The notes beneath the pieces are model-generated. The model was not told where the DNA came from. It worked only from the letters and a program-made list of their open reading frames with translations, and did no database searches. A DNA stretch of 64,000 nucleotides from Dehalococcoidia bacterium. Its GTDB lineage: Bacteria; Chloroflexota; Dehalococcoidia; Lucifugimonadales; Australimonadaceae. The DNA lies in NCBI GenBank assembly GCA_965220225.1, contig OZ244813.1, positions 1,891,385 through 1,955,384 of the forward strand, read 5' to 3'. Numbering within the stretch: position 1 is the stretch's first letter; each line of letters starts with the position of its first letter. A program made the translations under genes and the position numbers. This document shows positions 1 through 64,000 of this stretch, one piece after another.

Positions 1-1262
1 ACCGTCTCCTCGGGGCGCATCGTGAGTCCGGGCATGCCGCTCGCGAGCTCCTCGCCGCCGCGCACGAGGTTCTTGCGTCTCAGTTCGAGCGGTTCGACGC
101 CGAGGCGTCGGGCGATGACGTCCATGTGGGACTCGATGGCGAAGTTCGCCTGCACCGCACCTGGCCCGCGGAAGAAGCCGCCGGGGATGGTGTTGGTGTA
201 GACGTGGACGGCCTCGATGCGCGTGTGGGGGATGTGGTAGGGCCCGGCAGCGTGGCTCGCGCCGGGCAGATTGACGCCCGGTACAGGCTTGAAGCCGCCG
301 TAAGCGCCGCTGTTGAAGAGCAGGTGCGCCTCGTGGGCGGTGAGCGTGCCGTCGCGCTTCACGCCGGTGCGCATACGTACGACGCTGGGATGGCGCGGGT
401 TCGCCGCGGAGAACTCCTCGGCGAACGTCATGACGCTCTTGATCGGCCGGCCCGTCTTGCGGGCGAGGAAGTAGCAGACGGGGACGTCCATCGGCGAGCC
501 CTTGCCGCCGAAGTCGCCTCCGATGGTCGAGTGCCGGACGACGATGCGCTCAGGGTCGAGGCCGAGGGCATCGACGAGGTTCAGCTTCAGACGGTGGGGC
601 GCCTTGTTGGGCGCCCACACCTGCAACCGGTCGTCGTCATCGATCCAGACCACGCACGAATGGGGTTCGAGGTATGCTTGATGCGCGCGCTGCGTGGAGT
701 AGACGCCCTCGACGACGAGGTCTGCTTCGGCGAAGCCGCGTTCAGGGTCGCCTCGGCCCCACACGTCGCTGACGAAAGCGTTCGTGGGCTGGGGCAGGGG
801 CGCCGGCAGGCCGTCGTAGGTCTGCACGTCCGGGTGCAGCAGCGGGGCGCCGTCGGCGAGTGCGTCCTCGGGCTCCAGCACGGCAGGCAGCTCTTCGTAC
901 ACGACGTCGATCAGGTCAACGGCCCGCTGTGCGGTCTCGGCGTCGATGGCAGCGACGGCTGCGACGCGCTCGCCGGCGAACCGGACACGCTCACGAGCGA
1001 GTACCGGGACGTCGCGGAGCCGGCGCCCGTAGAGGACACCAGCGACATCGGCCCCGGTCAGGACCGCATGAACGCCGGGCAGCCCTTGCGCCCTGGACGT
1101 GTCGATGGAGACGATGCGTGCATGCGGGTAGGGGCTGCGGAGGGCCCTCATCCACAGCATGCCCGGCAGGTCGGTGTCGGCGGCGTACCGGGCCGCGCCC
1201 GTCGTCTTGGCGACGCCGTCGACGCGCGGGGCCGCTGTTCCGATCACATGGTAGGCCTGCAC
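1..1262 (-). CDS. xanthine dehydrogenase/aldehyde oxidase-family molybdopterin-binding subunit (N-terminal ~420 codons; C-terminus lies beyond the window start)
   Basis: My own minus-strand translation from GTG at 1262 (AGGAGGAGG just upstream) reads VQAYHVIGTAAPRVDGVAKTTGAARYAADT...LEPHSCVVW...STIGGDFGGKG... This is the typical N-terminus and motif set of this family. The frame stays open to position 1. It is absent from the ORF track because no stop lies inside the window. Confidence 0.75.
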   Translation of the reverse strand, partial: MQAYHVIGTAAPRVDGVAKTTGAARYAADTDLPGMLWMRALRSPYPHARIVSIDTSRAQGLPGVHAVLTGADVAGVLYGRRLRDVPVLARERVRFAGERVAAVAAIDAETAQRAVDLIDVVYEELPAVLEPEDALADGAPLLHPDVQTYDGLPAPLPQPTNAFVSDVWGRGDPERGFAEADLVVEGVYSTQRAHQAYLEPHSCVVWIDDDDRLQVWAPNKAPHRLKLNLVDALGLDPERIVVRHSTIGGDFGGKGSPMDVPVCYFLARKTGRPIKSVMTFAEEFSAANPRHPSVVRMRTGVKRDGTLTAHEAHLLFNSGAYGGFKPVPGVNLPGASHAAGPYHIPHTRIEAVHVYTNTIPGGFFRGPGAVQANFAIESHMDVIARRLGVEPLELRRKNLVRGGEELASGMPGLTMRPEET

Positions 1263-1324
1263 GCGGCCTCCTCCTGTTCGGCACCTGCCGCCCCGCTCCG
1301 GCGTGGGCGGCAGGTGGGCGGGGC

Positions 1325-1648
1325 CTAGTTCTTGCGGGGGCCGACCGAGACTTCGCCGTCGTCCACGCTCACGTCGTAGATGGGGAGCGGGATCTCAGCG
1401 GGAGGGGCAGTGACCTCGCCGGTAAGCACGTTGTACCGCGTGCCGTGGCAGTCGCACTCGATCTCGTCGTCCTCGTCCACCGCGCCATAGTAGAGGTCGC
1501 ACTCCTCGTGGGTGCACATGTTGTCGAAGGCGATGACCTCGCCCCGCAGTATCGTGAGGATGACCTGGTTCTCGCCGACCTGGACCACCTTCAGTTCGTT
1601 CTCGCTCACTTCGTCGCGGGACGCGACGCGTTCGTAGCCTTCCGGCAT
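1325..1648 (-). CDS. Rieske [2Fe-2S] ferredoxin-like protein (107 aa)
   Basis: This is the C-terminal part of track ORF 1325..2596(-). ATG at 1648 gives MPEGYERVAS... The Rieske ligand motifs are present (NMCTHEEC and CDCHGTRY). The long N-terminal extension in the track is Arg/Pro-rich shadow overlapping the SDR gene. Confidence 0.8.
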   Translation of the reverse strand: MPEGYERVASRDEVSENELKVVQVGENQVILTILRGEVIAFDNMCTHEECDLYYGAVDEDDEIECDCHGTRYNVLTGEVTAPPAEIPLPIYDVSVDDGEVSVGPRKN

Positions 1649-1707
1649 CTTGCACGCTCCTGTTGTTTGCTGTCTCCCTCTCAGGGGAGCCGGGTGAGAC
1701 GTTCCGC

Positions 1708-2451
1708 CTAGATAACGGAGCCGCCGCCGTCGTTCCGCAGGGTCTGCCCGTAGAGGTGGCGGGCTTCGTCGCTGGCGAGGAAGAGGGCGACGCTTGCCTG
1801 CTCTTCCGGGTAGCCTGCGCGGCCGCCGACGAGGTTGTTCGTCTGCCGGTCCTCCATCGCGATCATGCCTCCGACCTGTGAGCCGGTGATGCCCGGCGCG
1901 ATGGCGTTCGTACGGATACCGTACTGCGCCAGCTGCACCGCCATGTCCATCGTCAGCGTCACGATGGCGCCCTTGGCCATGTCGTAGGCGACACGCTGCT
2001 TGTTGCCGTTGAACGCGGAGCCGGACGAGAAGTTGACGATGGCCCCGCCGTCGCCCTGTTTCACCATCTGCTCCGCCACGTACTTGCACGTGAAGTAGGT
2101 GCCGTTCTGGGTCACCTCGATGATCTTCCGGTAGTCCTCGTCGTCCAGCTCCAGCATAGGCTTGCGGTCGGAGATGGCGGCGCAGTTCAGGAGGATGTCG
2201 ATGCGACCGTAGTGGTCGACAACCTTCGCGATCATGTTCTTTACGTCGTCGACCTTCTGCACCTCGCCGACGACGTACATGCACTCGCCACCCTGCTCCG
2301 CGACCTCCTCGGTCACGGCTGCAGCGCGGCTCTCCTCCATGTCGAAGATTGCAATCTTCGCGCCCTCGGATGCGAAGAGCTTGGAGGAGGCGCGGCCGAT
2401 GTTCCTGCCGCCTCCGACGATCACTGCGACCTTGCCGTCGAGCCTGCCCAT
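1708..2451 (-). CDS. short-chain dehydrogenase/reductase (SDR) family oxidoreductase
   Basis: 247 aa. N-terminal Rossmann motif KVAVIVGGGRNIG, NCAA segment and catalytic YDMAKGA (YxxxK). Confidence 0.9.
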   Translation of the reverse strand: MGRLDGKVAVIVGGGRNIGRASSKLFASEGAKIAIFDMEESRAAAVTEEVAEQGGECMYVVGEVQKVDDVKNMIAKVVDHYGRIDILLNCAAISDRKPMLELDDEDYRKIIEVTQNGTYFTCKYVAEQMVKQGDGGAIVNFSSGSAFNGNKQRVAYDMAKGAIVTLTMDMAVQLAQYGIRTNAIAPGITGSQVGGMIAMEDRQTNNLVGGRAGYPEEQASVALFLASDEARHLYGQTLRNDGGGSVI

Positions 2452-2551
2452 GTTGCACCTTCCCGGTTCTTGGTTGGGGCGCGCGCCGCGCCCGGCGGGA
2501 TTCTATGCGAACGCGGGGAGACGGGAAAGTGCGGATTGCAGGCAAGGGAAC

Positions 2552-2628
2552 TGGGGTGAGCGGAGGGAATCGAACCCTCGATCTCCAGGGCCACAACCTG
2601 GCGTCTTAACCCCTCGACCACGCCCACC
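2552..2628 (-). tRNA. tRNA-His (anticodon GTG) with encoded G-1 and CCA
   Basis: The reverse complement reads GGTGGGCG..CCAGG-TTGTGGC-CCTGG..GAGGGTTCGATTCCCTC-CGCTCAC-C-CCA. It has a 7-bp acceptor stem, the extra 5' G typical of tRNA-His, a GTG anticodon in a 7-nt loop and a canonical T-loop. Confidence 0.9.
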
Positions 2629-2780
2629 ACGGAATGTTGATTGTAGCAGAAGGCGAGCGCGGCGGCGGCGAAGCTGCGGCATTCCGCATGCTTGTCCGGT
2701 TCACTACGACCTCTTGTCGCTATACGATTTTCTCCCGTGGCGCGCGGCCGCATGGCCGAACGGGAACAGAGGAGAGGGGT

Positions 2781-3008
2781 ATGGCGAAGAATGCTGGGAT
2801 AAGCCAGTTTGTGACGTTACTTGCCCTCGTGATCGCTCCCGTAGGCATGTTCCTTACCTACAACGGCGTGAATGACCTGCGTGTCGTGACCGCAACGGTG
2901 TTCTCTGTGGCCTGGCTATCCTTGTGGATGCTCGCGTACTACAGGAAGTCGACCATGCAGCGCGTCCGTGCGCACGAGGACCTCGCCGCCGCCGATCCCC
3001 CTGAATAG
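2781..3008 (+). CDS. small membrane protein (75 aa), hypothetical
   Basis: Internal ATG of track ORF 2634..3008, preceded by GGAGAGGGG. Two hydrophobic helices (ISQFVTLLALVIAPVGMFL and VTATVFSVAWLSLWMLAYY). Confidence 0.45.
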   Translation: MAKNAGISQFVTLLALVIAPVGMFLTYNGVNDLRVVTATVFSVAWLSLWMLAYYRKSTMQRVRAHEDLAAADPPE

Positions 3009-3158
3009 CACGTCCTTCCCAGTCTGCGTTCCCCATCATGCGACACCGTCGCTCCCCGCCCGCCGTGAATGCCGGCGGCTCTTGCATGCCACATGCGGAA
3101 GCGGGGGGTATAGTCTGGGTGAACGCGGCAGAACGGCAAGCGCGAAGGGAGAGGGCCG

Positions 3159-3944
3159 ATGTCCGAAGAAGTGAAACGGTTCAAGTATCCCGGCCCCGGG
3201 GACCCGGGTGCACGCGACCGCGGCCCCACGAGAGGACGTTCGTACGACCTGCTCTCCAACCACCTCGTCATCAGCACCGTTCAGGTCATGGAGAAGGGGC
3301 AGACCACCGGGCTCCACCATCACGACGACCAGGACGGCTACTGGATGGTGCTCGCCGGTAGGGCGCGTTTCACCGGCGAGGGCGACGCACACTACGGCGA
3401 CCTCGGCCCGATGGACGGCATCTTCATGCCCCGCTACAACCGTTATTCGTTCGAGAGCATCGACGACGAGCCGTTGCAGATACTGCGCGTCAGCCAACTG
3501 CGGCCGGTGGAAGGGAAGGCCCAGGCGAGAGAACGGGACGTACGGAACGAGGCGAAGCGGTTCAGCTACCCTGGCGCCGCAGACCCCGGCGCGCGGGACA
3601 GAGGTCCCGACAAGGGGCGCTCGTACGACCTGCTCTACAACGACAGCATGGTAAGTACCGTCCAGATCATGCAGAAGGGGCAGGGCAACGCGCTCCACTA
3701 CCACAACGACCAGGACGGCTACTGGATGGTGCTCGCGGGGAAGGCGCGTTACTTCGGCGAAGGCGATACGCACTTCGGGGACCTCAGCCAGGCGGAGGGC
3801 ATCTACACGCCGCGCTACACGCGCTACGGGTTCGAGTGCATCAGCGACGAGCCGCTGCAGATACTCCGCGTGAGCCAACTGCGGCCGATTGAGGGGAGGC
3901 CTCGTCCGAAGGGACGAGGGTCGCCCGGCATCGCCGTAACGTAG
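3159..3944 (+). CDS. bicupin protein (two tandem cupin domains), function unknown
   Basis: 261 aa. The two halves align closely (KRFKYPGPGDPGARDRGPTRGRSYDLL...GLHHHDDQDGYWMVLAGRARFTGEGD... versus KRFSYPGAADPGARDRGPDKGRSYDLL...ALHYHNDQDGYWMVLAGKARYFGEGD...). Each half has a cupin-like H-x-H...G motif. Confidence 0.75.
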   Translation: MSEEVKRFKYPGPGDPGARDRGPTRGRSYDLLSNHLVISTVQVMEKGQTTGLHHHDDQDGYWMVLAGRARFTGEGDAHYGDLGPMDGIFMPRYNRYSFESIDDEPLQILRVSQLRPVEGKAQARERDVRNEAKRFSYPGAADPGARDRGPDKGRSYDLLYNDSMVSTVQIMQKGQGNALHYHNDQDGYWMVLAGKARYFGEGDTHFGDLSQAEGIYTPRYTRYGFECISDEPLQILRVSQLRPIEGRPRPKGRGSPGIAVT

Positions 3945-3956
3945 GGAGCATCCGCG

Positions 3957-5483
3957 CTAGGAGGCGGCTCCGGCTAGGTCCTCCACGAGGCGTACGAGCG
4001 TGCGGGTGGGGACGCCCGTCGCGCCCTTGACGACGTGGCCGGCGGCGCGCTCCGACATGAACGTTCCCGCGATGTCCAGGTGCGCCCACTCGACGCCGTC
4101 CGTGAACTCGCCGATGAACAGCGCCGCCGTGATGCTCCCTGCCGGGCGTCCGCCCGTATTCTTGACGTCCGCGTAGTCGGAGCGGTTCTGCCGCTTGTAC
4201 TCCTCGAACAGGGGCAACTGCCACATCTTCTCGCCCGTTGCCTTCGACGCCGAGAGCACCGAGTCCACGAGCTCCTGCGATGTCCCCATGACACCACTCG
4301 CGACGTGCCCGAGCGCGACAACGACCGCACCGGTGAGCGTCGCGATGTCGACCACGCGGCGCGCCTTCTTGACCTCCTTGATGTAGCAGATGGCGTCGGC
4401 CAGGATCAGGCGCCCCTCAGCGTCCGTGTTGTCGACCTCGATCGTCTTGCCATTCATGGCGCGGATGATGTCGCCCGGGCGCTGGGCAGTCCCGGAGGGC
4501 ATGTTCTCGACCGCAGGCACGACGCCGAAGACGTTGATCTTCGGTTTGAGGGCCGCGATGCCCTTCATCGCGCCGATGACCGACGCCCCGCCGCTCATGT
4601 CGCCCTTCATCTCCCACATGCTGGCCGCGGGCTTGATGGAGATGCCACCGGAGTCGAACGTGATGCCCTTGCCCACGATGGCGACGTTGTTCTCGGGGTG
4701 CTCCGGGTCGCCTGCGTACTCCATGATGATGAGGCGCGGCTCATTCGCGCTGCCCTGCGTCACGGCCAGCATCGCGCCCATGCCGCGCTCCATCATGTCC
4801 TCGCGCCCCAACACGGTGATGGGAAGGCCGGCGTCGTTCGCCACGTCGGTCGCGACCTCGGCCATGCGAGTGGGGTTCACGACGTTAGCAGGCTCGTTGA
4901 CGAGGTCGCGTGCAACGATGGCGCACTCGGCGAGGAGCGTGCCTTTGGCGGCGCCGGCGGCGAGCGTCTGGACGCGGTGCTCGTCGCGCTCGACGATGAC
5001 GAGGTCGTCGAGGGACTTGGCGTCGTCACTGCCGTTCGACGATGAGCGGTAGCGCTTGAACTCGTAGAGGCCGAGCACCGTGCCCTCCGCCATGGCCTGC
5101 GCCGATTCGCCCGCGTCCAACCCACCGATGCCCGCGCCATGCGCGATGGCCGCGGCGCGCTTCGCGCCCAGTTGCCGGAGGCGGCGCGCTAAGCCGCCGG
5201 AGACCGAACGGACCACGTCCGTGTTGAAGCGCTCCCGCTTGCCGAGTCCGGCAACCACGACCCGCTTGGCGGGCAGTCTGCCGAACGTATGGATGGTGGC
5301 GGTCTCACCCTGCTTACCGGCGATCTCCTTGTCCGCGATGAGTGCGGAGATCGCGCCGTCCAGGGCCGCGTCGACCGCGCCTGTCCCGCCCCCCGGCGAG
5401 GTCACTCCCTCGAACAGGTTGACGACGATGGCGTCTGCGTCGTACCGGGTGATATCGCCTTGCTCAACTCGCACGGTGGTCAT
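3957..5483 (-). CDS. pepA: leucyl aminopeptidase (M17 family)
   Basis: 508 aa. M17 hallmarks VGKGITFDSGGISIKP and NTDAEGRLILADA. Confidence 0.95.
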   Translation of the reverse strand: MTTVRVEQGDITRYDADAIVVNLFEGVTSPGGGTGAVDAALDGAISALIADKEIAGKQGETATIHTFGRLPAKRVVVAGLGKRERFNTDVVRSVSGGLARRLRQLGAKRAAAIAHGAGIGGLDAGESAQAMAEGTVLGLYEFKRYRSSSNGSDDAKSLDDLVIVERDEHRVQTLAAGAAKGTLLAECAIVARDLVNEPANVVNPTRMAEVATDVANDAGLPITVLGREDMMERGMGAMLAVTQGSANEPRLIIMEYAGDPEHPENNVAIVGKGITFDSGGISIKPAASMWEMKGDMSGGASVIGAMKGIAALKPKINVFGVVPAVENMPSGTAQRPGDIIRAMNGKTIEVDNTDAEGRLILADAICYIKEVKKARRVVDIATLTGAVVVALGHVASGVMGTSQELVDSVLSASKATGEKMWQLPLFEEYKRQNRSDYADVKNTGGRPAGSITAALFIGEFTDGVEWAHLDIAGTFMSERAAGHVVKGATGVPTRTLVRLVEDLAGAAS

Positions 5484-5586
5484 GTCGCGGTGCCTCGTTT
5501 CCCAGGAGTCGCGTTAGCGTACCACAGGGGGCGGTGAGGATTGCGGGCACACACCCCGCGCTCCGCCCCAGGGGCCCTCACCCTAA

Positions 5587-5606
5587 CCCTCTCCCGAGGG
5601 AGAGGG
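5587..5606 (-). terminator. short GC hairpin just downstream of degV (weak terminator candidate)
   Basis: CCCTCTCC-CGAG-GGAGAGGG lies a few nt after the degV stop. There is no clear U-tract. Confidence 0.3.
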
Positions 5607-5612
5607 AATCCA

Positions 5613-6467
5613 TCAGTCTAGGGTGTGGAAGGCGCAGCCGACGAGCCCGGGGCCGGTGTGCGCCCCGATGGCGGGCGTGAACTCGGTGATGAAGAGTTCT
5701 TCGATCTGCAGTCGCGCCTGGAGTTGCTCTGCGAGCATCTCGGCCTTCTCCGGCTCAGCGGCGTGCATGACGGCAGCACGCGTGGGACGTCCGCCGGTGC
5801 GCTCAGCGGCGATAGCAGTGAGCCGCGCGAGCGCCTTCGCCTCGGTGCGTGGGCGTTCCACCATGCCGATGCGTCCGGCCGAGAGCTGGAGGATGGGCTT
5901 GAGATTGAGGACGCTCCCCATCCACATGAAGAGCCGGGGGACCCGCCCGCCGCGCCAGAGGTAGTAGAGCGTGTTGAGGTAGCCGATGAAGTGGGTGTCG
6001 CCGACGCGCTGCTCCGTGCGCGCAAGCACGTCGCCGGCGGACGCTCCCGAGGCGGCGAGCCGCGCGGCGTCGAGTGCGATGAGTCCCTGCGCCGCGCCTG
6101 CGCTCCGTGAGTCGACCAGCGATACGCGCAGGTGGGGCAGCTGCGTTCCGGCGAGCCGCACGGCCTCCTCAGCTGCGCTGTGCGCTGCGCTCAACTCCGT
6201 GGAGAGCGTAATGCAGATGACCTCGTCTGCAACCCCGCCCGCGCGCCTGATGGCGTCGAGGAACGCACCCGGGGATGGAGCCGCAGTCGTTGGCAGTTCA
6301 GCGCTCGTCCGCAGAAGTTCGTAGAACTCAGCGGGAGCGATGTCGACGCCATCGGCGTAAACGCGTCCGCCGACACGGACCTCCAATGGCGCGAAGAAGA
6401 GTGGCAGCCCGCGCGTGATGTCCGCAGGGAGGGATACGTTGGAGTCGGAGACGACGGCTGTGGACAT
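5613..6467 (-). CDS. DegV-family fatty-acid-binding protein
   Basis: 284 aa. N-terminus MSTAVVSDSNVSLP.. and overall DegV-like layout, with the typical length. Confidence 0.85.
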   Translation of the reverse strand: MSTAVVSDSNVSLPADITRGLPLFFAPLEVRVGGRVYADGVDIAPAEFYELLRTSAELPTTAAPSPGAFLDAIRRAGGVADEVICITLSTELSAAHSAAEEAVRLAGTQLPHLRVSLVDSRSAGAAQGLIALDAARLAASGASAGDVLARTEQRVGDTHFIGYLNTLYYLWRGGRVPRLFMWMGSVLNLKPILQLSAGRIGMVERPRTEAKALARLTAIAAERTGGRPTRAAVMHAAEPEKAEMLAEQLQARLQIEELFITEFTPAIGAHTGPGLVGCAFHTLD

Positions 6468-6519
6468 AAGCGTCCGGCATTATAGGACGAGGCGTGCGCG
6501 TCCGTGGCGCGGGCGAGGA

Positions 6520-6786
6520 TCAGCCGAGGCTGCGGATGAGGATGCGCAGGAACGCGATCAGGAAGATCGCCGCGAGCGGGGTCAGATCGAGCATACCGGT
6601 GTTCGGAATGACTCGGCGGAGCGGGCGGTACAGCGGCTCCAGCGCCAGACCTATGCTCTGGTAGAGGCGTATGACCGTGTCGCTCCGTACCCCGGCCATG
6701 ATGAGCCAGGAGAGGATGGCATGAGCGAGTATCGCCAGCAGGAGGAGGAGAAGGATAGTGTCGGCCAGGGATGAGATAGCGTTCAT
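6520..6786 (-). CDS. YggT-family membrane protein
   Basis: 88 aa with two hydrophobic helices and a conserved YRPLRRVIP-type segment. Its ATG overlaps the proC stop (ATGA), the usual proC-yggT linkage. Confidence 0.8.
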   Translation of the reverse strand: MNAISSLADTILLLLLLAILAHAILSWLIMAGVRSDTVIRLYQSIGLALEPLYRPLRRVIPNTGMLDLTPLAAIFLIAFLRILIRSLG

Positions 6787-7586
6787 CTGCCCCCCAGTTC
6801 TCGCGAACGATGGAATGCTGCGGCGACGGCGTCGATGAGTGCGCTCTTGAAGCCCTTGCGCTCCAGTTCCCGCAACGCCGCTGCAGTGGTGCCCCCGGGT
6901 GACGTGACCCGCTCCCGCAGAATGGCAGGCGGTTCCCCGGACTCGCTGGCGAGTCGCGCGGAGCCGAGAGCGGTCTCGATGGCGAGCGTCTGCGCCATGT
7001 CGCGCGGCATGCCGACGAACACGCCGGCCTCTGTCAGCGCCTCGATGAACGCGAAGACGTAAGCAGGCCCGCTACCGGAGACGGCGGTCGCCATGTCGAG
7101 GTAGTCCTCGCTGTCCACGCGCCACTCGCGCCCCAGCGTGCCGAGCAGCGACGCAGCAGCTTCACGAGCAGCGTCCGGTACAGTGGGTGTCGTGGTCCAG
7201 ACCGACATGCCCGAACCGATCTGGGCGGGTGTGTTCGGCATCACGCGGATAATGCGGTCGTGGTCCAGTCCGTTGCTGAGCGAGCCTATCGTTACGCCTG
7301 CGGCGATGGAGAGCACGGTCTGCTCGGCATCGAGTTTCCCACGCAGGTCGTCATAGACGTGGGCGATGTGTTGCGGCTTGACCGCCACGACGACGACCTC
7401 GGCCCCCTTGACCGCGGGGACGTTCTCTTCGTGCACGGCGACGCCATAGCGCTCCGCGAGCTCGTCCCGCCGGGCGGAGACCGGCTCACCGACGCTGACG
7501 TCGTGCACAGCGCACAGCCCGGAGGCGATAGCCCTGCTGAGCATCGCCTCTGCCATCACGCCCCCGCCTGCGAACCCGACGCGCAC
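6783..7586 (-). CDS. proC: pyrroline-5-carboxylate reductase
   Basis: The track ORF runs 6783..7640. I place the start at GTG 7586 (VRVGFAGGGVMAEAM..., the NAD-binding GxGxxG N-terminus) because AAGGAG sits 9 nt upstream. The C-terminal SPGGTTAAAL motif is present. Confidence 0.9.
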   Translation of the reverse strand: MRVGFAGGGVMAEAMLSRAIASGLCAVHDVSVGEPVSARRDELAERYGVAVHEENVPAVKGAEVVVVAVKPQHIAHVYDDLRGKLDAEQTVLSIAAGVTIGSLSNGLDHDRIIRVMPNTPAQIGSGMSVWTTTPTVPDAAREAAASLLGTLGREWRVDSEDYLDMATAVSGSGPAYVFAFIEALTEAGVFVGMPRDMAQTLAIETALGSARLASESGEPPAILRERVTSPGGTTAAALRELERKGFKSALIDAVAAAFHRSRELGGR

Positions 7587-7689
7587 GGCGCTCTGCTCCT
7601 TGTACAACGAAGCGCCAGCGCGATGTTCGTGCCGGCGCATGCGGAGAGTATAGCACCGGGGAGCGTGGGAAAAGGATGTGGGGGAGTGG

Positions 7690-8709
7690 TCAGGGCTGGC
7701 GCGGAGAGGGAAGCCGACCGGTGCGCGAGACCTCCGCGGCGTAGCGAACAGCCTCGATCATGCCGGTCGCGTCGGCGATGCCCTTGCCGGCGATATCGAA
7801 AGCCGTCCCATGGTCGACAGAGGTGCGGAGGAACGGCAGGCCGATGTTGAGCGTGATGCTCGCCGCCCAGTCGTGCACCTTGACCGCGATATGGCCCTGG
7901 TCGTGATACATGGCGAGCACGGCGTCGTACTGCCCGTCGATAGCCTGCCCGAAGACGGAGTCCGCAGGAATGGGCCCCGCAGCGGCGATCCCTTCGGCGT
8001 TCGCGTCTTCGACGGCGGGCCGTATCTCCTCGATCTCCTCCGTTCCAATGAGCCCGGCTTCGCCTCCATGCGGGTTCAGCGCTGCGACCCCTATGCGTGG
8101 TGCCGGAACGCCGCGGGCAGAGAAGAAAGCATGCGTCAGGCGCAGGGCTTCCAGTACGCGTTCGCGGGTGACATAGAGCGCAGCATCCCGGAGCGGGTGG
8201 TGCGTTGTGAGGTGCACCACGTTGAGGCCGTTCGTGAGCAGCATCGTAAGCACACGCGGCACCCCGGCGAGGTGCTGGTAGATCTCCTGGTGGCCGAAGT
8301 CTTGGTGCCCTGCGAGCCGGGCGGCCTCCTTGCTGATGGGAGCGGTGGCGATGGCATCCACACTGCCTTCCATCGCAAGGCGTGCTGCCGCAGATGCCCA
8401 TTCGACCGCGGCGGTCCCGGCGCGCGGGGACGTTACGCCGTAGGGCAGGGCGGCCAGCCCGTCGTCGTCATGCGGCGAGATGACGCTCACGCGTCCCGGG
8501 TCTCGCGGGGCATCAGGTCCGCTGACGGTCCGAGAGCGGAGTTCGCTGCCGATGAGGTCAAAGGCCCGATCGAGTACGTTGGGCGAGCCGACGACGAACA
8601 CCGAGGTGTCCTCGTGGATGTCAGGCCGAGTGAGGGCTTTGGCGACGACTTCCGGGCCGATACCGGTGGGGTCGCCGAGGGTTATCGCTATGCGTGGGCG
8701 TGCGTTCAT
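7690..8709 (-). CDS. pdxA: 4-hydroxythreonine-4-phosphate dehydrogenase
   Basis: MNARPRIAITLGDPTGIGPEV... and HGTAFDIAGKGIA motifs. An alternative upstream ATG at 8736 is possible. Confidence 0.9.
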   Translation of the reverse strand: MNARPRIAITLGDPTGIGPEVVAKALTRPDIHEDTSVFVVGSPNVLDRAFDLIGSELRSRTVSGPDAPRDPGRVSVISPHDDDGLAALPYGVTSPRAGTAAVEWASAAARLAMEGSVDAIATAPISKEAARLAGHQDFGHQEIYQHLAGVPRVLTMLLTNGLNVVHLTTHHPLRDAALYVTRERVLEALRLTHAFFSARGVPAPRIGVAALNPHGGEAGLIGTEEIEEIRPAVEDANAEGIAAAGPIPADSVFGQAIDGQYDAVLAMYHDQGHIAVKVHDWAASITLNIGLPFLRTSVDHGTAFDIAGKGIADATGMIEAVRYAAEVSRTGRLPSPRQP

Positions 8710-8939
8710 GCTCCGGTGTCCCTGCGGGGGTCGCATGGATTATAGCGGCTTAAACAGGGCGGGCCCCGCGGGATACTTCCCAACGGGGCCCGATGGCCCG
8801 CTCCCGTGGCGCGTCGAGAGGGGCCTGCGGAGGAGGGAGACGTGGAAGAGCGCAGGGGAGCGCGCACTTCCGGTCGCCCCAGCCCGAGGGCTGAGGCTCG
8901 TAAGTGGTGGTAATCGCTGTCCGAGGTGGTGGGAACGGT

Positions 8940-9527
8940 CTAGCTGGCGGTGGCGGCGCTGCCGTTGAGCGGCTGCGTCATGCTGGGTCTCCGGCCTCGC
9001 CTTCCGGAGCGTTTGTCGGGAACAGCGAACTCGTTGGGTATGAGGGAGAGCTGGCTGACTTCCTGCTCCGATGGAGAGCCGCCCGTGGCCTGGTATTCGC
9101 GGATCTCTTCGATGAACCCGTCGAGGGTATTGAAGTCGCGGTAGACGCTGGCGTAGCGAACGTAGGCGACGGGGTCGAGTTGGCGCAGACGCTCGAGGGT
9201 CAGATCTCCGATGACAGAAGCGGGGACTTCGGCCTTGCCGAGCTCTTGGAGGTCGTTCTCGATCTCGCCGGCGAGCTTCTCGATAGCTCCTGTAGGGAGC
9301 GGCCGTTTGGTACAGGCGAGCCGGATGCTGCGGAGCAACTTCTGCGGGTCGAACTCGTCGCGACGGCCGTCGCGCTTGACGACCTGGAGTGTGGCGTGCT
9401 GTATGCGCTCGTAGGTGGTGAAGCGCACTCCACAGCGACCGCACTCCCTGCGCCGACGGATGTCCTGACCCGTATCCCGGGAGTCAGTGACTCTCGTGTT
9501 GGGGTCTCCGCAGTTTGGACAGTGCAT
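8940..9527 (-). CDS. nrdR: transcriptional repressor NrdR (zinc ribbon + ATP-cone) with a ~40-aa C-terminal extension
   Basis: MHCPNCGDPNTRVTDSRDTGQDIRRRRECGRCGVRFTTYERI... is the canonical NrdR N-terminus. Confidence 0.95.
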   Translation of the reverse strand: MHCPNCGDPNTRVTDSRDTGQDIRRRRECGRCGVRFTTYERIQHATLQVVKRDGRRDEFDPQKLLRSIRLACTKRPLPTGAIEKLAGEIENDLQELGKAEVPASVIGDLTLERLRQLDPVAYVRYASVYRDFNTLDGFIEEIREYQATGGSPSEQEVSQLSLIPNEFAVPDKRSGRRGRRPSMTQPLNGSAATAS

Positions 9528-9653
9528 GGTGAACCCACTTTGCGGGTATCGTCCGGAGCGCCCCAGCGGAGGCTCCTGCCAACCCTGGACAACAATATAG
9601 GGGATTTTAATGTGCGAGGGCTACCACATAAAGCCCTTTTGACTGACAGCGGT

Positions 9654-9682
9654 ATTGTTTTTCAATGTTCGCCGAAAGTCAA
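9654..9682 (-). promoter_or_regulatory. candidate sigma70-type promoter for nrdR
   Basis: On the minus strand: TTGACT (9682-9677), a 17-nt spacer, then AACAAT (9659-9654). It lies in an AT-richer 370-nt gap. Pattern match only. Confidence 0.35.
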
Positions 9683-9776
9683 TAGGCAATTTCAGAGATT
9701 CTACAATCCGTCCGGGTATGCAGTAGGTCAGGTGGCACATATTGCGCTAATCCACCCGCTGCCGGACAACGTAAAT

Positions 9777-9805
9777 GCCCCCCGGAGGCAGACCTCACGG
9801 GGGGC
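9777..9805 (-). terminator. hairpin downstream of ftsZ (terminator candidate)
   Basis: GCCCCCCG-13 nt loop-CGGGGGGC, about 95 nt after the ftsZ stop, followed on the minus strand by ATTTAC. Confidence 0.5.
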
Positions 9806-9898
9806 TTGTTCGCGAAACCAGCGGAGCGGGCCTGGGGAAACCTGCTCCGCGCCCCGCTGCCATGGGGGACAGGCGGCGGGGTCGGTTTTCAGTTGTGC

Positions 9899-10987
9899 CT
9901 AGAGCGCCTGGCGGTTGCTCGGGCGCAGGAACGGCGGCAGGTCGAAGTCCGCTTCGTCGCTGATAGCGCGGCGAAGGAACTCGGCGATACCGTCGTCGTT
10001 GAGGCTCATCTGCTCGATGCTCGGCAGGCCGGTGGCGATGATGGTGACGCACATCTCGTCCTCCATCTTGGGGTCCGTCACCATGCCGAAGATGATGTTG
10101 GCGTCCGGGTCGACGGAGTTGGCGATCACGTCGGCGGCGCGCTGCACTTCCTTGAGGGTCATGTTGGCGCCGCCGGTGATGTTGAGGAGGACGCCCCGTG
10201 CGCCTTCGATGTTGACGTCCAGCATCGGGCTGTGGATGGCGCTCTTAGCGGCCTCGATAGCCCTGTCCTCGCCGTGGGCGGAGCCGATGGACATCCACGC
10301 CGGGCCTGCGCCGGTCATGATGGTCTTCACGTCGGCGAAGTCGAGGTTGATCTCGCCGGGGACCGTGACCAGTTCCGCGATCGACTTGACGCCGAGGCGG
10401 AGAACGTCGTCGGCCAGTCTGAAGGCGTCTTCGGCGGAGAGGTCGTCGTCGCACATCGCGCCCAACCGATCGTTCGGGACGACGATGAGCGTGTCCACTG
10501 CCTCGCGCAGGCGGGCTAGGCCGTCATCGGCGTTCTTGCTCCGCTTGCGGCCTTCGAAGCGGAAGGGCTTCGTAACGACTGCGATGGTCAGCGCACCGGT
10601 CTCTCGCGCGACTTCCGCAACGACCGGAGCTGCGCCGGTGCCAGTGCCGCCACCCATGCCGCTTGCGATGAACAGCATGTCGGCGCCGCGGACCGATTCG
10701 TAGATCTCCTCTCGTGACTCTTCGGCTGCGGTGCGCCCGATCTCAGGGTCCCCGCCGACGCCAAGGCCTCGCGTGATCGTGTCGCCGATCCGTATCTTGA
10801 CCGGGACGTCGAGACGCACGAGGTGCTGGGCGTCCGTGTTCACGGCGAGGTACTCGACGTGCGGGACGCGCTCGCGGTACATGCGGTTAACGGCGTTGCA
10901 TCCGCCACCGCCTACACCGATGACCTTGACTCGCGCGATGCCGTCGATGTCTGCCTTCTGCTCGTTGCCGAAAAGTTCCATTGTCAT
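9899..10987 (-). CDS. ftsZ: cell division GTPase FtsZ
   Basis: The true start is ATG 10987 (MTMELFGNE...VIGVGGGGCNAVNRM; GGGTGTGAAP signature). The C-terminal DLPPFLR peptide is present. The 129 upstream codons in the track ORF are non-protein-like. Confidence 0.95.
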   Translation of the reverse strand: MTMELFGNEQKADIDGIARVKVIGVGGGGCNAVNRMYRERVPHVEYLAVNTDAQHLVRLDVPVKIRIGDTITRGLGVGGDPEIGRTAAEESREEIYESVRGADMLFIASGMGGGTGTGAAPVVAEVARETGALTIAVVTKPFRFEGRKRSKNADDGLARLREAVDTLIVVPNDRLGAMCDDDLSAEDAFRLADDVLRLGVKSIAELVTVPGEINLDFADVKTIMTGAGPAWMSIGSAHGEDRAIEAAKSAIHSPMLDVNIEGARGVLLNITGGANMTLKEVQRAADVIANSVDPDANIIFGMVTDPKMEDEMCVTIIATGLPSIEQMSLNDDGIAEFLRRAISDEADFDLPPFLRPSNRQAL

Positions 10988-11102
10988 AACCGTTGCCCCT
11001 TTGCCCGTCCTGGTTTGGACTGTTGGTGTTGTCTCGTTCCTGAACGCCTCTTCCGCTTCCGTTGCCCTTATTCCCGCTGCGGGAATGCCCTGTGTGGTCG
11101 AC

Positions 11103-12305
11103 TCATACGCCCGCTCCTGTCGGTTCCTTGGACCTGAACCGTGAGAGCCAGCCGCCGGACCGCGCCTGTGGTATTCCGGCCTGCTGGGACTCAGAGAGCG
11201 CACTGATGTGCCGCTGCCGGATGGCCCACAGCAACAGGCCAACGGCGGTGGCGTAGGCGGGGTCCACCAGTTCATCCGGAAGACCCAGGGTGGCTGACGG
11301 CCCCCCGACACGCACCGGGCGTTTACCGTAGTCCGCCATGATGTCGACGATGCCGGGGAGCGCCGATGCACCACCGGTCAGTACGATCCCGGCGGACGGG
11401 ATGTGCGTGAGCCCGTTGGAGGCGAGGCGGTACATCATCATCCGCACCAGTTCGACGGCCCGGTCGTGAAGCAACCGGTTGAGCTTCTTGGCGTGGACCT
11501 GGATGGCGTTGCTGCCCAGCCCCGGCTTCACCTGGACGGTGTCTCGTTCGGTAAGGTGCTCGAACCAGACCGAACCGTTCACGATCTTGGCCTGTTCTGC
11601 GGCCATCGGCAGGAGGCCGAGGCCAGTTGCTATGTCGGTGGTGAAGTGCTGCCCTGCGACAGGGATGCTGGTCGTGTACCACACGGAGCCTTCCCGGTAG
11701 ACGACCACATCCGTGGAGCCGCCTCCGATGTCCGCGAGGACGACGCCAAGTATCCGCTCCTGGGGGCTGAGGACGGCTTCGCCGCTCGCAAGGTGCTCCG
11801 GCACGAGACCGCGGAGCGTGACTCCAGCGCCGGTAAGCGTGGCGACGAGTGTGTCTATGGGAACAGCGTCGCCCATTATGACGTGCGACTCTTCGAACGA
11901 CCGTGGAACGGTCTGGATCACCCGCATGCCGATGGGGTTGTGACTGACCGGCTGCTCCAGCCCGTCGGCCCCGGGGCGTGTGAAGTACCCATCGCTCTCG
12001 GCGACAACGTCCTCTGTCCCCCCGGAGGTGACGTTGCGTGATTGGAGATGGCTGCCCGTCACGCCAGCGATCGCTGGCGGCAGCCTGCGACCGAGCGTCT
12101 TCTCCGCCTCGCGCACGGACTGCCGGATGCACTCCTTCATGGCGTCGGGGGTGACGACCATCCCCTTGCGCATGCCGGCGGAAGCCGCGTGCCCCTGGGC
12201 AACGACATCCACTCCGCCTTCCATGCCGGCCTTGGCGACGAGTGTGACGACCTTGGTCGTGCCGACATCTATGGCGGCGTAGAGCTGTTCACGCGAGTTT
12301 GTCAT
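11103..12305 (-). CDS. ftsA: cell division protein FtsA (actin-like ATPase)
   Basis: 400 aa. LYAAIDVGTTKVVTLVA phosphate-1 motif and DIGGGSTDVVVY phosphate-2 motif. Confidence 0.9.
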   Translation of the reverse strand: MTNSREQLYAAIDVGTTKVVTLVAKAGMEGGVDVVAQGHAASAGMRKGMVVTPDAMKECIRQSVREAEKTLGRRLPPAIAGVTGSHLQSRNVTSGGTEDVVAESDGYFTRPGADGLEQPVSHNPIGMRVIQTVPRSFEESHVIMGDAVPIDTLVATLTGAGVTLRGLVPEHLASGEAVLSPQERILGVVLADIGGGSTDVVVYREGSVWYTTSIPVAGQHFTTDIATGLGLLPMAAEQAKIVNGSVWFEHLTERDTVQVKPGLGSNAIQVHAKKLNRLLHDRAVELVRMMMYRLASNGLTHIPSAGIVLTGGASALPGIVDIMADYGKRPVRVGGPSATLGLPDELVDPAYATAVGLLLWAIRQRHISALSESQQAGIPQARSGGWLSRFRSKEPTGAGV

Positions 12306-12321
12306 CTGGCCCCTTCTAACC

Positions 12322-13194
12322 TCACACGGATTCGGCGATGCGCATGCGCGCGCTGCGACTTCGTCTGTTTCGGGATATCTCCTCGGTCTCCGGCTTGATC
12401 ACATGCTTCGTCACGGGGCGGACTACTCCGCTGCTGACGAAGCGCTTGACCTCGCGGTCTTCGAGAGAGTGGTATGCGATGGTGACGAGACGTCCCCCGG
12501 CGTTCAGGACAGAGACCGCCTGGTCGAGCCCGCGCCTGAGGTTGCCGAGCTCGTCGTTCGTGGCCATGCGGAGTGCCTGGAATGTGCGGGTGGCCGGATG
12601 GGTGCGCCCTCTCCGATAGCCGGACGCGCGCGCGACGACCTCTGCGAGCTCCGCGGCGTCCGTCATCGGCCGCGCTGCCACGATGGCCCGCGCGATGCGC
12701 CGGGACCGGGGCTCTTCGCCGAGCGTGTAGATCAGGTCGGCAAGTTCCTCTTCCGGAAGATGGTTGACGAGGTCTGCTGCTGAAGGTCCCTCCGGCGTGA
12801 AGCGCATGTCCAGAGGCGCCGAACGACGGAAACTGAAGCCACGTTCCTCTGAGTCGAGCTGGCGTGAGGAAAGACCCAGGTCGAAGAGCACGCCGTCGGC
12901 GGGCACGAAGCCATGGGTATGCGCCTGCGATGCGACCGTACTGAAGTTGGCATTGGCGACGATGACGCGGTCGCCGAACCGGCGCAGGCGCTCGGTTGCC
13001 GGGGAGACGGCCTCGGGGTCGGCATCGAGCCCCAGGACGCGCCCGTCCGGAGCAGATGCCTCGAGGATGGCGGTGGCATGCCCTGCGTCGCCGAGGGTAC
13101 AGTCGACGTAGGCTCCGCCCGGCCGCACAGCGAGTCCGGCAAGGACCTGTGCGGTCATCACCGGCTCGTGGTATATGTGGCTGTTGGCGGACAT
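12322..13194 (-). CDS. rsmH: 16S rRNA (cytosine1402-N4)-methyltransferase
   Basis: HEPVMTAQVL...YVDCTLGDAGHA...DLGLSSRQLD...AYHSLEDR motifs. Confidence 0.95.
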   Translation of the reverse strand: MSANSHIYHEPVMTAQVLAGLAVRPGGAYVDCTLGDAGHATAILEASAPDGRVLGLDADPEAVSPATERLRRFGDRVIVANANFSTVASQAHTHGFVPADGVLFDLGLSSRQLDSEERGFSFRRSAPLDMRFTPEGPSAADLVNHLPEEELADLIYTLGEEPRSRRIARAIVAARPMTDAAELAEVVARASGYRRGRTHPATRTFQALRMATNDELGNLRRGLDQAVSVLNAGGRLVTIAYHSLEDREVKRFVSSGVVRPVTKHVIKPETEEISRNRRSRSARMRIAESV

Positions 13195-13447
13195 AGGACT
13201 ATCTCTGCCTCCGCGCTGCGCGCTCCGATCAGAAGCGTTGCAAGGAAAAACGTTAGACGTTGTCTAAAACAGAATCAATGCGTTTGCCTAGCATTCAATC
13301 GGGTTTATGAGGTTCCGAGGGCTGCCTCGACAAGGCAGAATCGTGTAAATGCGGGGCCGCCATCGCAACAGGGCGTGTAGACGATGAGCGCCCCCACAAC
13401 ATGTTGTAGGTTTTTCTCAAACTTTGGCTAGAAACGCCGCCAGATTC

Positions 13448-13476
13448 TTCTCCGGCAAGAGCGGTGTTGCTATAAT
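13448..13476 (+). promoter_or_regulatory. candidate promoter for the aminotransferase gene
   Basis: Perfect TATAAT at 13471-13476 with a TG-type extension (TGTTGCTATAAT). The -35 element 17 nt upstream is weak (TTCTCC). Confidence 0.4.
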
Positions 13477-13541
13477 GCTCCCGCCCTGCGCCCGGGCATC
13501 CGCCTCGCGCCGGGCATATCCCACGCTGTCGAGAATGCCGT

Positions 13542-14726
13542 ATGACGCAAGACACCGCCGGCTTCATGCCCCCATACCGGCTGCTCATGGGAGCAGGTCC
13601 ATCCAACGTGCACCCTCGGGTACTGCAGGCGATGGCCTCCTCGCTCGTTGGACACCTGGACCCGAACTTCCTCGCCGTGATGGACGACGTACGCTCGCTG
13701 CTGCGCTACGTCTTCCGGACGGAGAACCCGGTGACGCTGCCCATCTCCGGCACTGGCACCGCCGGTATGGAAGCCGCGATGGTCAACATCATCGAGCCGG
13801 GCGACACGTTCGTGGTGGGGATCAACGGCTACTTCGGCCAGCGGCTGGGTGAGATTGCGGAGCGCAGCGGTGCGAACGTCATCAAGGTCGAGTATGAGAT
13901 GGGGAAGGCTGTGGATGCGGAGCGCCTGCGTGAGGAGATCGTGGCGGCAGGGAAGGTGAAGGCGGTCGGCGTGGTCCACGCGGAGACGTCCACCGGCGCG
14001 GCCACCTCAATTAAAGAGATAGCGGATGTTGCGCACGAGGCGGGCGCGCTGCTGGTAGTGGACGCGGTTACCTCGCTTGGTGGCGTAGAACTGCACGTGG
14101 ACGAGTGGGGTGTGGACGTCTGCTACAGCTGCACGCAGAAGTGTATCGGCGCACCCCCGGGACTCGCGCCGCTGACACTGAGCCCACGAGCAGTGGAGAC
14201 GCTGCAGAGCCGCACGTCAAAGGTCCGGAGTTTCTACCTGGACCTCACTGAGTTGAGCAGTTACTGGGACCGCCGCGCGTACCATCACACCGCTCCCATC
14301 TCCATGATCTACGCGCTGCGCGAGGCGCTCCGGCTGATCGCGGAGGAGGGTGTGGAGGCACGATGGGAACGTCACATCAGGAACGGAGAGTCGCTCCGTG
14401 CCGGACTGCATGCGATGGGGCTGAACGTCGTGGCAGACCCGGAAGTGCAACTGCCGAGCCTCACCGCCGTTCGCGCCCCGGAGGAGATAGACGAGGCGCA
14501 AGCGCGCCGCTACCTGCTGGACCGGCATAACATCGAGTTGAGCGGTGGTCTGGGAGCGCTCGCCGGCAAAGCATGGCGCATCGGGTTGATGGGGCACAAC
14601 AGCACCGGCCCCAACGTGCTGACGGTGCTCGGCGCGCTGGAAGAGGCCATCGGCGACCAGGGTTACGAGACGCAGGCCGGCGCGGGAGTCGCGGCGGCGC
14701 AGCGCGTGCTGCGCGGGGTGGACTAG
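13542..14726 (+). CDS. class V PLP aminotransferase (alanine-glyoxylate / serine-pyruvate type)
   Basis: 394 aa. LLMGAGPSNVHPRVLQAM N-terminus and SCTQKCIGAPPG (PLP-lysine region). Confidence 0.9.
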   Translation: MTQDTAGFMPPYRLLMGAGPSNVHPRVLQAMASSLVGHLDPNFLAVMDDVRSLLRYVFRTENPVTLPISGTGTAGMEAAMVNIIEPGDTFVVGINGYFGQRLGEIAERSGANVIKVEYEMGKAVDAERLREEIVAAGKVKAVGVVHAETSTGAATSIKEIADVAHEAGALLVVDAVTSLGGVELHVDEWGVDVCYSCTQKCIGAPPGLAPLTLSPRAVETLQSRTSKVRSFYLDLTELSSYWDRRAYHHTAPISMIYALREALRLIAEEGVEARWERHIRNGESLRAGLHAMGLNVVADPEVQLPSLTAVRAPEEIDEAQARRYLLDRHNIELSGGLGALAGKAWRIGLMGHNSTGPNVLTVLGALEEAIGDQGYETQAGAGVAAAQRVLRGVD

Positions 14727-14730
14727 CGCC

Positions 14731-15510
14731 CTACGGCTTGACCGCTTTCACGCTCAGTATCGGCCAGTAGAACTCGATCAACCCGTCGGCTCTGGGCGTG
14801 ATGCCGAACGCTTGCGCTGCGGCCGTTGGCGCGTCCTTCAGCGCCTGTCCCAGTTGAGCGGCCTCCTCTTCCGGCATCCCGGCGCGTTCCGTCCAGTCGG
14901 GGTATTCAAGGTCGACGCGCGAGAGGGCAGTCTCGGCGACGCTCATCCCTGCGTGTTCGATCGCGTCCAGCCACTCAGACTCACCGAGGTTCCGTACGTG
15001 CGAAGGGTCCCGCCATATCTCGATGTCGTGCATCCAGGCGGTCGCTTCCGCGTCGTCCGGCGAGACGGTATCGATGAGGATGAGTTCGCCGCCCGGCGCC
15101 AGCGCGCGGCGCACCTCGGCCAGCCAGGAATCGACGTTCAGGAAGTGGTGCGCGGCGGTGCGGCAGGTGATGAGGTCGAGGCTGCCGTCCCGGCAGGGCA
15201 GGGACTCGGCTGCGGTCAGCATCAGTTCGGTCTGCGGCGCTCCGCGCTCACCGCGCAGCGAACGCGCCTGCTCCAGCATCTCCGGCGTCACGTCGGTCGC
15301 GATAACGCGGTCGCAGTGGTCGGCGACGGCGAACGCAGTGAAGCCGGGTCCCGCGCCGATGTCCATAGCTGTCCCATAGCGGCGGTCGCCCAGCATGGAT
15401 GCGGCAGATGCGAGCGCGCCGGCCTGCGCGTGCGTCTTGCTCGCGCCGTAGGCTCCGGCGAGCCGTCCGAACTGGCTCTGCGAGCTTCTGTCGGGCTGTG
15501 CGTTCGTCAT
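14731..15510 (-). CDS. class I SAM-dependent methyltransferase
   Basis: 259 aa. AMDIGAGPGFTA (motif I) and GGELILID (post-II). Confidence 0.85.
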   Translation of the reverse strand: MTNAQPDRSSQSQFGRLAGAYGASKTHAQAGALASAASMLGDRRYGTAMDIGAGPGFTAFAVADHCDRVIATDVTPEMLEQARSLRGERGAPQTELMLTAAESLPCRDGSLDLITCRTAAHHFLNVDSWLAEVRRALAPGGELILIDTVSPDDAEATAWMHDIEIWRDPSHVRNLGESEWLDAIEHAGMSVAETALSRVDLEYPDWTERAGMPEEEAAQLGQALKDAPTAAAQAFGITPRADGLIEFYWPILSVKAVKP

Positions 15511-15523
15511 CGGGCGTTCTCTC

Positions 15524-15694
15524 CTAGAAGGCGAGCCAGGCGAGCACCGCGGTCACAGCTCCCACTGCGAGTCCCGCCAGCGTCACCGCCGGTTCTCCCA
15601 GCGTAACCGGCCCGAGGTAGAGCAGCGGGAAGCTGACGATCGTGCCTGCGAGGACGACGTGGCGGAGCTTGCGTTTCGTTGCGGCTGAAAGCAT
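15524..15694 (-). CDS. possible 56-aa membrane peptide coupled to the lactate permease gene
   Basis: My own translation reads MLSAATKRKLRHVVLAGTIVSFPLLYLGPVTLGEPAVTLAGLAVGAVTAVLAWLAF. Its ATG lies 1 nt after the permease stop. It is below the track size cut-off. Confidence 0.3.
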   Translation of the reverse strand: MLSAATKRKLRHVVLAGTIVSFPLLYLGPVTLGEPAVTLAGLAVGAVTAVLAWLAF

Positions 15695-15697
15695 GGC

Positions 15698-17308
15698 TTA
15701 CCTCGATAGCGCGGGCAGCAGTTCGATGATGATGATGGCTTCGATGCCTGCAAGGACGACGAGGCCGAGGATATAGGGGATGACGATGCGGAAGATGTCC
15801 CGCTCCTTGCCCGCGAGACCGACGACCGCCGCACCGACGAGCACCTTTGCGGGCGCCATGGGGCTGCCAACGGACGCGCCGATGGACTGGATGCTGGAGA
15901 TAGTGACCGTCCCGATGCCCAACTCGCGTGCCGTCTCCAGTTGGAGCAGCCCGAACATAACGTTCGAGTTGGTGTTGCTGCCGCTCATGAACGAGCCAAG
16001 CAGCCCGATGAACGGCGAGACGAACGGGAAGAACGAGCCGGATACGTTCGCGATGCCTTGCGCCAGCAGCACGGTCATACCTGTGTCCGCCAAGACGACG
16101 GCCATCATCACCATGGTCGTGACGCCGACGGATGAGCTGAGGCTCTGCCCGTAGGTGAGCTTCATCGCCTCCCAGGCGACGCCCTTCCGCCAACGCTTCG
16201 AGAGGACGTAGACGACCGCGCTGATCACGATGCTGTAGAAGATGAGCGGGGCGGGATGGTTGAGAACGCGTATCGGCGCGTAGTCGTTCGCAACCGCGAC
16301 GACGAAGCCCTGGGCGGTCTCGAACGCCGGGTAGTCGAGCGACCACTGTATGCCGCGGACCGCCTCCTTCACCGGGCCGATCTGCGATATGACGCTCAGG
16401 GTGATGAGCAGCGTGTACGGCATGAAGGCCAGGACGAAGGGCATAGGCCGTGCTTCGGGCTCATCCGACGCTCCCGCAGGCGGTGTCTCGGGCGCTGCTT
16501 CTGCCTGTGGCGCCCCGAGCAGTAGCGGTGTGCGGGAGAGCAAAGCCAGCATCACCATGCCCAGCACACCCGGGACAGTCGACGCTATCTGCGGTGCGCC
16601 TCCCCATGCGAGTGCGTACATCGCTGCCGCCATCAGTGCGCCGGTGACTATGACTACCGGCAGGCTCCGCCGCACCGCGCTGAGCCCGCCCTGTATGTGT
16701 GCGACCAGCATGCCGCTTGCCACGATGATGGGTGCGAACAGCAGGGCCATATGCGGGGCGATGACATCGCCTTCGATGCCGGTAACCAATTGGATGGTGT
16801 AATAGGAAGACCCCATGGAGCCGAACGTCACCGCCCAGCCGTGCCCGACAAGCGCCATCGCGGCGGCGCGGGCAGGGGGGAAGCCGAGCATGATGAGCAG
16901 CGGCGCCGAGACGGCTACCGGCACTCCGAACCCGGTGATGCCCTGGATGAAGCTGGAGAAACCCCATCCGATGAGCAGCGCTTGCACGAGACGGTCGCTG
17001 GCAAGCCTGGCCATCGCCTGTCCGATGGCGTCGATGCCCTTCAGCCTGTCCACCATGTTGAACAGGTAAACGGACGTCCAGACGATCGTGAGCACGAAGA
17101 CCGCAAGGCTCAACCCTTTGGCGCTCGCTATCGCCACGTGGTCCTGCGCAGCACCGAAGACGAGGAGGGCGAGCGCGAGGGCAAGCAGCCAGGCGGCAGC
17201 GCCGGCGCGTGGCGCGCTCCAGTTCAGCCAGAGGATGGCGACTATGAGGAGAACGACCGGCGAGGCGGCCAGCAACCAGTTGATAAGTGTGAGGTCTGGG
17301 CCTGTCAT
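15698..17308 (-). CDS. L-lactate permease (LctP family)
   Basis: Start taken at ATG 17308 (MTGPDLTLINWLLAASP...). Multi-TM protein with the GITGFGVPVAVSAPLLIMLGFPP segment typical of LctP. Confidence 0.9.
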   Translation of the reverse strand: MTGPDLTLINWLLAASPVVLLIVAILWLNWSAPRAGAAAWLLALALALLVFGAAQDHVAIASAKGLSLAVFVLTIVWTSVYLFNMVDRLKGIDAIGQAMARLASDRLVQALLIGWGFSSFIQGITGFGVPVAVSAPLLIMLGFPPARAAAMALVGHGWAVTFGSMGSSYYTIQLVTGIEGDVIAPHMALLFAPIIVASGMLVAHIQGGLSAVRRSLPVVIVTGALMAAAMYALAWGGAPQIASTVPGVLGMVMLALLSRTPLLLGAPQAEAAPETPPAGASDEPEARPMPFVLAFMPYTLLITLSVISQIGPVKEAVRGIQWSLDYPAFETAQGFVVAVANDYAPIRVLNHPAPLIFYSIVISAVVYVLSKRWRKGVAWEAMKLTYGQSLSSSVGVTTMVMMAVVLADTGMTVLLAQGIANVSGSFFPFVSPFIGLLGSFMSGSNTNSNVMFGLLQLETARELGIGTVTISSIQSIGASVGSPMAPAKVLVGAAVVGLAGKERDIFRIVIPYILGLVVLAGIEAIIIIELLPALSR

Positions 17309-17391
17309 AGAGGGGCGCAGGATAGCCGTCCGGCATGCTCCGCACAACGGCGGGAGGGCGGCGCTGGTACAATCTTCAGAGGTTCCTGCTT

Positions 17392-19248
17392 ATGGTTCTC
17401 TCGCTCTCCGAACGCTTCTCCCGTGGTCTGCTGCTCTGCGATGGCGCCACCGGCACGCAGCTGTACGCTCACGGCCTGACTGCCGCGCTGCCGGAACCGG
17501 CGAACGTTGCGCAGCCGGACGTTGTAAAGGGAGTTCACCTCTCCTACCTTCGCGCAGGCGCGGAGTTGATCGAAAGCAACACGTTCGGCGCGAATGCGCT
17601 CAAACTCGGCATGCATGGGATGGCCTCTCGCGTTGAAGAGCTGAATCGGGCCGGCGTTGCCCTGGCCAGGGAGGCGGCGCAGTTGCACGGCCAGAACGTC
17701 TGGGTCGCCGGTTCGATGGGCCCGCTGCCGTCCGACACGACGGGCGCAGGACTCTTCTCGCCAGCGTCGGCGTGGAACGTGTTTGCCGAGCAGGCTTCCG
17801 CCCTCTCCGATGGCGGAGCTGACCTCATCCTCCTGGAGACGTTCACGTCTCTCGCACAACTCAGACAGGCTATAGATGCCGTGCACTCCGTCTCCGAACT
17901 GCCGGTCATCGCCCAGATGACTTTCACGGGCGACGGCCTGACGCCTGGTGGAGATGCTCCAGAAGACATCGCCACGGCGTTGAACGACGCAGGGCTTCTT
18001 GCATTCGGCGCGAACTGCAGCATCGGGCCGGACCTGCTCCTGAGCGTGGTTGAGCGTATGGCCGGGTCGGTAGGCCTGCCTCTCATCGTCCAACCGAACG
18101 CAGGGCTACCAGCCTATGTGGGAGGCCGGCTGCAGTACACAGCATCGCCGGAGTACTTCGCGGAAACGGCGCGAGAGATTGCTCGCGCAGGGGCCGTAGG
18201 GGTCGGCGGGTGCTGCGGGACGACACCGGAGCACATCGCCGCGGTGCGGGACGCGGTACGCGGCGTGTTGCAACATTCGGCGCGGCGCGCTCCTGCTCCG
18301 GCTGCAGTAAGGCCCCAGCGCGCCGAAGCTTCAGTGACACGGCCTACGGGGCTCGCTGAGCGCATCGGACGCGGGGAGTTCGTCGTTACCATGGAGCTGT
18401 CGCCGCCGCGTGGGTTCGACGTGAGCGGGACGCTGGACAAGCTACGTGGCGTGGCAGGAAGCGTGAGCGCCGTCAACGTTGCGGACAGCCCGCGAGCGCA
18501 GGGAAGGATGAGCGCGCTCGCTATGGGAAGCCTCGTGCAGTCCCGGCTCGGTGTTGAGGCGGTGATGCACATGGCCATCCGCCACCGAAATCTGCTGGCA
18601 TTGCACTCGGACCTCTTGGGTGCGCACGCATTGGGACTGCGGAACGTATTCACGGTGATGGGAGATGTTCCGCTCGCAGGCGACTATCCTTACGCAACTG
18701 CGGTGAGCGACGTCACGGCCTCTGGCTTGATCCGGCTGATGGCGGGATTCAACGAGGGCGTGGACGCGAATGGGCGGGAGATCGGGCAACCGACGTCGTT
18801 CTTCATCGGTGCGGCGCTGAACTTCAATGCTCTGGACCTCGACAGGGAACTCCGTGTACTCGAGCGCAAGGTCGAGGCGGGCGCGCATTTTCTGCTGACA
18901 CAACCTGTGTATGCGCCGGAACACGTGGAGCGGGTCTGGTCGATCCTGGGTGGCTTCCCGTTGCCCGTCATCATGGGAGTGCTGCCGCTTCGCAACGCCC
19001 GCCATGCGCGCTTTCTCCACAACGAGGTACCCGGCATCGACGTGCCGGAAGATGTGATGCGGCGTATCGACCTTGCCGAATACCGGGGCGACGCCGGGGG
19101 CAAGGAAGGCATCGCACTCAGCCGGGAGTTGCTGACGGCGCTGTCAGGGCGCATCGCCGGGGCATACTTCATGCCCCCCTTCGAGCGTTTCGGCGTAGTA
19201 CAGGAGACGATGGAAGGGCTGTCACTGCCAGGGCTGAGTCTGCCATAG
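17392..19248 (+). CDS. bifunctional homocysteine S-methyltransferase / 5,10-methylenetetrahydrofolate reductase (YitJ-like)
   Basis: Start at ATG 17392 (MVLSLSERFSRGLLLCDGATGTQLY). The Hcy-MT domain carries GANCSIGP and GGCCGTTPEHI. The C-terminal ~290 aa are MTHFR-like. Confidence 0.85.
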   Translation: MVLSLSERFSRGLLLCDGATGTQLYAHGLTAALPEPANVAQPDVVKGVHLSYLRAGAELIESNTFGANALKLGMHGMASRVEELNRAGVALAREAAQLHGQNVWVAGSMGPLPSDTTGAGLFSPASAWNVFAEQASALSDGGADLILLETFTSLAQLRQAIDAVHSVSELPVIAQMTFTGDGLTPGGDAPEDIATALNDAGLLAFGANCSIGPDLLLSVVERMAGSVGLPLIVQPNAGLPAYVGGRLQYTASPEYFAETAREIARAGAVGVGGCCGTTPEHIAAVRDAVRGVLQHSARRAPAPAAVRPQRAEASVTRPTGLAERIGRGEFVVTMELSPPRGFDVSGTLDKLRGVAGSVSAVNVADSPRAQGRMSALAMGSLVQSRLGVEAVMHMAIRHRNLLALHSDLLGAHALGLRNVFTVMGDVPLAGDYPYATAVSDVTASGLIRLMAGFNEGVDANGREIGQPTSFFIGAALNFNALDLDRELRVLERKVEAGAHFLLTQPVYAPEHVERVWSILGGFPLPVIMGVLPLRNARHARFLHNEVPGIDVPEDVMRRIDLAEYRGDAGGKEGIALSRELLTALSGRIAGAYFMPPFERFGVVQETMEGLSLPGLSLP

Positions 19249-19278
19249 GCAGCGGATGGTATCCTGAATCGCACACGT

Positions 19279-19354
19279 GGGGCCGTAGCTCAGCTGGGAG
19301 AGCACCTGCTTTGCAAGCAGGGGGTCAGGGGTTCGAGTCCCCTCGGCTCCACCA
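19279..19354 (+). tRNA. tRNA-Ala (anticodon TGC), CCA encoded
   Basis: GGGGCCGTAGCTCAGCTGGGAGAGCACCTGCTTTGCAAGCAGGGGGTCAGGGGTTCGAGTCCCCTCGGCTCCACCA. It has the G3:U70 pair, a canonical cloverleaf and a TGC anticodon. Confidence 0.95.
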
Positions 19355-19789
19355 AACTTGACGATACACAGAACTGTCTTTGAGATGTGGTTCGCCCTGC
19401 GAGGCTCTCCAAAGTCTGCTACGGCGTACATGTAGCACGACCACATGGGGGGCCTTGCTTGGCGCGTCACTTCATGAGTTCAGTACCGCGAGGTCTGCGA
19501 GATGGCGAGCAACCCGGAGGTTCCGGGTACCCTGGGGAGTGACACTGCTCGGTGCGATCGGATACAGCATCAGCGTTGAAGACTGGCTAGCAAGAGGCGT
19601 CAAATAGCAGCAGACTCACGTGAGGTACCAGGCGTTGTGCTCCCTGTACTTGCCGAACGACGCGCCGACGCCGGTTCAGTCGTATTGCCCGTCCAGCAGG
19701 TTGGTCTGGTGGTCCGGCGTCGATGAGAGGTCCCGATCCTTCGACGGCCATGCCTCGGATGCGGATGTCATCCAGGAGGAGAAGGCGGA

Positions 19790-20032
19790 ATGAGACGCAG
19801 ACGGGCACCCTCTCGGGCGAAGCTCAACCCCGAGCGCGTGTGGGCGTTGCAGAACCGTCGGCACCTGAGCCAGAACGAGTTGGCGGCGTTGGTAGGCACA
19901 TCGTCGGGCTAGCTCTCGTAGATGATGTGCGGGAAGCGCCGCCCGTCGGCGGAGCTGTGTAGGCGGCTCGCGGACGTTCTGGGCCTTGCTGACTTCGACG
20001 ATCTGTTCGTATTGGAGCCCGTTGAGCCATGA
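19790..20032 (+). pseudogene. XRE-family HTH protein with two in-frame TAG codons
   Basis: GGAGGAG RBS then ATG 19790. The translation is MRRRRAPSRAKLNPERVWALQNRRHLSQNELAALVGTSSG*LS*MMCGKRRPSAELCRRLADVLGLADFDDLF.. The stops at 19910 and 19919 sit inside the conserved recognition-helix motif (typically S-x-Y/Q-L-S-Q-x-x-x-G-K-R-x-P). Confidence 0.6.
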
Positions 20033-20280
20033 GGCGCCGCACGCGCACCACGGTCCGTCTCTATTGGGACGGCACGTTCCTGCTGGATGACTTCGCTGAC
20101 GACCTAGAGCGTCTGAAGGAGGAGAGCAGCCTGACATGGGACGGGCTGTACGCGCTGCTGAAACTGGACGCGCAGGTCCCGGGCTGCGTCCAGATGGTGC
20201 TGAGGACGTCGGCCATGCCGCATCCTGGACCGCTCCACCCCGTCAGGATTGCCGTCGGCACCGGCGGCGTGAACGGATAG
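20029..20280 (+). pseudogene. degenerate member of a small HTH paralog family (copy A)
   Basis: LDDFADDLERLKEESSLTWDGLYALLKLD aligns with LPDDFPERLRRLQEDSGLPWAEIARCLGTL of the intact copy at 23670. The downstream part no longer aligns in this frame. Confidence 0.35.
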
Positions 20281-20287
20281 CGGTCAC

Positions 20288-20545
20288 GGGAACGCAACGC
20301 CGGAGATACAAGCGGATTGAGTGGCCCTTTACCGACGACTTCCCGGACCGGCTGGTGCGGTTCCAGAAGGCGAGCGAGCTGTCCACGCGGGCACTTGCGG
20401 GTCTTCTGGGCGTCAGCCCCTACCGGCTGCGGCGCTGGAAGCGCTAGGGGGGGAGACGCCCCTAATCCTGCCCATCTGCTCGCTCTGCTGACCATCGCGG
20501 AGGCGACGGTGCTTCGGGACGGCGTCCTGATGTGTCCGGAGCGCG
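20288..20545 (+). pseudogene. small HTH paralog (copy B): no start codon, in-frame TAG and a +1 shift
   Basis: ..WPFTDDFPDRLVRFQKASELSTRALAGLLGVSPYRLRRWKR*GGRRP, then after skipping one nt NPAHLLALLTIAEA. This aligns with ..TVWRWRKGEVRPNTQHMMALMELAGG of copy C. The TAG is at 20445-20447, next to a G7 run. Confidence 0.5.
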
Positions 20546-20685
20546 ACTTCCCCGACGGCATCGACGTTGAGAGTCTGCGGGCGCGGATGGCCGGGGCGCG
20601 GCCGGGGTGTACAGGGGCGGGTTGGAGCGCGTCCGCCGTCGCTGCGGCCTCTTCAGCGTCACCGTTGGGAGGACGGACAGCGCCC

Positions 20686-22672
20686 TCAGGATGGCGGTGA
20701 GACGGTCAGCGTGTAGCTCCCGATGGCGCCCCACCCCGACACGGAGATGTAGAAGTCGCCTGCATACGGCGCTTCCCAGAGGGTACGCCAGGTGCGCGAT
20801 TCCCTGGATCCCTCGTTGGAGGCCAGCGCCATGCGCGTGGAGTCCAGCACGTACACGTACGAGCTGCTGAGCGTGCCGAGCTCCACGTCGACCTGGTAGA
20901 TCTCCCCTGCCTGCGCGGTGAAGCGGAAGTCATCGCCGTCGTGCTGGTGGTCGATGGACCCGTGGATGGGCGTTCCCAGGTCGATGGCTGCCGCTTCCTC
21001 GATGTTGTCGGGATAGTCGTCGCTGGTATCGGAGGGTGAGACGACCAGCGAGTAGCTGCCGACGGCCTCGTCCCACCCCGCCACGAAGATGTAGAAGTCG
21101 TCCGAGCTCGGCGCTTCCCAGAGGGTGCGCAAGGCACCGGTGTCCCCGGACTCCTCATCGGCGCCCCGCAACCTGCCGGTACCCCAAAGGAACAGCGCCG
21201 GGTCGCCCAGTGTCCCTCGCTCGATGTCAATCTGATATATCTGCCCCTCTCGTGCGGTGAAACGGAACACGTCCAAGTCGCCCACGTAGTCGATGGTTCC
21301 GTGGACGGGTGCCGCCAGGTCGATGACTGTCGAGTCCTCGGCGTCGTTGGCGTGGTCGTCGCTGATATCGGATGGTGAGACGATCAGCGAGTAGCTGCCG
21401 ACGTTGGCGTCTACCTCCGCGACGACGGCGTAGTAGTTGTCCGTGGCGGGCGCTTCCCAGACGATGCGCGATGCCCCGGTCCCCAGGAAGTCGTGGTCGG
21501 AGGCCAGGAGCCTGCCTGCTGAGTCCTGCACCTGCAGGCTCAGGGATTTCACCGTACCGGGCGCCCCGTAGATCCGATAGGTCTGCCCTCGCTGTGCCGT
21601 GAACCGGAGGATATCTACGTCGCGCGGATAGTCGATGGTTCCGTGGACGGGCGCCGCCAGGTCGATGGCGGCGGCTCTGTCGATGTGGTTGGCGTAGTCG
21701 TCGCTGATATCGGAGTGCGAGACGGTCACCGCGTAGCTGCCGGTGTAGCCCAGCCGTCCCTCGACGGCGATGTAGTAGTCGCTCGCGCTCGGCGCCTCCC
21801 AGACGATGGGCGACCCATCGGGTCGTTCGAGGATGTAGTTGGAGGCCAGACGCCCGCCGCTGAGATCCCGTACCACCATCAGCGAGTCGTCCAGGGTCCC
21901 GAGATCGATGCCGACCTGGTAGAGCTGCCCTTCCTGCGCGGTGAAGCGGAACAAGTCGATGTCGCCCACGTAGTCGACAGTTCCGGGAACGGATGTTCCG
22001 ATCTGGACGGTGGCGGCAGCCTCGATGACGTCGGGGTGGTCGTCATCCGGGTTCGCGACCGAGACGGCCAGCGTGTAGCTGCCGGTGGAGTTCGCCCGAT
22101 AGTCGGTCACCGTGATGTAGAAGTCACCCGAGCGCGGCGCCTTCCAGACGATAGGTGATGCGGGCGGACCTCCGTAGCTGACGTAGTTGCCTTCGGAAGC
22201 GAGGAACTGACGGCTGGCGTCCCACAGTTCCAGGAACGAGCTGCTCAGCGTGCCGAGTTCCGCATCGATCCGATAGATCTGCCCTTCCTGTGCGGCGAAG
22301 CGGAAGGCATCGGCATCGTCATAGTAGTCGATGGCTCCGTGGACGGGCGTGCCTACGTCGATGGCGGCGGCGAACTCGATGGCGTCAGGGTAGTCGTCGA
22401 CGGCGGGTGAGACGGTCAGCGTATAGCTGCCGCGCGAGTCCCACCCTGTCGCCGTGAGGTAGTAGCGGCCCGTGCTCGGCGCCTTCCAGATGATCCGATG
22501 CACCGGGGAGTCGCGGAGGTCGTTGCCGGAAGCCAGCTCCCGGCCATCGGAACTCAGCAACGAGAGGTAGACGTAGTTCAGCGTGCCAAGAGGGCGATGA
22601 TGTCGTGGCGCAGCTGCACGCCGAGCACTGCTCTGGAAAGCATCCGTGGAATCGAACGGAAGCCTGCGTCAC
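20686..22672 (-). pseudogene. 5'-truncated protein of six-plus pre-peptidase C-terminal (PPC)-like repeats
   Basis: The ~100-aa repeats end in ..GSYTLTVSP / GSYSLIVSP, each with D-x-F-R-F-x-A-x-x-G-Q-x-Y and LGTL motifs. The repeat frame continues upstream of the track start to a TGA at ~22672 (..PFDSTDAFQSS..LGTLNYVYLSLL). There is no signal peptide or plausible start. Confidence 0.6.
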
Positions 22673-22792
22673 TTGCTGAAGCGATACTTCGGGTACGATG
22701 ACTTCTGGCCTTTGCAGGAAGCCACAATCTCCAATGCCATTGCCTGCCGGAATGGATTGGTCGCCATGCCTAGCAGCGGTGGCAGTCCATGA
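22664..22792 (+). pseudogene. RecQ helicase N-terminal stub (~42 codons)
   Basis: SLRHLLKRYFGYDDFWPLQEATISNAIACRNGLVAMPSSGGSP* matches the RecQ start (..FGY..FRPGQ..I..vl.GRD.LvvMPTGGGKS). The Walker A is degenerate and the frame stops immediately after it. Confidence 0.65.
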
Positions 22793-23070
22793 GCTCCTCC
22801 TGGCGTATGCCGAGCCTGTCGAGGGCTGCGAAGTAGACGTTCCTGTTGAGAAACCGCTTCTGCTGCTCGTGCTTGGCCGGCTTGGTCGTGTGCGCCTGCA
22901 CGCTCATGCTAATCGCCTAGGGCGGGCTGCAGGCAGGCTTCTTGCCAGCTGTGGGCGCCGCGTTGTGCGGCCTACACATTACGCATGGCCGCGGTGACTG
23001 TGACCCGTCGAGCGGTGGTAGGCTTCTCACCTTTAATCGGCAGCGGATTCCGCTACGCGTGCTTATGGGT

Positions 23071-23283
23071 CTACGACTCTTCCTTGATGGCCGTCTGCAG
23101 CAACGTCCGGGCGTGGCGCACGGCGTCGTGCTGTTGGGCGAGTCGGTCGATGAGTCGCTGCAGCTGAGCCCGCAGTTTGCTTGAGGGCGGTGCTGCCTTC
23201 GACTGCTGCTGATAGCGGTGGCGCTGAAGGTCAATCTCATCCTCGAGGTCGCGGAGTATCTCGACGGCTTGTGGTGTGTCCAT
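23071..23283 (-). CDS. small coiled-coil protein (70 aa), hypothetical
   Basis: AAGGAG 7 nt before the ATG. Heptad-like, charged sequence. Confidence 0.55.
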   Translation of the reverse strand: MDTPQAVEILRDLEDEIDLQRHRYQQQSKAAPPSSKLRAQLQRLIDRLAQQHDAVRHARTLLQTAIKEES

Positions 23284-23669
23284 GGTGGAGCTCCTTACAT
23301 CGGGGGCAGTCGTCTGGCTGTGCTTGGCGTATATTCCTCATGATAGACTCTCCACTGTGGCGGCTGCATCAGTCCAGTTGGCGCCTTGACGACCTGACGT
23401 GGACGGAAGCGGGCTGCCCATCCGAAGCGCCATCCTGACAGGAACAACGGGATATGAGACTTGTTGGCGGTAGAGCGGTTCGAGGTTTTTGGGGGACAGC
23501 TCGGACTCCATAGCGAAGGGTGAGCTGGTGTTGGTATTCGAGCGGGTTGAGCAGTAGCCACGTTCCCCTGTTTTCAGGCGCGTCTTGTGGCTATGTCGCC
23601 AAGCCCTACATACAAAGATGGCCAAGGCCACGAGGCGGTGTGGCTGTTCCGCTCGAACGGGGGCAGCCG

Positions 23670-23960
23670 ATGAGTCCTATGGAACGAGCCGGCGCCATGC
23701 CGAGACAGCGCATACACCACAGAAGAGACATTCATCAACTTCCAGACGACTTCCCTGAGCGGCTGAGGCGGCTCCAGGAGGATTCGGGCCTGCCGTGGGC
23801 CGAGATCGCCCGCTGCCTTGGCACTCTTCCCCACACGGTATGGCGCTGGCGGAAAGGAGAGGTGCGGCCCAATACACAGCACATGATGGCACTCATGGAG
23901 TTGGCTGGTGGCCTGGGGTTCGGCCATATACTCACCGACCCGCCTCGACACCCCGATTGA
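23670..23960 (+). CDS. small XRE-like HTH protein (96 aa), the intact member (copy C) of the island paralog family
   Basis: MSPMERAGAMPRQRIHHRRDIHQLPDDFPERLRRLQEDSGLPWAEIARCLGTLPHTVWRWRKGEVRPNTQHMMALMELAGG... has the helix-turn-helix pattern (..L..SGL....IA..LG.....V.RW..G...P). The longer track ORF starts upstream in non-coding-looking sequence. Confidence 0.65.
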   Translation: MSPMERAGAMPRQRIHHRRDIHQLPDDFPERLRRLQEDSGLPWAEIARCLGTLPHTVWRWRKGEVRPNTQHMMALMELAGGLGFGHILTDPPRHPD

Positions 23961-24217
23961 CTGAAAGGCACATGGGAGCTGCTCTCGGAGTGGAGACGGG
24001 GCGAAGCGCCTCCTCGGTTGACCCCGTTTCCCTGCCTGTACCTGACAAACACCCCTTGACTCCGTCCATTGGTGCCGGCCACGCTCCCGATGAAGCGGGA
24101 CCTTGTACTGGCACTGGTTGTCCTAGTCGTCCTTACCGGCGGCGCAGCGGTTATAGTCGAGACGCTCACCTCTTCTAGGTCCAACGAAGGTATGCAGGAA
24201 AGCGCTAGAGGAGGACG

Positions 24218-24421
24218 TCAGTCCGGAGGCGCTTGGGCGGCGGGCCGAGTCGGCGTGGAAGTGCTGGCAGGAGTAGATGTGGACTCAGGTTGGTTTGGAC
24301 TGGCGGGTGCGACGACGTTCGAATCGGTTCCAAGAGCCGCCACGAGAACGATTGTGATGAGGCATAACAGCCCGATGCTCGCCACAGAGTTGGAGATGGT
24401 CAACTCACTTTCAGGGAGCAT
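24218..24421 (-). CDS. possible small membrane protein with a P/T/S-rich tail (67 aa)
   Basis: ATG 24421 preceded by AAAGAGG. TM helix IGLLCLITIVLVAALG followed by PASPNQPESTSTPASTSTPTRP. It competes with a plus-strand ORF. Confidence 0.3.
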   Translation of the reverse strand: MLPESELTISNSVASIGLLCLITIVLVAALGTDSNVVAPASPNQPESTSTPASTSTPTRPAAQAPPD

Positions 24422-24479
24422 CGCTGTTGCCTCTTTCAGAGAAGGTACAACCACCTTCCCTCTGAGGCAAGCGGAAGGT

Positions 24480-24745
24480 GAAGAAGTGCTCCTGCACTAG
24501 TCCCCACCTGTGTTGCGCGCTCCCTCCGGGACAGGAACACAGCCTCCTGCCGGTTGGATGTGGAGTGCGGCAGGGCGGCTCTGTCGCTTGCTGGGCTACT
24601 GGGCTACGGCATCGAAGGGATGGACTCACTGAAGGGCCGCTTCATGTCCGTTCAGTGTCGGGGACGATCACGCATGCGGGGTGCGCGCGAGGACGGCTAC
24701 ATCGTATACTGGGGAAATCTCGCAATATGGGTTATTCCCGCATAG
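24480..24745 (+). pseudogene. fragment of an RCC1-like repeat protein, frameshifted
   Basis: Two frames together read ..CGVRQGGSVACWATG...VSGTITHA / GAREDGYIVYWGN.., resembling the H-x-C-G-x-R-x-D-G-S-V-x-C-W-G repeat. No start and several disruptions. Confidence 0.35.
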
Positions 24746-24790
24746 TGACATGCCTGAGAGTCCTCAGAGCACTATAGGAGGATTTCATCT

Positions 24791-25642
24791 GTGACCAAGA
24801 TTGTGTGTTGGAATATCGCCAAGCGCTCGCAACCATGGGACCAGCTCCTGCGGATGGACGCAGACGTTGCGCTGCTGCAAGAAGCCAATTTCAAGGACGT
24901 TCCGGCTTCTGTCAGAGCGAGCCGCTGCCTGCCTCAAACCAACTATGGATATGACCGCTGGCCGCTGGTTGTACAGCTGTCCAATAACGTGCAGGTTGAA
25001 TGGCTCAAGCCGGTCAACGCCGCGCAAGTCAGCATCGAACCTGATGAGATTGCGGTAAGTGACTCTAACACCATCGCAGCCGCACGGGTGACGCCCCTGC
25101 CTGATGGTGAACCATTCGTGGTGTTCTCGATATACGCCCGTTGGATCAAACCGGTGGTCAAGACCTCATGGTGGGCAGGCTACGCCGACGCATCGGCACA
25201 TCGGATCATCTCTGACCTCTCTGCATTCATTGGCGACGTGAATCCGGCATCACACCGCATCCTCGCTGCAGGCGACCTCAACACCATCTACCAGGAAACA
25301 ATCTATTCCCTCCAACCGCGTGATACGACGGTATTCGACCGAATGGAGGCGCTTGGGCTTGAGTTCATCGGGCCGCGTTGGCCGAATGCCGACAGGAGGG
25401 CGGACCCTGTGCCGAGGGGATTGCCGCAGGGTAGCGAGAACGTTCCCACCTACCTTTCTGCTCAGCAACTGAGACGCATGCGCAACGATGATATCCTCAC
25501 GGGCCACCAACTGGATTACGTGTTCGCATCGAAGGGGTTCGGCCAGAGCATCAGCGTCCATGCCATGAACGCCCCTGAACGATGGGGTTCAAGCGACCAT
25601 TGCCGCGTAGTCATCGATGTGCAGAATCGGGCAGCACGATGA
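24791..25642 (+). CDS. endonuclease/exonuclease/phosphatase (EEP) family protein
   Basis: GTG start with AGGAGG 8 nt upstream. KIVCWNI...DADVALLQE N-terminal motif and C-terminal GSSDHCRVVIDV, typical of the EEP fold. Confidence 0.85.
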   Translation: MTKIVCWNIAKRSQPWDQLLRMDADVALLQEANFKDVPASVRASRCLPQTNYGYDRWPLVVQLSNNVQVEWLKPVNAAQVSIEPDEIAVSDSNTIAAARVTPLPDGEPFVVFSIYARWIKPVVKTSWWAGYADASAHRIISDLSAFIGDVNPASHRILAAGDLNTIYQETIYSLQPRDTTVFDRMEALGLEFIGPRWPNADRRADPVPRGLPQGSENVPTYLSAQQLRRMRNDDILTGHQLDYVFASKGFGQSISVHAMNAPERWGSSDHCRVVIDVQNRAAR

Positions 25643-25766
25643 GCCGGTCCGGGTAGTGGGCGTTGAGTTCCAGCGGTTCCAGGAGTCGAACGCGCGATTG
25701 GTGTCCGCGTTAGGGAGTTGGCCGTCGCTGCGTCCTACAAGAGGAGCAGATTGGAAGGATTCGGCG

Positions 25767-26206
25767 ATGATGAGAGGGATAGTCGCGCTCAGCCTGTCGG
25801 TGCTTGCTCTCGCGGGGTGCTCCGCCCCTGTACCGACCGCGACGCCTACGGCTACACCGCGCCCGACGCCGACCGCGACAGCCACCCCGACTGCGACGCC
25901 AACGGCCACGCCGCGCTCGACGCTCCCAGCGCGCACGGACTTCGAGTACGCATAGAGATTGCGATAGGAGTAGAATACAAGCAGACCAAGCCTGTCATCC
26001 GCAAATGGCTCGTGGACCCGACCATTGCGGTAAACGGCGCTCCATCGGACGGCGACATGGCGGAGTTGCGCGATGTCATCGCGGATCTGAACGCATTGAC
26101 AGGGTTGGAGATAACCGTCGTGTAGGCGACGGCGAGCATTGATGTGCACTTCGTCCCGAGCAGAGAGTTCTCAGCCGTGTACGACCAGAACATCCCAAGA
26201 TTCTAG
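25767..26206 (+). pseudogene. lipoprotein with a P/T linker, disrupted by one frameshift and in-frame TAG codons; the body resembles DUF2927-type lipoproteins (from memory)
   Basis: MMRGIVALSLSVLALAGC (lipobox) + SAPVPTATPTATPRPTPTATATPTATPTATP.. stops at 25953. The next frame reads ..KPVIRKWLVDPTIAVNGAPSDGDMAELRDVIADLNALTGLEITVV*ATASIDVHFVPSREFSAVYDQNIPRF*, with TAGs at 26123 and 26204. Confidence 0.5.
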
Positions 26207-26253
26207 GCATCGGATGGACAAATAGCAGGACACTGAAGGCAAGGAACGCGGCT

Positions 26254-27060
26254 TTGAGCAAGACCCGTGGAGCAAAGAGCTACTACGCCAAGGTTACCCT
26301 CGGAGCCATGGCTGGCTTCGCGGTGTTGGCAGTGGTCACCGGCGTGGTCTCCGCCCGTTCAGGGATTCCCGGTGTGGCGGCAGAAGCCTATCTGCGCCGC
26401 GGCATGATTCGCCTTGAGTCCGGCCGCGTGGAAGGGGCCTACGACGACTACTGCGAGGCGATCCGCATCGATGCGTCGCTGTCCGAGAAGCCCGAACTTC
26501 TCGGCGAGGCCTATGCGAAGCGAGGGCTCATCTTCATGCTCGCCGAGGACTACTCGCACGCGCTGGACGACTTCGCGGTTGCGCTGGAGCGGAACCCTGC
26601 CGATGCGGGCGTGCGCGGGCACATCTACGAGGAGGCCATCGAGCAGTTGGACGTCGCCATCGAACTGCAGCCCTCGGAGGTGGCGCACTACCGCAATCGC
26701 GGCGGGGCAAGGCTCGGAGCGGGCCAGTACCAGGAGGCGGTCAGCGACCTGACGACGGCGATCGAGATGGGACCGTCTGACGGATCGGCGTTCGCCAACA
26801 GGGCAAACGCGCGGAGACATCTGGGCGACCTCGATGGCGCGCTGGAGGACTACAACAGCGGGCTGGACATCGAACCCACCGATGCCGTGGCCTACGCTGG
26901 GCGCGCGATTGTGCTCAGGAGGCTCGGCAGAGATGACGAGTCGAGCCGTGACGTCCAACTCGCCGTCGAGAACGGCTATGACCGGGCCCTGTTGATGCAG
27001 GTGTTCGAAGAAGGAGACAAGGACAACGTGCAGTGGCTTGAGCGAAGCGAGGATGATTAA
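26254..27060 (+). CDS. membrane-anchored TPR-repeat protein
   Basis: TTG start. N-terminal TM helix (VTLGAMAGFAVLAVVTGVV) followed by about five 34-aa TPR-like units (..AYLRRGMIRLESGRVEGAYDDYCEAIRIDAS.. and others). Confidence 0.8.
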   Translation: MSKTRGAKSYYAKVTLGAMAGFAVLAVVTGVVSARSGIPGVAAEAYLRRGMIRLESGRVEGAYDDYCEAIRIDASLSEKPELLGEAYAKRGLIFMLAEDYSHALDDFAVALERNPADAGVRGHIYEEAIEQLDVAIELQPSEVAHYRNRGGARLGAGQYQEAVSDLTTAIEMGPSDGSAFANRANARRHLGDLDGALEDYNSGLDIEPTDAVAYAGRAIVLRRLGRDDESSRDVQLAVENGYDRALLMQVFEEGDKDNVQWLERSEDD

Positions 27061-27147
27061 CAGGCGAGTGATCGACATCGAGGCCGCTGACGCAGGTAGA
27101 GAGAACGGGCCGGAGGATCGCCGGAGGGCATCACCGACCTAGCCAGG

Positions 27148-28092
27148 TCAGCAAGCCTCACGCACCGGCCCAACAGCAGCATCGTAGCCAGCCACGCCCA
27201 CGCTGAACTCAACAGCACCGCCGCCCGCGGAGTGATCGCGGAGCGCGAACTCGAAGACCTGAGCGCCAGCATCGAGACTCGCGAAGATATCGTCACGCTG
27301 ACGCGCCGGCGCGAACGCCAGACCACCAACGAGCGCCGAGTCCCACATCCGCCGAGGTCGCCAAGCACCATCTACCGCATATGCCACCGAGACTGTGCCC
27401 GGACTTCCACTTGGCGCATGCCAGGCGAGCGCCAACTCCATCGACAAACCATCGAGGAACAGAGTGGGCTCGCAGCGGACGGAGATTGAACCGCCGCCCG
27501 GTCCGCGATCGTCACCATGAGCAACGATATAGGGCGGATGATTATCAGCGAGCTCCCACGTCACCTGCAGCTCATCCCACGTCCGCCAATCACTGGACGG
27601 ATCCTCACATGCAATCACCGCGACACAGATCAGGAGCAGCAGGAATAGTAGCACCACCGTAGCCGGGACCAGGCCGCAGCCGCTAGCTCGCCGGGCGCGA
27701 GCTGCAGTGAAGTGCTCGTGGTAGATGGCGCGCACCGCCCGAGGTGCCCTCGTGCAACGAGTCTCCCTTGTAAAGACCTGCTGCGGAATGGGAGGCGAGG
27801 GTATGCTGCCATCGGTAGGTAACACTCGCTTGTAACGCCTCCGAAGTTCCTCGTCGGACTGGATGCCCTTGCGCATGTTGCAGCTGGTGCAGAGCAGTTG
27901 TAAGTTATCGACGTCGTCACTGCCACCTCGACTAACGGGGTGCTTGTGGTCAATCTCCAAGTAGTCGATACGATGGGCGCGGCCGCAATAAGCGCACCGT
28001 CCTTTCTGATTCTGGAAAAGCCCAGTCTTCACACCGCGAGGAATAACCCCTCGGCGCCTGCCCGCATTGTTGCGCTTACGACCCCAGCGCAT
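27148..28092 (-). CDS. HNH endonuclease fused in frame to a lipoprotein-like signal and a ~150-aa uncharacterised C-terminal domain
   Basis: N-terminus CAYCGRAHRIDYLEIDHKHPVSRGGSDDVDNLQLLCTSCNMRKG (HNH). Mid-protein ARARRASGCGLVPATVVLLFLLLLICVAVIAC|EDPSS looks like a signal peptide plus lipobox. An in-frame GTG at 27735 could start a separate 195-aa lipoprotein. Confidence 0.8.
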   Translation of the reverse strand: MRWGRKRNNAGRRRGVIPRGVKTGLFQNQKGRCAYCGRAHRIDYLEIDHKHPVSRGGSDDVDNLQLLCTSCNMRKGIQSDEELRRRYKRVLPTDGSIPSPPIPQQVFTRETRCTRAPRAVRAIYHEHFTAARARRASGCGLVPATVVLLFLLLLICVAVIACEDPSSDWRTWDELQVTWELADNHPPYIVAHGDDRGPGGGSISVRCEPTLFLDGLSMELALAWHAPSGSPGTVSVAYAVDGAWRPRRMWDSALVGGLAFAPARQRDDIFASLDAGAQVFEFALRDHSAGGGAVEFSVGVAGYDAAVGPVREAC

Positions 28093-28151
28093 AACTCATC
28101 CTCACTGCACCGCAAAAAACCACCGTTCCTAAAGTCCATCACACGCGGCGT

Positions 28152-28337
28152 TCATCGCCTCCCACCAAAATCCCGACCCAACTGCCAACGATACGCCCGA
28201 CAGTACACAACCGCTAGGACCACCTCGACTGCGAAGCGGATAGCGATCGAGATCGCAGGAGCAGAGAGTAGCATGACCGCGTCGACCACCGCAAATGTTG
28301 CTGTGATCAGACAGAATAGCAGCCAGACGTACCTCAC
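28152..28337 (-). CDS. small membrane protein (61 aa)
   Basis: GTG start overlapping the stop of the upstream mini-gene (GTGA). Two hydrophobic helices. Confidence 0.5.
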   Translation of the reverse strand: MRYVWLLFCLITATFAVVDAVMLLSAPAISIAIRFAVEVVLAVVYCRAYRWQLGRDFGGRR

Positions 28338-28441
28338 TTCCCCGGCCTGAACGAATAAAGAACAGTATCCATCTCTTCAAACGCGAACAACAAAATTGGG
28401 AATGGACGCCCGATGAGTAGCAGCAGGAGAACCCACTTCAT
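28334..28441 (-). CDS. mini membrane protein (35 aa)
   Basis: ATG 28441 preceded by AGGAGGG at 6 nt. MKWVLLLLLIGRPFPILLFAFEEMDTVLYSFRPGK. Confidence 0.45.
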   Translation of the reverse strand: MKWVLLLLLIGRPFPILLFAFEEMDTVLYSFRPGK

Positions 28442-28690
28442 GAGGAACCCTCCTGTCGCATGGGCCGAAGGCTTTGCAGTGACGCTCCGTGTACCATGTG
28501 AACAACAGGAGGGCGCGGGGCCTTCCTGTCCCATGCTCGGGGGTCACATCTGTCTCCATGTACATCGAGCGTCACTGCGGCGGGGAGACTACAGCTGGAT
28601 GCGTGCAGCTGCAACCAGTAGGCGAGGCAGCAGCCCATTGAACTATAGTACACTTGCCAAGAGGGACCACCGCTCGGGAGGAACTGAAAG

Positions 28691-28903
28691 ATGACCACGA
28701 GGCATATCGAGAACCGGCTGGCTGAGATAGACAACCTGCTGGCAGATGCGATTCGTGACAGCGCAGAGCGGCATCACGAGATAGCCACTGCCACCGGATT
28801 GCTTGCCACGATCACCGAACGGCACAACGCCCATCGGCAGCAACTCGCTGCCATCCAAGAGGCAGTCCAAGCACTCCGCGAGGCTATCCGCGAACCCGCC
28901 TAG
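28691..28903 (+). CDS. small coiled-coil protein (70 aa), hypothetical
   Basis: GGAGG RBS. Alpha-helical, heptad-like sequence. Ends 5 nt before the transposase stop. Confidence 0.55.
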   Translation: MTTRHIENRLAEIDNLLADAIRDSAERHHEIATATGLLATITERHNAHRQQLAAIQEAVQALREAIREPA

Positions 28904-29810
28904 GCCGTTTACGCTACCAGATTCCTGTAGGTGAGGTGTTCCGTGTTCACGATGCGCCGGAGCGTGTCTGTGAAGATGTGCGCGTTGTCGCGGTTGCTGT
29001 AGCACCACCCCAGTTCCTCCAGACAGCGGTCAAGGTGCTTCTCGCTCACCTTGTTGAACGCGCCGATGATGCCGCGTTTGAAGAGCGACCACACGCCTTC
29101 GATGGTGTTCGTGTGCACGTCTCCGACCACCCATTCCTCCATGCGGTGGTTTACCGTCTCGTGGCGCGTGTTGTGGTCTGCGATGCCGAGGTAGGACGCG
29201 AACTCGTCTGTGTGGAGAGCCTCAGCCTCATCTTTGACCGTCTCGCGGATGAACTCATGCAGCGTCCTGCGCTTGATGTTCGGGATGCGCTTGAGCCGTA
29301 TCACGCCCCCGCGCTGTATCGCCCCGGCTACCCACGTCTTGTTGCTCTTGTAGGCGCGTCCCTTGCCCTTCGTCTTGCCGCCTACGAGCGTCTCGTCGAC
29401 TTCGACGACTCCGAGCAGCGTAGGCCCCTCGAACGGGTCGTTGCCCATCGCCTCGCGGATGCGATGGCAGAGATACCAGGCTGTGCGATATGCAACGCCC
29501 AGCGTCCGCTTCAGTTGGAGGGCGGAGACTCCCTTCTTGGACTCGCACATGAGGTAGACGGCGGCGAACCATTTGCGGAGCGGCAGGTGGGAGTCGTGCA
29601 TAATAGTCCGGTCTGTGACGGAGAACTGGTAGTGGCAGGCAGCGCAGTGAGACTGCCCACGTCCGCTCATTGCGGCTACGCTCTCGGAACCGCAGCGGAG
29701 ACACGTTACGCCGTCCGGCCAGCGCAGCCGCTCAAGCAACCAGCGACACTGTGCATCGGTGTTATATTCGTCAAAGAGGGTTAGGAGGTTGGTCGTGGCT
29801 TACGCCCCAT
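28904..29810 (-). mobile_element. IS1595-family insertion sequence, boundaries approximate
   Basis: Defined only by the transposase gene. I could not find convincing terminal inverted repeats. Confidence 0.5.
28909..29739 (-). CDS. IS1595-family (ISXO2-like) DDE transposase
   Basis: Zn-ribbon N-terminus LERLRWPDGVTCLRCGS...HCAACHYQFSVT, then ..SALQLKRTLGVAYRTAWYLCHRIREAMG and the DDE region. Conserved sequence continues upstream of the annotated TTG (see findings). Confidence 0.85.
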   Translation of the reverse strand: MLERLRWPDGVTCLRCGSESVAAMSGRGQSHCAACHYQFSVTDRTIMHDSHLPLRKWFAAVYLMCESKKGVSALQLKRTLGVAYRTAWYLCHRIREAMGNDPFEGPTLLGVVEVDETLVGGKTKGKGRAYKSNKTWVAGAIQRGGVIRLKRIPNIKRRTLHEFIRETVKDEAEALHTDEFASYLGIADHNTRHETVNHRMEEWVVGDVHTNTIEGVWSLFKRGIIGAFNKVSEKHLDRCLEELGWCYSNRDNAHIFTDTLRRIVNTEHLTYRNLVA

Positions 29811-29988
29811 CGGATGATTCGTTGCCCGATGACATCCTCAGTCGGCTAGATTCCGAGGTTGCGGAGATCGTGTTCGGCCCGTCTGTGAAAGCGGAACTTG
29901 ACCCGACTGCCAGCGGCCGCAGGGACACGGCCGCAACGTCGACGTCTTCACCTAGGCCAGGAGCGAGACCCTCCGCGGCAGCTGGCCG

Positions 29989-30240
29989 TTGACGCTGGCC
30001 GAGGACGGCCCGACGTCGCCGGCATGGGAGGACGAGGTCCGGCGCTACGCCCTTGAGCTGAGCCCGGAGGCCCTGCTGCCGGCATCGGAGGTACGGAGCA
30101 TCGCGCGATCTGCAGCGCGGTACGCGAATCGCCCGGTGGCCTCCTCATCGGGACCGAGCACTTGCTCATCCGCATCATGCGAACCGTGGAGAGTGGAACA
30201 GCAGGCGCACTGTAGGGAGTTCGCGTCTCGCTCGATATGA
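29989..30240 (+). pseudogene. fragment resembling the C-terminal PriCT-type domain of a primase/replicase
   Basis: ..WEDEVRRYALELSPEALLPASEVRSIARSAARYANR.. resembles the P-L-p-x-x-E-V-r-x-I-a-x-S-v-a-r-Y motif of PriCT domains. No upstream catalytic part. It abuts the IS1595. Confidence 0.4.
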
Positions 30241-30360
30241 TTCGTACCGAGTTGGGCCGTACGCCCTTGTAGCCAAGCGTTCAAGAAGCCTCAATAGCAG
30301 ATAGGCCAACCGGGTAGCTTCGATAATGCGGTCACGGAAGGCCCGACGTGAAGGGTGCCC

Positions 30361-32841
30361 CTATTCCACATCCTGTTGCCGCTCGTGGCGGTGGTATATC
30401 TCCTCGATCGCCACGTCGAGTTCGGCCCACTGGCGCTCGGTCGCCGAGCGCAGCCGCATGTTCTGGAACGCGCCCCAGACCGTCATGGCGGGCGGGACGA
30501 GCAGGACGGAGAAGAGCAGGGAGTACGCGATGGTGATGGCAGCCGTGATGCCGAACTGCTGCATCGCGGCCAGCGGCGAGAACGCCATCACCCCGATGCC
30601 GAGCGCCGTCGTCAGCGCAGAGCCCAGCAGCGCAGAGCCGGTGATCGAGAGCGTCCGTACCGCCGCGCGCTCCGGGTTGCGGAGGCGCGTGAACTCCTCG
30701 CGGTAGCGATGGATCATGTGGATGGTGTAGTCCACCCCGATGCCTATGGAGAGCGCCGTGATGATGGACGTGGTGATGGTGTACGGGATGCCCAGCAGCG
30801 CCATCGTGCCGAGCACCGAGATGAGGACGAGCACCGTCGGCACCACGGCTATGACCGCCAGCGCGGGCTGGCGCACCGTCAGCCAGAAGAAGAGCGTGAG
30901 GACTACCAGGGCCGCCGCGATGGTCGTGCCGATCGACTCCGTCTGCCGGTCCCTGATGGTGTCCGTGACCACGAACGAGATGATGCTGTCCGAGGTCGCC
31001 GTGAGGGCATCGTCGTCGCCGGCCCAGACCGCCTCGACGTCCTCCTGCAACCGCTTCGACGCGCTTGGGTCGCCGGTGGAAGCCGGGAACTGGAGCAGTA
31101 TCGTATCGACGCCGGCATGATCGTTGACCAGGCTGTGTCTCAGGGCAGGGTCTCTCGCTTCGATCTCGTCGATGAGCTCCTGCATCAGCGCCCCGTCGAG
31201 GCGTACGCCCGCGGTGGCCTGCCGAAAGAGCGCTTCGAGCCGCGGGTCGTACTTGTCGCCGGGCTGTCCGCTGTCGTGGGTCCAGTCCTCGATGAGCAAC
31301 TCGTACGATATCTGGACCGGCCCCGCTGCCGCCGCCGGGCGGGTCCCCTCGTCCTGGAAGGCGTCCCTGAACTCGTGCAGGTTGAGGAGCGTGCGGGTCT
31401 CCGTGGCCTCCGCCCGAAGGAGCACGCTGGTGTTCTCCGTCGAGCCGCCGACGGACCTGTCGAGCGTGCCCAGGTCCTCCAGCACGGCGCCGCCCCTGGG
31501 CAGGAGGTCCCTGATGCTGAACTCCGACTCAAGGTCCCTGGCCGCGAACCCCAGCGCGAGCGTTACCACGAGCACGGCGATGATGTAGGGCGCGGGTCTG
31601 CGGGTGACCTGCCTGCCCAGCAGCTCCGCCAGCCGGTCGATGCCGGGCAGCGCCTGCGAGATCGGGCGGGGCGGCTGCAGCCTGCCGCGCGCCTCGCGCC
31701 GGCGGTCGATGATCGTCCTGCCCGCAGGGATCAGCGTCAGCATCACGATGAGGCTTAACCCCACGCCCAGCCCGCCGACGATGCCGAAGTCGCCGACTAT
31801 CTCGACCGGGGAGAAGAGGCCCACCAGCAGGCTGACGATCGTCGTCGCGGCTGCCAGCATCAGCGGGACGATGACGTTGCGCAGTCCCACCCGCGCGGCG
31901 CTTGCAACGGCCTCGCCGGCAACGCGCTGCTCCCGGTAGTGCGAGACGGCCTGGATCGCGTAGTCCACCGTCAGACCGATCACGATGATGGGCACCATCG
32001 CCGTGAGGGTGTTCGGGGCGCCGACCAGCCCCAGTCCTCCCGGTCCGAGCCAGCCCTCTATCCCCACGATCCACATCATCGCGATGAAGAGCCCCAGCAG
32101 GGTGAGCAGCAGGTCCGAGATCGAACGCATGAAGAGCACGATCAGCCCCGCGATGAGCAGCAGCGCCAGCCCGATCAGCGGCCCCATCCCCTGGGTACCC
32201 TTCTTGTAGTCGTCCTCGATGACGACGAACGAGATGCTGCTCACGCGCAGCGGGCCGTCGTCCCCGATCGCCAGTTCGTTGATCCTCCGCTCGGCGTCGA
32301 CGACGCGCTCGTCGCCCGTGTCGTGCAGGCGGATGCTCCCCACTGCGACGGGCGTGCCGTCCGTGTCTGTCCCGGTCAGCACGGCGAGCGTCTCCCCGAT
32401 GCCGGGGATGTTCCGGGCAGCGTCGATCTGCTCCTGTGTGACGCCTTCCAGGCTCGCCGCCTGGAGCCCGGCCTTGACGAGCAGCGAGGGTGCGAAGAAC
32501 GGGGCGGTCGGCGCCAGTATCCCCGTCACGTCCGGGTCACCGGCGATACGGGCGATGAGGGCGTCCATCTGGGCGAGCCCGCCGGGCGTGAGCGCCTCGC
32601 CACGGAAGAGGAGCGTCACCACTCTGACCTCGCCGGAGTCGCCGAAGAGCTCGTCGATCTCGGCCATCGCCATTGCGACGTCGCTGTCCCGGGGAAGCGT
32701 GCCCTCGGTGTCCAGCGGCGGCTCGCGCAGGTTCGACCCCATGGCCATCAGGACGGTAACGATGAGGAGAACGAGCAGCGTGAGCCACGGGCGTACCGTG
32801 ACCAGCCAGCTCAGCCATCCGAGTATGTTATGCATGGCCAC
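30361..32841 (-). CDS. MMPL/RND-superfamily membrane exporter (two 6-TM bundles with large periplasmic loops)
   Basis: 826 aa. Duplicated architecture, each half having one TM, a ~170-250-aa loop, then 5 TM. Segments such as TVDYAIQAVSHYRE / GVDYTIHMIHRYRE are typical of the MMPL/HpnN-type group. Confidence 0.85.
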   Translation of the reverse strand: MAMHNILGWLSWLVTVRPWLTLLVLLIVTVLMAMGSNLREPPLDTEGTLPRDSDVAMAMAEIDELFGDSGEVRVVTLLFRGEALTPGGLAQMDALIARIAGDPDVTGILAPTAPFFAPSLLVKAGLQAASLEGVTQEQIDAARNIPGIGETLAVLTGTDTDGTPVAVGSIRLHDTGDERVVDAERRINELAIGDDGPLRVSSISFVVIEDDYKKGTQGMGPLIGLALLLIAGLIVLFMRSISDLLLTLLGLFIAMMWIVGIEGWLGPGGLGLVGAPNTLTAMVPIIVIGLTVDYAIQAVSHYREQRVAGEAVASAARVGLRNVIVPLMLAAATTIVSLLVGLFSPVEIVGDFGIVGGLGVGLSLIVMLTLIPAGRTIIDRRREARGRLQPPRPISQALPGIDRLAELLGRQVTRRPAPYIIAVLVVTLALGFAARDLESEFSIRDLLPRGGAVLEDLGTLDRSVGGSTENTSVLLRAEATETRTLLNLHEFRDAFQDEGTRPAAAAGPVQISYELLIEDWTHDSGQPGDKYDPRLEALFRQATAGVRLDGALMQELIDEIEARDPALRHSLVNDHAGVDTILLQFPASTGDPSASKRLQEDVEAVWAGDDDALTATSDSIISFVVTDTIRDRQTESIGTTIAAALVVLTLFFWLTVRQPALAVIAVVPTVLVLISVLGTMALLGIPYTITTSIITALSIGIGVDYTIHMIHRYREEFTRLRNPERAAVRTLSITGSALLGSALTTALGIGVMAFSPLAAMQQFGITAAITIAYSLLFSVLLVPPAMTVWGAFQNMRLRSATERQWAELDVAIEEIYHRHERQQDVE

Positions 32842-33377
32842 GCCGCATCTTCAGAGCCTCGCACCTGTGCACTCGCACCTGCACTCATCGAGACGTGCGT
32901 GGGCGCGGGGGCATTCTACAGGGCAGAGCCTTCGAACGTCTCTCTTGGGTCACACGACCGACAATCGTCAGAAATGTCAGCAGGCATGCACAGAATGACC
33001 ATAGGAGCAGTTGTCCGCACACCCAGCGGTCACTCCTCTTATTCTCCCCCTGATGAGGAAGTGCACGCAGAAACAGGACTAGTCTCCCGTAGGCCGCTTC
33101 GCGGCAGCGGAAGGGGAGGCCGAGTCCCTGCTGGCGGTGGCGCGAGGGCCGAGGTGCACCCATCACGCCAGTGACCGGTAATCGTGCTACCGAGGGTTAG
33201 GTTTTACGGGCCATGCTAACCGGTCCGATGCGGCAGCGCCTGAAGCATCGGGCCAAGGCCTCGTCTAACCGTTCAAGCACAGTTCGACAGTTTGTTCAGA
33301 GCATCCTTAGTTTAAGCACAGGAAGTCTGCACGAGGGTAGAATCAGGGCGATACAACTGCGGTGAGGCTCATACTAT

Positions 33378-34133
33378 ATGGGAGTTATCAAGCGGTTTCC
33401 GTGGCAGGCACTACTGGCCATCGCAGTCGCTGCATTGGCGACCACGATGCTCGCGTGTAATGACGACACGGAGCCTGTGCTGCTTGCCACCGAGGGCGAC
33501 TACCCTCCCTTCAACTTCATCAACGGCGACGGCGAGATCGACGGACTCGAGCGCGAGCTTGGAGACGAGCTCTGCCGCCGTGCCGAGCTTAGGTGCGAGT
33601 GGGTACTGAACGACTGGGCGGACATGATCCCTGATTTGGTGGCAGGGGAGTTCGACGCAATCATGGCCGGGATGAGCATTACTGACAAACGAGACATGAC
33701 CATCGACTTCACCGAACCGTACTACCCTCCCACTCCGTCCGTCTACCTCGCGCTGGAGGGATCGGGGGACGAAGCAATCGAAGGTCGCCTTGGGGCCTAT
33801 GCCAACACCATCTACTCGGACTACTTCACGGAGCAGAACATCGCCTACATGGAGTTCAGCGACGAGGACGACCGATTGGCGGCGCTGCTGGACGGCGATA
33901 TCGACGCGATGCTAGTGGATCATGCCTACGCCACGGACAAGCTCACTGAGTACGAGCGACGGCTGAGCGTCGTCGGCCCCTCTGTGCTGTTGGACCGGGG
34001 TATAGGCATAGGCGTGCGCAACAACAACGAACTGCTGGCAAGGCTGAACTCGGCCCTCGCGTCCATGAAATCTGACGATACATTGAACAATCTCATCCGC
34101 AAGTGGGTAGGCGAGGACGCCTCGACTTTCTAG
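33378..34133 (+). CDS. family-3 (polar amino acid type) ABC substrate-binding lipoprotein
   Basis: Signal peptide plus lipobox (ATTMLAC). LLATEGDYPPFNFINGDGEIDGLE...DAIMAGMSITDKR...DFTEPYY motifs. Confidence 0.9.
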   Translation: MGVIKRFPWQALLAIAVAALATTMLACNDDTEPVLLATEGDYPPFNFINGDGEIDGLERELGDELCRRAELRCEWVLNDWADMIPDLVAGEFDAIMAGMSITDKRDMTIDFTEPYYPPTPSVYLALEGSGDEAIEGRLGAYANTIYSDYFTEQNIAYMEFSDEDDRLAALLDGDIDAMLVDHAYATDKLTEYERRLSVVGPSVLLDRGIGIGVRNNNELLARLNSALASMKSDDTLNNLIRKWVGEDASTF

Positions 34134-34483
34134 CCAGTGCTAAAAGCTCTTCGCCTTCACGACTAGCGCACGCCCGCAGATGCGGCCACGGCTTGAAGAA
34201 TTCCGCTTCACGTTGGACACAGACAAGAAAGTGATGGTCGGACGCGCCGAGTTGGAGCATGGCTGCGTTGAGGACATCAAGCTCATTGAGTACCATTGGC
34301 AGCCTACATGGAGTTGGTGGCAGCGTGTGCGCAGGGGGCTGGCATTGGGGAATTCTCTCCGTCGCGGTTTGAGATTCCCGTCGAGCACAGGACCATTAGG
34401 GTCATGCTGACGCCTGACGACATCCGCTACGGCGGGGGGCGCTACCTGCAGTTCCGAGGAGTGAAGAACGACTGAGGACAGCC

Positions 34484-34921
34484 ATGACGATGAAGGCGGT
34501 GCTAACATTGCGGGGGCAGGTCACACGCAGCCAGTTCTGGACGGCAGGTGCTTGGTTGATCTTCGTCTGGGCCGTGTTGTACCTGGGCTTGTTGCTCATG
34601 GGTCTGGCAGGAGGATTCCTCGCTGCGATCGTCGTCTTCGGATGGCTCGGCTATACGCTGTTCGTCCTCTACGCTTGGACTGCGCTCGTGGTGGGCAGGC
34701 TGCGTCACCTGGGGGCAAGCCTGTGGTGGGCGGCACTCTGGCCACTAACCGGGCCGGTGTTCTGGTTGGTCGTCGGAGTGCTGCCTGTCCGCCACGCGGA
34801 GGCCACAAGGGCATCTCGCTCGCAGAGTGGTCCTCTACGTGCATTCATCCTAATGGCGGTCTGCAGCGTGGCACTGGCGGTGTCGGTGGTCATTCTAGAC
34901 AGGGGGTGGCTAGGACGATGA
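34484..34921 (+). CDS. DUF805-family inner membrane protein
   Basis: RGQVTRSQFW near the N-terminus and VGRLRHLGASLWWAAL later, the two signature segments of DUF805. 4 TM. Confidence 0.75.
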   Translation: MTMKAVLTLRGQVTRSQFWTAGAWLIFVWAVLYLGLLLMGLAGGFLAAIVVFGWLGYTLFVLYAWTALVVGRLRHLGASLWWAALWPLTGPVFWLVVGVLPVRHAEATRASRSQSGPLRAFILMAVCSVALAVSVVILDRGWLGR

Positions 34922-35461
34922 TGGGAGGCTACCCGATTTCAAACGGCAACATGGCTCTATCCCAAAGGAGGTCAGGGAGGGCGCGCGGCCCTTGGAGTAA
35001 CCGAGCGGCAGGCGACGCCCCCGGCTCATACCGCTCGGCACGCCACAGCGACCGTGTCTATCGCACCGGCGAGGCCGCCGGTCACCGAGGACACCAGTGC
35101 AACGGGGGTAGACAGTAGACCCTCCACAACCACTAGGAGCACGTCAGCGGGGCCGCGCAACTCATCGGAAAGCCCCGCCACTACTGCAGTGTGGGCTGCG
35201 CCGCAGTTCGTGGTCGCCCGCATCGCCCTCCACGTCCACCAGTCCTTACGCCGACAGCGGTTCCGCATCGATGGCCACGGTCTGCCGCAGGGCAGTGTTC
35301 AGGCGGACGGAAGATGGTGGCCAGCCCACGGTGAACCGGTCGCACAAGCGAGACAGGGACGCGTCCGAATGGCTCCCCGACCTGAACGAATGCTGGTTCG
35401 CCAACCGCGTGGTCGAAGTGCGGCAGCAGTACGGCCTCACCGTCGACCGGCGCGAGCGTGA

Positions 35462-35716
35462 CGTCCTCGAGAGCATCCTGTCGAGCTGCAGGTCGACCGC
35501 CATGGTGGTGACCCGAGGCGCACGCCCGACACCGACCCGACTCCATCAACGGGCGGGAGCGGGGGCGTCGACGCTCTCCGGCTGTACGACAGCAACGGCA
35601 ACGGACGCATCACCTGCGCAGAGGCGCGTGAACACGGCATCGCTCCCGTTCACAGGGGACATCCTGCGTACCCCTACATGGACGACAGGGACGGCGATGG
35701 CGTCGTCTGCGAGTGA
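35462..35716 (+). pseudogene. C-terminal Excalibur calcium-binding domain, detached from its upstream part by a frame change
   Basis: ..LRLYDSNGNGRITCAEAREHGIAPVHRGHPAYPYMDDRDGDGVVCE* is a textbook Excalibur motif (..C.eA...G.aPv..g.PgY...mDrDgDGvaCE). This frame has no start codon. A protein-like stretch (EWLPDLNECWFANRVVEVRQQYGL..) sits upstream in another frame. Confidence 0.6.
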
Positions 35717-35748
35717 ACGGCACGTCTGAGCACAAACGGAGGGTACCC

Positions 35749-36189
35749 ATGTCGCACGTTCCGGTAGGTGGGAGGATTCCTAGGCACTGGCTCATCAAAA
35801 TGCAGGTCTCGTACAACCCAAAGCAGCCTGAGTCGGATGCATACGCAAGGTTCTGGCTGTACATCGATGGAATGAGAGTGGGGGCGTTCCTCGACGCGGG
35901 CGGAACCATGGGTGACGTGCGGCACAACATCGGCCATGGGTTTCTGTGCGTATACGAGCCAGGGACGTTACCCGTGCCGCACGCTCCGGTAGGCGGAAAG
36001 ATCCCTCGGCACTGGCTCATCAAAATGCAGGTCTCGCACAACCCGAAGCAGCCTGGGAAGAAGGCATACGCAAGATTCCGGCTGTACCTCGATGGGATGA
36101 CCGTGGGGGCGTTCCTCGACGCGGGGGGCACCATGAGCGATGTGCGACACAACATCGGCCACGGGTACCTGCGTGTACGAGAGCCGTAG
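35749..36189 (+). CDS. protein made of two tandem copies of an uncharacterised ~73-aa domain
   Basis: GGAGGG RBS, ATG 35749. The halves are MSHVPVGGRIPRHWLIKMQVSYNPKQPESDAYARFWLYIDGMRVGAFLDAGGTMGDVRHNIGHGFLCVYEPG and PHAPVGGKIPRHWLIKMQVSHNPKQPGKKAYARFRLYLDGMTVGAFLDAGGTMSDVRHNIGHGYLRVREP. Confidence 0.65.
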   Translation: MSHVPVGGRIPRHWLIKMQVSYNPKQPESDAYARFWLYIDGMRVGAFLDAGGTMGDVRHNIGHGFLCVYEPGTLPVPHAPVGGKIPRHWLIKMQVSHNPKQPGKKAYARFRLYLDGMTVGAFLDAGGTMSDVRHNIGHGYLRVREP

Positions 36190-36205
36190 AACGGCTGCTG
36201 CGAGG

Positions 36206-36463
36206 ATGGCTGCCTTCGCGCTGGTGCTCATGTGCATGGCACTTGTGACCTTCTGGATGGCAGCACGCGACGGAGCGAGCATGATCGTGCGGGGCTGGCT
36301 CCTGTTGGTGTCCGGTCTCTTCTAGGGCACGACCGTGGGGTTCGCGGCCAAGGCCGTCAGAGATGAGGTTCAGAAGGCACGTACCAGACGCGAGGCGCGG
36401 CTTCGGCAGGAACGGGAGTGGCGCAAGGGCTTGACCTCGGATGTGCGGGCTGCTATCCACTAG
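36206..36463 (+). pseudogene. small 2-TM protein interrupted by an in-frame TAG inside the second helix
   Basis: MAAFALVLMCMALVTFWMAARDGASMIVRGWLLLVSGLF*GTTVGFAAKAVRDEVQKARTRREARLRQEREWRKGLTSDVRAAIH*. The TAG is at 36323-36325. The C-terminal 22 aa have a paralog at 55651-55717 (minus). Confidence 0.45.
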
Positions 36464-36582
36464 CCATTGCACCCGGCAGTGGGGACGTGCAACTGCCGAG
36501 GGGACACGGCGGCCACGCGGTTTCTCACGTCACCACTGGCCACCCCGCTGCCACTTCATCTGCACCCCATAGGAGAACGATG
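36397..36582 (+). repeat. copy A of a ~190-nt repeated module (gene 3' end + conserved intergenic element + RBS)
   Basis: Aligns with the reverse complement of 55531-55717. Core 36445-36516: GCGGGCTGCTATCCACTAGCCATTGCACCCGGCAGTGGGGACGTGCAACTGCCGAGGGGACACGGCGGCCAC. Confidence 0.8.
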
Positions 36583-36720
36583 ACGGAACGGAAAGCCGAG
36601 ATGCAGGCCGTCCTCGCGGAAATGCAGGCGATGAAGGCCATACTGGCGGAGTTGGAGGCGATTCGCCTGCTCAACGAACGGATACTGAGTGAGTTGCAGC
36701 GCATCGGAGCGGGGCGGTAG
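36580..36720 (+). CDS. 46-aa coiled-coil peptide
   Basis: AGGAG RBS. MTERKAEMQAVLAEMQAMKAILAELEAIRLLNERILSELQRIGAGR. Confidence 0.5.
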   Translation: MTERKAEMQAVLAEMQAMKAILAELEAIRLLNERILSELQRIGAGR

Positions 36721-36733
36721 GCGGAGGGGAACC

Positions 36734-36829
36734 TTGGAAGCAGTACTCCTGCTCGCAGCGACACTGGGCTTCATCGGCATCGGGCTGATAGCCGCAGGGT
36801 ACTGTATCCACACACGCAGACGGAGATAG
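36734..36829 (+). CDS. possible 31-aa single-TM peptide
   Basis: TTG start with GGAGGGG upstream. EAVLLLAATLGFIGIGLIAAGYCIHTRRRR. Confidence 0.3.
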   Translation: MEAVLLLAATLGFIGIGLIAAGYCIHTRRRR

Positions 36830-36879
36830 CCCGTGCATCGCCGCGCATCGTTAACTACCGCAAGGAGGTCATAGTCACC

Positions 36880-36984
36880 ATGGTCGAGGTATTCGTAGTC
36901 TCGTTCGCATTCGCAATAGCCCTCCTCGTAGCATGCTTACTGCCTTCAGGTGCTGGCGGGGCAGGCCAGCGCAGCCGGAGGTAG
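36880..36984 (+). CDS. possible 34-aa single-TM peptide
   Basis: AAGGAGG upstream. MVEVFVVSFAFAIALLVACLLPSGAGGAGQRSRR. Confidence 0.35.
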   Translation: MVEVFVVSFAFAIALLVACLLPSGAGGAGQRSRR

Positions 36985-36987
36985 CCC

Positions 36988-37219
36988 ATGGCAGCAGAAC
37001 TCACCATCACGTCTGCCGTGGTCAAGGACACGCAGGTCAGCCTCAGCGTAAGGCAGCCAGTCCACCATGGGAGACCCTTTGGCGGGGATTGAGTTGGCGA
37101 TTCAGGCCGGTGAATCCAACCGATGCTTCATCAAGCTTAGCCCTGACGACGCCCTGCTGCTGGCCGCAACGCTGAAGGCGGCATCGCAGTTGAATTACAG
37201 CCCGACTCCGACTCCATGA
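36988..37219 (+). pseudogene. small protein gene with a +1 frameshift in a G4 run
   Basis: MAAELTITSAVVKDTQVSLSVRQPVHHGRPFGGD* (TGA at 37090). Removing one G at 37084-37087 gives ..GRPFGGIELAIQAGESNRCFIKLSPDDALLLAATLKAASQLNYSPTPTP*. The total length of 232 nt is 3n+1. Confidence 0.4.
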
Positions 37220-37243
37220 GCGGAGCAGCAGAGCAGGGAGAGA

Positions 37244-37474
37244 ATGAGCGATCCAGTGTTCATTACGGCATCGGCCTTGTTCGCTATGGGGCTAGTGATG
37301 ACCGGCGTCGGAGCCTACAGACTTGGCGATGAGGGCATGGACCATCTCTTCTCCGATTCGGAATGGTGGCTCAACCCCATCATCTGGGTCGCTGCTGGCC
37401 TGTTCTTGTCGGCAGGGGTCTTCTTCTTCGCAGCCTTTGTGTTTGCCCCCGACTGCTCCTGCCCATCTCCCTGA
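37244..37474 (+). CDS. small 2-TM membrane protein (76 aa)
   Basis: AGGGAGAGA upstream of the ATG. Helices FITASALFAMGLVMTGVGAY and IIWVAAGLFLSAGVFFFAAFVF. Confidence 0.55.
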   Translation: MSDPVFITASALFAMGLVMTGVGAYRLGDEGMDHLFSDSEWWLNPIIWVAAGLFLSAGVFFFAAFVFAPDCSCPSP

Positions 37475-37605
37475 ATGTCCTGAGCAGCAGCGGTTGATGG
37501 CAGTGCTTGACACCACTCCCACATCCGTGGGGAATTACACCTACTTTTGGGTGTGATTCCCCATCCGTGGACAGTGGGGGCGGTCAAGGTGTGCCCCGGG
37601 GGCTG

Positions 37606-37615
37606 CCCCCCCCCC
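37606..37615. repeat. C10 homopolymer inside a G5/Cn hairpin
   Basis: GTGCCCCGGGGGCTG-CCCCCCCCCC-GAGGCAC. Confidence 0.9.
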
Positions 37616-38069
37616 GAGGCACTTGACTCACAAGACCGCGTGGAGCACACCAATGTTGCAGTCCTGTTTCGTCATCGATTCAGAGACCGACTGCTTGTCG
37701 CTCGTACGCGACCTGCGTACAGGCAGTTGGCCGAGCGTCCCCGCTCCGGCACGGGGCAGGCGGGACAGCGCAGGCCCGCACCGCTGGCGCAGTCCTGCTT
37801 CGGTCGCAGCGCATCTGGCGAATTCATTCCGTTATGGGATGCGGCGGTCACGCGTTCCGAGTCCATCAGGTTTTTTGTCGAGACTACGGAAACGCTAGTC
37901 TTCGACGGTGGAGGCATCATCACCCGGTGCGAGACTATCTCCGTGCCGATAGCACCCGGCCCCCGCCCTGTGGAACCGGAGGCAGCCCCCACGGCCATAC
38001 CAGCAGCACCGCATCGCTCTCTGATTCCTTCTCTCAACTGATTACCCTCCGCCTCCTTTCGGAACGGAA

Positions 38070-38336
38070 ATGGGCCTTTGGGAACGGACAGGGGAGTTGG
38101 GAGCAAAGCCCATCGGCTACGTAGAGCGGGTCGGCGACGGGGAAGCGGGCGTGCTGACTACCGGTGAGGGTGAGACGATCCTGGCCATCCGGCGCAGGTT
38201 GGGCGCGGCGGCGGAAGCGCTGGGTAGGAGCCTGGATGTCCGCCGCGCAGGGAACGCGGTCTACTTCTGGGTGCAAGGGGGCCGTCGACGCGGGAGGCCC
38301 CGCAAGACTGTCCCGACACACCAGTCCCCCTCGTAG
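38070..38336 (+). CDS. small protein with a C-terminal AT-hook-like motif (88 aa)
   Basis: ..LAIRRRLGAAAEALGRSLDVRRAGNAVYFWVQGGRRRGRPRKTV.. The RGRP core is flanked by basic residues. A decayed paralog lies at 40623-40822. Confidence 0.5.
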   Translation: MGLWERTGELGAKPIGYVERVGDGEAGVLTTGEGETILAIRRRLGAAAEALGRSLDVRRAGNAVYFWVQGGRRRGRPRKTVPTHQSPS

Positions 38337-38520
38337 CGCGCACCCGGGGCCTCTGGGTTATGATGGGTGTCAGGGTGAGCGCCAATGATGCATTCTTCGG
38401 CGTTAGACATCGGCGGCACGAAAGCGCTCGCGCTCGCCGCCCGCCGGACAGGACGACGCTCGCGCCGGTCGTTACTGAGACACCCTTATGGGAATCGCGT
38501 AGCCCCCCCTCTGCAGCGTG

Positions 38521-39957
38521 CTAGTTGACGACGAGTTTGTCGACGCCACTCAGCTTGAGCGCCGCGTCCCGGATCTCGTCGGTGGTGTTCCGGACCTGTT
38601 CGACGATACCGAGGATGTCCTCCGCCCTGCCGTACCCCAACGAGTCGGCGTACCCGGCGATGGCGACCTGTTTCTTGAACTGAGCGTCTTCCATTATCTG
38701 GTCGAACGCCGACTGCCAGTACCGCTTCACGTCGTCTGGCACGCCTGGGGGAAGGAAGAAGACACGCGATATCTCGGCCACGAGCAGATTCAGCTCGAGC
38801 GCTTCGGCCTGCGCCGCGTTGAATGTGAAGCCGGGGAGTTCGCGGTATGAGGGCAGCGGGCCGGTGTGCCCGAGTTCCGCAAGCCATCTGTCGTTGTACG
38901 GCTTCACCTCGTAGAAGACCGGGATGAGGCGCCCGTCCTCTATCCACTCGGGGTAGAGGCGCCCCGCCGTGCCCGGGCTGCACCGGTTCGTGCCGTCCAC
39001 CTCGCCTTGGTCGAACGCCGTCATTATCCCGGTCGTGCCGCCGTAGCCGTAGACCATCTTGAATGGGCCGCCGTTCGCAATCATGAACTCAATGGCGGGC
39101 TCGTTGCCTGGCCCTGCGGAGCCCACCTTGATCGTGAGGTTGTTATCCAGCACCTCCTGCCAGGAGGAGGCGAAGTTCCTGTCCAGGCAGAAGCCGTCCT
39201 CGTTGATGGAGAACGTGGGGGAGCCGAGGATGTGGATGGCGTCGATGTCGAACCCGGTGACGTCGCCCACGTACAACTGCCGCTGGAACCAGCGCGAGTG
39301 CGTCGGGCCGATGGTGTAGCCGTCCGGGTTTGAGTCCACTACCGCCCGCAGGCCACGCAACTGTGCGTCGCCGGGGATGTTCTGCACGATGAAGCGCGTG
39401 CTCTCAGGGAAGTAACGCTCGGCTGCCTCGGCAACCAGCCTGCTGAAGGTGTCGTAACCGCCGCCGGGGCTCGCACCGACGACGATCCTGATCGTCTTGC
39501 GGCCGAAGTACTCCTCCGCGTCGAAAACGGTAGGCATAGGTGTAGCTGTCGGCGTTGGTGTGGACGTGGGTGTAGGCGTCAGCGTAGGTGTAGCGGTCGA
39601 TGTGGGCGTAGGCGTGGGTGTAGCTGCCGGCGTGGGCGTGGACGTGGGTGTGGGCGTCAGCGTAGGCGTAGCGGTCGATGTAGGCGAGGGTGTAGCTGCC
39701 GGCATGGGCGTGGGTGTGGGTGCAGGCGTCAGCGTAGGCGTAGCGGTCGATGTAGGCGTGGGTGTAGCTGCCGGCATGGGCGTGGGTGTGGGTGCAGGCG
39801 TCAGCGTAGGCGTAGCGGTCGATGTAGGCGTGGGTGTAGCTGCCAGCATGTGCGTGGGTGTTGCTGGAGAGCAAGCAGCGAACAGTAGGAGAGTCAGAGC
39901 GAAGAGGAGGATGCCTAAGGTCGGTAAAGGCCATGTCTTGGAATTCGCCATCTTCAC
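38521..39957 (-). CDS. tripartite tricarboxylate transporter substrate-binding protein (TctC/Bug family) lipoprotein with a ~125-aa P/T-rich linker
   Basis: Signal peptide and lipobox (LLLFAAC), a long [23 protein letters not shown]-type repeat, then [21 protein letters not shown]..., typical of Bug/TctC proteins. Confidence 0.85.
39547..39860. repeat. 72-bp tandem repeat (about 4 copies, the last two to three nearly exact) encoding the TctC P/T linker
   Basis: The unit starting TGTAGCTGCCGGCATGGGCGTGGG recurs at 39691, 39763 and 39835. Confidence 0.85.
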
Positions 39958-39959
39958 TC

Positions 39960-40610
39960 TAGCAACCTTAACACAACCTCCGAGATTCCGTGGGAGGGAT
40001 GTGAAGTTCCGGACCCGCCAGGTGCAAAAGGCGACAAGAGCGCGATGTCCTCTCGGTAGACGACGAACTGCGGGAGCGAGGCGCGCCGCCGTTCCCCATG
40101 CTGCCGTGCTCGCGCCGGATGGCTGCCCGCTGCTTCCGCAGCGGGCAATAGTGTGTCCTTCCGGATCAGTCGTCGTCTGCAGTCGGAGATGACGTTGACG
40201 TCGCCGTTGAACACACTGGGAGCAGCATGACCTTCCGGGATGACTCCGTTGGCGCAGGGTCAGGAGCGACAGTGGCGATGGGAGTCGGCGGTGCTAGCAG
40301 GCTTCTGCACTCGGCGACGGGCGCGTGAGCTGTGCTTGATGGGCTGGCGCGCGAGCATGAGGCAGGGGGGCGGCGCTTGCTGCGGAGGGGACTGACGCTG
40401 AGGCACTGGAGGGAGTAGGGCAACCGGAGGCTTATCGCCGGCCGGTCGGAGGAAGCGAACCGGGCGGCGGGAGCGGAAACCCGTTGCCGGGGTCACCGGG
40501 GCCGGGTGACACTGAGCGTGTTGTACGGATTGCCAGCGGTTCATCCAGAGAACGCTGGAGGGTGTCATCCCTGCCTTGGCCCGAGTGATTGAGCAGAACT
40601 CTCCGAAGGT
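39960..40610 (-). pseudogene. remnant of a tyrosine recombinase (N-terminal SAM-like region recognisable, catalytic part decayed or truncated)
   Basis: The minus-strand frame reads ..LVQTFGEFCSITRAKAGMTPSSVLWMNRWQSVQHA..RPVRFLRPAGDK.., resembling tFgef...w......l.psT...y...l..h of phage-integrase N-termini. Further downstream ..[29 protein letters not shown].. resembles the w.D.D....i.i...K....vPl strand region. Multiple frames are needed. Confidence 0.35.
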
Positions 40611-40622
40611 CTGAACGAGGGG

Positions 40623-40822
40623 GTGGAGACCGCGACCGGTAAGCGGGAAGCGTCAGCGGGGTTTGAGATGACGCCCCTGGTCGTCCGCTTCGGAAGGCCG
40701 GGAGGACAGCCCGTGTCGGAGGTCGAGACGACGCAGGCGCTCCGGTGCAGGCTCAACACGGCAGCGGAATGCTGGGGACGAGCCTCGACGTCCGCCGCAC
40801 AGCGAACGTCGTCTACTTCTGA
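40623..40822 (+). pseudogene. decayed paralog of the AT-hook small protein
   Basis: ..VETTQALRCRLNTAAECWGR, then after a frameshift SLDVRRTANVVYF*, versus ..ETILAIRRRLGAAAEALGRSLDVRRAGNAVYFWVQ in the 38070 copy. The nucleotide similarity is obvious around GCCTCGACGTCCGCCGCACAGCGAACGTCGTCTACTTCTG. Confidence 0.4.
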
Positions 40823-40876
40823 AGAGCGGAGTGCATCGGCGTGGAAGGCGACGCAAGGACCCGGCGGAATAGCGCG

Positions 40877-41302
40877 TCAACGCTGCTCCTGCCGAAAGCG
40901 GGAGGAGCCCAATAACTCCATGCAGTAGCTGAAGCCGAGGGCCGCCAGTCCGCTTGCGAGAACCACGGGGGCCACCACGATCATGGCTCGTGCGCCTTCG
41001 AAGTCGTCCCGCTGGGGTTGTCCGCCTATCGCCACATCAATCGCGATGGGCGTAGCCAAGATGGTCACATACAATGTACAGAACAGGCTGATAACGAAAC
41101 AGGTTAGTGCTGCGGCAGCGCCGATTTCCTTAGACAGATCCCGGCGGCTGCTCGGCACAGCGCGTCTTTTGTGAATTCTATTGCATAGCCATCGCGGGAT
41201 CGCATATGCGTAGATTGGCAGGCTTAACGCCAGCAATAACAATATGAGTACGTCTGGCAGAATGAAATCCCAAGCGTCAAGGGATATCGTTACTGAGATC
41301 AC
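40877..41302 (-). CDS. multi-TM membrane protein, hypothetical, in an AT-rich patch
   Basis: 141 aa from a GTG start. Hydrophobic sequence continues upstream in the same frame without a start codon, and a 40-aa TM ORF lies further upstream in another frame, so the 5' end may be disrupted. Confidence 0.5.
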   Translation of the reverse strand: MISVTISLDAWDFILPDVLILLLLALSLPIYAYAIPRWLCNRIHKRRAVPSSRRDLSKEIGAAAALTCFVISLFCTLYVTILATPIAIDVAIGGQPQRDDFEGARAMIVVAPVVLASGLAALGFSYCMELLGSSRFRQEQR

Positions 41303-42644
41303 TGCACCAACAAGGAACAGAAGAGGTAGAACCGCAAACCAGATGCTCCCAGAGATAATGTCGTGCCGGTCTTCTCTTGAACTAGATTTCCAGGTAATCC
41401 TTAGTTCTCTGCCAGGCGGGGACTATAGCGATGAGATTCACGGCTAGCAATGCCGCTGCCAATAGCGTCACATTAGTTGCTATATCTCGTGTAGTCGAAT
41501 TCACTAAAGCAGCTTCCTTCTTGCAGGTTCGGTTGGAATCATATCACGCGTGAACATGGTGCAGCACGAGCGCAAGGAAGTGCAGGCGCAGCGGCCGTCG
41601 CCGGATGCAGTTCCCATGTCTGTGGTCCCGGCGGAAGTAGGTGCGCACTACGAGCCTCGGGAAGACGTGCAGCCTCTGCTCTGTCAACTCCCACGCCTCG
41701 GCGTCGGGCTCATCCTGCCCGTCACCCTCGCCTACCATCTGGATCTCGTCGCCCAACCGTCGGCACCTTCCTGCGCAGCTTCAGATTGGGCCACGTCGCC
41801 AACTCGACCGCGTCAGCCGCGAACTGCTCGCCTGCACCTAGAGGGCTCTGCCTCCTGAGGGCGCGCTGGGTGAGCTGCAGGTGCTCGGACGCGGTGAAGA
41901 AGATGTCGCGGTTGAGCAGGCGGGAGGGCTTGCGGCCCATGCGTGGACGGTCGCAGTGCCTGCCGACGCTGATACGGACGGTGCCTGCGAGGTGTTCTGC
42001 TGCCCCGCCTGCCAGGAGACTGCGTCCTTGCGGGCGCTCTGGAACTGGCGGGGTGCCGCCGCCAGTAGCGCGCCGGGTTGCCCGATGAAGGTCCAAGCTC
42101 CCGACGCGACGCGCGTAATCTATCACCTCTCCGCTTGCAACTGCGAGGGACGCGGAGGCACCGCAGCGGCTATACTGCCGACTGGTGGTGGGGTGTCGGC
42201 TAAGGGGAGCTGGGGGCTGGCATCCCGCCACTGCTCCCCGCTCTAGGTGATTGGGCGTCCCAGCGCTCGTGGAGCACGGCGAATCACACGGTGAGGGGAT
42301 GGCAGTTGCGCTAACGTGACGAACCAGCCTGTGGCTTCTGTAGCAGACCGGTGTATGGGAAGGAGGCTTCAGCGTCGCCAGCGGGCTGGGCCGCGCACGC
42401 GGGGCAAAGGCCAGCACTTACTGCCAAGGCCGGAATATAGGCATCCTTATTGTTGCTCAAATCATCCCCTTGTCTCATCCTGGGAGCCACCTCATCCCAC
42501 GCGGAGCCGTCGGGCAATGCGTGCTATCGATGGCGGATTCCGTCCGGTAAGCGCATTGTGGCTCCCTTGTACCTAGAGCCATGCATCACTATCCTGTGTT
42601 GTGACGATTGTACTCGGGAATGGATTCGCGGGAGCCATCTGTAT

Positions 42645-43838
42645 ATGGGCGAAAGCATCTCTCGGATAGAGGTCAGCGACCTCTGGAAGGTATTCGGCGA
42701 GAACCCGGAGGTCGCCCTGCTGCCGGACCACGAGTCCATGACCCGCGAGGAGATACGCCGCGCATTGGGCGTCGTGGTCGGGCTGCGGAATGTCTCGTTC
42801 AGCGTAGACACAGGAGAGGTCTTCGTCGTCATGGGCCTGTCCGGTAGCGGGAAGTCGACCTTGGTGCGCTGCCTCATCAGGCTCACGGAGCCCACTGCAG
42901 GGCAAATCTGTTTCGATGGCGAGGATATCCGGGCATATGCTCCGAAGCAGTTGATGGAGTTTCGGCGCAGCAGGATCGCTATGGTCTTCCAGCACTACGG
43001 TCTCTTCCCGCACCGCAACGTCATTGAGAACGTGGTGTACGGACTGGAAGTGCGGGGGATGGACAAGCACGCTAGGTACGAGGCTGCACTGGAGGCCGTC
43101 AAGGTCGTGGGACTGGAGGGTTGGGAGCACAACTACCCTCGGCAGATGAGTGGTGGGATGCAGCAGCGCGTCGGCCTCGCCAGAGCACTGGCGACCAATC
43201 CCGACGTACTGCTGATGGACGAGCCCTTCAGCGGCCTTGACCCACTCATCCGTAGAGAAATGCAGGACGAACTCCTGGCTCTACAGACGGAGCTGCAGAA
43301 GACCATCGTGTTCATCACGCACGACCTGAACGAGGCACTGAAGATGGGCGACCGCATCGCAATCATGCGCGATGGCGAGATCATCCAGATGGGTTCCCCC
43401 GAGGAAGTCGTGACACTGCCTACTGACGCCTACGTGTCCGACTTCGTCCGAGACGTCTCCAGGGCAAAGGTCCTCCAGGCGAAGGCCATCATGCGAGAGC
43501 CCGGCGTGGTCATCTACGAACGGCAGGGACCCCGCGCCGCACTGTATGCGATGAACCAGCACGGCCTCGACGCGTTATTCCTGATTGCGCGTGACCTCAC
43601 GCTCAAAGGAATTCTGACGAGAGAAGGTGCGAGCGAACTGCTCCACCACCAGATGGAGTCTTTGGAAGAAGCCCATGTCGTTCCCGCAACAATCACGCCC
43701 CCCGACGCATACATCGAAGAGGTCGTGCCGATGGCGGCGCAGACCGAACACCCAATTGCAGTGGTCGCCGACAACGGGAGCCTGCTAGGGGAGATCGACA
43801 GGGCGACACTTCTCACGGGCCTGTCGAGTAGGGCGTAG
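42645..43838 (+). CDS. glycine betaine/proline-type ABC transporter ATP-binding protein with tandem C-terminal CBS domains (ProV/OpuAA-like)
   Basis: Start at ATG 42645 (MGESISRIEVSDLWKVFG). Walker A GLSGSGKST, signature MSGGMQQRVGLARAL, Walker B LLMDEPFSGLD. CBS-like C-terminal ~120 aa. Confidence 0.9.
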   Translation: MGESISRIEVSDLWKVFGENPEVALLPDHESMTREEIRRALGVVVGLRNVSFSVDTGEVFVVMGLSGSGKSTLVRCLIRLTEPTAGQICFDGEDIRAYAPKQLMEFRRSRIAMVFQHYGLFPHRNVIENVVYGLEVRGMDKHARYEAALEAVKVVGLEGWEHNYPRQMSGGMQQRVGLARALATNPDVLLMDEPFSGLDPLIRREMQDELLALQTELQKTIVFITHDLNEALKMGDRIAIMRDGEIIQMGSPEEVVTLPTDAYVSDFVRDVSRAKVLQAKAIMREPGVVIYERQGPRAALYAMNQHGLDALFLIARDLTLKGILTREGASELLHHQMESLEEAHVVPATITPPDAYIEEVVPMAAQTEHPIAVVADNGSLLGEIDRATLLTGLSSRA

Positions 43839-44043
43839 GAAGATACGCTGGCAGCACTCGGAACGTCCCATGAGTGACGTTGAATCGACTCTGAGTGCCC
43901 GTGTACCGTTCTCTTGCAGGTGCACGCCCAGATGGGGGGCCAGTCAAGGCCCAACAATGCCTTGAACGTACGCCACGGGTGGGAACGAGGGTGCGTTTGT
44001 TTTCACAAACTTTCTCGACATTTACAGCAAAGGAGAAGGCAAG

Positions 44044-44376
44044 ATGCTTCAATCGGGAGGCGAACGCGAATCGCTATACCACGAGCAGGGGGGGAGTTGC
44101 ATGTATTGCGGCTGTTCACTCCCCTCGGACGGATTCGAGATTGACCATAAGGTGCCGACTTCACGTGGCGGCGGCGATGAACGCGAGAACTTGCAGATGC
44201 TCTGTCCAGCCTGTAACCAACGCAAGGGGAACATGACCGATGAGGAGCACCGGAGGCGATATCGCCTTGGATTGTCCATTGGCGCGCAGCCGCCGGTATG
44301 GCCGATTCCCCAAACCTACTTCGGCAATATCGACCGTGAGTTAGAGAGGCGGGAGTCGTACCGCGGCATCTCTTGA
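44044..44376 (+). CDS. HNH endonuclease (110 aa), paralog of the N-terminal part of 27148-28092
   Basis: AAGGAGAAGG RBS. CMYCGCSLPSDGFEIDHKVPTSRGGGDERENLQMLCPACNQRKGNMTDEEHRRRY..PIPQTYF parallels CAYCGRAHRIDYLEIDHKHPVSRGGSDDVDNLQLLCTSCNMRKGIQSDEELRRRY..PIPQQVF. Confidence 0.85.
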   Translation: MLQSGGERESLYHEQGGSCMYCGCSLPSDGFEIDHKVPTSRGGGDERENLQMLCPACNQRKGNMTDEEHRRRYRLGLSIGAQPPVWPIPQTYFGNIDRELERRESYRGIS

Positions 44377-44877
44377 CGGGCATGCCGGGGAATAGGGAAC
44401 CGGGGCACCACTTAGCCAGCCCTTTGGCCTATTGCACTGAGAAATGCATTGTTCGCGAGCTGAGCAGCCACGGCACCGAATGCTCCAGTCACGACCTCTA
44501 GCCCAGGCAGGACATGAACGTCCATCCTCATATCGCCAGCGAACGAGACTGCCTGCGGATACGGGCAGCGGAAGTGACATGGTGAAGGAACACGAGTGCT
44601 ATACTCGCCCGGCTGATCCGCTCTAACACGCTAACCACCTGACTTCAGCCTGAGGGGTTAGAGCATGCCCGCCTTCAGCACGATTCCAGTCGCTGAGGCC
44701 TGTACGAGAAGCGCAACTGGCAAACGCACAGCACCGCGCTGTAGGAAGACGTCGGATACATTGAGTGCAGCACCCCCGGCGGGGTGGGCAGGCTCCAGAC
44801 TTCAGAAGAGGGCACGGCTCTCGCCTTGCGTGGTAGAGATTTGAGTCGGGCAAGCGCAGAGTACATGAGGCGGAGGG

Positions 44878-45381
44878 ATGACTTTGGCAGAGCCCACCAT
44901 TCGGTTCGAAGAATCAGCTGTCCCCGGCAGAACGTACGACCTCGACGTTTACGCCGATAACATTCGCCTCGGCTCCATTCGGCCTGTCTCCGACCGAGGT
45001 TTCATCGGGTGGAAGTGGCACTTCGGTGCTGCGCTCGTCGACCCTGCCCTTGAACTCGGCAGGGCCTGCGAGCGTGCGGATGGCAGCAGCCGTAATCAGT
45101 GGGAGGCGGAGTTGATCTCGTGGGCCACCTTCCTGACCGAGGCCGAATGGGAGGACACGCAGACGGTCGTCTACACCGAGGAAATCGCCAACACTCTGCA
45201 CATACACGCACTCTACACCTACAAGCTCCTCGACCGGATGCGGAAGATGAAGCCCCAGAGCACCGCAGCAGTTGAAGCACTGGCCGTCTTGACACGGCAT
45301 CACCGCGAACTGAACGACGCAGTGGCGGCAATCGGCGTCCCTGCCCCAGGAGAAAGCTGGCACCCTATGCCCCGGGTGTAA
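44878..45381 (+). CDS. hypothetical protein (167 aa)
   Basis: GGAGGG RBS. Protein-like composition with no recognisable motif. Confidence 0.5.
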   Translation: MTLAEPTIRFEESAVPGRTYDLDVYADNIRLGSIRPVSDRGFIGWKWHFGAALVDPALELGRACERADGSSRNQWEAELISWATFLTEAEWEDTQTVVYTEEIANTLHIHALYTYKLLDRMRKMKPQSTAAVEALAVLTRHHRELNDAVAAIGVPAPGESWHPMPRV

Positions 45382-45428
45382 GGCCCCCTTGGCAGCATAA
45401 GCGACTTGCAGACCGGGGGATGCGCACT

Positions 45429-46163
45429 TTACCCGATGGAGTCCTGCTCGCGCAGCCCCTCGACTGCCACGCGAAGTTCGTGAACCTGTTCAGTGAGCAA
45501 CGTAAGGGTGGCCGCTCCGGGCTCCTCCCGTCTCGTCAGAATCGAGGCGAGATTGGCCGTGAGCGCGCCGAAAAGCCCGATGCCTCCGAGCATGAGTGCG
45601 TAAGCGAAGACGCGTCCAGCTTGGGTCACGGGCACCACATCGCCATAGCCTACGGTCGTCACTGTAGCGATGGACCACCACAGCGCGTCGGAGAATGAGT
45701 CTATCGGGGAATCATGACCGCGCTCGACCAGCGTGACAAGCGTGGCAATGAGCAGTACGAGGCCGACGGCATAGACGGCCAGGAAATCGACGCGAACGAG
45801 CCGGATGGCACTGCGATAGGCGCGCGAGCGGTCCAGGATGATCCAGACTATCCGCAGCGGGCGGGCGACCGGGAACAGCACGACGATGACATCGATCCAG
45901 TGGTTTCTGACATATGCCAAGCGCCGGGGGGCGATGGCCGTCCGCACCGCTAAATCCGCAGCAAAGGCCACCCAGATGGCTATCCTGAGCGCGAGCACGA
46001 TGCCGTGCGAAATCGGGCGCAGTTCCCATAGCAATGACGCTGCGAGCAGGGGCACCATCGCGAAGGAGAGAACCATCATGGGCAGTTCGGTGGTGCGCTC
46101 GATCCTGTCCAACAGGAGTTCGCGACGGGCATCGCCTGCCATTGTTGTGCTTGGTTTGTCCAT
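45429..46163 (-). CDS. voltage-gated-type potassium channel (ion transport family)
   Basis: K+ selectivity filter TVTTVGYGD, an S4-like arginine-rich helix (..RPLRIVWIILDRSRAYR..) and 6-TM organisation. Confidence 0.85.
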   Translation of the reverse strand: MDKPSTTMAGDARRELLLDRIERTTELPMMVLSFAMVPLLAASLLWELRPISHGIVLALRIAIWVAFAADLAVRTAIAPRRLAYVRNHWIDVIVVLFPVARPLRIVWIILDRSRAYRSAIRLVRVDFLAVYAVGLVLLIATLVTLVERGHDSPIDSFSDALWWSIATVTTVGYGDVVPVTQAGRVFAYALMLGGIGLFGALTANLASILTRREEPGAATLTLLTEQVHELRVAVEGLREQDSIG

Positions 46164-46440
46164 GTGCCTTCCTCTGGACGACTGCGACGGTTTACCTTAC
46201 TCCGCATGAAAACGGTGTGGGAACTCCACCCGCGCCCCCACGGTTCAGCCAAACACGTCACTCCGCAGTCGTCAGGTCGGTTACCGACGACTGTCCCGCC
46301 GCTTTCGGGGGGCAGCCTCAGCCGTTACGGGTTCCGACTGGCCTGCCTGCAAACCGGTCATTTCGATGCCGTCAAGTACGTCCCATCCCCGGAGCTTTGC
46401 GGCACTCTGATCGATGAGGACGGAATACCTCAGGATCTCC

Positions 46441-49400
46441 TCACGGGGCCGGTCTCTCTCTGCGGAACAGTTTCCTCCGCAGCAGGAGGAAGAACTCCCC
46501 AAATCGACGGCCAGCGGTCATGGGCTGAGTATGGCTACGTGGCCGCGCGGAATGCCGTCCTCTCCTGCGTCTCTTGCGGAGTTCCTCGATAGAGCTGGCG
46601 ATATCTGCCGCCGCCATCAACCCTGCAACTATGGCCCTGCCCGGCAGAGTCCGAATGACCTTGAGCGATTCGTTGCTCAGTCTCCTCAGGCGTATGCACA
46701 TCCCATGAAGACCTGTGCTCAGAGAGGCTGCGACGCGCTTCAGGTCCACTCCTGACGGCTTCCGCTTCAGCCGCTGATAGCGGTGTGAGCTAGCGTAGCC
46801 GAGTGCACCCGTGCCCATAAGCAGTCCGCCCACCAGCAACAACCCCAACAAACCGTTGCCGCCGCCAGGTATTGCAACGACTGGCACTGGAGCGGGTGGC
46901 GTGGGTGTAGGCGTGGGTGTAAAGGTGGGGGTCGGAACGACCGGGCTCTGCAGAAATGGTGCTGGAACCGGCACAGGGGTAACGGTCGGGGTTGGCGTGT
47001 GCGTGGGCTCAGCAGGTGGCGCAGGGGTAGGGGTAGGGGTGGGAGTTGGTGTATGCGTGGGCTGCGCCGTCAGAGCATGGGTTGGCACTGGTGTCGGCGT
47101 GGGTGTCGGGGTCTTGGTCGGCGCGGGCGTGGGGGTATTGGTCGACGCGGGTGTGGGGGCCCCCGCAGGTACAGGCGTTGGCATCGCCACATCGTCGTCG
47201 CTCACGCGCACGATGATTGATGGACCAGAGGTGACGCCACCGTAGCCACTCACCTGGTGGGTGAGCAGCGTCCGTTCATGCCGAGCATCACTATCGCTGA
47301 CCGCCCTGACCGTGACGTCCCTAGGGGTCCGCCAGTTCGTGCTGGTGAAGGTCAGAGACGCGGGGGAGACTCGCACCGCGCCCGTGTCAGCAGAAGCGGT
47401 TCGCACCGTTGCCGTCCCTCCCGGATCAGTGTTCAACCGCACCGTGTACGTCCCTGTCCTCCCTTCCTCAAGGCCCATGCTGGGCCGGCTGATGACAACG
47501 CCTGGGTCCTCATCGTCGTTCACCCTGACGGACGCAGACGATGGACTTCCAATACCATAGCCGCCTGCCGCCACGATCTGGATGCGCACCGACCCAGGGG
47601 ATTCGTCTATGCTGTCTCCAACCGTATCCACGATGTAGGTGTAGGCCCCGCCTTCAGCAGGAATCCTCACCGTCTTCGCTCCTAGGTCTGCGGGAGCCAC
47701 GACTTCTCCCGTCTGCTCAATCGACAACCTGACGGACAGCGGGCCCACCCGGAGCGGGTTCGCCCTGATCGTGAACAGGGCGGGAGCACCCTCCATGACG
47801 GAGGATTGTGACGCAGTGATGGTGACGACGGGCGTGGGGATTGAACTTCGCGCCCGAGCAAATGTGAGGTCATCGTCGGTGATGGTCACCGTGATGGATC
47901 TCGTCGTGCCCAAACCGTAGACAGGGCTGTCGGTCAGCATCAGGATGATAGTCTCATCGTCGTCGTCGATGTCGTCGTCAATTACCGCAATGGGGATGAC
48001 CACCGACGTATTCCCCGAGCTCACGGCCACGCTGCCCGTGAGTGCCGTGTAGTCATCATCCTGGGTCGCCGTGCCCTGCACCGTGTAGGCCACCGTGATG
48101 TCCGAGGCTGGTGCGGGTGAGACGTTCACCACAACATCGACACTGCGGCTTCCCCACGCCTCGCCTGCGGTGTAAGCGGCCGTGCCGAATGTCACCGTAG
48201 GTGTATCGTCATCTGTGACGGTCGCAGTCACGGAAGCGATATCGATTTCGTCGTAATCAGCGTCCGACGATGCAGCCGAGTGAGTGATGACCGAACTGCG
48301 GCTGGACGGGTTGTCCACCGCATCGTCGACTCCCGTCACCGTCACTGTCTGCGGCTGGTTCCAGTTCCCTCTCGTGAACGTCAACGTCGCAGTGGCGCCA
48401 GCCGTTCCGCCGCTCCCCTCCACCGTGGCAGCGCCAGGCGTCCCCGACGTCACCGTGATCGTCACGTTATGCGTCGGCTCCGTGTCCAGCACCAGCGTGT
48501 AGCTGTCCGTGTCCCCCGCCTCACCCACCGACGTGGAACCATTCGACTCATCGACTGTCACCCCAGCCCCATCGTCGTCCCTCACCGTCGCGGTCACGGA
48601 CCTGATGCTGATGCCCTGGTAGCCGGAGTCCGACGATGCAGCCGAGTGAGTGATGACCGAACTGCGGCTGGACGGGTTGTCCACCGCATCGTCGACTCCC
48701 GTCACCGTCACTGTCTGCGGCTGGTTCCAGTTCCCTCTCGTGAACGTCAACGTCGCAGTGGCGCCAGCCGTTCCGCCGCTCCCCTCCACCGTGGCAGCGC
48801 CAGGCGTCCCCGACGTCACCGTGATCGTCACGTTATGCGTCGGCTCCGTGTCCAGCACCAGCGTGTAGCTGTCCGTGTCCCCCGCCTCACCCACCGACGT
48901 GGAACCATTCGACTCATCGACTGTCACCCCAGCCCCATCGTCGTCCCTCACCGTCGCGGTCACGGACCTGATGCTGATGCCCTGGTAGCCGGAGTCCGAC
49001 GATGCAGCCGAGTGAGTGATGACCGAACTGCGGCTGGACGGGTTGTCCACCGCATCGTCGACTCCCGTCACCGTCACTGTCTGCGGCTGGTTCCAGTTCC
49101 CTCTCGTGAACGTCAACGTCGCAGTGGCGCCAGCCGTTCCGCCGCTCCCCTCCACCGTGGCAGCGCCAGGCGTCCCCGACGTCACCGTGATCGTCACGTT
49201 ATGCGTCGGCTCCGTGTCCAGCACCAGCGTGTAGCTGTCCGTGTCCCCCGCCTCACCCACCGACGTGGAACCATTCGACTCATCGACTGTCACCCCAGCC
49301 CCATCGTCGTCCCTCACCGTCGCGGTCACGGACCTGATGCTGATGCCCTGGTAGGCGGAGTCCGACGATGCAGCCGAGTGAGTGATGACCGAACTGCGGC

Positions 49401-51444
49401 TGGACGGGTTGTCCACCGCATCGTCGACTCCCGTCACCGTCACTGTCTGCGGCTGGTTCCAGTTCCCTCTCGTGAACGTCAACGTCGCAGTGGCGCCAGC
49501 CGTTCCGCCGCTCCCCTCCACCGTGGCAGCGCCAGGCGTCCCCGACGTCACCGTGATCGTCACGTTATGCGTCGGCTCCGTGTCCAGCACCAGCGTGTAG
49601 CTGTCCGTGTCCCCCGCCTCACCCACCGACGTGGAACCATTCGACTCATCGACTGTCACCCCAGCCCCATCGTCGTCCCTCACCGTCGCGGTCACGGACC
49701 TGATGCTGATGCCCTGGTAGCCGGAGTCCGACGATGCAGCCGAGTGAGTGATGACCGAACTGCGGCTGGACGGGTTGTCCACCGCATCGTCGACTCCCGT
49801 CACCGTCACTGTCTGCGGCTGGTTCCAGTTCCCTCTCGTGAACGTCAACGTCGCAGTGGCGCCAGCCGTTCCGCCGCTCCCCTCCACCGTGGCAGCGCCA
49901 GGCGTCCCCGACGTCACCGTGATCGTCACGTTATGCGTCGGCTCCGTGTCCAGCACCAGCGTGTAGCTGTCCGTGTCCCCCGCCTCACCCACCGACGTGG
50001 AACCATTCGACTCATCGACTGTCACCCCAGCCCCATCATCGTCGGTGAGTGTCAACGTCGCGGATGACACGGCCACACCCGACAGAACACCTGACACGGT
50101 GACTGTCTCGTTGTTCAGGTCGATGCTGTCGTCGACAGGCGCCAGCCTGAAGGAGCCGGTCTCCGAAGTCGCTCCGGCAGGAATGGTAATGCTGAACCCG
50201 GCTACGGTTGCAAAGCCCACGACATTCGCTCCACCGGACCCAGCAACAGAGATTGCCACCTGCTGTGCAGTTCCGAACCGCGTGGCCCCGCCCACGGTGG
50301 CGGTCACCTGCACTGTGGTCGCGCCAGCATCTTCTGCGACGGTTGTCGGTTGAACGCTCAGCGAGACGGCCGAAGGTGCTGCATCGTTATCCATAATGTC
50401 GACCGCTGCGGCCTTGGGGCTCCCCACGAGATACTCAGATCCATCGTTCACCGTCACCGAGAGCGCCCCATCACGCCTGTCGATGTGGTCATCCTCTGTG
50501 GGCACGGAGTAAGTCGCACTGCCAGACGTGGGAACCGAGACTGTCTGGCTGCCCTCGTAACCTTGAGATACGTAGTCGCCTTCGCCTTCCGAAACCGTCA
50601 GACCCACCGTAAGGGCGGATGACGGTGAGGGAGCCGCCGTGACTGTGAACCGCGCTGTGCCGCCCTCAGTCACGGAAGACGAGCCTGCAGTGATGCTGAT
50701 GCGCGGCGAGGGGATGGGCGTTGCAGGCGCTTCGGGTGGGGCTCCCCTGAGTACATCTACGGATGCGTTCAGCCCTTCACCGCTCACTATGACTTTAGCT
50801 ATTTCTCCTAAGTCTCGCCATCTGTATTTTTCGTTGCGGGTGTTACAGAGGTTCGCCAGACCGGGGACGACCCGAGGGTCCTTGTCGTCAGGATCGATGT
50901 AATAGTTCGGGTCAGGTTCACCCTCGTCAGGGCAAGAGATGGAGTTCTTGAATATCACATTCCTGGTAGAGATGCGAAACTCCTGCGATGCATTGCCTGC
51001 CGGAATCGTCCACGTATGCCTCCCCTCCTTGTACGTCGGTGTGCACGGCAGGTCGCTTTCTACTTCAGACGACTTCAGGACCCTACTGTCTCCGCTTTGA
51101 TATTTCACCTTGTCTTTGGCTTCATAGTACGGAGGGAGTACCTCGCAGAGAACGATGTAATGGCTATCGACACTGACAGGGATGTCCAGGTCGGTTGTCT
51201 GCACCGGGGTCACATGGAGCGTGAATACAGCGTCATGGGTTTCATAAGTCTGCGATTCGGCTGTGATGGTGATTACAGGCGAGTCTCCCTGCTGCGCGTT
51301 GGCAATGGAGGGCTGAGGCACGAAGGTAATGATGGCCATTAGCGCAGCAGCCAGCATGGCAACAGCGAACGGCAAGAGATTGTTATGCAGGGGAGAGGCC
51401 ATGCCTCCAGCAGAACGAGGGAATCCTGATCGCTTCTGATTCAT
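46441..51444 (-). CDS. giant (1667 aa) Calx-beta / cadherin-like repeat surface protein with P/T linker and C-terminal TM anchor
   Basis: Signal peptide (..[22 protein letters not shown]). Multiple beta-sandwich repeats with G-T-A-x-x-x-D-Y...F..g.....i.i.v.DD..dE motifs. Five 122-aa near-identical repeats. P/T-rich region, then [20 protein letters not shown] + RYQRLKRK. Confidence 0.9.
48236..50056. repeat. five tandem copies of a 366-bp unit (122 aa), nearly identical at the nucleotide level
   Basis: The track shows five identical 72-aa antisense ORFs starting at 48284, 48650, 49016, 49382 and 49748 (366-nt spacing). In the sense protein the only internal difference I can see is SGYQG versus SAYQG (GTAGCC versus GTAGGC at ~49361), plus a divergent tail in the C-terminal copy. 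Confidence 0.95.
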
Positions 51445-51640
51445 CCATGGTTCTCCATGAAAGAAATATCGAGGGGCTTTATGGAGACTCCAATCTACGA
51501 AGTGCGAAGTGGAACCAAATACATCTTAACTTGAGGCGCGCTCTCCTGTAACCTACTCCTGTGTACGCGATGGTGTGGTTATGGCGTAATCCATACCCTC
51601 ATCGCTTGGGTAATGTAGCCACGCATCTGCGTGTGCGTTG

Positions 51641-51664
51641 AGAAATTACTGACGCTTCCGTCAG
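51641..51664 (-). terminator. rho-independent terminator after the 51706 gene
   Basis: On the minus strand: CTGACG-GAAG-CGTCAG followed by TAATTTCT, about 40 nt after the stop. Confidence 0.6.
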
Positions 51665-51705
51665 GATTCAGAGAGAGGTGACAGAGAGAATTATCGCATG
51701 TGGAA

Positions 51706-52674
51706 CTACTGTCCGTTGCTTCCTCGGTCGCCTGCATTGCTCCTGAAGGGAGGTAGCCCTTGTCTGTGTCGAATCCCTAGGGTGAGGCCAGCGGCTACCA
51801 CTACACCAACCAGAACCAGGAAGAACAGAACACTTAACCAACCAGGAGGCCCCCCTTCGTCCAGGGTGACTGGCGGAATCACGGGGATGGGCGTCGGCGT
51901 AGCCGTAGGCCTCGCAGTCGGTGTAGCTGTAGGCCTCGCAGTCGGTGTAGCTGTAGGCCTCGCGGTCGGTGTAGCCGTAGCCCTCGCAGTCGGCGTAGCC
52001 GTAGGCCTCGCAGTCGGCGTAGCCGTAGGCCTCGCAGTTGGCGTAGCCGTAGGCCTCGCAGTCGGCGCAGCCGTAGGCTTCGCAGTCGGTGCTGCCGTGG
52101 GCTTCGCAGTGGGTGCTGCCGTGGGCTCCGCAGTGGGTGCTGCCGTGGGCTCCGCAGTGGGTGCTGCCGTGGGCTCCGCAGTGGGTGCTGCCGTGGGCTC
52201 CGCAGTGGGTGCTGCCGTGGGCTCCGCGGTTGCCGCAGGAGACCTGCGAATGTTGACGGTCGAATCGCCGCCAATCGCAACATCCTGCCTGTAGGCATCC
52301 AGTAGTGAACCCGTAAACCGGTAGGTTCCCTCCGATTGAGCGGCCCTAACGGTATAACTGATCGTGCGGTCTCCGCTCAGCAAGGTGAAGATCAGTCGCT
52401 GGCCATCCACCTCCCCCTCCGGGGTACCAGACACGTACTCGAATCCATCCGGCAGATTCTCTCTGACCTGCGCGAACGAAGAAAACGAGGCCGTGACTGT
52501 AACCGTCAATGTGCCCCCAGGCACTACCGTGGCAGGGGATATCTGCCTTGTGGCACTCGGAGTTTGCGCTTGCGCATGCAACGAACTGAGACTCAGTAGT
52601 CCCACCAAAAGAATCACGGCTCCCGACGCCGCCACGAATGCGAGTGACCTGCTGAACAAATGCCTCATCTCCAT
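51706..52674 (-). CDS. secreted surface protein: Ig-like/DUF11-like domain + octapeptide P/T/A repeats + C-terminal TM anchor
   Basis: Start at ATG 52674 ([36 protein letters not shown], signal peptide). ..[28 protein letters not shown].. About 17 repeats of [16 protein letters not shown]. Then [24 protein letters not shown] + RHRQ. Confidence 0.75.
51888..52232. repeat. 24-bp tandem repeat array (octapeptide P/T/A repeats)
   Basis: GTAGCCGTAGGCCTCGCAGTCGGC-type units repeat head to tail. Two sub-families occur (..GCCTCGCAGTCGG.. and ..GCTCCGCAGTGGG..). Confidence 0.9.
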
Positions 52675-52715
52675 CGGTCTCACCTTGGGGTTCACCTCGT
52701 TCCCGGGCTTGCTGG

Positions 52716-55266
52716 TCAGTTCCCTGCGTCCTGGAAGTGACGTTCCATGAGTTGTATGACTACTGCCCTATCGCTCGGTTGCAGCCCCCCGTTGAAGTAG
52801 GCGTTGATGGCTCGAACAACCTCAGTTCTGTCGATCTTGCCGTTGCGGTTGTCGTCCCACTCATCCAAGAGGGCATCTCCAGCGGACGTGTCGTCTATAT
52901 CGGTGACGGTGACAATCACGGCCCGCACAGCTGGGTCGTTCTGTCCGTCATTCGCAGTCACTGTCACGTGATAGACGTTGTCTCCGGCCGCACTCCCTTG
53001 TGCTTCGTAGTCAGGAGGCGCCTTGAAGGTGAGCACGCCTCCAGAGGAGATGGTGAACTTTCCGGAATCAACCCCGGCAAGGGACCATCGCGCCATTGTT
53101 GCCAGGGGCCCCACTGCCCTGTAGGTCGTGACCGGAGCTGAGCCATTCTCGGCATATCGCAGGCTGTTCGGACCTACCACGGCCAGCCCTCCCCTTCGGA
53201 TCATTGGGGTTTCTTGTAGATCGGTGACCCTGATGGTCACGTTCGCGGTCGCACTCGCTCCGTCCGGGTCCGTCGCCTTCACACGGACCACGTAACTGCT
53301 CTTCGTCTCGTAGTCCAACGTCGTCCCAGCCTTCACCGAGAGCTGCCCACTCGGACGATCAATAGTGAACAAGGCCGCATCACCGCTCAACTCATACGTC
53401 AGTGGCCTTCCCTCGGGATCCGTGGCGGCGACGGCATCACCTAAGGCAGTGACCGACGTGAACTCCTGTTCCGCCTGCTCAATCACCTTGATGCTCTCGT
53501 CTGGGTCCGTGTGCGGGTCGTCGAACCACGGCGGCCTGTTCGAGTCGTCCACAGCACTTGAGGACACTGCAGATGCGCTCTTCCCCGGACCCTGACGGTC
53601 CGTGTACATCGCCGTCGCGCGCAGGTACTTGGCCGCGTCCGCGTGAACCGGGGTGTAGGCAGCAGACGTTGCACCGCCGATGACCATGACGTTGTCACCG
53701 CCGCCGAAGCCAGCGTTATCTGCCCTCTCCCACTTCCAGGTGACCCGTGAGGGCGTTCCGTCCTGATCCCCCGTGAGCGTAGCCGTCAACGCAACGCCGA
53801 CCTTCGGCACCAGCGTCGACAGGCTCACCTCCCCAGGCTCATCCACGTTCGTCACCATCACCGCCACGTTCAGGACGTCGGTCATTCCGGCGCTGTCCCG
53901 CGCCGTCACCGTCACGTTGTACGTGTTGTTCCTGCCCGCATCCGCAGGTGACTCGTAGTCAGGCACCGCCTTGAAGGCAAGCTCCCACGTGCCGTTGGTG
54001 TCGCTGTCAGTCAGCGTGAATGCACCCGCATCAGCTCCAGACAGTTCCACTCTAACGGGTGTGCTGGCGGCGTCATCTTCATCGTCAGTCACCGTGTACG
54101 TGGCAACCGCAGTTGTTATGGCGGTGTTCTCTGCGTATGACACGGATACCTCACCGCTCAACTCAGGCGCCTCCGGCACGTCTGTCACCGCGATGCTCAC
54201 GTCAATGGAGTCGGAATAAGCCCCCGAGTTATCCGAACCGGTGAAATTGCCGTCCGCCACTGTGACGGTGACTTCGTAGGAGGGTTCATCTTCGGTGTTC
54301 AGCACGGTGCCGGCGCCCACCCTGATCTGGCCGTTCGAGTCGATCGTGAACTTGTCAGCGTCCTCCCCCCCCCCCCAGCGTGAACGTCAGCACATCACCC
54401 TCAGGGTTGCTGGCCCTGAGGGGCGTACCTACCGATGTGCCTGCTGGCGAGTTTTCTCGGACCTCTCGATCGATAGAGGCAGCCGTGACTGCATTTCCAT
54501 CGCTATCCACGATCACCGGGGCGGCGTTCGAGGCTCGGCCTGCCAACACCTTCACATCCGACACAACCAACTCTTGTTTTCCAGAGCCTGCGGGGTCGGT
54601 GTAGGTCACCGTCACACGCAGGTAGCGCCCTATGTCCGTCGGATCCGGGATGTACTTGGCCGCCCGGGAACCGTTGGTGTCAGTCGCCTCTATTCCGACG
54701 AACGAACCTGACTGGCTAGAGCCCCGCGCCCACTGCCACCGCTCATCTGAGACATCACCGTCAACGTCGGTGAGCGTAGCTGTCAATGCAACCCCCACAA
54801 CCGGCTGGCGATTCGACAGCGTCAACGTTGCGGGCTCATCCTCGTTCGTGACCTTCACGACGATGGGGTAGCGGCCCTGACCGCCGGCACTGTCTGTGGC
54901 CACCACTTCCAATCTATACGTATTCGCAGCATCGTCCGAGCCGCCACTCTTCGCATCTTCATAGTCGGGAGACTCCTTGAAGGCAAGCACGCCTCTTTGG
55001 GAGATGTCGAAGTATCCAGCATCCTCACCCTGCACCGACCAAGTCAGCGCTCTCCCCGCCTTGTCGTCTTCATCGTCCGTAGCCGTGAACGTAGCCACTG
55101 GGCTGTCCACCGGCGTGTGCTCGGCATACTCGATGGTCTCGGGTGACTGGGCGTAGAGGAACGCGACGGGGAGCAACCAGAAGCCGAGCGCCAGAGATAC
55201 GATCAACGCCAGCACGGGCAGTAAGACGTTCCGTCGAGAGAGGGAGCGATTCAACTCTTGTCGCAT
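52716..55266 (-). pseudogene. cadherin-repeat surface protein with C-terminal EF-hand/dockerin-like motif, split by a frameshift in a G12 tract (possibly phase-variable rather than dead)
   Basis: Track ORFs 54355..55353 and 52716..54320 are two halves. The upstream half has RBS GAGGAAG, ATG 55266 and a signal anchor, and ends ..VLTFTLGGGGGR*. One G fewer gives ..TFTLGGGEDADKFTIDSNGQIRVGAGTVLNTEDEPSYEVTVTVADG.., a canonical cadherin repeat. 2551 nt minus 1 is 850 codons. The C-terminus has DEWDDNRNGKIDRTEVV. Confidence 0.8.
54365..54376. repeat. C12 (G12 on the coding strand) homopolymer inside the cadherin gene
   Basis: TCCT-CCCCCCCCCCCC-AGCG read directly from the sequence. Confidence 0.95.
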
Positions 55267-55530
55267 TGACTTCCTCGGATGTAAGGATGGGTTAATCCGC
55301 ACAGGAGGGCACAGACGGAATCTATGTTGGCTTGCAGAGAGCCGGGGTGTCACCCCGATAAAGGTGTGAGATGGTGTGCATCTCAGTGCCGCCCCCGTGC
55401 CGGAGTTCCGCCGCCTCGGCCTGTATGACCGGCAGCCGGATGATGGTCATGGGACGGCTCGGCTGCGTCACCCGCATGCCCAAGTGGCTGCAACCACGCC
55501 ATGGCCTCGAGGGAATCCCATGCTGTCGTC

Positions 55531-55717
55531 GCAAGGGTTCTCCTACGGAATGGATGAGTGGGCAGTGGAGTGACCATCGGGCCTTAGGAGAACCCTTGTG
55601 GCCGCTGTGTCCCCTCGGCATTGCACATCCCCCACTGCCGGTGCAACGGGCTAGTGAATAGCAGCCGCAGCCTCCGGGGTCAAGTCCTTGCGCCACTCCC
55701 GTTCCTCCTGAAGCCGT
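55531..55717 (-). repeat. copy B of the ~190-nt repeated module
   Basis: The reverse complement of 55598-55668 reads GCGGCTGCTATTCACTAGCCCGTTGCACCGGCAGTGGGGGATGTGCAATGCCGAGGGGACACAGCGGCCAC. Flanks also align, including ..GGAACGGGAGTGGCGCAAGG.CTTGACC.. and ..TAGGAGAAC. Confidence 0.8.
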
Positions 55718-55840
55718 GCCCCGTGCCCGGAACGTGTTACCTTCGGGTGTAGCCGACGCCGTGCTGCACGCGGCGAACATCGCAGTTGGCAGCAGAAGGG
55801 AGGACAGGCGAACCGCCATAGCTGCATCGTATCGGGTCAT
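55651..55840 (-). pseudogene. frameshifted small lipoprotein-like gene whose C-terminus is paralogous to 36206-36463
   Basis: MTRYDAAMAVRLSSLLLPTAMFAAC (lipobox) STASATPEGN.., then a frame change, then ARLQEEREWRKDLTPEAAAAIH* (compare ARLRQEREWRKGLTSDVRAAIH*). 190 nt is 3n+1. The 172-aa track ORF 55322..55840 is a read-through composite. Confidence 0.45.
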
Positions 55841-55859
55841 GGCTACCCTGAGTTAAGCA

Positions 55860-55897
55860 CCACCTGCATTGTGGGGCCGGCAGGAGTATGCAGGTGG
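55860..55897 (-). terminator. 10-bp perfect hairpin downstream of the PNPOx-like gene
   Basis: CCACCTGCAT-18 nt-ATGCAGGTGG, about 65 nt after the stop at 55963. No strong U-tract. Confidence 0.4.
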
Positions 55898-55962
55898 CTG
55901 CGGGGGAAGACGCATTATGTGATACGTCCAAGCTGGGTGTGGGGTTCTAGACAGGGTCGTGC

Positions 55963-56571
55963 TCAATATAGCCGTTGCCGGTTGGCCTCATCCTCTTCGG
56001 CGTCGATCTGCGCCGCGTCCGCTCCTGCTATCTGGTCGGCCAGCACCTGTCCGTAGGTGGGATACGACGACCGATCGATCTGGGCTCCAGGGTCCCAGAT
56101 GTGGCTGCGGATCAGCGCCCGTCCGCAGTGCAGGAAAGCCTCCTCCACCGTCACCTTCAAGCCGGAAGCCGGAGCCCGGCGGCCAATGGCTAACGGTGCC
56201 AACAACTCCGGGTCAGTGACGATCTCTCCTCTGCCCTTCACCCGCAGGGTTTCATTCATTCCGGGCACGAAGAACAGCAGGCCTACGCTGGGATTCGCCA
56301 CGATATTCTGCAACGAGTCCACTTGGTTGTTCCCGGGACGGTCGGGCAGCAGTAGGGTACTTTCGTCCAGCACTAGCACGAACCCGGGCGGGTCTCCCCG
56401 TGGCGAGGCGTCGGGCTGGCCTTGGGCGTTACTGGTGCTCAGGACGCAGAACGGCGACAGCGCTATGAAGTTGCGGCAGTGAACGTCTAGACGGTCCACT
56501 ATCTTCTGTTCCGCCCGGGGCGCAGGGGGGCGATAAACCTCCCTCAGTTCTTCGCGATTGGTAATGGCCAT
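55963..56571 (-). CDS. pyridoxamine 5'-phosphate oxidase-family FMN-binding protein
   Basis: AAGGAG RBS, ATG 56571. ..FIALSPFCVLSTSNAQGQPDASPRGDPPGFVLVLDESTLLLPDRPGNNQVDSLQNIVANPSVGLLFFVPG..ETLRVKGRGEIV.. is the characteristic split-barrel PNPOx-related pattern. Confidence 0.85.
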   Translation of the reverse strand: MAITNREELREVYRPPAPRAEQKIVDRLDVHCRNFIALSPFCVLSTSNAQGQPDASPRGDPPGFVLVLDESTLLLPDRPGNNQVDSLQNIVANPSVGLLFFVPGMNETLRVKGRGEIVTDPELLAPLAIGRRAPASGLKVTVEEAFLHCGRALIRSHIWDPGAQIDRSSYPTYGQVLADQIAGADAAQIDAEEDEANRQRLY

Positions 56572-56741
56572 GACCCACTCCTTTACTTTGCGACACTGTA
56601 GCACACGTCAACAACCCGCCAGCGTCCTTTGGTGCGGGTACGCTACCGGGTGAATCTGCTTCGATGGCTGCTGTGCATAGTTGTGCAAGGGTGATAGCCT
56701 CGTCGTCGGTGCGGTTCGGGGGAAGGGACCGCACTGCTCCT

Positions 56742-56783
56742 GAGAGACGCCCTGCCGGGACAAATCCCGGCAGGGCGTCTCTC
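56742..56783. terminator. 19-bp perfect GC-rich hairpin (bidirectional terminator-like)
   Basis: GAGAGACGCCCTGCCGGGA-CAAA-TCCCGGCAGGGCGTCTCTC. Confidence 0.5.
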
Positions 56784-56832
56784 TATCTCCATGGTGGAAC
56801 CCGATTGGGTGCAGGTTCTGCCGGAGCCTAGC

Positions 56833-56841
56833 GGGGGGGGG
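56833..56841. repeat. G9 homopolymer with the same flanks as the G12 tract at 63830
   Basis: CCTAGC-GGGGGGGGG-TAGGTC versus TTAGC-GGGGGGGGGGGG-TAGTGG. Confidence 0.9.
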
Positions 56842-57968
56842 TAGGTCAACAACCCTGACCACGCGTACCCGCCTTGGTCTGCACACGGATACCCCACCTC
56901 CATCCTTGACTCGGAGAAATCAGCGTGCGACTGCCACCTGGTGCTCTGCTCCATGAAGGAGAATGTGCAGCAGACCCATCTGCTCGGCGGGTGGTGAACA
57001 GGAAGAACAGCAGGCCGGGGGCCGGCTGCCCCCCCCGGCCTTCCATCGCATACGCACCGCGTGCTCACCCGCACTCTTCGGGCTAGCCCCTGCTAGGGGA
57101 GCTCGGCCGCATCCTTGAATTAGCCGCTTGGGGAAGTCCTCTGGGAAGAAGGAGGGATTGACATGATGGACCCACTGCCGACGCAGTCACGGTGTCCTAT
57201 CCACTGGTACCCAGACGACGATCATGCTGTCCCAGCCGATGTGCGTGCCCTAGCCTCCGAGGAACACGCGTGGCGAGATTCACGGTGACGAGCATCGCAC
57301 CGCCGTTGAGTCATTCGCCTTTCCGCCACTGCTGGAACTGCTTCGGGCCCACGCCGATGCAGCACACCACATCCTCGCGGGATGCTATTCGCGGCGAACG
57401 TCGGACCGCAGGGACAGCACTACAGACTGACTCACGAGGATGCAGGCCGAGCGCTCAGCGTTCAGGTCGACGTCTACGGCGGTGACCAATCCTCTTCGAA
57501 CAGGCCCACGGGAGACGAGAGCACCGCTTCATAGGCGGCTACCTTCCGCTCCCGGGCAGTCGAGTAGGCAGCATCCGCGTTGACGATAGCTTCCGGGTCG
57601 CCGGAGTCCTTTGCAGGTCCGAGCTCCTCTCCATCCCCAAGGTCGACCCCCGCTTCGCCGGATCGCCTCTCGTCGTTCACTACTGCGACCTCCTCCCACA
57701 CTACGACTCCAATCGAGACCTGCGTCGCTATGTGCCGCAAGGCTGCAGGGAAGCTGCATGCCACAAGGCGCCAAGTTCTAGGCGTTCACCTATGGCGACG
57801 TCTGTGTGAATCCCCGCGCTGTGAATCTCGCAACAGCGGAGGATGGTGACGCATTACTGTTCACCGCAAGGATGCTGCACTGGATGAGTGGCAAGCCGAG
57901 CAGGGGACATGGCTTCGCCAAAATGGACGGCCTGAGCTTATCTCTGCCCCGGTTCCAAGTTCCGCCTC

Positions 57969-60900
57969 CTAGCGCGAGCGAGCGTAGATGTAGACCGCTA
58001 CCGCGATGAGCGCGATGACGAGCAGCGCGACCGCCCATACCCAGGCGGGCACGCCGCCGCCATCGCCTGGTTCCACCGGTGGAGGAGCGGGCGTCATCGT
58101 GGGCTCCGGAACAGGCGTGGTCGTCGGTTGGGGAGTGGGCGTGGCGGCGGGTTGCAGTGTGGGCGTGGCCGTGGGTTGCGGCGTGGGCGTGGCCGTGGGC
58201 TCCGGAACAGGCGTGGTCGTCGGTTGGAGAGTGGGCGTGGCCGTGGGTTGCGGCGTGGGCGTGGCCGTGGGTTGCGGCGTGGGCGTGGCCGTGGGTTGCG
58301 GCGTGGGCGTGGCCGTGGGTTGCGGCGTGGGCGTGGCCGTGGGTTGCGGCGTAGGCGTTCCCGTGGGCTGCGGCGTAGGCGTTCCCGTGGGCTGCTGGGG
58401 GGCGGTGACGGTGACGATTACGGTGATGTCGTCCGAGTCATATTCGCTGTCGCGCACGAGCACGACCAAGCGGTACGTGCCCTGCTCCTCGTGATCGAGC
58501 GCGATACGCGTGCGGATCTGACCCGTGTCCGCGTCGACCGAGAACGCCTTGCGCGCTGCGCTGTCGCCGCTGACCGTCCACACGAGGCGGGTGGAGTCTC
58601 TGTCCCTGACGCGCAGCGGACCGCCAACCGACGCACCGGGCTCGAGGCCCGACGCGACCGTCCGCGTCGTCTCGCGCCCCTCCAAGAACACCGGCGGTGC
58701 GTTGGACGACGCGGTGGAGGCGCGACCGCCTCCGCCGCTGCCACTGCCACTACCGGCACTGGTCGGGGGTGGGTCGTTATCGCGCACCGCTACCGCCGCC
58801 GTTGCCGATGCCGGTGAGCCGAGGGTGTAGCCGCTGCCAGCATTCAGCGTCACCCTCACCGAGCCGTTCGACTCGTCTGCGCTATCGTTCACCGTCGGGA
58901 TGGTGAACGTCGTACTGCGCCCACTGAGGCTGCGTGTCTTGCCGCTGCCGAGCTCCCCTGAGGCCACGAACCGCCCGCTCTGCGTCACCGTGTAGCGCAC
59001 GGTGATGCCCCCGCCCGGCACGGGGTTCGACGAGACGGTGAAGGAAGCGCTGCCGCCCTCCGTCACAGCGGAGCCGCCGCGGATGGTCAGCACCGGGACT
59101 CCCGCCGTATCGTTGTCCGTGATCGTCAGCGTGTGAACACGCGTTGCCCCCCGGTTGTATCCCTGACCGCTGGCCAAGGTCAGTACCACCGTCTCCGCGC
59201 TCTCCGCCGCGCCGTCGTCGGTGATGGCGACGGGGATGGTGGCAGTGCCGGAGGTGCCCACCTGTATGGTCCCGGTGTTGCTCGTCACGCCGCTGATGGT
59301 GTAATCCGTGCCCCGAGTCGCCGTGCCGGAGATCGCGTAACTCACTGTGACCGTGGCCGTTGGGGTCGGGTTCAGGTTCAACGTGACGTTGCGCGTTCCC
59401 GCGCTCTCCGCAGCGCTCGATGCGGACCGCGCGAAGTTCGCCACAGGCGTCCCCGTCCCGTCGTTGTCGGTGACTGTCAGCGTGTGGACACGTGTCGTTC
59501 CAAGCGCGTAGCCCGTGCCGGTGTTCAGGGTCAGAATCACCGTCTCCGAGCTCTCCGCGGTGTTGTCGTCGGTTATGGCGACGGGGATATCGACGAAGGT
59601 GGCCCCCCCGATAACGCTAGCCGTGCCGCTGTTGCTGGTCACCCCGCTGATGCCGTAGTCCGTCCCCCGCACCGCCGTGCCGGAAAGCGTGTAGTTGACC
59701 GTGATGTTCTGGTATGGCGTGGGGCTGAGGTTGACACGGACGTTACGCGTCCCCCCGCCCTCGGCGAAGGTGCCCGCGCCCGACGCGAACTGCGCCGTCG
59801 GCACATCGTTGTCGTTCACCGTCACCGTTGCCGACGACGGCGAGCCAATGGTGTATCCCGTGCCGTTGTTCAGCGCGACCGTCACCGAGCCGTTCGCCTC
59901 GTCCAAGTTATCGTTCAGCGTCGGAATCGTGAACGTCGTGTTGCTTGCGCTGATGGGGCGCGACTTGTTGCTGCCGAGTTGCCCGGAGGCCACGAACTGC
60001 CCGTTCTGCGAGACCGTATAGCGCACAGTGATGCTCCCGCTCGGCGCGGGGTTCGACGAGATGGTGAACGAGGCGTTGTTGCCCTCGGTCACGGCGGAGC
60101 CGCCGGCGATGGTCAGCACTGGTGTCCCGCCGCCCCCGTCGCTGGCGCTGATGGTGCGCGTGTGGATGAGCGGCTCGTTGCGCGCGTATTGCGTGCTGCT
60201 GAGGATCGTCACGATGATGGTCTCCGCGCCCTCCCCCGCGCTGTCGTCGATGATGGCGATGGGGATGTTGACGGAGGTGGTGCCCGCGCTGACGGTCATC
60301 GTGCGGCTGGTGCCGGTCCCGCCGCTGACGGTGTAGTCCGTGCCGAGGGTCGCCGTGCCGGACAGCTCGTACTTCAGCGTGATGTTGCCGGATGGCGCGG
60401 GGTTGAAGTTCAGCACCAGGTCCGTCGAGCCCGAGTTCTCGCTCACGGTCGATGTCGCCGCAGCGAAGGAGACCTGCGGCGTGACCGGCTGATCGTCGTC
60501 ATTGATGGACACGGTGGCCGAGGCACTCGTCATCGACGGCGTATAGCCCGTGCCCGTATCGACGGTCACTGTCACGGAGCCGTTCGCCTCATCGACGTTG
60601 TCGTCCCCCGTGGAGACGGTGATGGACGCGCTTCCGGTCGTCGGGATGGCGACCGTGCGTGAACCGGGAGTTACGCCGAAGTCGCCCGTCTGTGTCACGC
60701 TCAGGTTCACTGTGATGGTCGCACTCGGCGCGGGGCTGGCAGTGACGGTGAACGTGGCGTTGTTGCCCTCCGTGACCGCCCCCGCGTCCGCAGTGATGGA
60801 GACTGTGGGGGTGGCAGCGGGGGTCTCCGCCTGGAAGATCTGCGAGATGCCCAGGATGCGGCGGGAGCCGACCTTACCCTCGGCAGCCTGGCTGACGGGG

Positions 60901-63797
60901 TTGTTGCTCGCGCCCCACTGACCCAGACGGACATTCGCCCCGGAGTGCCCCAGTGGATCGGTCGAGGCGGTTCCGGCCGTGGCGTGGGTCGTGCCCGTCT
61001 GTGTGCCGGTCCATGTCTTCACTGCGCTGGCCACAGCCTGCCCGTCGGTCCCACGCGTATCGTTAGCCAACTGAGCGTCCCAGGTGCCGTCCCAGAAGTC
61101 GTTGTGGTCGTCGGCGATCTTGCCGCCCCCCAGCCAGTGGATGGGCGTCGTCCATGCCGTGTGGCCATATGTGCTGTCGCTGCTCTGGAGGATACCCGTC
61201 GCGGTGTGGAAGGCGGCGTCCACTGCCTCCGTGCTTCCCACCATCCGGAACGTCGAAGAGTAGTCCTGAATGGCTGCGTGTGGCGTTGGCGTCGTGCCCG
61301 ATGCGGACGCGTCCGACTGCACCCACGCGTCGTAGGTGGCGATGTCTGCGTTCTCGGCATTCCGTGCGTCGCCGAGGAAGACGAGGCGGAACTGCTGGCC
61401 CGCCGTGATGCCGACGGGAGTTAGTGCCCAGTCGTTTGGAACGACGTTCACGTCGACGATCTGCACTGTCACAGATCCGGTGTCCGGGTCCGGGGCGTAG
61501 CCGGAAGGCACAGACGTCACGGTCAGCGTGAACGCCTCTGCCCCCTCGATTTTGGTGTCCGCGGGGATGCTCAGGTCGAATGTGGCGGAGGTCTGTCCGG
61601 CCGGTATGGTCAGGTTCCACGGGCCGCCGGTCCAATCGTCGGGAGTGGCGGTCCCCGCCGTCGCGGTGACCGTAACGGTGATGTCGGAGAGCTGCGCCTC
61701 CGAGATGACCACGGGGATCGACAACGTCGTGCCTTCGCGGATGTTGTAGCCGTCCTCGCGCTCGAAGCCGAAAGTCGGCACCGGCTCCACCTCGAACACC
61801 GTCGAGAGGCCATAGAGGCGCCCTTGAGCGTTGCGCTGAGTGGCTCCATGGGAGATCGGATCGCCGCCGGAGAGGATGCCCCTGATCACGTATCTGTTAC
61901 CGACGCTGTATCTGCCCAGGGTGTTGCGACCTGTATCTTTCGTGCCGTCGGGTTCACTGCCGGTCAGGACATCGTTGTTGCTGCCTTGCTTGTCTCCGTG
62001 TTCCGTTTTGTAGTTCCCGGCTGTCCACGTGTTGTCGCTGTCGTTGTCAACATGGAGGAAGTGGTGGTAGTTGTTGGCGATCTTGTCGCCGTTGATCCAG
62101 TAGATAGGGATGCCGGACGAGCTGTTGCCGGTTGAGTCGTCGGTGTAGGCGTTCGTGTCCGCGTCCCACAGGCCGGTGTTCAACCGCGCGTCGATATCTC
62201 CGGTAGAGGCGAAGACGCCGAAGAGCTTGCTGTACGCCCGGATGTCGCTGTGCCCGTTCGCCGCCGCGTCCCGCACGAAGGCGTTGAAGACATCAATGCT
62301 ATCGTCATCGGCAGTCCGCGTATTCTTGGTCACGAACAGCAGGCGGAACCGGTCGCCGATGTTCAAGCCCTCCGGACGCAGCGGCCAATCGTAGGGAACG
62401 AGGGTAAGGGGGATGACGTTGTTGATATCCACCGTGACGGTCGCGGCGCTCGGGTCCACTAAGTAGCCCGACGGGACCGACGTGAAGGTCAGCGTGAACC
62501 GCTCCATCGTCTCGTGGAGGCTGCTGTCACCGGCTATCTCTATGTCGAATGACACGGACGTCTGGCCGCTCGCTAGCGTGACGGTCCAGGGGCCGCCGGA
62601 CCAGTCATCGGCGTCGGCTGTGTCCGGCGTGGCGGTGATTGTGATGGTCACGTCGGACGTATGCGCCTCCGAGGCCGTTAGCGACACCGTCAGCGTCTCA
62701 CCTTCGTCGAGGGTGAAGCTGGTCGTATCGAAGCTGAGCGTCTTCGCGGCAACCTCGAACACGCCGGACAGGCCGATGTACACGTTGTCGCTGCCCACCG
62801 GGATGTCGCCCTGGTTGATGGGGTTCTGGCCCCCGGTACCGCCCCAGCGGGTATGGGTGCCGGAAGTACCCAACTGCTTGCCGGATATCGCGACACCGGC
62901 GTTCGAGTGCTGGTTGCCGGTCGAGGTGCCGGTGTTGGGGCCTCTCGTATTGGTGGAAGCGTTGCCGTTGGCATTGCGCATATGGGCATCGTTGTTGTTG
63001 TCCCAAGTGCCGTCGTAGAAGTCGTTGTAGTCGTCGGCGATCTTCGGGCCGTTCAGCCAGTAGATCTTGTGCGACAAATCCGTGTGGCTGGGCTCACCGC
63101 TCACCATGATGCCGGTGGCGGTGTGCCAGGCGGCGTCGACGGCGGGAGTGCTGCCCACCACCCGGAAGGTCGGCGCGTACTGACGGATGTCGGTGTGGCC
63201 GGTGCTCGAGCCGCTGATGCGGTTGCGCACGAAGGTGTCGTAGTCGCCGATATTGGCGGAGTTGGCATCGCGCTCAGTTTCGGTCTTGAACAGCAGCCGG
63301 AACTGCTCGCCGGGGTTCACATCGCTGGGTATGAGACTCCAGTTCTCGGGCACGATGCTCACGTTCACGACCTGGACGCTGGCCGAGCTGTTCGTGCCCA
63401 ACGCGAAACCGGACGGCGGGGAGTCTATGGTGATGGTGAGCGTCTCGTAGTCCTCGATATGACTGTCTGCAAGGATGGGGATGTTGCAGACGTGGGCATT
63501 TCGGCCGGAAGGAACGGTGCAGGTGTGCGGACCTGCGGCGAAGTCCGTGCCCGCCGTAGCCGTGCCCGCAGTGGTGGTGATGGAGAACGTCGCTTGGGAT
63601 GAGGTTGCTATGCTGAAAGTCAGTGTCGGTGAAAGGTTCCTGCCTTCGAGCACGTTGTAATCGGCACGCTCGAACTGGACGGTAATGGTGGACTGTGCGC
63701 TGGACTCAGGCGCGGGGAGCCCCCACAACAGAAGCGCCGCCAGCGCGGCAATCAGCGCGGGCGTCAGTAGCCTGCGCATCATTGCCACGGCGCTCAT
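57969..63797 (-). CDS. giant (1942 aa) surface protein: three [beta-sandwich + ~210-aa uncharacterised module] units, ~9 Calx-beta domains, one cadherin-like domain, P/T octapeptide repeats and a C-terminal TM anchor
   Basis: Signal peptide [34 protein letters not shown]. Calx-beta motifs such as [12 protein letters not shown]...[21 protein letters not shown]. Cadherin-like NAPPVFLEG...[21 protein letters not shown]. (TPTPQPTA)n. Then [30 protein letters not shown]. Confidence 0.9.
58100..58395. repeat. 24-bp tandem repeat array encoding (TPTPQPTA)n
   Basis: GGCGTGGGCGTGGCCGTGGGTTGC repeats head to tail about 12 times with minor variants. Confidence 0.9.
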
Positions 63798-63829
63798 GCT
63801 ACGCGCCTCGGTGTGTTTGTGAAATTAGC

Positions 63830-63841
63830 GGGGGGGGGGGG
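63830..63841. repeat. G12 (C12 on the gene strand) homopolymer 33-44 nt upstream of the 1942-aa gene start
   Basis: Gene-strand context: CTTACATACCACTA-CCCCCCCCCCCC-GCTAATTTCACAAACACACCGAGGCGCGTAGC-ATG. Confidence 0.95.
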
Positions 63842-64000
63842 TAGTGGTATGTAAGGGGTGGAATCAGGCGTGGCTAACGCATGGGAAGGCGCACGGGAGT
63901 CCTGCATCTTGGTGATGTCAAAACCCCGATGCTGGAGGCTCCCATGCTCCTCCCGAGGGAATGCTGTCAGGTTCAGAAGATCAACTCCCAAGGCAACCGG

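Follow-up and report, generated by a model that had tools for sequence, protein, structure and literature searches.

Zinc-finger HNH endonucleases (PF01844) occur as modules of McrA, Cas9/IscB and the Septu protein PtuB, and membrane anchoring is not known as a feature of these families. Two other members of the beta-beta-alpha-metal superfamily, EndA of Streptococcus pneumoniae and NucA of Bacillus subtilis, are membrane-held nucleases, with an N-terminal anchor, a catalytic domain outside the cell and a role in DNA uptake. In the bitopic regulators of the ToxR/CadC type, a single helix connects a cytoplasmic domain directed at nucleic acids with a disulfide-containing sensor outside. In the searchable literature, we found no relevant description of tail-anchored or membrane-anchored HNH nucleases.

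The window, i.e. the whole 64-kb stretch of DNA that was analysed, has on its minus strand an ORF of 314 aa plus stop (27148..28092, taken from the ORF list). This ORF is real, and it is a chimera of two families without relation to each other. It recurs, identical or with 97-98.5% identity, in independent sponge metagenome assemblies, and since these carry the same ORF an assembly artefact was ruled out.

An HNH family with a C-terminal hydrophobic helix

The sequence-only reading placed a complete HNH motif at the start of the ORF, and the ORF list, a profile match and intact key residues bear this out. The zinc-finger nuclease core spans residues 1-99 (27796..28092, minus strand), as delimited with Pfam, a family alignment, AF2 models and alleles. 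Pfam HNH PF01844 matches residues 33-76 with an E-value of 1.1e-14 and 54.7 bits, above the curated gathering cut-off of 21.4 bits. All CxxC...CxxC zinc ligands and DH...N...N catalytic residues are intact, and C33, C36, D48-H49, N63, C68, C71 and N72 are invariant columns in a 20-sequence alignment. The AF2 pLDDT over the core is 75-96. Metal-dependent nuclease activity is predicted.

With residues 1-162, the ORF belongs to a family of HNH nucleases that appears to be undescribed; its members have 150-190 aa, occur in about 45 Dehalococcoidia species (>40) and are 55-73% identical to this segment. The family was defined in the present analysis, and its linker and anchor lie outside any Pfam or NCBIfam model. 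Its members share an N-terminal MRW..RR motif, the zinc-finger HNH, a linker, a GCG motif and a helix of 20-22 residues. The linker (residues 100-139; 27676..27795, minus strand) is family-specific, and its C-terminal end is formed by a basic helix and by the GCG motif. It follows the pattern PIPQ..F..ET..TRAP..VR.IY..RF, with key columns kept in 40-42 of 43 relatives, and AF2 predicts a helix at 118-139 inside it. Viral HNH proteins do not have it: among IMG/VR viral contigs only the HNH core was matched, never the linker or the anchor, and a phage-borne origin of the family was therefore dropped.

Residues 140-162 (27607..27675, minus strand) form a hydrophobic helix ending in a lipobox-like VIAC. 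A strongly hydrophobic C-terminal helix is found in 41 of 43 Dehalococcoidia copies, and it lies 8 residues or fewer from the protein end in 34 of them. In the numbering of the chimeric ORF, family members stop at residues 160-162, and occupancy of the alignment, at 41 sequences for residue 159, is down to 8 for residue 163. AF2 models helix 141-161 with a pLDDT of 91-95, within a continuous confident helix across 118-161; alignment depth in this full-length model is nil over residues 163-314. The succession HNH, linker and helix recurs in 19 cluster representatives and 48 species loci, and none of these matches the ORF beyond about residue 167. Family members usually have 0-8, and at most about 40 unrelated-looking, residues past the helix, whereas the chimeric ORF has 152, which make up a folded domain. 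The ORF thus has the linker motif, the GCG and, behind them, the hydrophobic helix of 20-22 residues, but does not end within a few residues of this helix: the family tail anchor has here become a putative internal signal-anchor. In the proposed topology, this C-terminal helix would hold family members at the cytoplasmic face of the membrane. Basic residues and the GCG motif precede the anchor helix in the family.

The hydrophobic segment had initially been taken as the n-region and h-region of a lipoprotein signal placed mid-protein. This part of the reading has to be given up: because nearly all relatives carry the helix, and most end 0-8 residues later, the apparent signal peptide is, as judged by alignment, the HNH family's own tail anchor and not a lipoprotein signal. 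With it weakens the proposal that one ORF gives two products, a full-length or soluble HNH protein and a precursor started at the in-frame GTG 27735 (Val120; 27733..27735, minus strand) and lipidated at Cys162, which we regard as very unlikely. The 43-residue leader from Val120 would then serve as a lipoprotein signal cut at Cys162, a role we consider just as improbable.

Some observations do speak for an internal start. The GTG has a GAGGG 11 nt upstream, and V-I-A-C at residues 159-162, where the hydrophobic region ends, fits the lipobox pattern [LVI][ASTVI][GAS]C, although a pattern this short could occur by chance. Two relatives of the C-terminal domain are typical lipoproteins (lipoboxes LTIAC and VIVGC). 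In an allele frameshifted at F107, described below, the outer domain can be reached from Val120 only, which is also where a gene caller put the start of the 195-aa ORF of this allele (P0033/L112). However, 41 of 42 relatives without a downstream domain also carry Val120, the helix aligns fully with the family tail anchor, and its end lacks a conserved Cys. Moreover, GTG and GAGGG both lie inside the conserved TRAPREVRAIY-type motif (here TRAPRAVRAIY), and so do not count as separate evidence that translation starts there. The Cys stands at position 162 of the annotated ORF and not behind an N-terminal signal peptide; it would be N-terminal only if translation began at the putative start Val120. 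No promoter-like site was found, promoter and terminator scans and Rfam being empty over positions 26-30 kb of the window, and the sole RNA evidence covers the HNH core.

A paralogue in the window, a 110-aa HNH protein without linker helix or anchor (44044..44376, plus strand), is 45% identical to the chimeric ORF across residues 20-123 (E 5e-27). Alignment agrees with the initial description of this copy as ending soon past the common PIPQ..F segment. No hydrophobic helix lies 3' of it in any frame, so that a truncated tail-anchored copy was ruled out.

Genomic surroundings of the family genes vary from species to species. No partner gene is conserved, as no neighbour is common to more than 7 of 45 HNH loci, and neither a conserved neighbour nor a conserved upstream mini ORF was found at 41-45 related loci.

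The C-terminal beta-sandwich domain

As had been read from the sequence, the frame runs on through ARARRASGCGLVPATVVLLFLLLLICVAVIAC and EDPSS into a domain of 152 aa with Cys207 and Cys314 (residues 163-314; 27151..27606, minus strand). The combination of phmmer, alignment and AF2 identifies it as a rare, unnamed beta-sandwich domain, predicted to be extracytoplasmic. The sequence-only reading had left this Cys-bounded domain unassigned. It is conserved: an exhaustive phmmer search returned 8 homologues (best E 1.2e-11), several of them matching end to end with the Cys pair kept. Full-length matches range from E 1.2e-11 to 3e-5, and the alignment has 16 invariant columns, the C-terminal Cys among them. 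AF2 models the domain with a pLDDT of 77 and a pTM of 0.76. At 63% G+C, by our own arithmetic, a frame would stay open over 152 codons by chance in about 1.4% of cases; chance read-through as the origin of the extension was ruled out by the homologues.

No family was found for the domain in Pfam, PHROGs or NCBIfam. A profile search of the PDB matched only Pro/Thr linkers, Foldseek returned nothing below E 0.05 against the PDB, and against viral models it gave weak matches only, to uncharacterised phage proteins with TM-scores of about 0.5. A JGI metagenome scan contained no relatives. The domain thus adds another unnamed family, for which the fold model is confident and relatives are not known.

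Six exported homologues align end to end with residues 163-314 at 32-38% identity, and have in common the motifs W.TW, an IDC-type Cys, Y-A-[IV]-D-G-x-W-R, F-A-P..Q..DI and the C-terminal Cys. Two of them (P0021 and P0025) are the lipoproteins mentioned above; the other four (P0024, P0027, P0035 and P0036) have a short cytoplasmic tail of 45 residues, a single helix and the domain outside. In these relatives the domain follows either a lipoprotein signal with a Pro/Thr linker or the cytoplasmic tail and helix, and never an enzyme, whereas in the chimeric ORF it follows an HNH nuclease. The end of the Pro/Thr linker, DPTGDW, aligns with DPSSDW of the ORF. With end-to-end alignment, invariant columns and Cys pair, the ORF qualifies as a family member, and the HNH tail anchor would provide the signal-anchor helix ahead of the domain, a topology predicted from sequence. 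Charges around the helix are basic before it and acidic after it. A product made whole would cross the membrane once, its nuclease lying in the cytoplasm and its beta-sandwich outside. As a counterpoint, this charge layout is coherent and puts the domain on its usual side of the membrane, as expected of a selected fusion.

How did the two parts come together? No copy of the outer domain lies within 3 kb of any of the 53 related HNH loci, nor is there a second one in the 64-kb window. This points to foreign sequence having arrived through a deletion or recombination, rather than to the loss of a stop codon between neighbours. Of the initial idea of a stop-loss fusion, the local joining of an HNH gene to the gene of an exported protein stands and is closest to the evidence, but simple stop loss does not; the arrangement that it would leave in relatives, HNH gene, stop, lipoprotein gene, was seen at none of the 53 loci. 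Such a deletion or recombination, placed where the HNH gene naturally stops, would fuse the anchor with the mature portion of an exported protein, whose export signal, along with any linker ahead of the final DPSS residues, would have been lost. The outer domain shares only 32-38% identity with its closest homologues, so that the donor gene would lie outside the sequences sampled, and a recent date for the fusion is no more than probable.

Alleles of the fusion and the upstream mini ORFs

Among 5.8 billion protein clusters, no other protein combines both halves, and one cluster alone spans the whole query. This cluster has five members, found only in one sponge-associated population. Two of the five alleles are intact at 314 aa, two are truncated proteins of 262 aa, and one is frameshifted, and residues 1-99 are identical in all five. 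In the truncated alleles the homology breaks past residue 235 (27389..27389, no strand; L056-L058, proteins P0032 and P0034), and is followed by unrelated sequence and then by a Ser/Thr kinase/ADP-ribosylglycohydrolase gene. In the frameshifted allele, a 1-nt deletion in an AAA run at codon F107 (27772..27774, minus strand; read run X8, and ENA contig L112 in three frames) parts the HNH segment from the helix and the outer domain. In one strain variant, L153P, a proline stands midway in the helix. As a counterpoint, two haplotypes that differ by about 1.5% retain the full 314-aa frame and every family-invariant residue of the outer domain, and the broken alleles could be rare in the population.

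Comparison of the window with the 98.5%-identical allele shows 0 non-synonymous and 1 synonymous difference in the HNH core. On the same comparison pN/pS is 1.6 for linker and helix, 0.83 for the outer domain and 0.24 for the neighbouring TPR gene; the estimates of selection are drawn from only 14 substitutions. Only the HNH core thus appears to be maintained.

We therefore reason from non-conservation, from polymorphism and breakage, and from near-neutral change past the nuclease core, that the fusion is in all likelihood an accident that has been tolerated, and not a sensor-nuclease by design. It is probably a young, lineage-specific and neutral in-frame chimera, located in a decaying, IS-rich genomic island.

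The fusion could instead be a working bitopic receptor-nuclease, whose outer beta-sandwich would sense a surface ligand, envelope damage or phage contact and control the HNH domain inside. The in/out topology, coherent by charge distribution, is compatible with this, as are the conserved invariant residues and Cys pair, the intact frame in two diverged haplotypes, and the fact that other members of the domain family likewise have a cytoplasmic tail, one helix and the domain outside. Nevertheless, the architecture is confined to one population in the whole cluster collection, three of the five alleles destroy it yet keep the HNH core, pN/pS is about 0.8-1.6 past residue 100, and L153P puts a proline in the helix; such a receptor is in our view unlikely. 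Of the reading as a genuine single-pass protein, the coherent topology holds, but population data do not favour it. A variant of this scheme, in which the short tail-anchored proteins are lineage-wide inner-face nucleases, acting for example against entering DNA, and the intact fusion is a working variant whose outer sandwich gates or localises the nuclease, is to us a little less likely still. If true, it would mean that a family anchor was turned into the signal-anchor of a receptor with a surface domain and a nuclease inside.

Upstream of the chimeric ORF, two putative genes for hydrophobic mini proteins are found in the ORF list on the same strand: one of 35 aa (28334..28441, minus strand), with AGGAGG 7 nt before its ATG, and one of 61 aa (28152..28337, minus strand), whose GTG start overlaps the previous stop by GTGA. 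Their presence, the overlap and the ribosome-binding site were all confirmed, but not a role as conserved or constrained partners, given the lack of homologues and the non-synonymous strain differences. That they are real small membrane proteins co-transcribed with the nuclease, e.g. an immunity, holin-like or toxin/antidote partner, would agree with the strong Shine-Dalgarno sequence, the overlap, the shared strand and the 59 nt that separate them from the HNH start. Both frames are open in the second haplotype and were called by gene callers, and their third-position G+C resembles that of the HNH gene. Against this, they have no homologues outside their own population and none near the 53 related loci, and a hydrophobic upstream ORF is seen in just 2 of 41 relatives. 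Strain differences amount to 7 non-synonymous versus 2 synonymous, including L9R, L5S, M22K and V4P in hydrophobic cores. In the 61-aa ORF they number 4 non-synonymous (M22K included) and 0 synonymous, and one strain variant of the 35-aa ORF combines L5S and L9R within its hydrophobic stretch. Substitution density, by our own count, is about 3%, equal to that of the least constrained segment, linker and helix, and far above that of the HNH core. The frame upstream of the 35-aa ORF is open differently in the other haplotype. Such a partnership is thus improbable, and in all likelihood neither of the two mini ORFs is a working partner gene.

Comparison with known systems

By itself, the chimeric gene is a minor curiosity. 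It is also a clean, datable example of a fusion, whose decay is caught by population data, and a case in which two membrane-targeting helices of the same orientation made it possible for unrelated genes to give a fusion protein with a valid topology. Of more interest is a by-product, the tail-anchored HNH family: it is spread over more than 40 Dehalococcoidia species, solitary, with a conserved C-terminal anchor and without a partner gene. Possible reasons for tethering a nuclease that looks non-specific are toxicity control, surveillance of incoming DNA and defence.

With McrA, Cas9/IscB and Septu PtuB, the ORF has in common the beta-beta-alpha-metal core and the Cys4 zinc site, and matches are confined to the HNH module, as are those found with PADLOC. 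It scores far under the curated cut-offs of IscB, Cas9 and retron HNH models, and no RuvC domain, guide RNA, ATPase partner or methylase is found near it. The conserved partner gene that marks multi-gene HNH defence systems (Septu PtuAB, Zorya type II, retron HNH, CBASS Cap5) is missing as well. Unlike in EndA and NucA, the anchor is C-terminal to the nuclease, and the nuclease is predicted to be cytoplasmic. The predicted layout of the fusion is the same as that of ToxR/CadC-type regulators, and the outer domain would take the place of their sensor. The inner domain of these regulators is a winged-helix DNA binder, whereas that of the chimeric ORF is a nuclease, and the two have no kinship in sequence or fold.

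An HNH nuclease family and its hydrophobic helix

The chimeric ORF (314 aa, 27148-28092, minus strand in the ORF list) carries an HNH nuclease at residues 33-76 (Pfam, E 1.1e-14, exceeding the curated cut-off). Zinc ligands C33, C36, C68 and C71 and catalytic residues D48-H49, N63 and N72 are invariant across the family alignment, which agrees with the HNH motif described in the sequence-only reading. The shorter paralogue noted there was also recovered: a 110-aa protein (44044-44376, 45% identity to the 314-aa ORF), it terminates shortly past the PIPQ..F segment, with no hydrophobic helix downstream in any frame. In the 314-aa ORF, by comparison, a basic stretch (ARARRAS) leads to a 22-residue hydrophobic segment with VIAC at its end, and then to 152 further residues.

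Relatives of the HNH family were sought in 5.8 billion protein clusters, which yielded 18 proteins of 175-248 aa, each spanning just 40-52% of the 314-aa query. Scanning a single genome for each species gave 48 HNH loci (44 in Dehalococcoidia or Chloroflexota MAGs), none of which matched beyond about residue 167. Complete ORFs were read for 43 Dehalococcoidia copies, and a strongly hydrophobic helix was found in 41 of them downstream of the conserved linker (PIPQ..F..ET..TRAP..VR.IY..RF, then a basic run, then usually GCG). The protein ends at most 8 residues past this helix in 34 copies; no post-helix tail is longer than about 40 residues, and such tails resemble unrelated read-through. Column by column, the alignment still includes 41 relatives at residue 159, then 21 at 161 and just 8 at 163, so that the extra domain begins where the HNH family naturally ends. 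With the family alignment, AlphaFold2 modelled the nuclease core confidently, and predicted a continuous helix at 118-161 (pLDDT 91-95 across the hydrophobic part).

Judging from the family alignment, the hydrophobic segment is the predicted tail anchor of the HNH family itself. Basic residues before the helix and almost none after it form the signature of a tail-anchored protein whose N-terminal domain would be cytoplasmic, a topology that we infer from the positive-inside rule. Of the signal peptide and lipobox initially proposed in mid-protein, the hydrophobic segment ending in VIAC is present, but the "signal peptide" is better read as this anchor.

The most divergent relatives (L046, L048 and L049, 40-42% identity) apparently have, in place of the single helix, two terminal hydrophobic helices that form a hairpin, with an acidic tail. 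Another family member (L014:3001-3585) extends past the helix as ...LALTYC-TPHPPATPPPLAPTRPTG..., a Cys followed by a 37-residue Pro/Thr-rich tail; this extension recalls a lipoprotein linker and could reflect either read-through or a further partial fusion.

The outer domain and the junction

An exhaustive phmmer search with the C-terminal 152 residues against 1.84 billion representatives returned 8 matches (best E 1.2e-11). Six are proteins of 98-298 aa, five of them aligning across essentially the whole domain; P0026, a 98-aa fragment, matches its C-terminal half. The two others, of 1,900-2,000 aa, were excluded, as they matched over short repeated stretches (probable low complexity). Two additional relatives came from a profile search. 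In P0021 and P0025, a lipoprotein signal (LTIAC, VIVGC) and a long Pro/Thr linker precede the domain, while P0024, P0027, P0035 and P0036 have a short cytoplasmic tail, one helix and an optional linker ahead of it. The alignment contains 16 invariant columns, with W.TW, a Cys in an IDC-like motif, Y-A-[IV]-D-G-x-W-R, F-A-P..Q..DI and a C-terminal Cys in common; the conserved Cys pair is consistent with a disulfide bond in a domain that is exported. A beta-sandwich plus two helices is predicted (pLDDT 77, pTM 0.76); no significant structural match to it was found in the PDB or among viral models, nor any Pfam or PHROG family. The C-terminal region, left unassigned at first, is thus conserved among homologues and is a real, separate domain.

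At L054:182-1483, P0024 is closely packed with two other genes: the one ahead, for a 138-aa multi-helix membrane protein, shares 4 nt with its start, and the next, lipoprotein-like and 106 aa long, begins 5 nt past its end.

Relatives in which a stand-alone HNH gene is separated by a stop from a lipoprotein gene were not seen: none of the 53 HNH loci has the outer domain in its 3-kb flanks. The domain is single-copy within the 64-kb window. The junction DPSSDW aligns with the DPTGDW closing the relatives' linker, and therefore the chimera lacks the signal that belonged to the partner, as well as any linker before these residues. On the HNH side the junction coincides with the gene's natural stop, on the partner side with the beginning of the mature domain. 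Exactly the 314-aa ORF would result from a single deletion or illegitimate recombination that took out the HNH stop codon and the spacer, together with the start, the signal and whatever linker the partner had, and the product would be topologically valid because both helices share the same orientation, cytoplasmic side first. The stop-loss fusion to a downstream lipoprotein gene, one of the first readings, was right as to a local fusion, but according to the family alignment the helix comes from the nuclease family, not from the partner.

Alleles, constraint and transcription

The locus was found in four independent sponge metagenome runs of another study, and the 90%-identity protein cluster has five members, window allele included. 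This allele and P0031 (10 amino-acid differences; on L059, a 90-kb contig) are intact at 314 aa. P0032 and P0034 (262 aa each) are identical through S235 and unrelated afterwards, with the breakpoint at 27389, beyond which lies foreign DNA carrying a Ser/Thr kinase/ADP-ribosylglycohydrolase gene. In P0033 (contig L112), the AAA run at 27772-27774 has lost 1 nt, which shifts the frame after PIPQQV; helix and outer domain are left to an ORF of their own, whose call begins at GTG 27735. No difference among the five alleles falls within residues 1-99. As to the suggested search for homologues with and without the fusion, the HNH relatives end at or soon after the helix, and the fusion is unique and polymorphic.

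In the truncating allele on contig L056, where the outer domain is cut at residue 235, the fusion of a Ser/Thr kinase with an ADP-ribosylglycohydrolase domain (1719-4118) has 799 aa and starts 45 nt downstream; its sequence is absent from the window.

Non-synonymous and synonymous substitutions between the window and L059 (two haplotypes, small counts) were respectively 0 and 1 in the HNH core (pN/pS 0), 4 and 1 in the linker plus helix, L153P among them (1.6), and 5 and 2 in the outer domain (0.83). The neighbouring TPR gene had 3 and 4 (0.24), and the adjacent IS1595 transposase, whose frame is likewise shifted in the variant, had 13 and 2 (1.95). Past residue 100, about 9-10 non-synonymous changes stand against 3 synonymous ones (p about 0.01 under TPR-gene-like constraint, rough binomial). 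Together with 3 broken alleles out of 5, these counts point to relaxed constraint on all sequence after the nuclease core. A working protein, with a surface domain outside and the nuclease inside, would suit the shared orientation of the helices, and is unlikely given such relaxation; the fusion is apparently neutral. A hint of transcription at the chimeric ORF, and its sole sign, is one 215-nt sponge metatranscriptome contig, 98% identical to 27871-28085, in the HNH core only.

Neighbouring genes and the wider HNH family

Upstream, two hydrophobic ORFs of 35 aa (28334-28441) and 61 aa (28152-28337), both on the minus strand, overlap by GTGA, with AGGAGG ahead. They may be translated, given this good ribosome-binding site. 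Neither has a family match or a match near related HNH genes, for the 61-aa ORF no homologue was found beyond its own population, and a hydrophobic ORF lies within 450 nt upstream of the HNH gene in just 2 of 41 relatives. Their differences between the two haplotypes are 7 non-synonymous versus 2 synonymous, with V4P, M22K, L5S and L9R falling within hydrophobic stretches; substitutions reach about 3% in this region versus about 0.3% in the HNH core, and indels immediately upstream alter open frames. The coupled mini genes first described therefore exist as overlapping ORFs, but their operon, without homologues and with mostly non-synonymous differences, is unsupported, as is a conserved or constrained function.

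The L059 haplotype matches block 26336-29698 (TPR gene, HNH fusion, mini ORFs, IS1595 remnant) at 97% identity. There, the block adjoins sequence found at window 35705-38584, so that about 6 kb (29699-35704) are present in one strain and missing from the other. The convergent TPR gene (26254-27060, plus strand) encodes 268 aa in the window versus 365 aa in L059, and variant strains have a 27-nt in-frame insertion after 26623. The IS1595-family transposase gene (28909-29739, minus strand; pN/pS about 2 across haplotypes) has a 1-nt deletion at 28957 in variant strains and is called as 159 aa plus 60 aa in L059, which fits a dead insertion sequence. Between it and the mini ORFs, on the opposite strand, a 70-aa coiled-coil-looking ORF (28691-28903, plus strand) is gene-called in all related contigs.

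The surroundings of the HNH genes vary between genomes (the rpsL operon, an SSB/RadC/ubiquitin-like island, or recombinases and transposases); the family is solitary, no neighbour ORF being common to more than 7 of 45 loci. Its linker and anchor were never found in viral contigs, which have generic HNH cores only. NCBIfam, PADLOC and PHROG matches are limited to the HNH module, far under family cut-offs, and no account of a tail-anchored HNH turned up in the searched literature. The analysis is most useful in that it defines two families as yet unnamed, the Dehalococcoidia tail-anchored HNH nucleases and a Cys-paired exported sandwich.

Follow-up and report, generated by a model that had tools for sequence, protein, structure and literature searches.

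Background

Poly-C length variation in the fim promoter of Bordetella is an adhesin-linked case similar to the one described here. For G8 to G11 tracts of Campylobacter jejuni the switching rate is 1e-4 to 1.6e-3 per division (PMC8355987), and the SSR loci of Neisseria and Haemophilus include poly-G in pilC, poly-C in the opc and porA promoters, and lgt genes (PMC5084427, PMC5320596). In Bartonella, adhesin SSR contingency loci lie in or beside large repetitive adhesin genes (PMC11466379). Cadherin-domain 'eukaryote-like proteins', a different class of surface protein, are reportedly enriched in Ircinia sponge microbiomes (PMC9531527); such cadherin-type proteins are believed to let sponges and their symbionts recognise each other, and these symbionts are uncultured. 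Literature searches combining phase variation and homopolymeric tracts returned no paper for Chloroflexi and, for sponge symbionts, one unrelated Bacteroides study only.

The locus under study lies in a 64,000-nt stretch of DNA, hereafter the window, from what appears to be a sponge-associated member of the Dehalococcoidia, an assignment that follows from its closest relatives. It resembles the poly-G/C contingency genes of C. jejuni (PMC8355987, PMC3025981) in having a tract within a surface-related ORF that would be ON or OFF according to tract length modulo 3, in the clustering of several tracts, intragenic and upstream, in one region, and in tract lengths that vary between populations. It differs in that switching was measured in C. 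jejuni, whereas here variation is known from consensus sequences; in having a stable G8 as its common allele and not a spread of G9-G10; and in its bearer, an uncultured Chloroflexota symbiont and no pathogen. Translational ON/OFF control through an intragenic tract would be shared with Neisseria and Haemophilus. By position, a C12 run 33 nt upstream of a giant gene in the window also resembles their promoter-proximal tracts, which are transcription modulators, although no -35/-10 pair with a plausible spacer brackets C12 here. As in Bartonella, homopolymer variation occurs in or beside large repetitive adhesin genes of an apparently host-associated bacterium. The Bartonella and Bordetella proteins, however, are trimeric autotransporters and fimbriae with experimental support, whereas here we deal with cadherin/Calx-beta repeats and an N-terminal anchor, described from sequence only. 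The adhesin is of the same cadherin-domain class as that reported from Ircinia (PMC9531527), a literature in which homopolymer-mediated variation is not described. The mechanism is known; the lineage is unusual.

Reading frame and protein product

A cadherin-repeat gene on the minus strand is cut by a run of exactly 12 G (C12 on the plus strand) into an ORF of 303 aa and a second one of 529 or 534 aa. The features concerned are:

54365..54376, minus strand: G12 homopolymer, the cause of the frameshift; replaced by G8 between identical flanks in conspecific alleles
54355..55266, minus strand: 5' gene fragment (P0121, 303 aa), ending TLGGGGGR-stop, 5 codons past the tract
52716..54320, minus strand: 3' gene fragment in another frame, a 534-aa ORF; 529 aa (P0004) in the public annotation

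The tract, the split of the gene and the 2551-nt span from 55266 to 52716 were found just as an earlier sequence-only reading of the window had given them. On the minus strand the codons around the tract are ACG CTG GGG GGG GGG GGA GGA CGC TGA, and the run falls at codon 297 of 848. When tract length was varied in silico, runs of 8, 11 and 14 G each gave one ORF, of 848, 849 and 850 aa respectively, and runs of 10, 12 and 13 broke the frame and truncated the product. In the window sequence itself, substitution of 11 or 14 G leaves an uninterrupted ORF to the stop at 52716; with 11 G, this ORF starts at ATG 55266 (849 aa) or at GTG 55353 (878 aa). The earlier proposal that one G fewer restores the gene is thus right in that 11 G yields a single 849-aa ORF, but the natural intact allele has four fewer G. 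An exact look-up found no contig on record for the public C-terminal fragment.

The rebuilt protein matches the Pfam Cadherin family (PF00028) in four stretches with E=1.6e-35 and 121.8 bits (gathering cut-off 28.8), and the N-terminal fragment alone scores 33.8 bits, above the gathering score. This 303-aa fragment contains an N-terminal signal/TM anchor, a Cadherin domain at residues 45-132 (E=4.6e-8) and a SCAB-Ig-like domain at residues 167-223. The 3' fragment adds further cadherin and Ig-like domains and, at its C-terminus, an EF-hand-like Ca-binding loop that scores under the Pfam threshold; it lacks a signal peptide. The PF00028 match together with the signal anchor upholds the original identification of a cadherin-repeat surface protein; from the N-terminal hydrophobic anchor, the cadherin repeats and the giant surface-protein neighbours we infer that the product is displayed at the surface. 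Repair of the junction brings back the family motif LTFTLGG(G)EDADKFTIDSNGQI, which is present in all homologues. The tract site corresponds to a loop in which homologues differ in length by one residue (YTL-SGDDA, YTLGDGADEA, YTLSGGDDV).

Conspecific alleles

The window was compared with conspecific contigs that are 96-99.6% identical to it and are apparently Illumina assemblies from Ircinia sponge metagenomes; from their 'KELL22-1' label we read them as the metagenomes of the study PMC9531527. An intact conspecific protein of 848 aa (P0122) clusters at 90% with both window fragments. The DNA of contig L002 is 99.3% identical to the window, and the sole indel in the gene is G8 versus G12. G8 occupies the site in L002 (2276-2283), L009 (12995-13002) and the 96% identical L017 (917-924), is shared by at least two independent samples and is read as CTG GGG GGG GAG (L-G-G-E). 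The true change in tract length is 3-4 nt, so a consensus miscount cannot account for it. To judge from these alleles, the G8 tract is stable at that length and conserved in other populations. About four overlapping G8 matches per window are expected by chance, and GGG makes up 23% of the Gly codons; G8 is unremarkable as an ancestral allele, and the tract need not have been selected for mutability.

Every conspecific allele has a G run here; relatives at 70% identity have none at the homologous site (CTGAGCGGCGATGAC). A scan of genome contigs, a set from which the window's own genome is absent, matched nothing closer than 70% identity, and all the relatives it gave bear the label MAG Dehalococcoidia. 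The sister-species orthologue carries another tract, in codons 4-6 at the 5' end of the gene: C9 and in frame in OZ242348 (MRRTPPPRQRN), and in OY764542 C19, which would need one more base to be in frame. No further alleles were recovered from JGI metagenomes with the pattern ACGTTCACGCT N6-20 AGGACGCTGAC, which gave two unrelated chance matches. A short-query protein search around the tract for fragmentary conspecific alleles returned distant proteins only, and its index seems to be without contig-end partials.

Homopolymer runs across the window

Dinucleotide-preserving shuffles gave a mean of 0.04 runs of G12 or C12 per window against two observed, in agreement with the earlier estimate that a 12-mer is expected well under once. 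With each added base, run counts drop about 4-fold (G and C each have 12 runs of 6 and two of 7), and the 12-mers lie far outside this trend; at 8 nt or longer there is no clear enrichment, with five tracts compared with about four overlapping 8-mer matches expected. Three of the four runs of at least 9 nt sit in a 17-kb surface-protein cluster, the window being 64 kb of a 2.94-Mb genome. Besides the G12 run, these tracts are referred to below:

63830..63841, minus strand: second 12-mer, C12, 33 nt upstream of ATG 63797; not in the ORF but in the 5'-UTR or promoter region
56833..56841, minus strand: C9, intergenic, 262 nt upstream of a PNPOx-family gene; C7+A in L009, L010 and L013
37606..37615, minus strand: G10, non-coding, forming one arm of a GC hairpin (dG -32.3 kcal/mol, z -2.5); G12 in L021 (14587-14598, conspecific, apparently Illumina)
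57029..57036, minus strand: G8, arm of a GC hairpin; same length in every allele, a control for 8-mer stability

Comparable sequence covered window positions 35705-64000 (about 28 kb). The instability of the neighbouring runs depends on length: all four G/C runs of at least 9 nt differ between populations, in both directions (window versus conspecific alleles, 12 vs 8, 12 vs 11, 9 vs 7+A and 10 vs 12), and all four runs of 7-8 nt (at 57029, 38503, 44088 and 59603) are identical across alleles. At the second 12-mer, L010 reads C11 and also differs by a SNP 4 nt upstream of it; neither allele disrupts the giant ORF. Over the same 28 kb, no other gene has an uncompensated 1-nt indel relative to the conspecific alleles, the other coding indels being compensated pairs and in-frame changes of 6 and 12 nt. 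Widespread long-read homopolymer error in the window was considered and ruled out, as no other gene is frameshifted against these alleles.

Origin of the G12 tract

We put at about even the chance that G12 reflects genuine slipped-strand length variation at a hypermutable homopolymer, in a contingency-type locus that is OFF in the consensus. The data show a long SSR within an ORF, tract lengths that toggle the frame, length polymorphism between populations and a predicted surface product. The earlier suggestion of a slipped-strand hotspot agrees with the conspecific G8 versus G12, the existence of an intact allele and the variation of other long runs; we see no sign that the tract was selected for mutability. 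On this reading the ancestral or common G8 allele is intact and the tract of the sequenced population has grown by four bases, bringing in the stop 5 codons past it; the product would be a membrane-anchored stub of 303 aa that lacks the C-terminal two thirds. A G12 run would be expected to slip at very high frequency, so that the gene would act as a mutational ON/OFF locus in which cells with 11 or 14 G (ON) keep arising; these ON forms would carry one or two extra Gly in the loop where homologue length varies too. Reversibility within the population and adaptive use of the switch are what we infer from this. A homopolymer switch in such a gene, backed by natural length polymorphism, is a hypothesis testable on existing read sets, and it would carry contingency-locus biology past pathogens to the Chloroflexota.

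The competing explanation offered at the outset was a homopolymer sequencing error. A pure artefact is excluded for most of the length difference; what survives is a consensus miscount by one, under which the true tract would be G11 (or G14), the gene intact with an extra glycine and the frameshift confined to the assembly. This we regard as unlikely, though it merits serious attention. The assembler metaMDBG homopolymer-compresses reads and restores run lengths only by a racon-like polish (PMC11392814). HiFi reads err chiefly in homopolymer length (PMC7545148), which matters if the assembly is from long reads; the relatives nearest to the window are chromosome-scale MAGs whose contig naming (ctg17276_38x_l) looks like that of a long-read assembler. 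Moreover, C19 (L003), the other long coding tract in such a MAG, is also exactly one base off frame, and the loop length that G11 would give occurs in homologues. On the other hand, the coding sequence shows no further uncompensated homopolymer indel over about 28 kb against the apparently Illumina alleles, which argues that the consensus is accurate, and the long-tract differences run both ways (10 vs 12 at 37606), so over-calling is not systematic. A 4-nt difference cannot be error, and such real multi-base variation makes a true G12 a priori as likely as G11; an off-by-one tract is undiagnostic, because two in three random lengths break the frame.

Even with a miscount of this kind, the tract would have truly expanded over G8, by 3 nt (or 6 nt), and would remain hypermutable. 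Genes of long-read MAGs that are split at long homopolymers should be neither automatically 'repaired' nor dismissed, and independent short-read assemblies can tell real variation from miscounts.

Recent one-way pseudogenisation would have a dispensable adhesin slipping at an ordinary G8 and drifting to 12, with no regulatory role. We are inclined to doubt it. The island is structurally very plastic: conspecifics show an indel of 800 bp that lies 108 nt upstream of the ATG and another of 1.4 kb involving a ROK gene, the adhesin is fused or truncated in L017, and neighbouring genes differ in size, so that loss of a dispensable gene is plausible. G8 is conserved, hence stable, elsewhere, and passage from 8 to 12 takes several steps via OFF states, which is easiest when OFF is tolerated. 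The 551 codons downstream of the tract, however, are stop-free, and derived non-synonymous changes there are not in excess: polarised with L017, the window lineage has two non-synonymous and three synonymous changes and the intact L002 lineage about five and one. Any inactivation must therefore be very recent. The accumulating downstream mutations by which a dead gene was to be recognised were looked for and are absent; the 3' part carries neither extra lesions nor relaxed constraint, the marks of a decaying pseudogene. In addition, a G12 run by its nature should revert at high frequency, and the independent long tracts in the sister-species orthologue and upstream of the neighbouring adhesin suggest a recurring pattern.

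Substitutions relative to L002 are unevenly placed, with none in the 890 nt upstream of the tract and 15 in the 1649 nt downstream. Downstream decay was considered as the cause of this asymmetry and ruled out; both lineages contribute, and the clustered changes fit a recombination mosaic.

Transcriptional slippage at homopolymers is used by IS elements, and poly(A) tracts in endosymbionts reportedly rescue frameshifted genes in this way (work of Tamas et al. in 2008); where documented in bacteria, such slippage is mostly at A/T runs. Long homopolymers favour it and the 0-frame stop is just 5 codons past the tract, but that RNA-polymerase slippage or +1 ribosomal frameshifting partly or wholly bypasses the frameshift to give full-length protein from G12 is highly improbable, as no stimulatory RNA structure surrounds the tract (dG -12.6 kcal/mol, z +1.3), a canonical +1 shift site would have its stop directly beside the slippery run, which this one does not, the state conserved elsewhere (G8, in other populations) is plainly in frame and recoding therefore not ancestral, and G is not the A/T of the known bacterial cases.

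Neighbouring genes

Two further surface-protein genes flank the adhesin gene:

57969..63797, minus strand: giant surface protein gene, 1942 aa, with 6 Calx-beta stretches and a cadherin domain; downstream of the C12 tract
51706..52674, minus strand: Pro/Thr-repeat surface protein gene with signal peptide and C-terminal TM segment (PF04886 PT repeat, E=1.2e-19)

A search for sigma-70 promoters around C12 gave one match, which overlaps the start codon, and no hexamer pair bracketing the tract with a usable spacer; that C12 acts as the promoter spacer of the giant gene is speculation. An Rfam scan of the window found two tRNAs and nothing else.

We put forward only tentatively, as something possible but well short of probable, that the long G/C runs together make up a contingency system of several genes in a sponge symbiont of the Dehalococcoidia (Chloroflexota). 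Its parts would be the internal G run of this species, the 5' poly-C of the sister species and the poly-C upstream of the giant Calx-beta/cadherin gene. Eukaryote-like surface proteins would then be switched stochastically and so vary within the host, perhaps as an escape from sponge phagocytosis or from phages. If true, this would be the first SSR phase variation described in this phylum or in sponge symbionts.

The Pro/Thr-repeat gene begins 42 nt past the adhesin stop and, judging by this spacing, is probably co-transcribed with the adhesin gene.

The G12 tract splits a cadherin-repeat adhesin gene

On the minus strand, positions 54380-54355 read ACG CTG GGG GGG GGG GGA GGA CGC TGA, with exactly 12 G at 54365-54376. 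As the sequence-only reading had claimed, this run splits the cadherin-repeat adhesin gene, leaving two ORFs which meet around the tract:

54355..55266, - strand, 5' ORF of 303 aa, with its ATG at 55266 and the C-terminus TLGGGGGR followed by the stop
52716..54320, - strand, 3' ORF of 534 aa

When the run was edited in silico, 11 or 14 G gave a single unbroken ORF (849 or 850 aa from the ATG) and 10, 12 or 13 G gave none. One G fewer thus restores the 849-codon ORF, as had been proposed, and the accompanying arithmetic (2551 nt = 3 x 850 + 1) is right. The window has a G+C content of 64%, and its run-length counts fall about four-fold per extra base, with essentially none beyond 7. Dinucleotide-preserving shuffles predict 0.04 G12/C12 runs per window, against two observed, in keeping with the earlier estimate of well under one. 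The rebuilt adhesin shows Pfam Cadherin similarity in four stretches (E=1.6e-35) and Ig-like domains; its N-terminus carries a hydrophobic anchor, and its C-terminus a loop that resembles an EF-hand but scores below threshold. Both fragments are public, as P0121 (the 5' fragment) and P0004 (a 529-aa form of the 3' fragment), on one 2.94-Mb contig.

Intact alleles in conspecific genomes

The 90% cluster containing both fragments has a third member, P0122, an 848-aa protein from Logan contig L002. L002 shares 99.3% DNA identity with the window, and its sole indel within the adhesin gene is the tract, which reads ACGCTG-G8-AGGACGCTGAC (translated TLGGEDADKF). G8 was also found in scaffold L009/L020, identical to L002 across the overlap and possibly from the same sample, and in L017, a 96%-identical, structurally different allele from a different sample. 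An intact adhesin gene therefore exists in nature, and its tract differs from ours by four bases, a difference that a miscount of +/-1 cannot explain. Homologues differ by one residue in precisely the tract loop (YTL-SGDDA, YTLGDGADEA, YTLSGGDDV), which suggests that G8 (Gly-Gly) and G11 (Gly-Gly-Gly) are both compatible with the family. The slipped-strand switch first proposed for this gene is partly supported, in that tract length really differs (G12 versus G8), but the natural intact allele is four G shorter, not one.

The conspecific contigs (96-99.9% identical DNA) belong to assemblies labelled KELL22-1_SAMN222373xx and to Logan assemblies of SRR1635169x. From the label and accession range, we infer that they derive from the NovaSeq 2x150 metagenomes of Ircinia sponges of Kelly et al. 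2022 (BioProject PRJNA768976; PMC9531527), and hence are Illumina data. Cadherin domains are among the eukaryote-like proteins enriched in Ircinia microbiomes (PMC9531527).

Orthologues in sister species

The next nearest genomes, OY764542 and OZ242348, are chromosome-scale entries named 'MAG: Dehalococcoidia bacterium', one with a contig name in long-read-assembler style. Their adhesin protein is 70% identical, and tandem duplication of its architecture has doubled the length of the gene. A G run is missing from both orthologues at the site homologous to the window tract (CTGAGCGGCGATGAC). The OZ242348 gene starts ATGAGACGTA-C9-GTC… (MRRTPPPRQRN…) in frame (L001 10011-10019). At the same site OY764542 carries C19 (L003 3912-3930), one base short of in frame; its upstream ATG is in frame at 17 or 20 C only, and the public annotation begins the protein downstream of the tract. 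Sister-lineage tracts in this gene thus differ greatly in length, and their 5' position, together with the missing internal G run, indicates that long G/C homopolymers arose at different positions of the gene in related lineages. The poly-C tract lies at codons 4-6, with another 1-nt indel 12 nt downstream. Just past the adhesin stop, OY764542 has G12 (L003 8406-8417) and OZ242348 has GGGGGGGCGGAG (L001 14449-14460), of equal length with two substitutions, in the ribosome-binding region of a downstream signal-peptide gene.

Run-length stability and assembly accuracy

All indels between window positions 35705-64000 and the conspecific comparison contigs were censused. Within genes these were in-frame 6- and 12-nt indels and compensated +1/-1 pairs, the one exception being the cadherin tract, the sole uncompensated frameshift; other single-base indels were intergenic. 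The partners of each compensated pair (47755/47744, 50733/50729 and 61421/61413) are separated by a few codons; all three pairs fall in the two giant surface-protein genes and are seen relative to all conspecific comparison alleles. They are short frame-shifted patches restored by selection, and bear the mark of real evolution rather than of random sequencing error. Every G/C run of at least 9 in this interval differs from its conspecific alleles, in both directions.

G/C runs of at least 9 in window 35705-64000 and their conspecific alleles
Run at 54365: window 12, conspecific allele 8
Run at 63830: window 12, conspecific allele 11
Run at 56833: window 9, conspecific allele 7+A
Run at 37606: window 10, conspecific allele 12

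The runs of 7-8 at 57029, 38503, 44088 and 59603 all have the same length in conspecific alleles. Variable runs of at least 9 and constant runs of 7-8 are the length dependence expected from slipped-strand mutation.

As the differences run in both directions, long runs are not systematically over-called in the window. Homopolymer length is, however, where HiFi reads still err most (PMC7545148), and in metaMDBG-type assemblies run lengths are restored at the polishing step only (PMC11392814). A tract miscounted by one, and truly G11, therefore keeps a fairly low but real probability, the highest among the alternatives to a genuine OFF length.

Age of the frameshift

The 890 nt that precede the tract match L002 without exception; the 1649 nt that follow it differ at 15 positions, which alter 8 codons non-synonymously and 5 synonymously. 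Downstream decay, which these counts might suggest, was ruled out by polarisation with L017, since both lineages contribute: 2 non-synonymous and 3 synonymous changes fall in the window lineage, and about 5 and 1, respectively, in the intact L002 lineage, where they are closely grouped, as is typical of recombination patches. The 551 codons downstream of the tract contain no stop codon. A dead gene with accumulating mutations, the outcome named in advance as contrary to a switch, is thus not what is found; with no stop and no excess in the window lineage, the frameshift is recent, reversible or artefactual rather than an old lesion.

A proposed switchable tract and its alternatives

The best-supported reading, which we hold with middling confidence, is that the surface adhesin gene contains a homopolymer that is truly hypermutable, with the consensus caught at an OFF length. 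The tract shows four of the seven features that define a simple-sequence contingency locus (a long repeat inside the ORF, a reading frame set by repeat number, length polymorphism between populations and a product with surface-protein features), and the mechanism would be like that of the classic loci of Campylobacter, Neisseria, Haemophilus and Bartonella, here read from consensus sequences. On two further features the picture is mixed. Within the 64 kb covered, 12-mers exceed expectation but runs of at least 8 stay close to it (5 tracts, with about 4 overlapping 8-mer matches expected), and a G run occurs in all conspecific alleles, there at the stable length of 8, but not in the 70%-identical relatives. 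Comparable Campylobacter G tracts undergo 1e-4 to 1.6e-3 switches per division, with an insertion bias at G8 and a deletion bias at G11 and above (PMC8355987); a 12-G tract would generate ON variants continually. High-frequency reversible switching within the population, the decisive feature of such loci, is presumed, as is adaptive value. The common allele has eight G, a stable length expected by chance in a G+C-rich genome, and uses a codon of fair frequency (23% of Gly codons are GGG), which argues against a selected, 'designed' switch.

We consider a recent one-way pseudogene within an island of dispensable genes improbable. Recoding by transcriptional or ribosomal slippage is very improbable, as a stimulatory structure is absent and the ancestral form reads in frame as it stands.

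The literature searched held nothing on phase variation by homopolymers in Chloroflexi; for sponge symbionts, it yielded one unrelated Bacteroides paper. Several loci could possibly form a contingency-gene set governing the eukaryote-like adhesins of a sponge symbiont.

The surface-protein island

The split adhesin is part of a same-strand cluster of surface-protein genes:

57969..63797, - strand, Calx-beta and cadherin protein, 1942 aa
51706..52674, - strand, Pro/Thr-repeat protein
46441..51444, - strand, Calx-beta protein, 1667 aa, with five 98%-identical 366-bp repeats

The second 12-mer, C12 on the coding (-) strand at 63830-63841, lies outside the ORF, 33 nt before the start codon of the 1942-aa gene; the conspecific allele is C11 (L010 844-854). 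It is possibly a promoter spacer, and could be the transcriptional counterpart of the tract inside the adhesin ORF; no convincing -35/-10 pair was found around it. The intergenic runs within 56829-56844 and 63826-63844 have common flanks, TAGC-G(n)-TAG on the plus strand or CTA-C(n)-GCTA upstream of minus-strand genes, and a TAnnnT hexamer starts 2 nt past each on the minus strand. The likeness may be due to chance or to a common regulatory or insertion motif.

The runs at 57029 and 37606 are arms of GC hairpins of like form, G(n)-CAGCC..-CCCCCGG, which may be terminator-like or REP-like elements; that at 37606-37615 is G10 in the window and G12 in L021, and that at 57029-57036 is G8 everywhere. 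A perfect hairpin at 56742-56783 (19-bp stem, dG -49 kcal/mol, z -6.7) has the 4-nt loop TTTG in the window versus its reverse complement CAAA in L009, L010, L013 and L016, so that the loop is 'flipped' from one strain to another.

Strains differ in the structure of this plastic island. An 800-bp segment present in L002 (479-1278), L009, L011 and L012 is absent from the window at about 55374, 108 nt upstream of the adhesin ATG, and a 1.4-kb segment with a ROK-family gene (L009/L010 7541-8957) is absent at about 57614, between the giant gene and a PNPOx-family gene. The L017 adhesin is fused or truncated, and repeat proteins differ in size between strains. Part of the 800-bp segment resembles window 36571-36832 (85% similarity), and window 55537-55736 resembles 36378-36578 in inverted orientation (80%). 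A small coiled-coil ORF and a PIN-like remnant lie within this repeated element. The five tandem 366-bp (122-aa) repeats of the 1667-aa Calx-beta gene (48186-50043) are 93-98% identical, and the protein is 596-1299 aa in conspecific assemblies, perhaps through real copy-number variation or through short-read repeat collapse. In several surface proteins, long Pro/Thr-rich linker repeats (PTPTPT or PTAEPTAA) followed by a C-terminal TM segment occur (38521-39957, 46441-46900 and 51706-52300), and appear to be the common anchoring design of the island proteins.

Follow-up and report, generated by a model that had tools for sequence, protein, structure and literature searches.

Slipped-strand contingency loci are textbook biology of host-adapted pathogens. 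Repeat tracts in the 5' end of multi-copy adhesin genes, where the signal peptide is encoded, are found in the opa genes of Neisseria (CTCTT) and in the hop, sabA and oipA genes of Helicobacter pylori (CT repeats), and poly-G/C tracts occur in surface genes of Neisseria and Campylobacter. Homopolymers can also be located within the promoter spacer, as is the case for the poly-G of porA and the poly-C of opc in N. meningitidis and for the poly-A of vlp in Mycoplasma hyorhinis. The poly-G tracts of Treponema pallidum tpr subfamily II and of Moraxella catarrhalis uspA1 are upstream homopolymers which modulate transcription. Surface-antigen loci are in addition subject to silencing or to hybrid promoters mediated by insertion sequences (IS), for example by IS1301 in the meningococcal capsule and porA loci, and the ends of such elements commonly supply the outward -35 box of a hybrid promoter. 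A further promoter-spacer homopolymer is the poly-C of fim2/fim3 in Bordetella (PMC1891110).

The homopolymer analysed here is a C12 tract near the end of a 64,000-nucleotide stretch of DNA, in the following called the window, and it precedes the gene of a 1942-aa surface protein. Taking a run of at least 8 nt at the 5' end or in the promoter of a surface-structure gene as the mark of a contingency locus, we find such a run in the C12, 32 nt before the ATG. SSR contingency loci are already known as a kind; the tract is a new member, in lineages for which the searchable public literature reports none. A literature search found no paper linking phase variation to sponge symbionts.

The Calx-beta/cadherin family to which the 1942-aa protein belongs resembles the opa and H. 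pylori OMP genes in several respects. Its slippage-prone repeat separates the start codon from the signal peptide, a genome contains several paralogues that differ in tract length, and both in-frame and out-of-frame alleles occur in nature (L031 and L032 versus L033; L005 versus L006 and L007). Unlike these systems, the hosts are uncultured sponge symbionts of several phyla and not pathogens, the switching would be a prediction, and the homopolymers of the family measure 10-19 nt, with up to 22 nt at an IS junction. The window tract furthermore lies outside the ORF, from which it is separated by an in-frame TAA.

The window shares with fim2/fim3, porA, opc and vlp a G/C homopolymer just upstream of an adhesin gene, and a distant homologue, L019, fits this type in silico. 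In contrast to these promoters, the window tract is not flanked by credible -35 and -10 elements, the spacing amounts to 21-22 nt and the -35-like box comes from an IS end. As in tpr and uspA1, a surface-protein gene has a G/C homopolymer of about 8-12 nt some tens of nt before its ATG. The dependence of transcription on length was measured for these two systems; in the window the native upstream DNA appears to be replaced by the IS. The relatives of the element agree with the IS4 family and the IS1301 cases by a DDE (PF01609) transposase, by 23-bp terminal inverted repeats and by 10-11 bp target duplications, and the element itself by its place in the control region of a surface-protein gene. 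Unlike in the IS1301 cases, the target would have been the contingency homopolymer itself, and this twice independently (in the window and in L002).

The tract and its sister runs

On the gene strand the tract is read as CCCCTTACATACCACTA-C12-GCTAATTTCACAAACACACCGAGGCGCGTAGC-ATG, and on the plus strand as GTGAAATTAGC-G12-TAGTGGTATGTAAGGGG with the run at 63830-63841. The complement of the start codon, CAT, occupies 63795-63797, and the gap between tract and start is exactly 32 nt (63798-63829). The sequence bears out the preliminary description, in which a C12 tract had been placed 32 nt 5' of the ATG of the 1942-aa gene. The region contains the following features:

57969-63797, minus strand: gene of a 1942-aa secreted Calx-beta/cadherin surface protein (ORF and domain search)
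63806-63809, minus strand: GAGG, Shine-Dalgarno-like, 8 nt 5' of the ATG (read from the sequence)
63825-63827, minus strand: TAA in frame with the ATG, 2 nt past the tract (frames through the tract)
63830-63841, minus strand: C12 homopolymer, G12 on the plus strand (crossed without gaps by contigs of S1 and X4)
63842-64000, plus strand: left end of an IS4-like insertion sequence with terminal-repeat region, 5' UTR and first transposase codons, running off the window end

The 1942-aa protein contains Calx-beta domains (six matches, 2.7e-46) and one cadherin domain (1.2e-10), a signal peptide (35 letters, followed by S) and a C-terminal P/T linker with a TM helix. Owing to the in-frame TAA after the tract, the tract is located outside the main ORF whatever its length, and a frame switch in the signal-peptide region by a translated tract is not found in the window. 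A search for same-species copies of the gene found none: the best protein match showed 66% identity, and a scan of JGI metagenomes yielded one distant locus. An exact protein look-up of the 1942-, 1937- and 1936-aa products gave no match. A leucyl aminopeptidase encoded in the window has its named relatives in Chloroflexota MAGs only, with an identity of 75%.

A census of the runs of at least 8 nt revealed C10 at 37606, C12 at 54365, G9 at 56833, C8 at 57029 and G12 at 63830. This confirmed that the two 12-mers at 54365 and 63830 are the longest runs of the window, as had been noted before. At the GC content of the window of 63.8%, chance predicts about 3.1 runs of at least 9 nt and 0.10 runs of at least 12 nt, and two 12-mers were observed. 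The G12 is therefore unexpected; the G9 alone is not.

All sequencing runs containing window DNA are sponge metagenomes or derive from the host, and the Logan contigs of these samples were compared. The tract is present as G12, with 0 gaps, in the contigs of four S1 runs and in the independent sample X4. The identical G12 in independent samples demonstrates that the tract is no assembly artefact. For X6, X7, X13 and X14 (depth 2-8x) the contigs do not continue through the tract; they end at the run or immediately before it, and a likeness of 80% and a share of 1% did not change this. No length variation at 63830 was seen between S1 and X4, the two samples which resolve the tract (both G12). 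The same comparison provided data on the other runs of the window:

37606-37615, plus strand: sister tract C10; C12 in X4 and X7, C8 in X8
54365-54376, plus strand: sister tract C12 within a cadherin-repeat gene, on whose strand it reads G12 (sample contigs)
56833-56841, plus strand: second tract, G9 in the context TAGC-Gn-TAG; TG7 in X4 and X7, TG6 in X13
57029-57036, plus strand: sister tract C8; C9 in X6, C7 in part of X7, CCTCG insertion in X8

All four of these runs of at least 8 nt vary by 1-4 nt between sponge samples, with few SNPs as background. At 54365 a length of 12, as found in S1, is out of frame, and lengths of 8, 11 or 14 are in frame; the tract is 4 nt shorter in X8, X4 and X13 (a clean C8 in X8 and X4, C>T or C>A exchanges inside the tract in X13). 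Between X4 and S1 three of the four sister tracts differ and the tract at 63830 is equal. This equality may be due to chance or to a constraint, which would mean a still-functional tract. Written as G runs, the tracts at 37606-37615 and 57029-57036 share the context C-Gn-CAGCC...CCCCGG. At window 55373-55375, between the cadherin-repeat gene and its upstream region, the contigs of X4 and X7 contain about 800 extra bases, which represent an insertion/deletion polymorphism relative to the window.

A context CTA-Cn-GCTA common to the tract and to the run at 56833 had also been proposed. The flanks TAGC-Gn-TAG are identical at 63830 and 56833, and the 7 shared nt are real, with P = 6.5e-4 per random pair and P of about 0.01 after allowing for 10 pairs and two orientations. 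An extended homology of the flanks was rejected, as only 12 of 30 and 6 of 30 positions match beyond these 7 nt, so that the claim holds for the immediate context and no further. The right flank consists of IS DNA at 63830 and is not IS-like at 56833. We read the resemblance as a probable coincidence or a weak sequence preference. No Pfam match was obtained for the ORF scraps on either side of 56833, and the PNPOx gene (55963-56604) sits behind a strong hairpin.

An IS4-like element next to the tract

Using blastn, window positions 63843-63979 were found to match the left end of ten 1333-bp IS copies with 71% identity over 138 nt (E = 6e-11). The alignment starts at IS base 6, which corresponds to window 63843, and contains no gap in the terminal-repeat region. 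CTGAC, with which the terminal repeat of the family begins, is not recognisable in the window, and the IS boundary is therefore uncertain by about 5 nt. The portion inside the window comprises 159 nt of the left end only, and it is 72.5% identical to the IS of L002. An ORF on the plus strand starting at 63881 (family start Met at 63944) encodes MGRRTGVLHLGDVKTPMLEAPMLLPRECCQVQ..., which is homologous to the N-terminus of the transposase. Altogether 40 transposase codons are visible in the window (MGRR...MLLPRE...), about 50% identical to the N-terminus of the L002 transposase. The transposase of the relatives matches PF01609 (2.6e-10), and the best NCBIfam hits are IS4-family models (NF033591 with 99 bits, which is below the cut-off of 152). 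The IS family is highly abundant, as more than 1600 matches were obtained in the same assemblies; further copies inside the 64-kb window were searched for and not found.

In the adhesin paralogue L002 (positions 2471-5209), two tandem IS4-like copies of 1345 bp are located within a poly-C tract. These copies possess 23-bp terminal inverted repeats (CTTACAGGGGTAGGTATGGCCTG); the layout is C22-IS-C13-IS-C16-gene, and towards the gene the copies have the orientation seen in the window. Five of the ten 1333-bp copies (L020-L029) are flanked by exact target duplications of 10-11 bp. The 1333-bp copies have targets rich in runs of G or C, such as GGGGAGGGGGA, TGTAGGGGCGG and GGGGAAACCC, which suggests a preference of the IS for homopolymer-like DNA as target. 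Since G/C-run targets are duplicated over 10-11 bp, insertion into a homopolymer would leave a homopolymer on both sides of the element.

Tracts at the 5' ends of homologous genes

Residues 1-360 of the protein were searched against contigs of one genome per species, and more homologues were fetched via a protein index. The search identified 18 loci in sponge MAGs. Five of them are paralogues in one MAG labelled Dehalococcoidia and two share another MAG with this label; the further labels include Tepidiformaceae, Acidimicrobiia, Rhodothermales and Pseudomonadales. Among the 17 homologues whose 5' end is readable and whose identity is at least 55%, the window counted, 16 carry a C or G run of 10-19 nt. 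The tract-bearing homologues of this group come from MAGs labelled Dehalococcoidia, Acidimicrobiia and Rhodothermales. The tract is absent in one close homologue, L035 (63% identity). The homologues from the protein index carry C12 (L030), G16 (L031), G14 (L032) and G12 (L033), and a Pseudomonadales homologue with 36% identity, L013, contains an in-frame C14. The locus L034 was dropped as evidence for 5' ends, being an internal fragment of a larger gene. Within the 350 kb of fetched DNA, 17 of the 23 runs of at least 9 nt sit at the 5' end of a homologue.

The run is always located directly 5' of the segment coding for the signal peptide, about 75-230 nt before the codon of the signal-peptidase site. 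The distance to the conserved A-x-A-Q cleavage codon is 99-133 nt in nine loci and 229 nt in L011; counting by hand gave 134 nt for the window, about 106 nt for L001 and about 75 nt for L013. The length of the run differs between closely related loci: L003 and L004 have runs of 18 and 13 nt at an upstream identity of 98%, and L005, L006 and L007 have runs of 16, 15 and 12 nt at upstream identities of 95-98%. An upstream ATG precedes the run in L001, L008, L011, L013, L030, L031 and L032, and from there the run is read in frame into the signal peptide. Judged from these sequences, the family layout matches a classical intragenic slipped-strand ON/OFF contingency locus. The homopolymer on the coding strand consists of either C or G, and its function would therefore lie in slippage at the DNA level and not in a poly-Pro or RNA motif. 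The choice between C and G points to the slippery homopolymer as the probable conserved trait.

Three orthologues from different samples carry coding-strand runs of different length, namely G12 in L033 (90-101), G14 in L032 (2068-2081) and G16 in L031 (2106-2121). The G12 of L033 is an out-of-frame allele in which TAG immediately follows the run; with G13 the reading frame would be intact again. For this locus the gene caller took a downstream ATG, which truncates the signal peptide.

A contig of the sponge metatranscriptome X22 extends over the 5' end of L001, the homologue from Rhodothermales (4456-4777), including the poly-C tract. This contig begins more than 90 nt upstream of the L001-type tract and spans it, and the tract is therefore transcribed there, with the caveat that DNA can contaminate RNA libraries. 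The L001-type gene thus appears to be expressed in the sponge. At this site the X22 strain shows C9T in place of C10 and an extra ATG codon. The organism of the window is absent from X22, the sole metatranscriptome found.

The adhesin genes of different species-level MAGs, L012 (5296-6000) on the one hand and L006, L003 and L004 on the other, are 98-99% identical from about 100 nt past the tract onward, whereas the part before this point (promoter, tract flanks and signal peptide) is unrelated. This mosaic structure indicates that the genes recently recombined or were transferred, and that the breakpoint lay at the 5' end.

Readings of the locus

We consider it probable that the C12 is a contingency tract of the adhesin family which was hit by an IS4-like element, and that it is not the spacer between a -35 and a -10 box. 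In this case, almost all giant Calx-beta/cadherin proteins of this family in sponge-associated bacteria would be headed by a hypermutable homopolymer directly 5' of the signal-peptide segment, with the C12 as the copy in the window. The length of the family tract would change by slipped-strand mispairing, and in several members, in which the tract lies between start codon and signal peptide, such a change would switch the frame ON or OFF. An IS4-like element, with target duplications of about 11 bp and a predicted preference for targets rich in G/C runs, would have inserted into the window tract, and the run would since then form the junction of IS end and gene. The native upstream DNA, including the promoter and any upstream start codon, would have been displaced by the IS. 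With the run excluded from the ORF by the in-frame TAA, translation would proceed from the gene's own GAGG-ATG (or from Met6/7) downstream. The run itself is most likely what remains of the family switch, still prone to slippage, and would be, partly or wholly, one copy of the target duplication of the IS. From these comparisons we infer that slippage occurs at the 63830 tract itself, that the tract existed before the IS inserted into it, and that the switch function was lost or weakened in the window copy.

A more far-reaching interpretation is tentative. Sponge symbionts from four or more phyla might share, by horizontal transfer, a selectively maintained homopolymer ON/OFF switch at the head of their giant Calx-beta/cadherin adhesins, and the IS4-like element, which would insert preferentially in the tracts, might add a second, slower or irreversible tier of control. 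The 11-bp target duplication would re-create the homopolymer on each side of the IS, and the window would show the second tier in action.

According to the preliminary description, the length of the tract would set the spacing between a -35-like and a -10-like hexamer. The sites which are relevant for this proposal are the following:

63849-63854, minus strand: TTACAT, the proposed -35-like hexamer, inside the IS terminal-repeat region (blastn alignment)
63822-63827, minus strand: TAATTT, the proposed -10-like hexamer, with three of six matches to TATAAT (consensus comparison)
63796-63823, minus strand: TTCACA-N16-TAGCAT, the sole sigma-70-like site (consensus match only), downstream of the tract

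TTACAT agrees with TTGACA at two of six positions and the hexamer shifted by one base, CTTACA, at four of six. With C12 the spacing to TAATTT is 21 nt from TTACAT and 22 nt from CTTACA. Using standard criteria, which are based on the E. coli consensus and may not fit Chloroflexota promoters, a sigma-70-like pair spanning the tract was not found at any length from C4 to C20. A relaxed scan of the same range yielded only the pair CTTACA-TAATTT, with seven of twelve matches and a spacing of 16-18 nt at C6-C8 only. Moreover, TTACAT is located inside the terminal repeat of the IS and is therefore no native promoter DNA. The proposal that tract length adjusts the -35/-10 spacing is not supported, in view of the weak hexamers, their distance of 21-22 nt, the lack of a spanning pair between C4 and C20 and the origin of the -35 box from an IS end. 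The broader idea of a phase-variable adhesin tract survives in part: a slippage-prone run at the 5' end of the adhesin gene is present, and this in almost the whole family, but the promoter-spacer mechanism did not hold. A spacer of the fim/porA/opc type, whose ON alleles have a spacing near 17 bp, is not found in the window, where a usable spacing occurs only at C6-C8 and under relaxed criteria.

The position of the site TTCACA-N16-TAGCAT is independent of the tract length, and its -10 box overlaps the ATG. If this site is used, translation probably starts at Met6/Met7 (MMRRLL...). The sole promoter-like site of the Dehalococcoidia paralogues is located about 160 nt upstream of the tract, which therefore lies within the leader in these genes. 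The distant homologue L019 (2805-2840; 37% identity, on a JGI metagenome contig) contains the sequence TTGACA-AAAAAAA-G9-TACAAT with the homopolymer within a 16-nt spacer. A predicted promoter-spacer arrangement is thus present in the wider family, and it is unsupported for the window copy.

It is unlikely that transcription of the 1942-aa gene is still switched or graded by the tract. This could occur by two routes: a hybrid promoter consisting of CTTACA or TTACAT from the IS end and the native TAATTT would be active only after contraction to about C6-C8, or the tract length would shift the distance or the helical phase of IS-borne or upstream elements relative to the core promoter TTCACA-N16-TAGCAT. 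The first route would agree with the outward -35 boxes commonly supplied by IS ends and with the CTTACA-N16..18-TAATTT pair seen at C6-C8 under relaxed criteria, and L019 demonstrates a G9 within a textbook TTGACA-N16-TACAAT promoter. An unchanged G12 in two populations which differ at three of four sister tracts would also be compatible with selection on length. However, the hexamers are weak (seven of twelve matches), standard criteria yield no pair whatever the tract length, and with a spacing of 21-22 nt the assembled state would be OFF in both populations. In silico, a change of the tract length had no effect on the reading frame, created no spanning promoter and left the fold unaffected, so that no change of expression is predicted. 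An anti-Shine-Dalgarno role of the tract in the RNA was tried as well and is disfavoured, because the tract remains unpaired in the predicted fold, with one and the same minimum free energy from C6 to C16.

Action of the tract at the level of translation appears quite improbable. The candidate is an upstream ORF which reads the run as poly-proline:

63794-63907, minus strand: 37-codon upstream ORF without Shine-Dalgarno motif, tract read as Pro4, terminal TGA overlapping the main ATG (ATGA); speculative

The stop codon of this ORF overlaps the main start in one of three phases, and the tract length would then select between termination-reinitiation, out-of-frame read-through and fusion to the main ORF. 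ORFs which start with ATG, cross the tract and end at -2 or +1 of the main start occur in the window and in L012, L004, L006, L007 and L002, and the overlap of stop and start is ATGA in the window, TTGA in L012 and TGATG in L004, L006 and L007. The upstream ORF of the L005 type has a GAGGGA Shine-Dalgarno sequence 7 nt upstream. The window ORF, in contrast, has none and begins in IS-derived DNA, and the G-run members L031-L033 work as plain in-frame tracts. At 64% GC long open frames are common, and chance overlaps of stop and start are expected at about 0.2 per independent sequence, which makes the three cases only suggestive. Our low rating of this reading follows from overlaps being expected in about one fifth of sequences and from the start of the ORF in IS DNA.

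As an observation on the relatives, a short ORF (MKALIGRVTSMVT-Pn...) is conserved in L003-L009 about 37 nt 5' of the tract; it is preceded by a GAGGGA Shine-Dalgarno sequence and enters the tract. Depending on the tract length this short ORF is fused to the adhesin ORF (L005), ends with a TGATG stop over the start (L004, L006 and L007) or continues out of frame (L003 and L009).

That the run is a chance homopolymer without meaning, or an artefact of sequencing or assembly, is highly improbable. In its favour, about three runs of at least 9 nt are expected in a window of this composition, and the tract is a frequent break point of Illumina contigs. Against it, the expectation for runs of at least 12 nt is only 0.10, independent samples carry the same G12, and homologues from short-read (k141) as well as long-read-style assemblies have a run at the same position.

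The reading of the C12 as a family contingency tract hit by an IS has practical consequences. It calls for caution in the search for promoters, as a plausible -35/-10 pair around the homopolymer included the end of a mobile element. The tracts may explain many giant genes in long-read MAGs which are annotated as "frameshifted" or 5'-truncated, and they would be preferred landing sites of an abundant IS. If the interpretation with two tiers of control is true, mutualists of an animal without adaptive immunity would have a stochastic surface variation of the kind known from pathogens, with several independently switchable paralogues per genome. If 5' homopolymers switch giant adhesins, symbionts of several phyla in one sponge would share a portable mechanism of surface variation. 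This would bear on how sponges discriminate symbionts from food, and on phage pressure as a force that shapes their communities.
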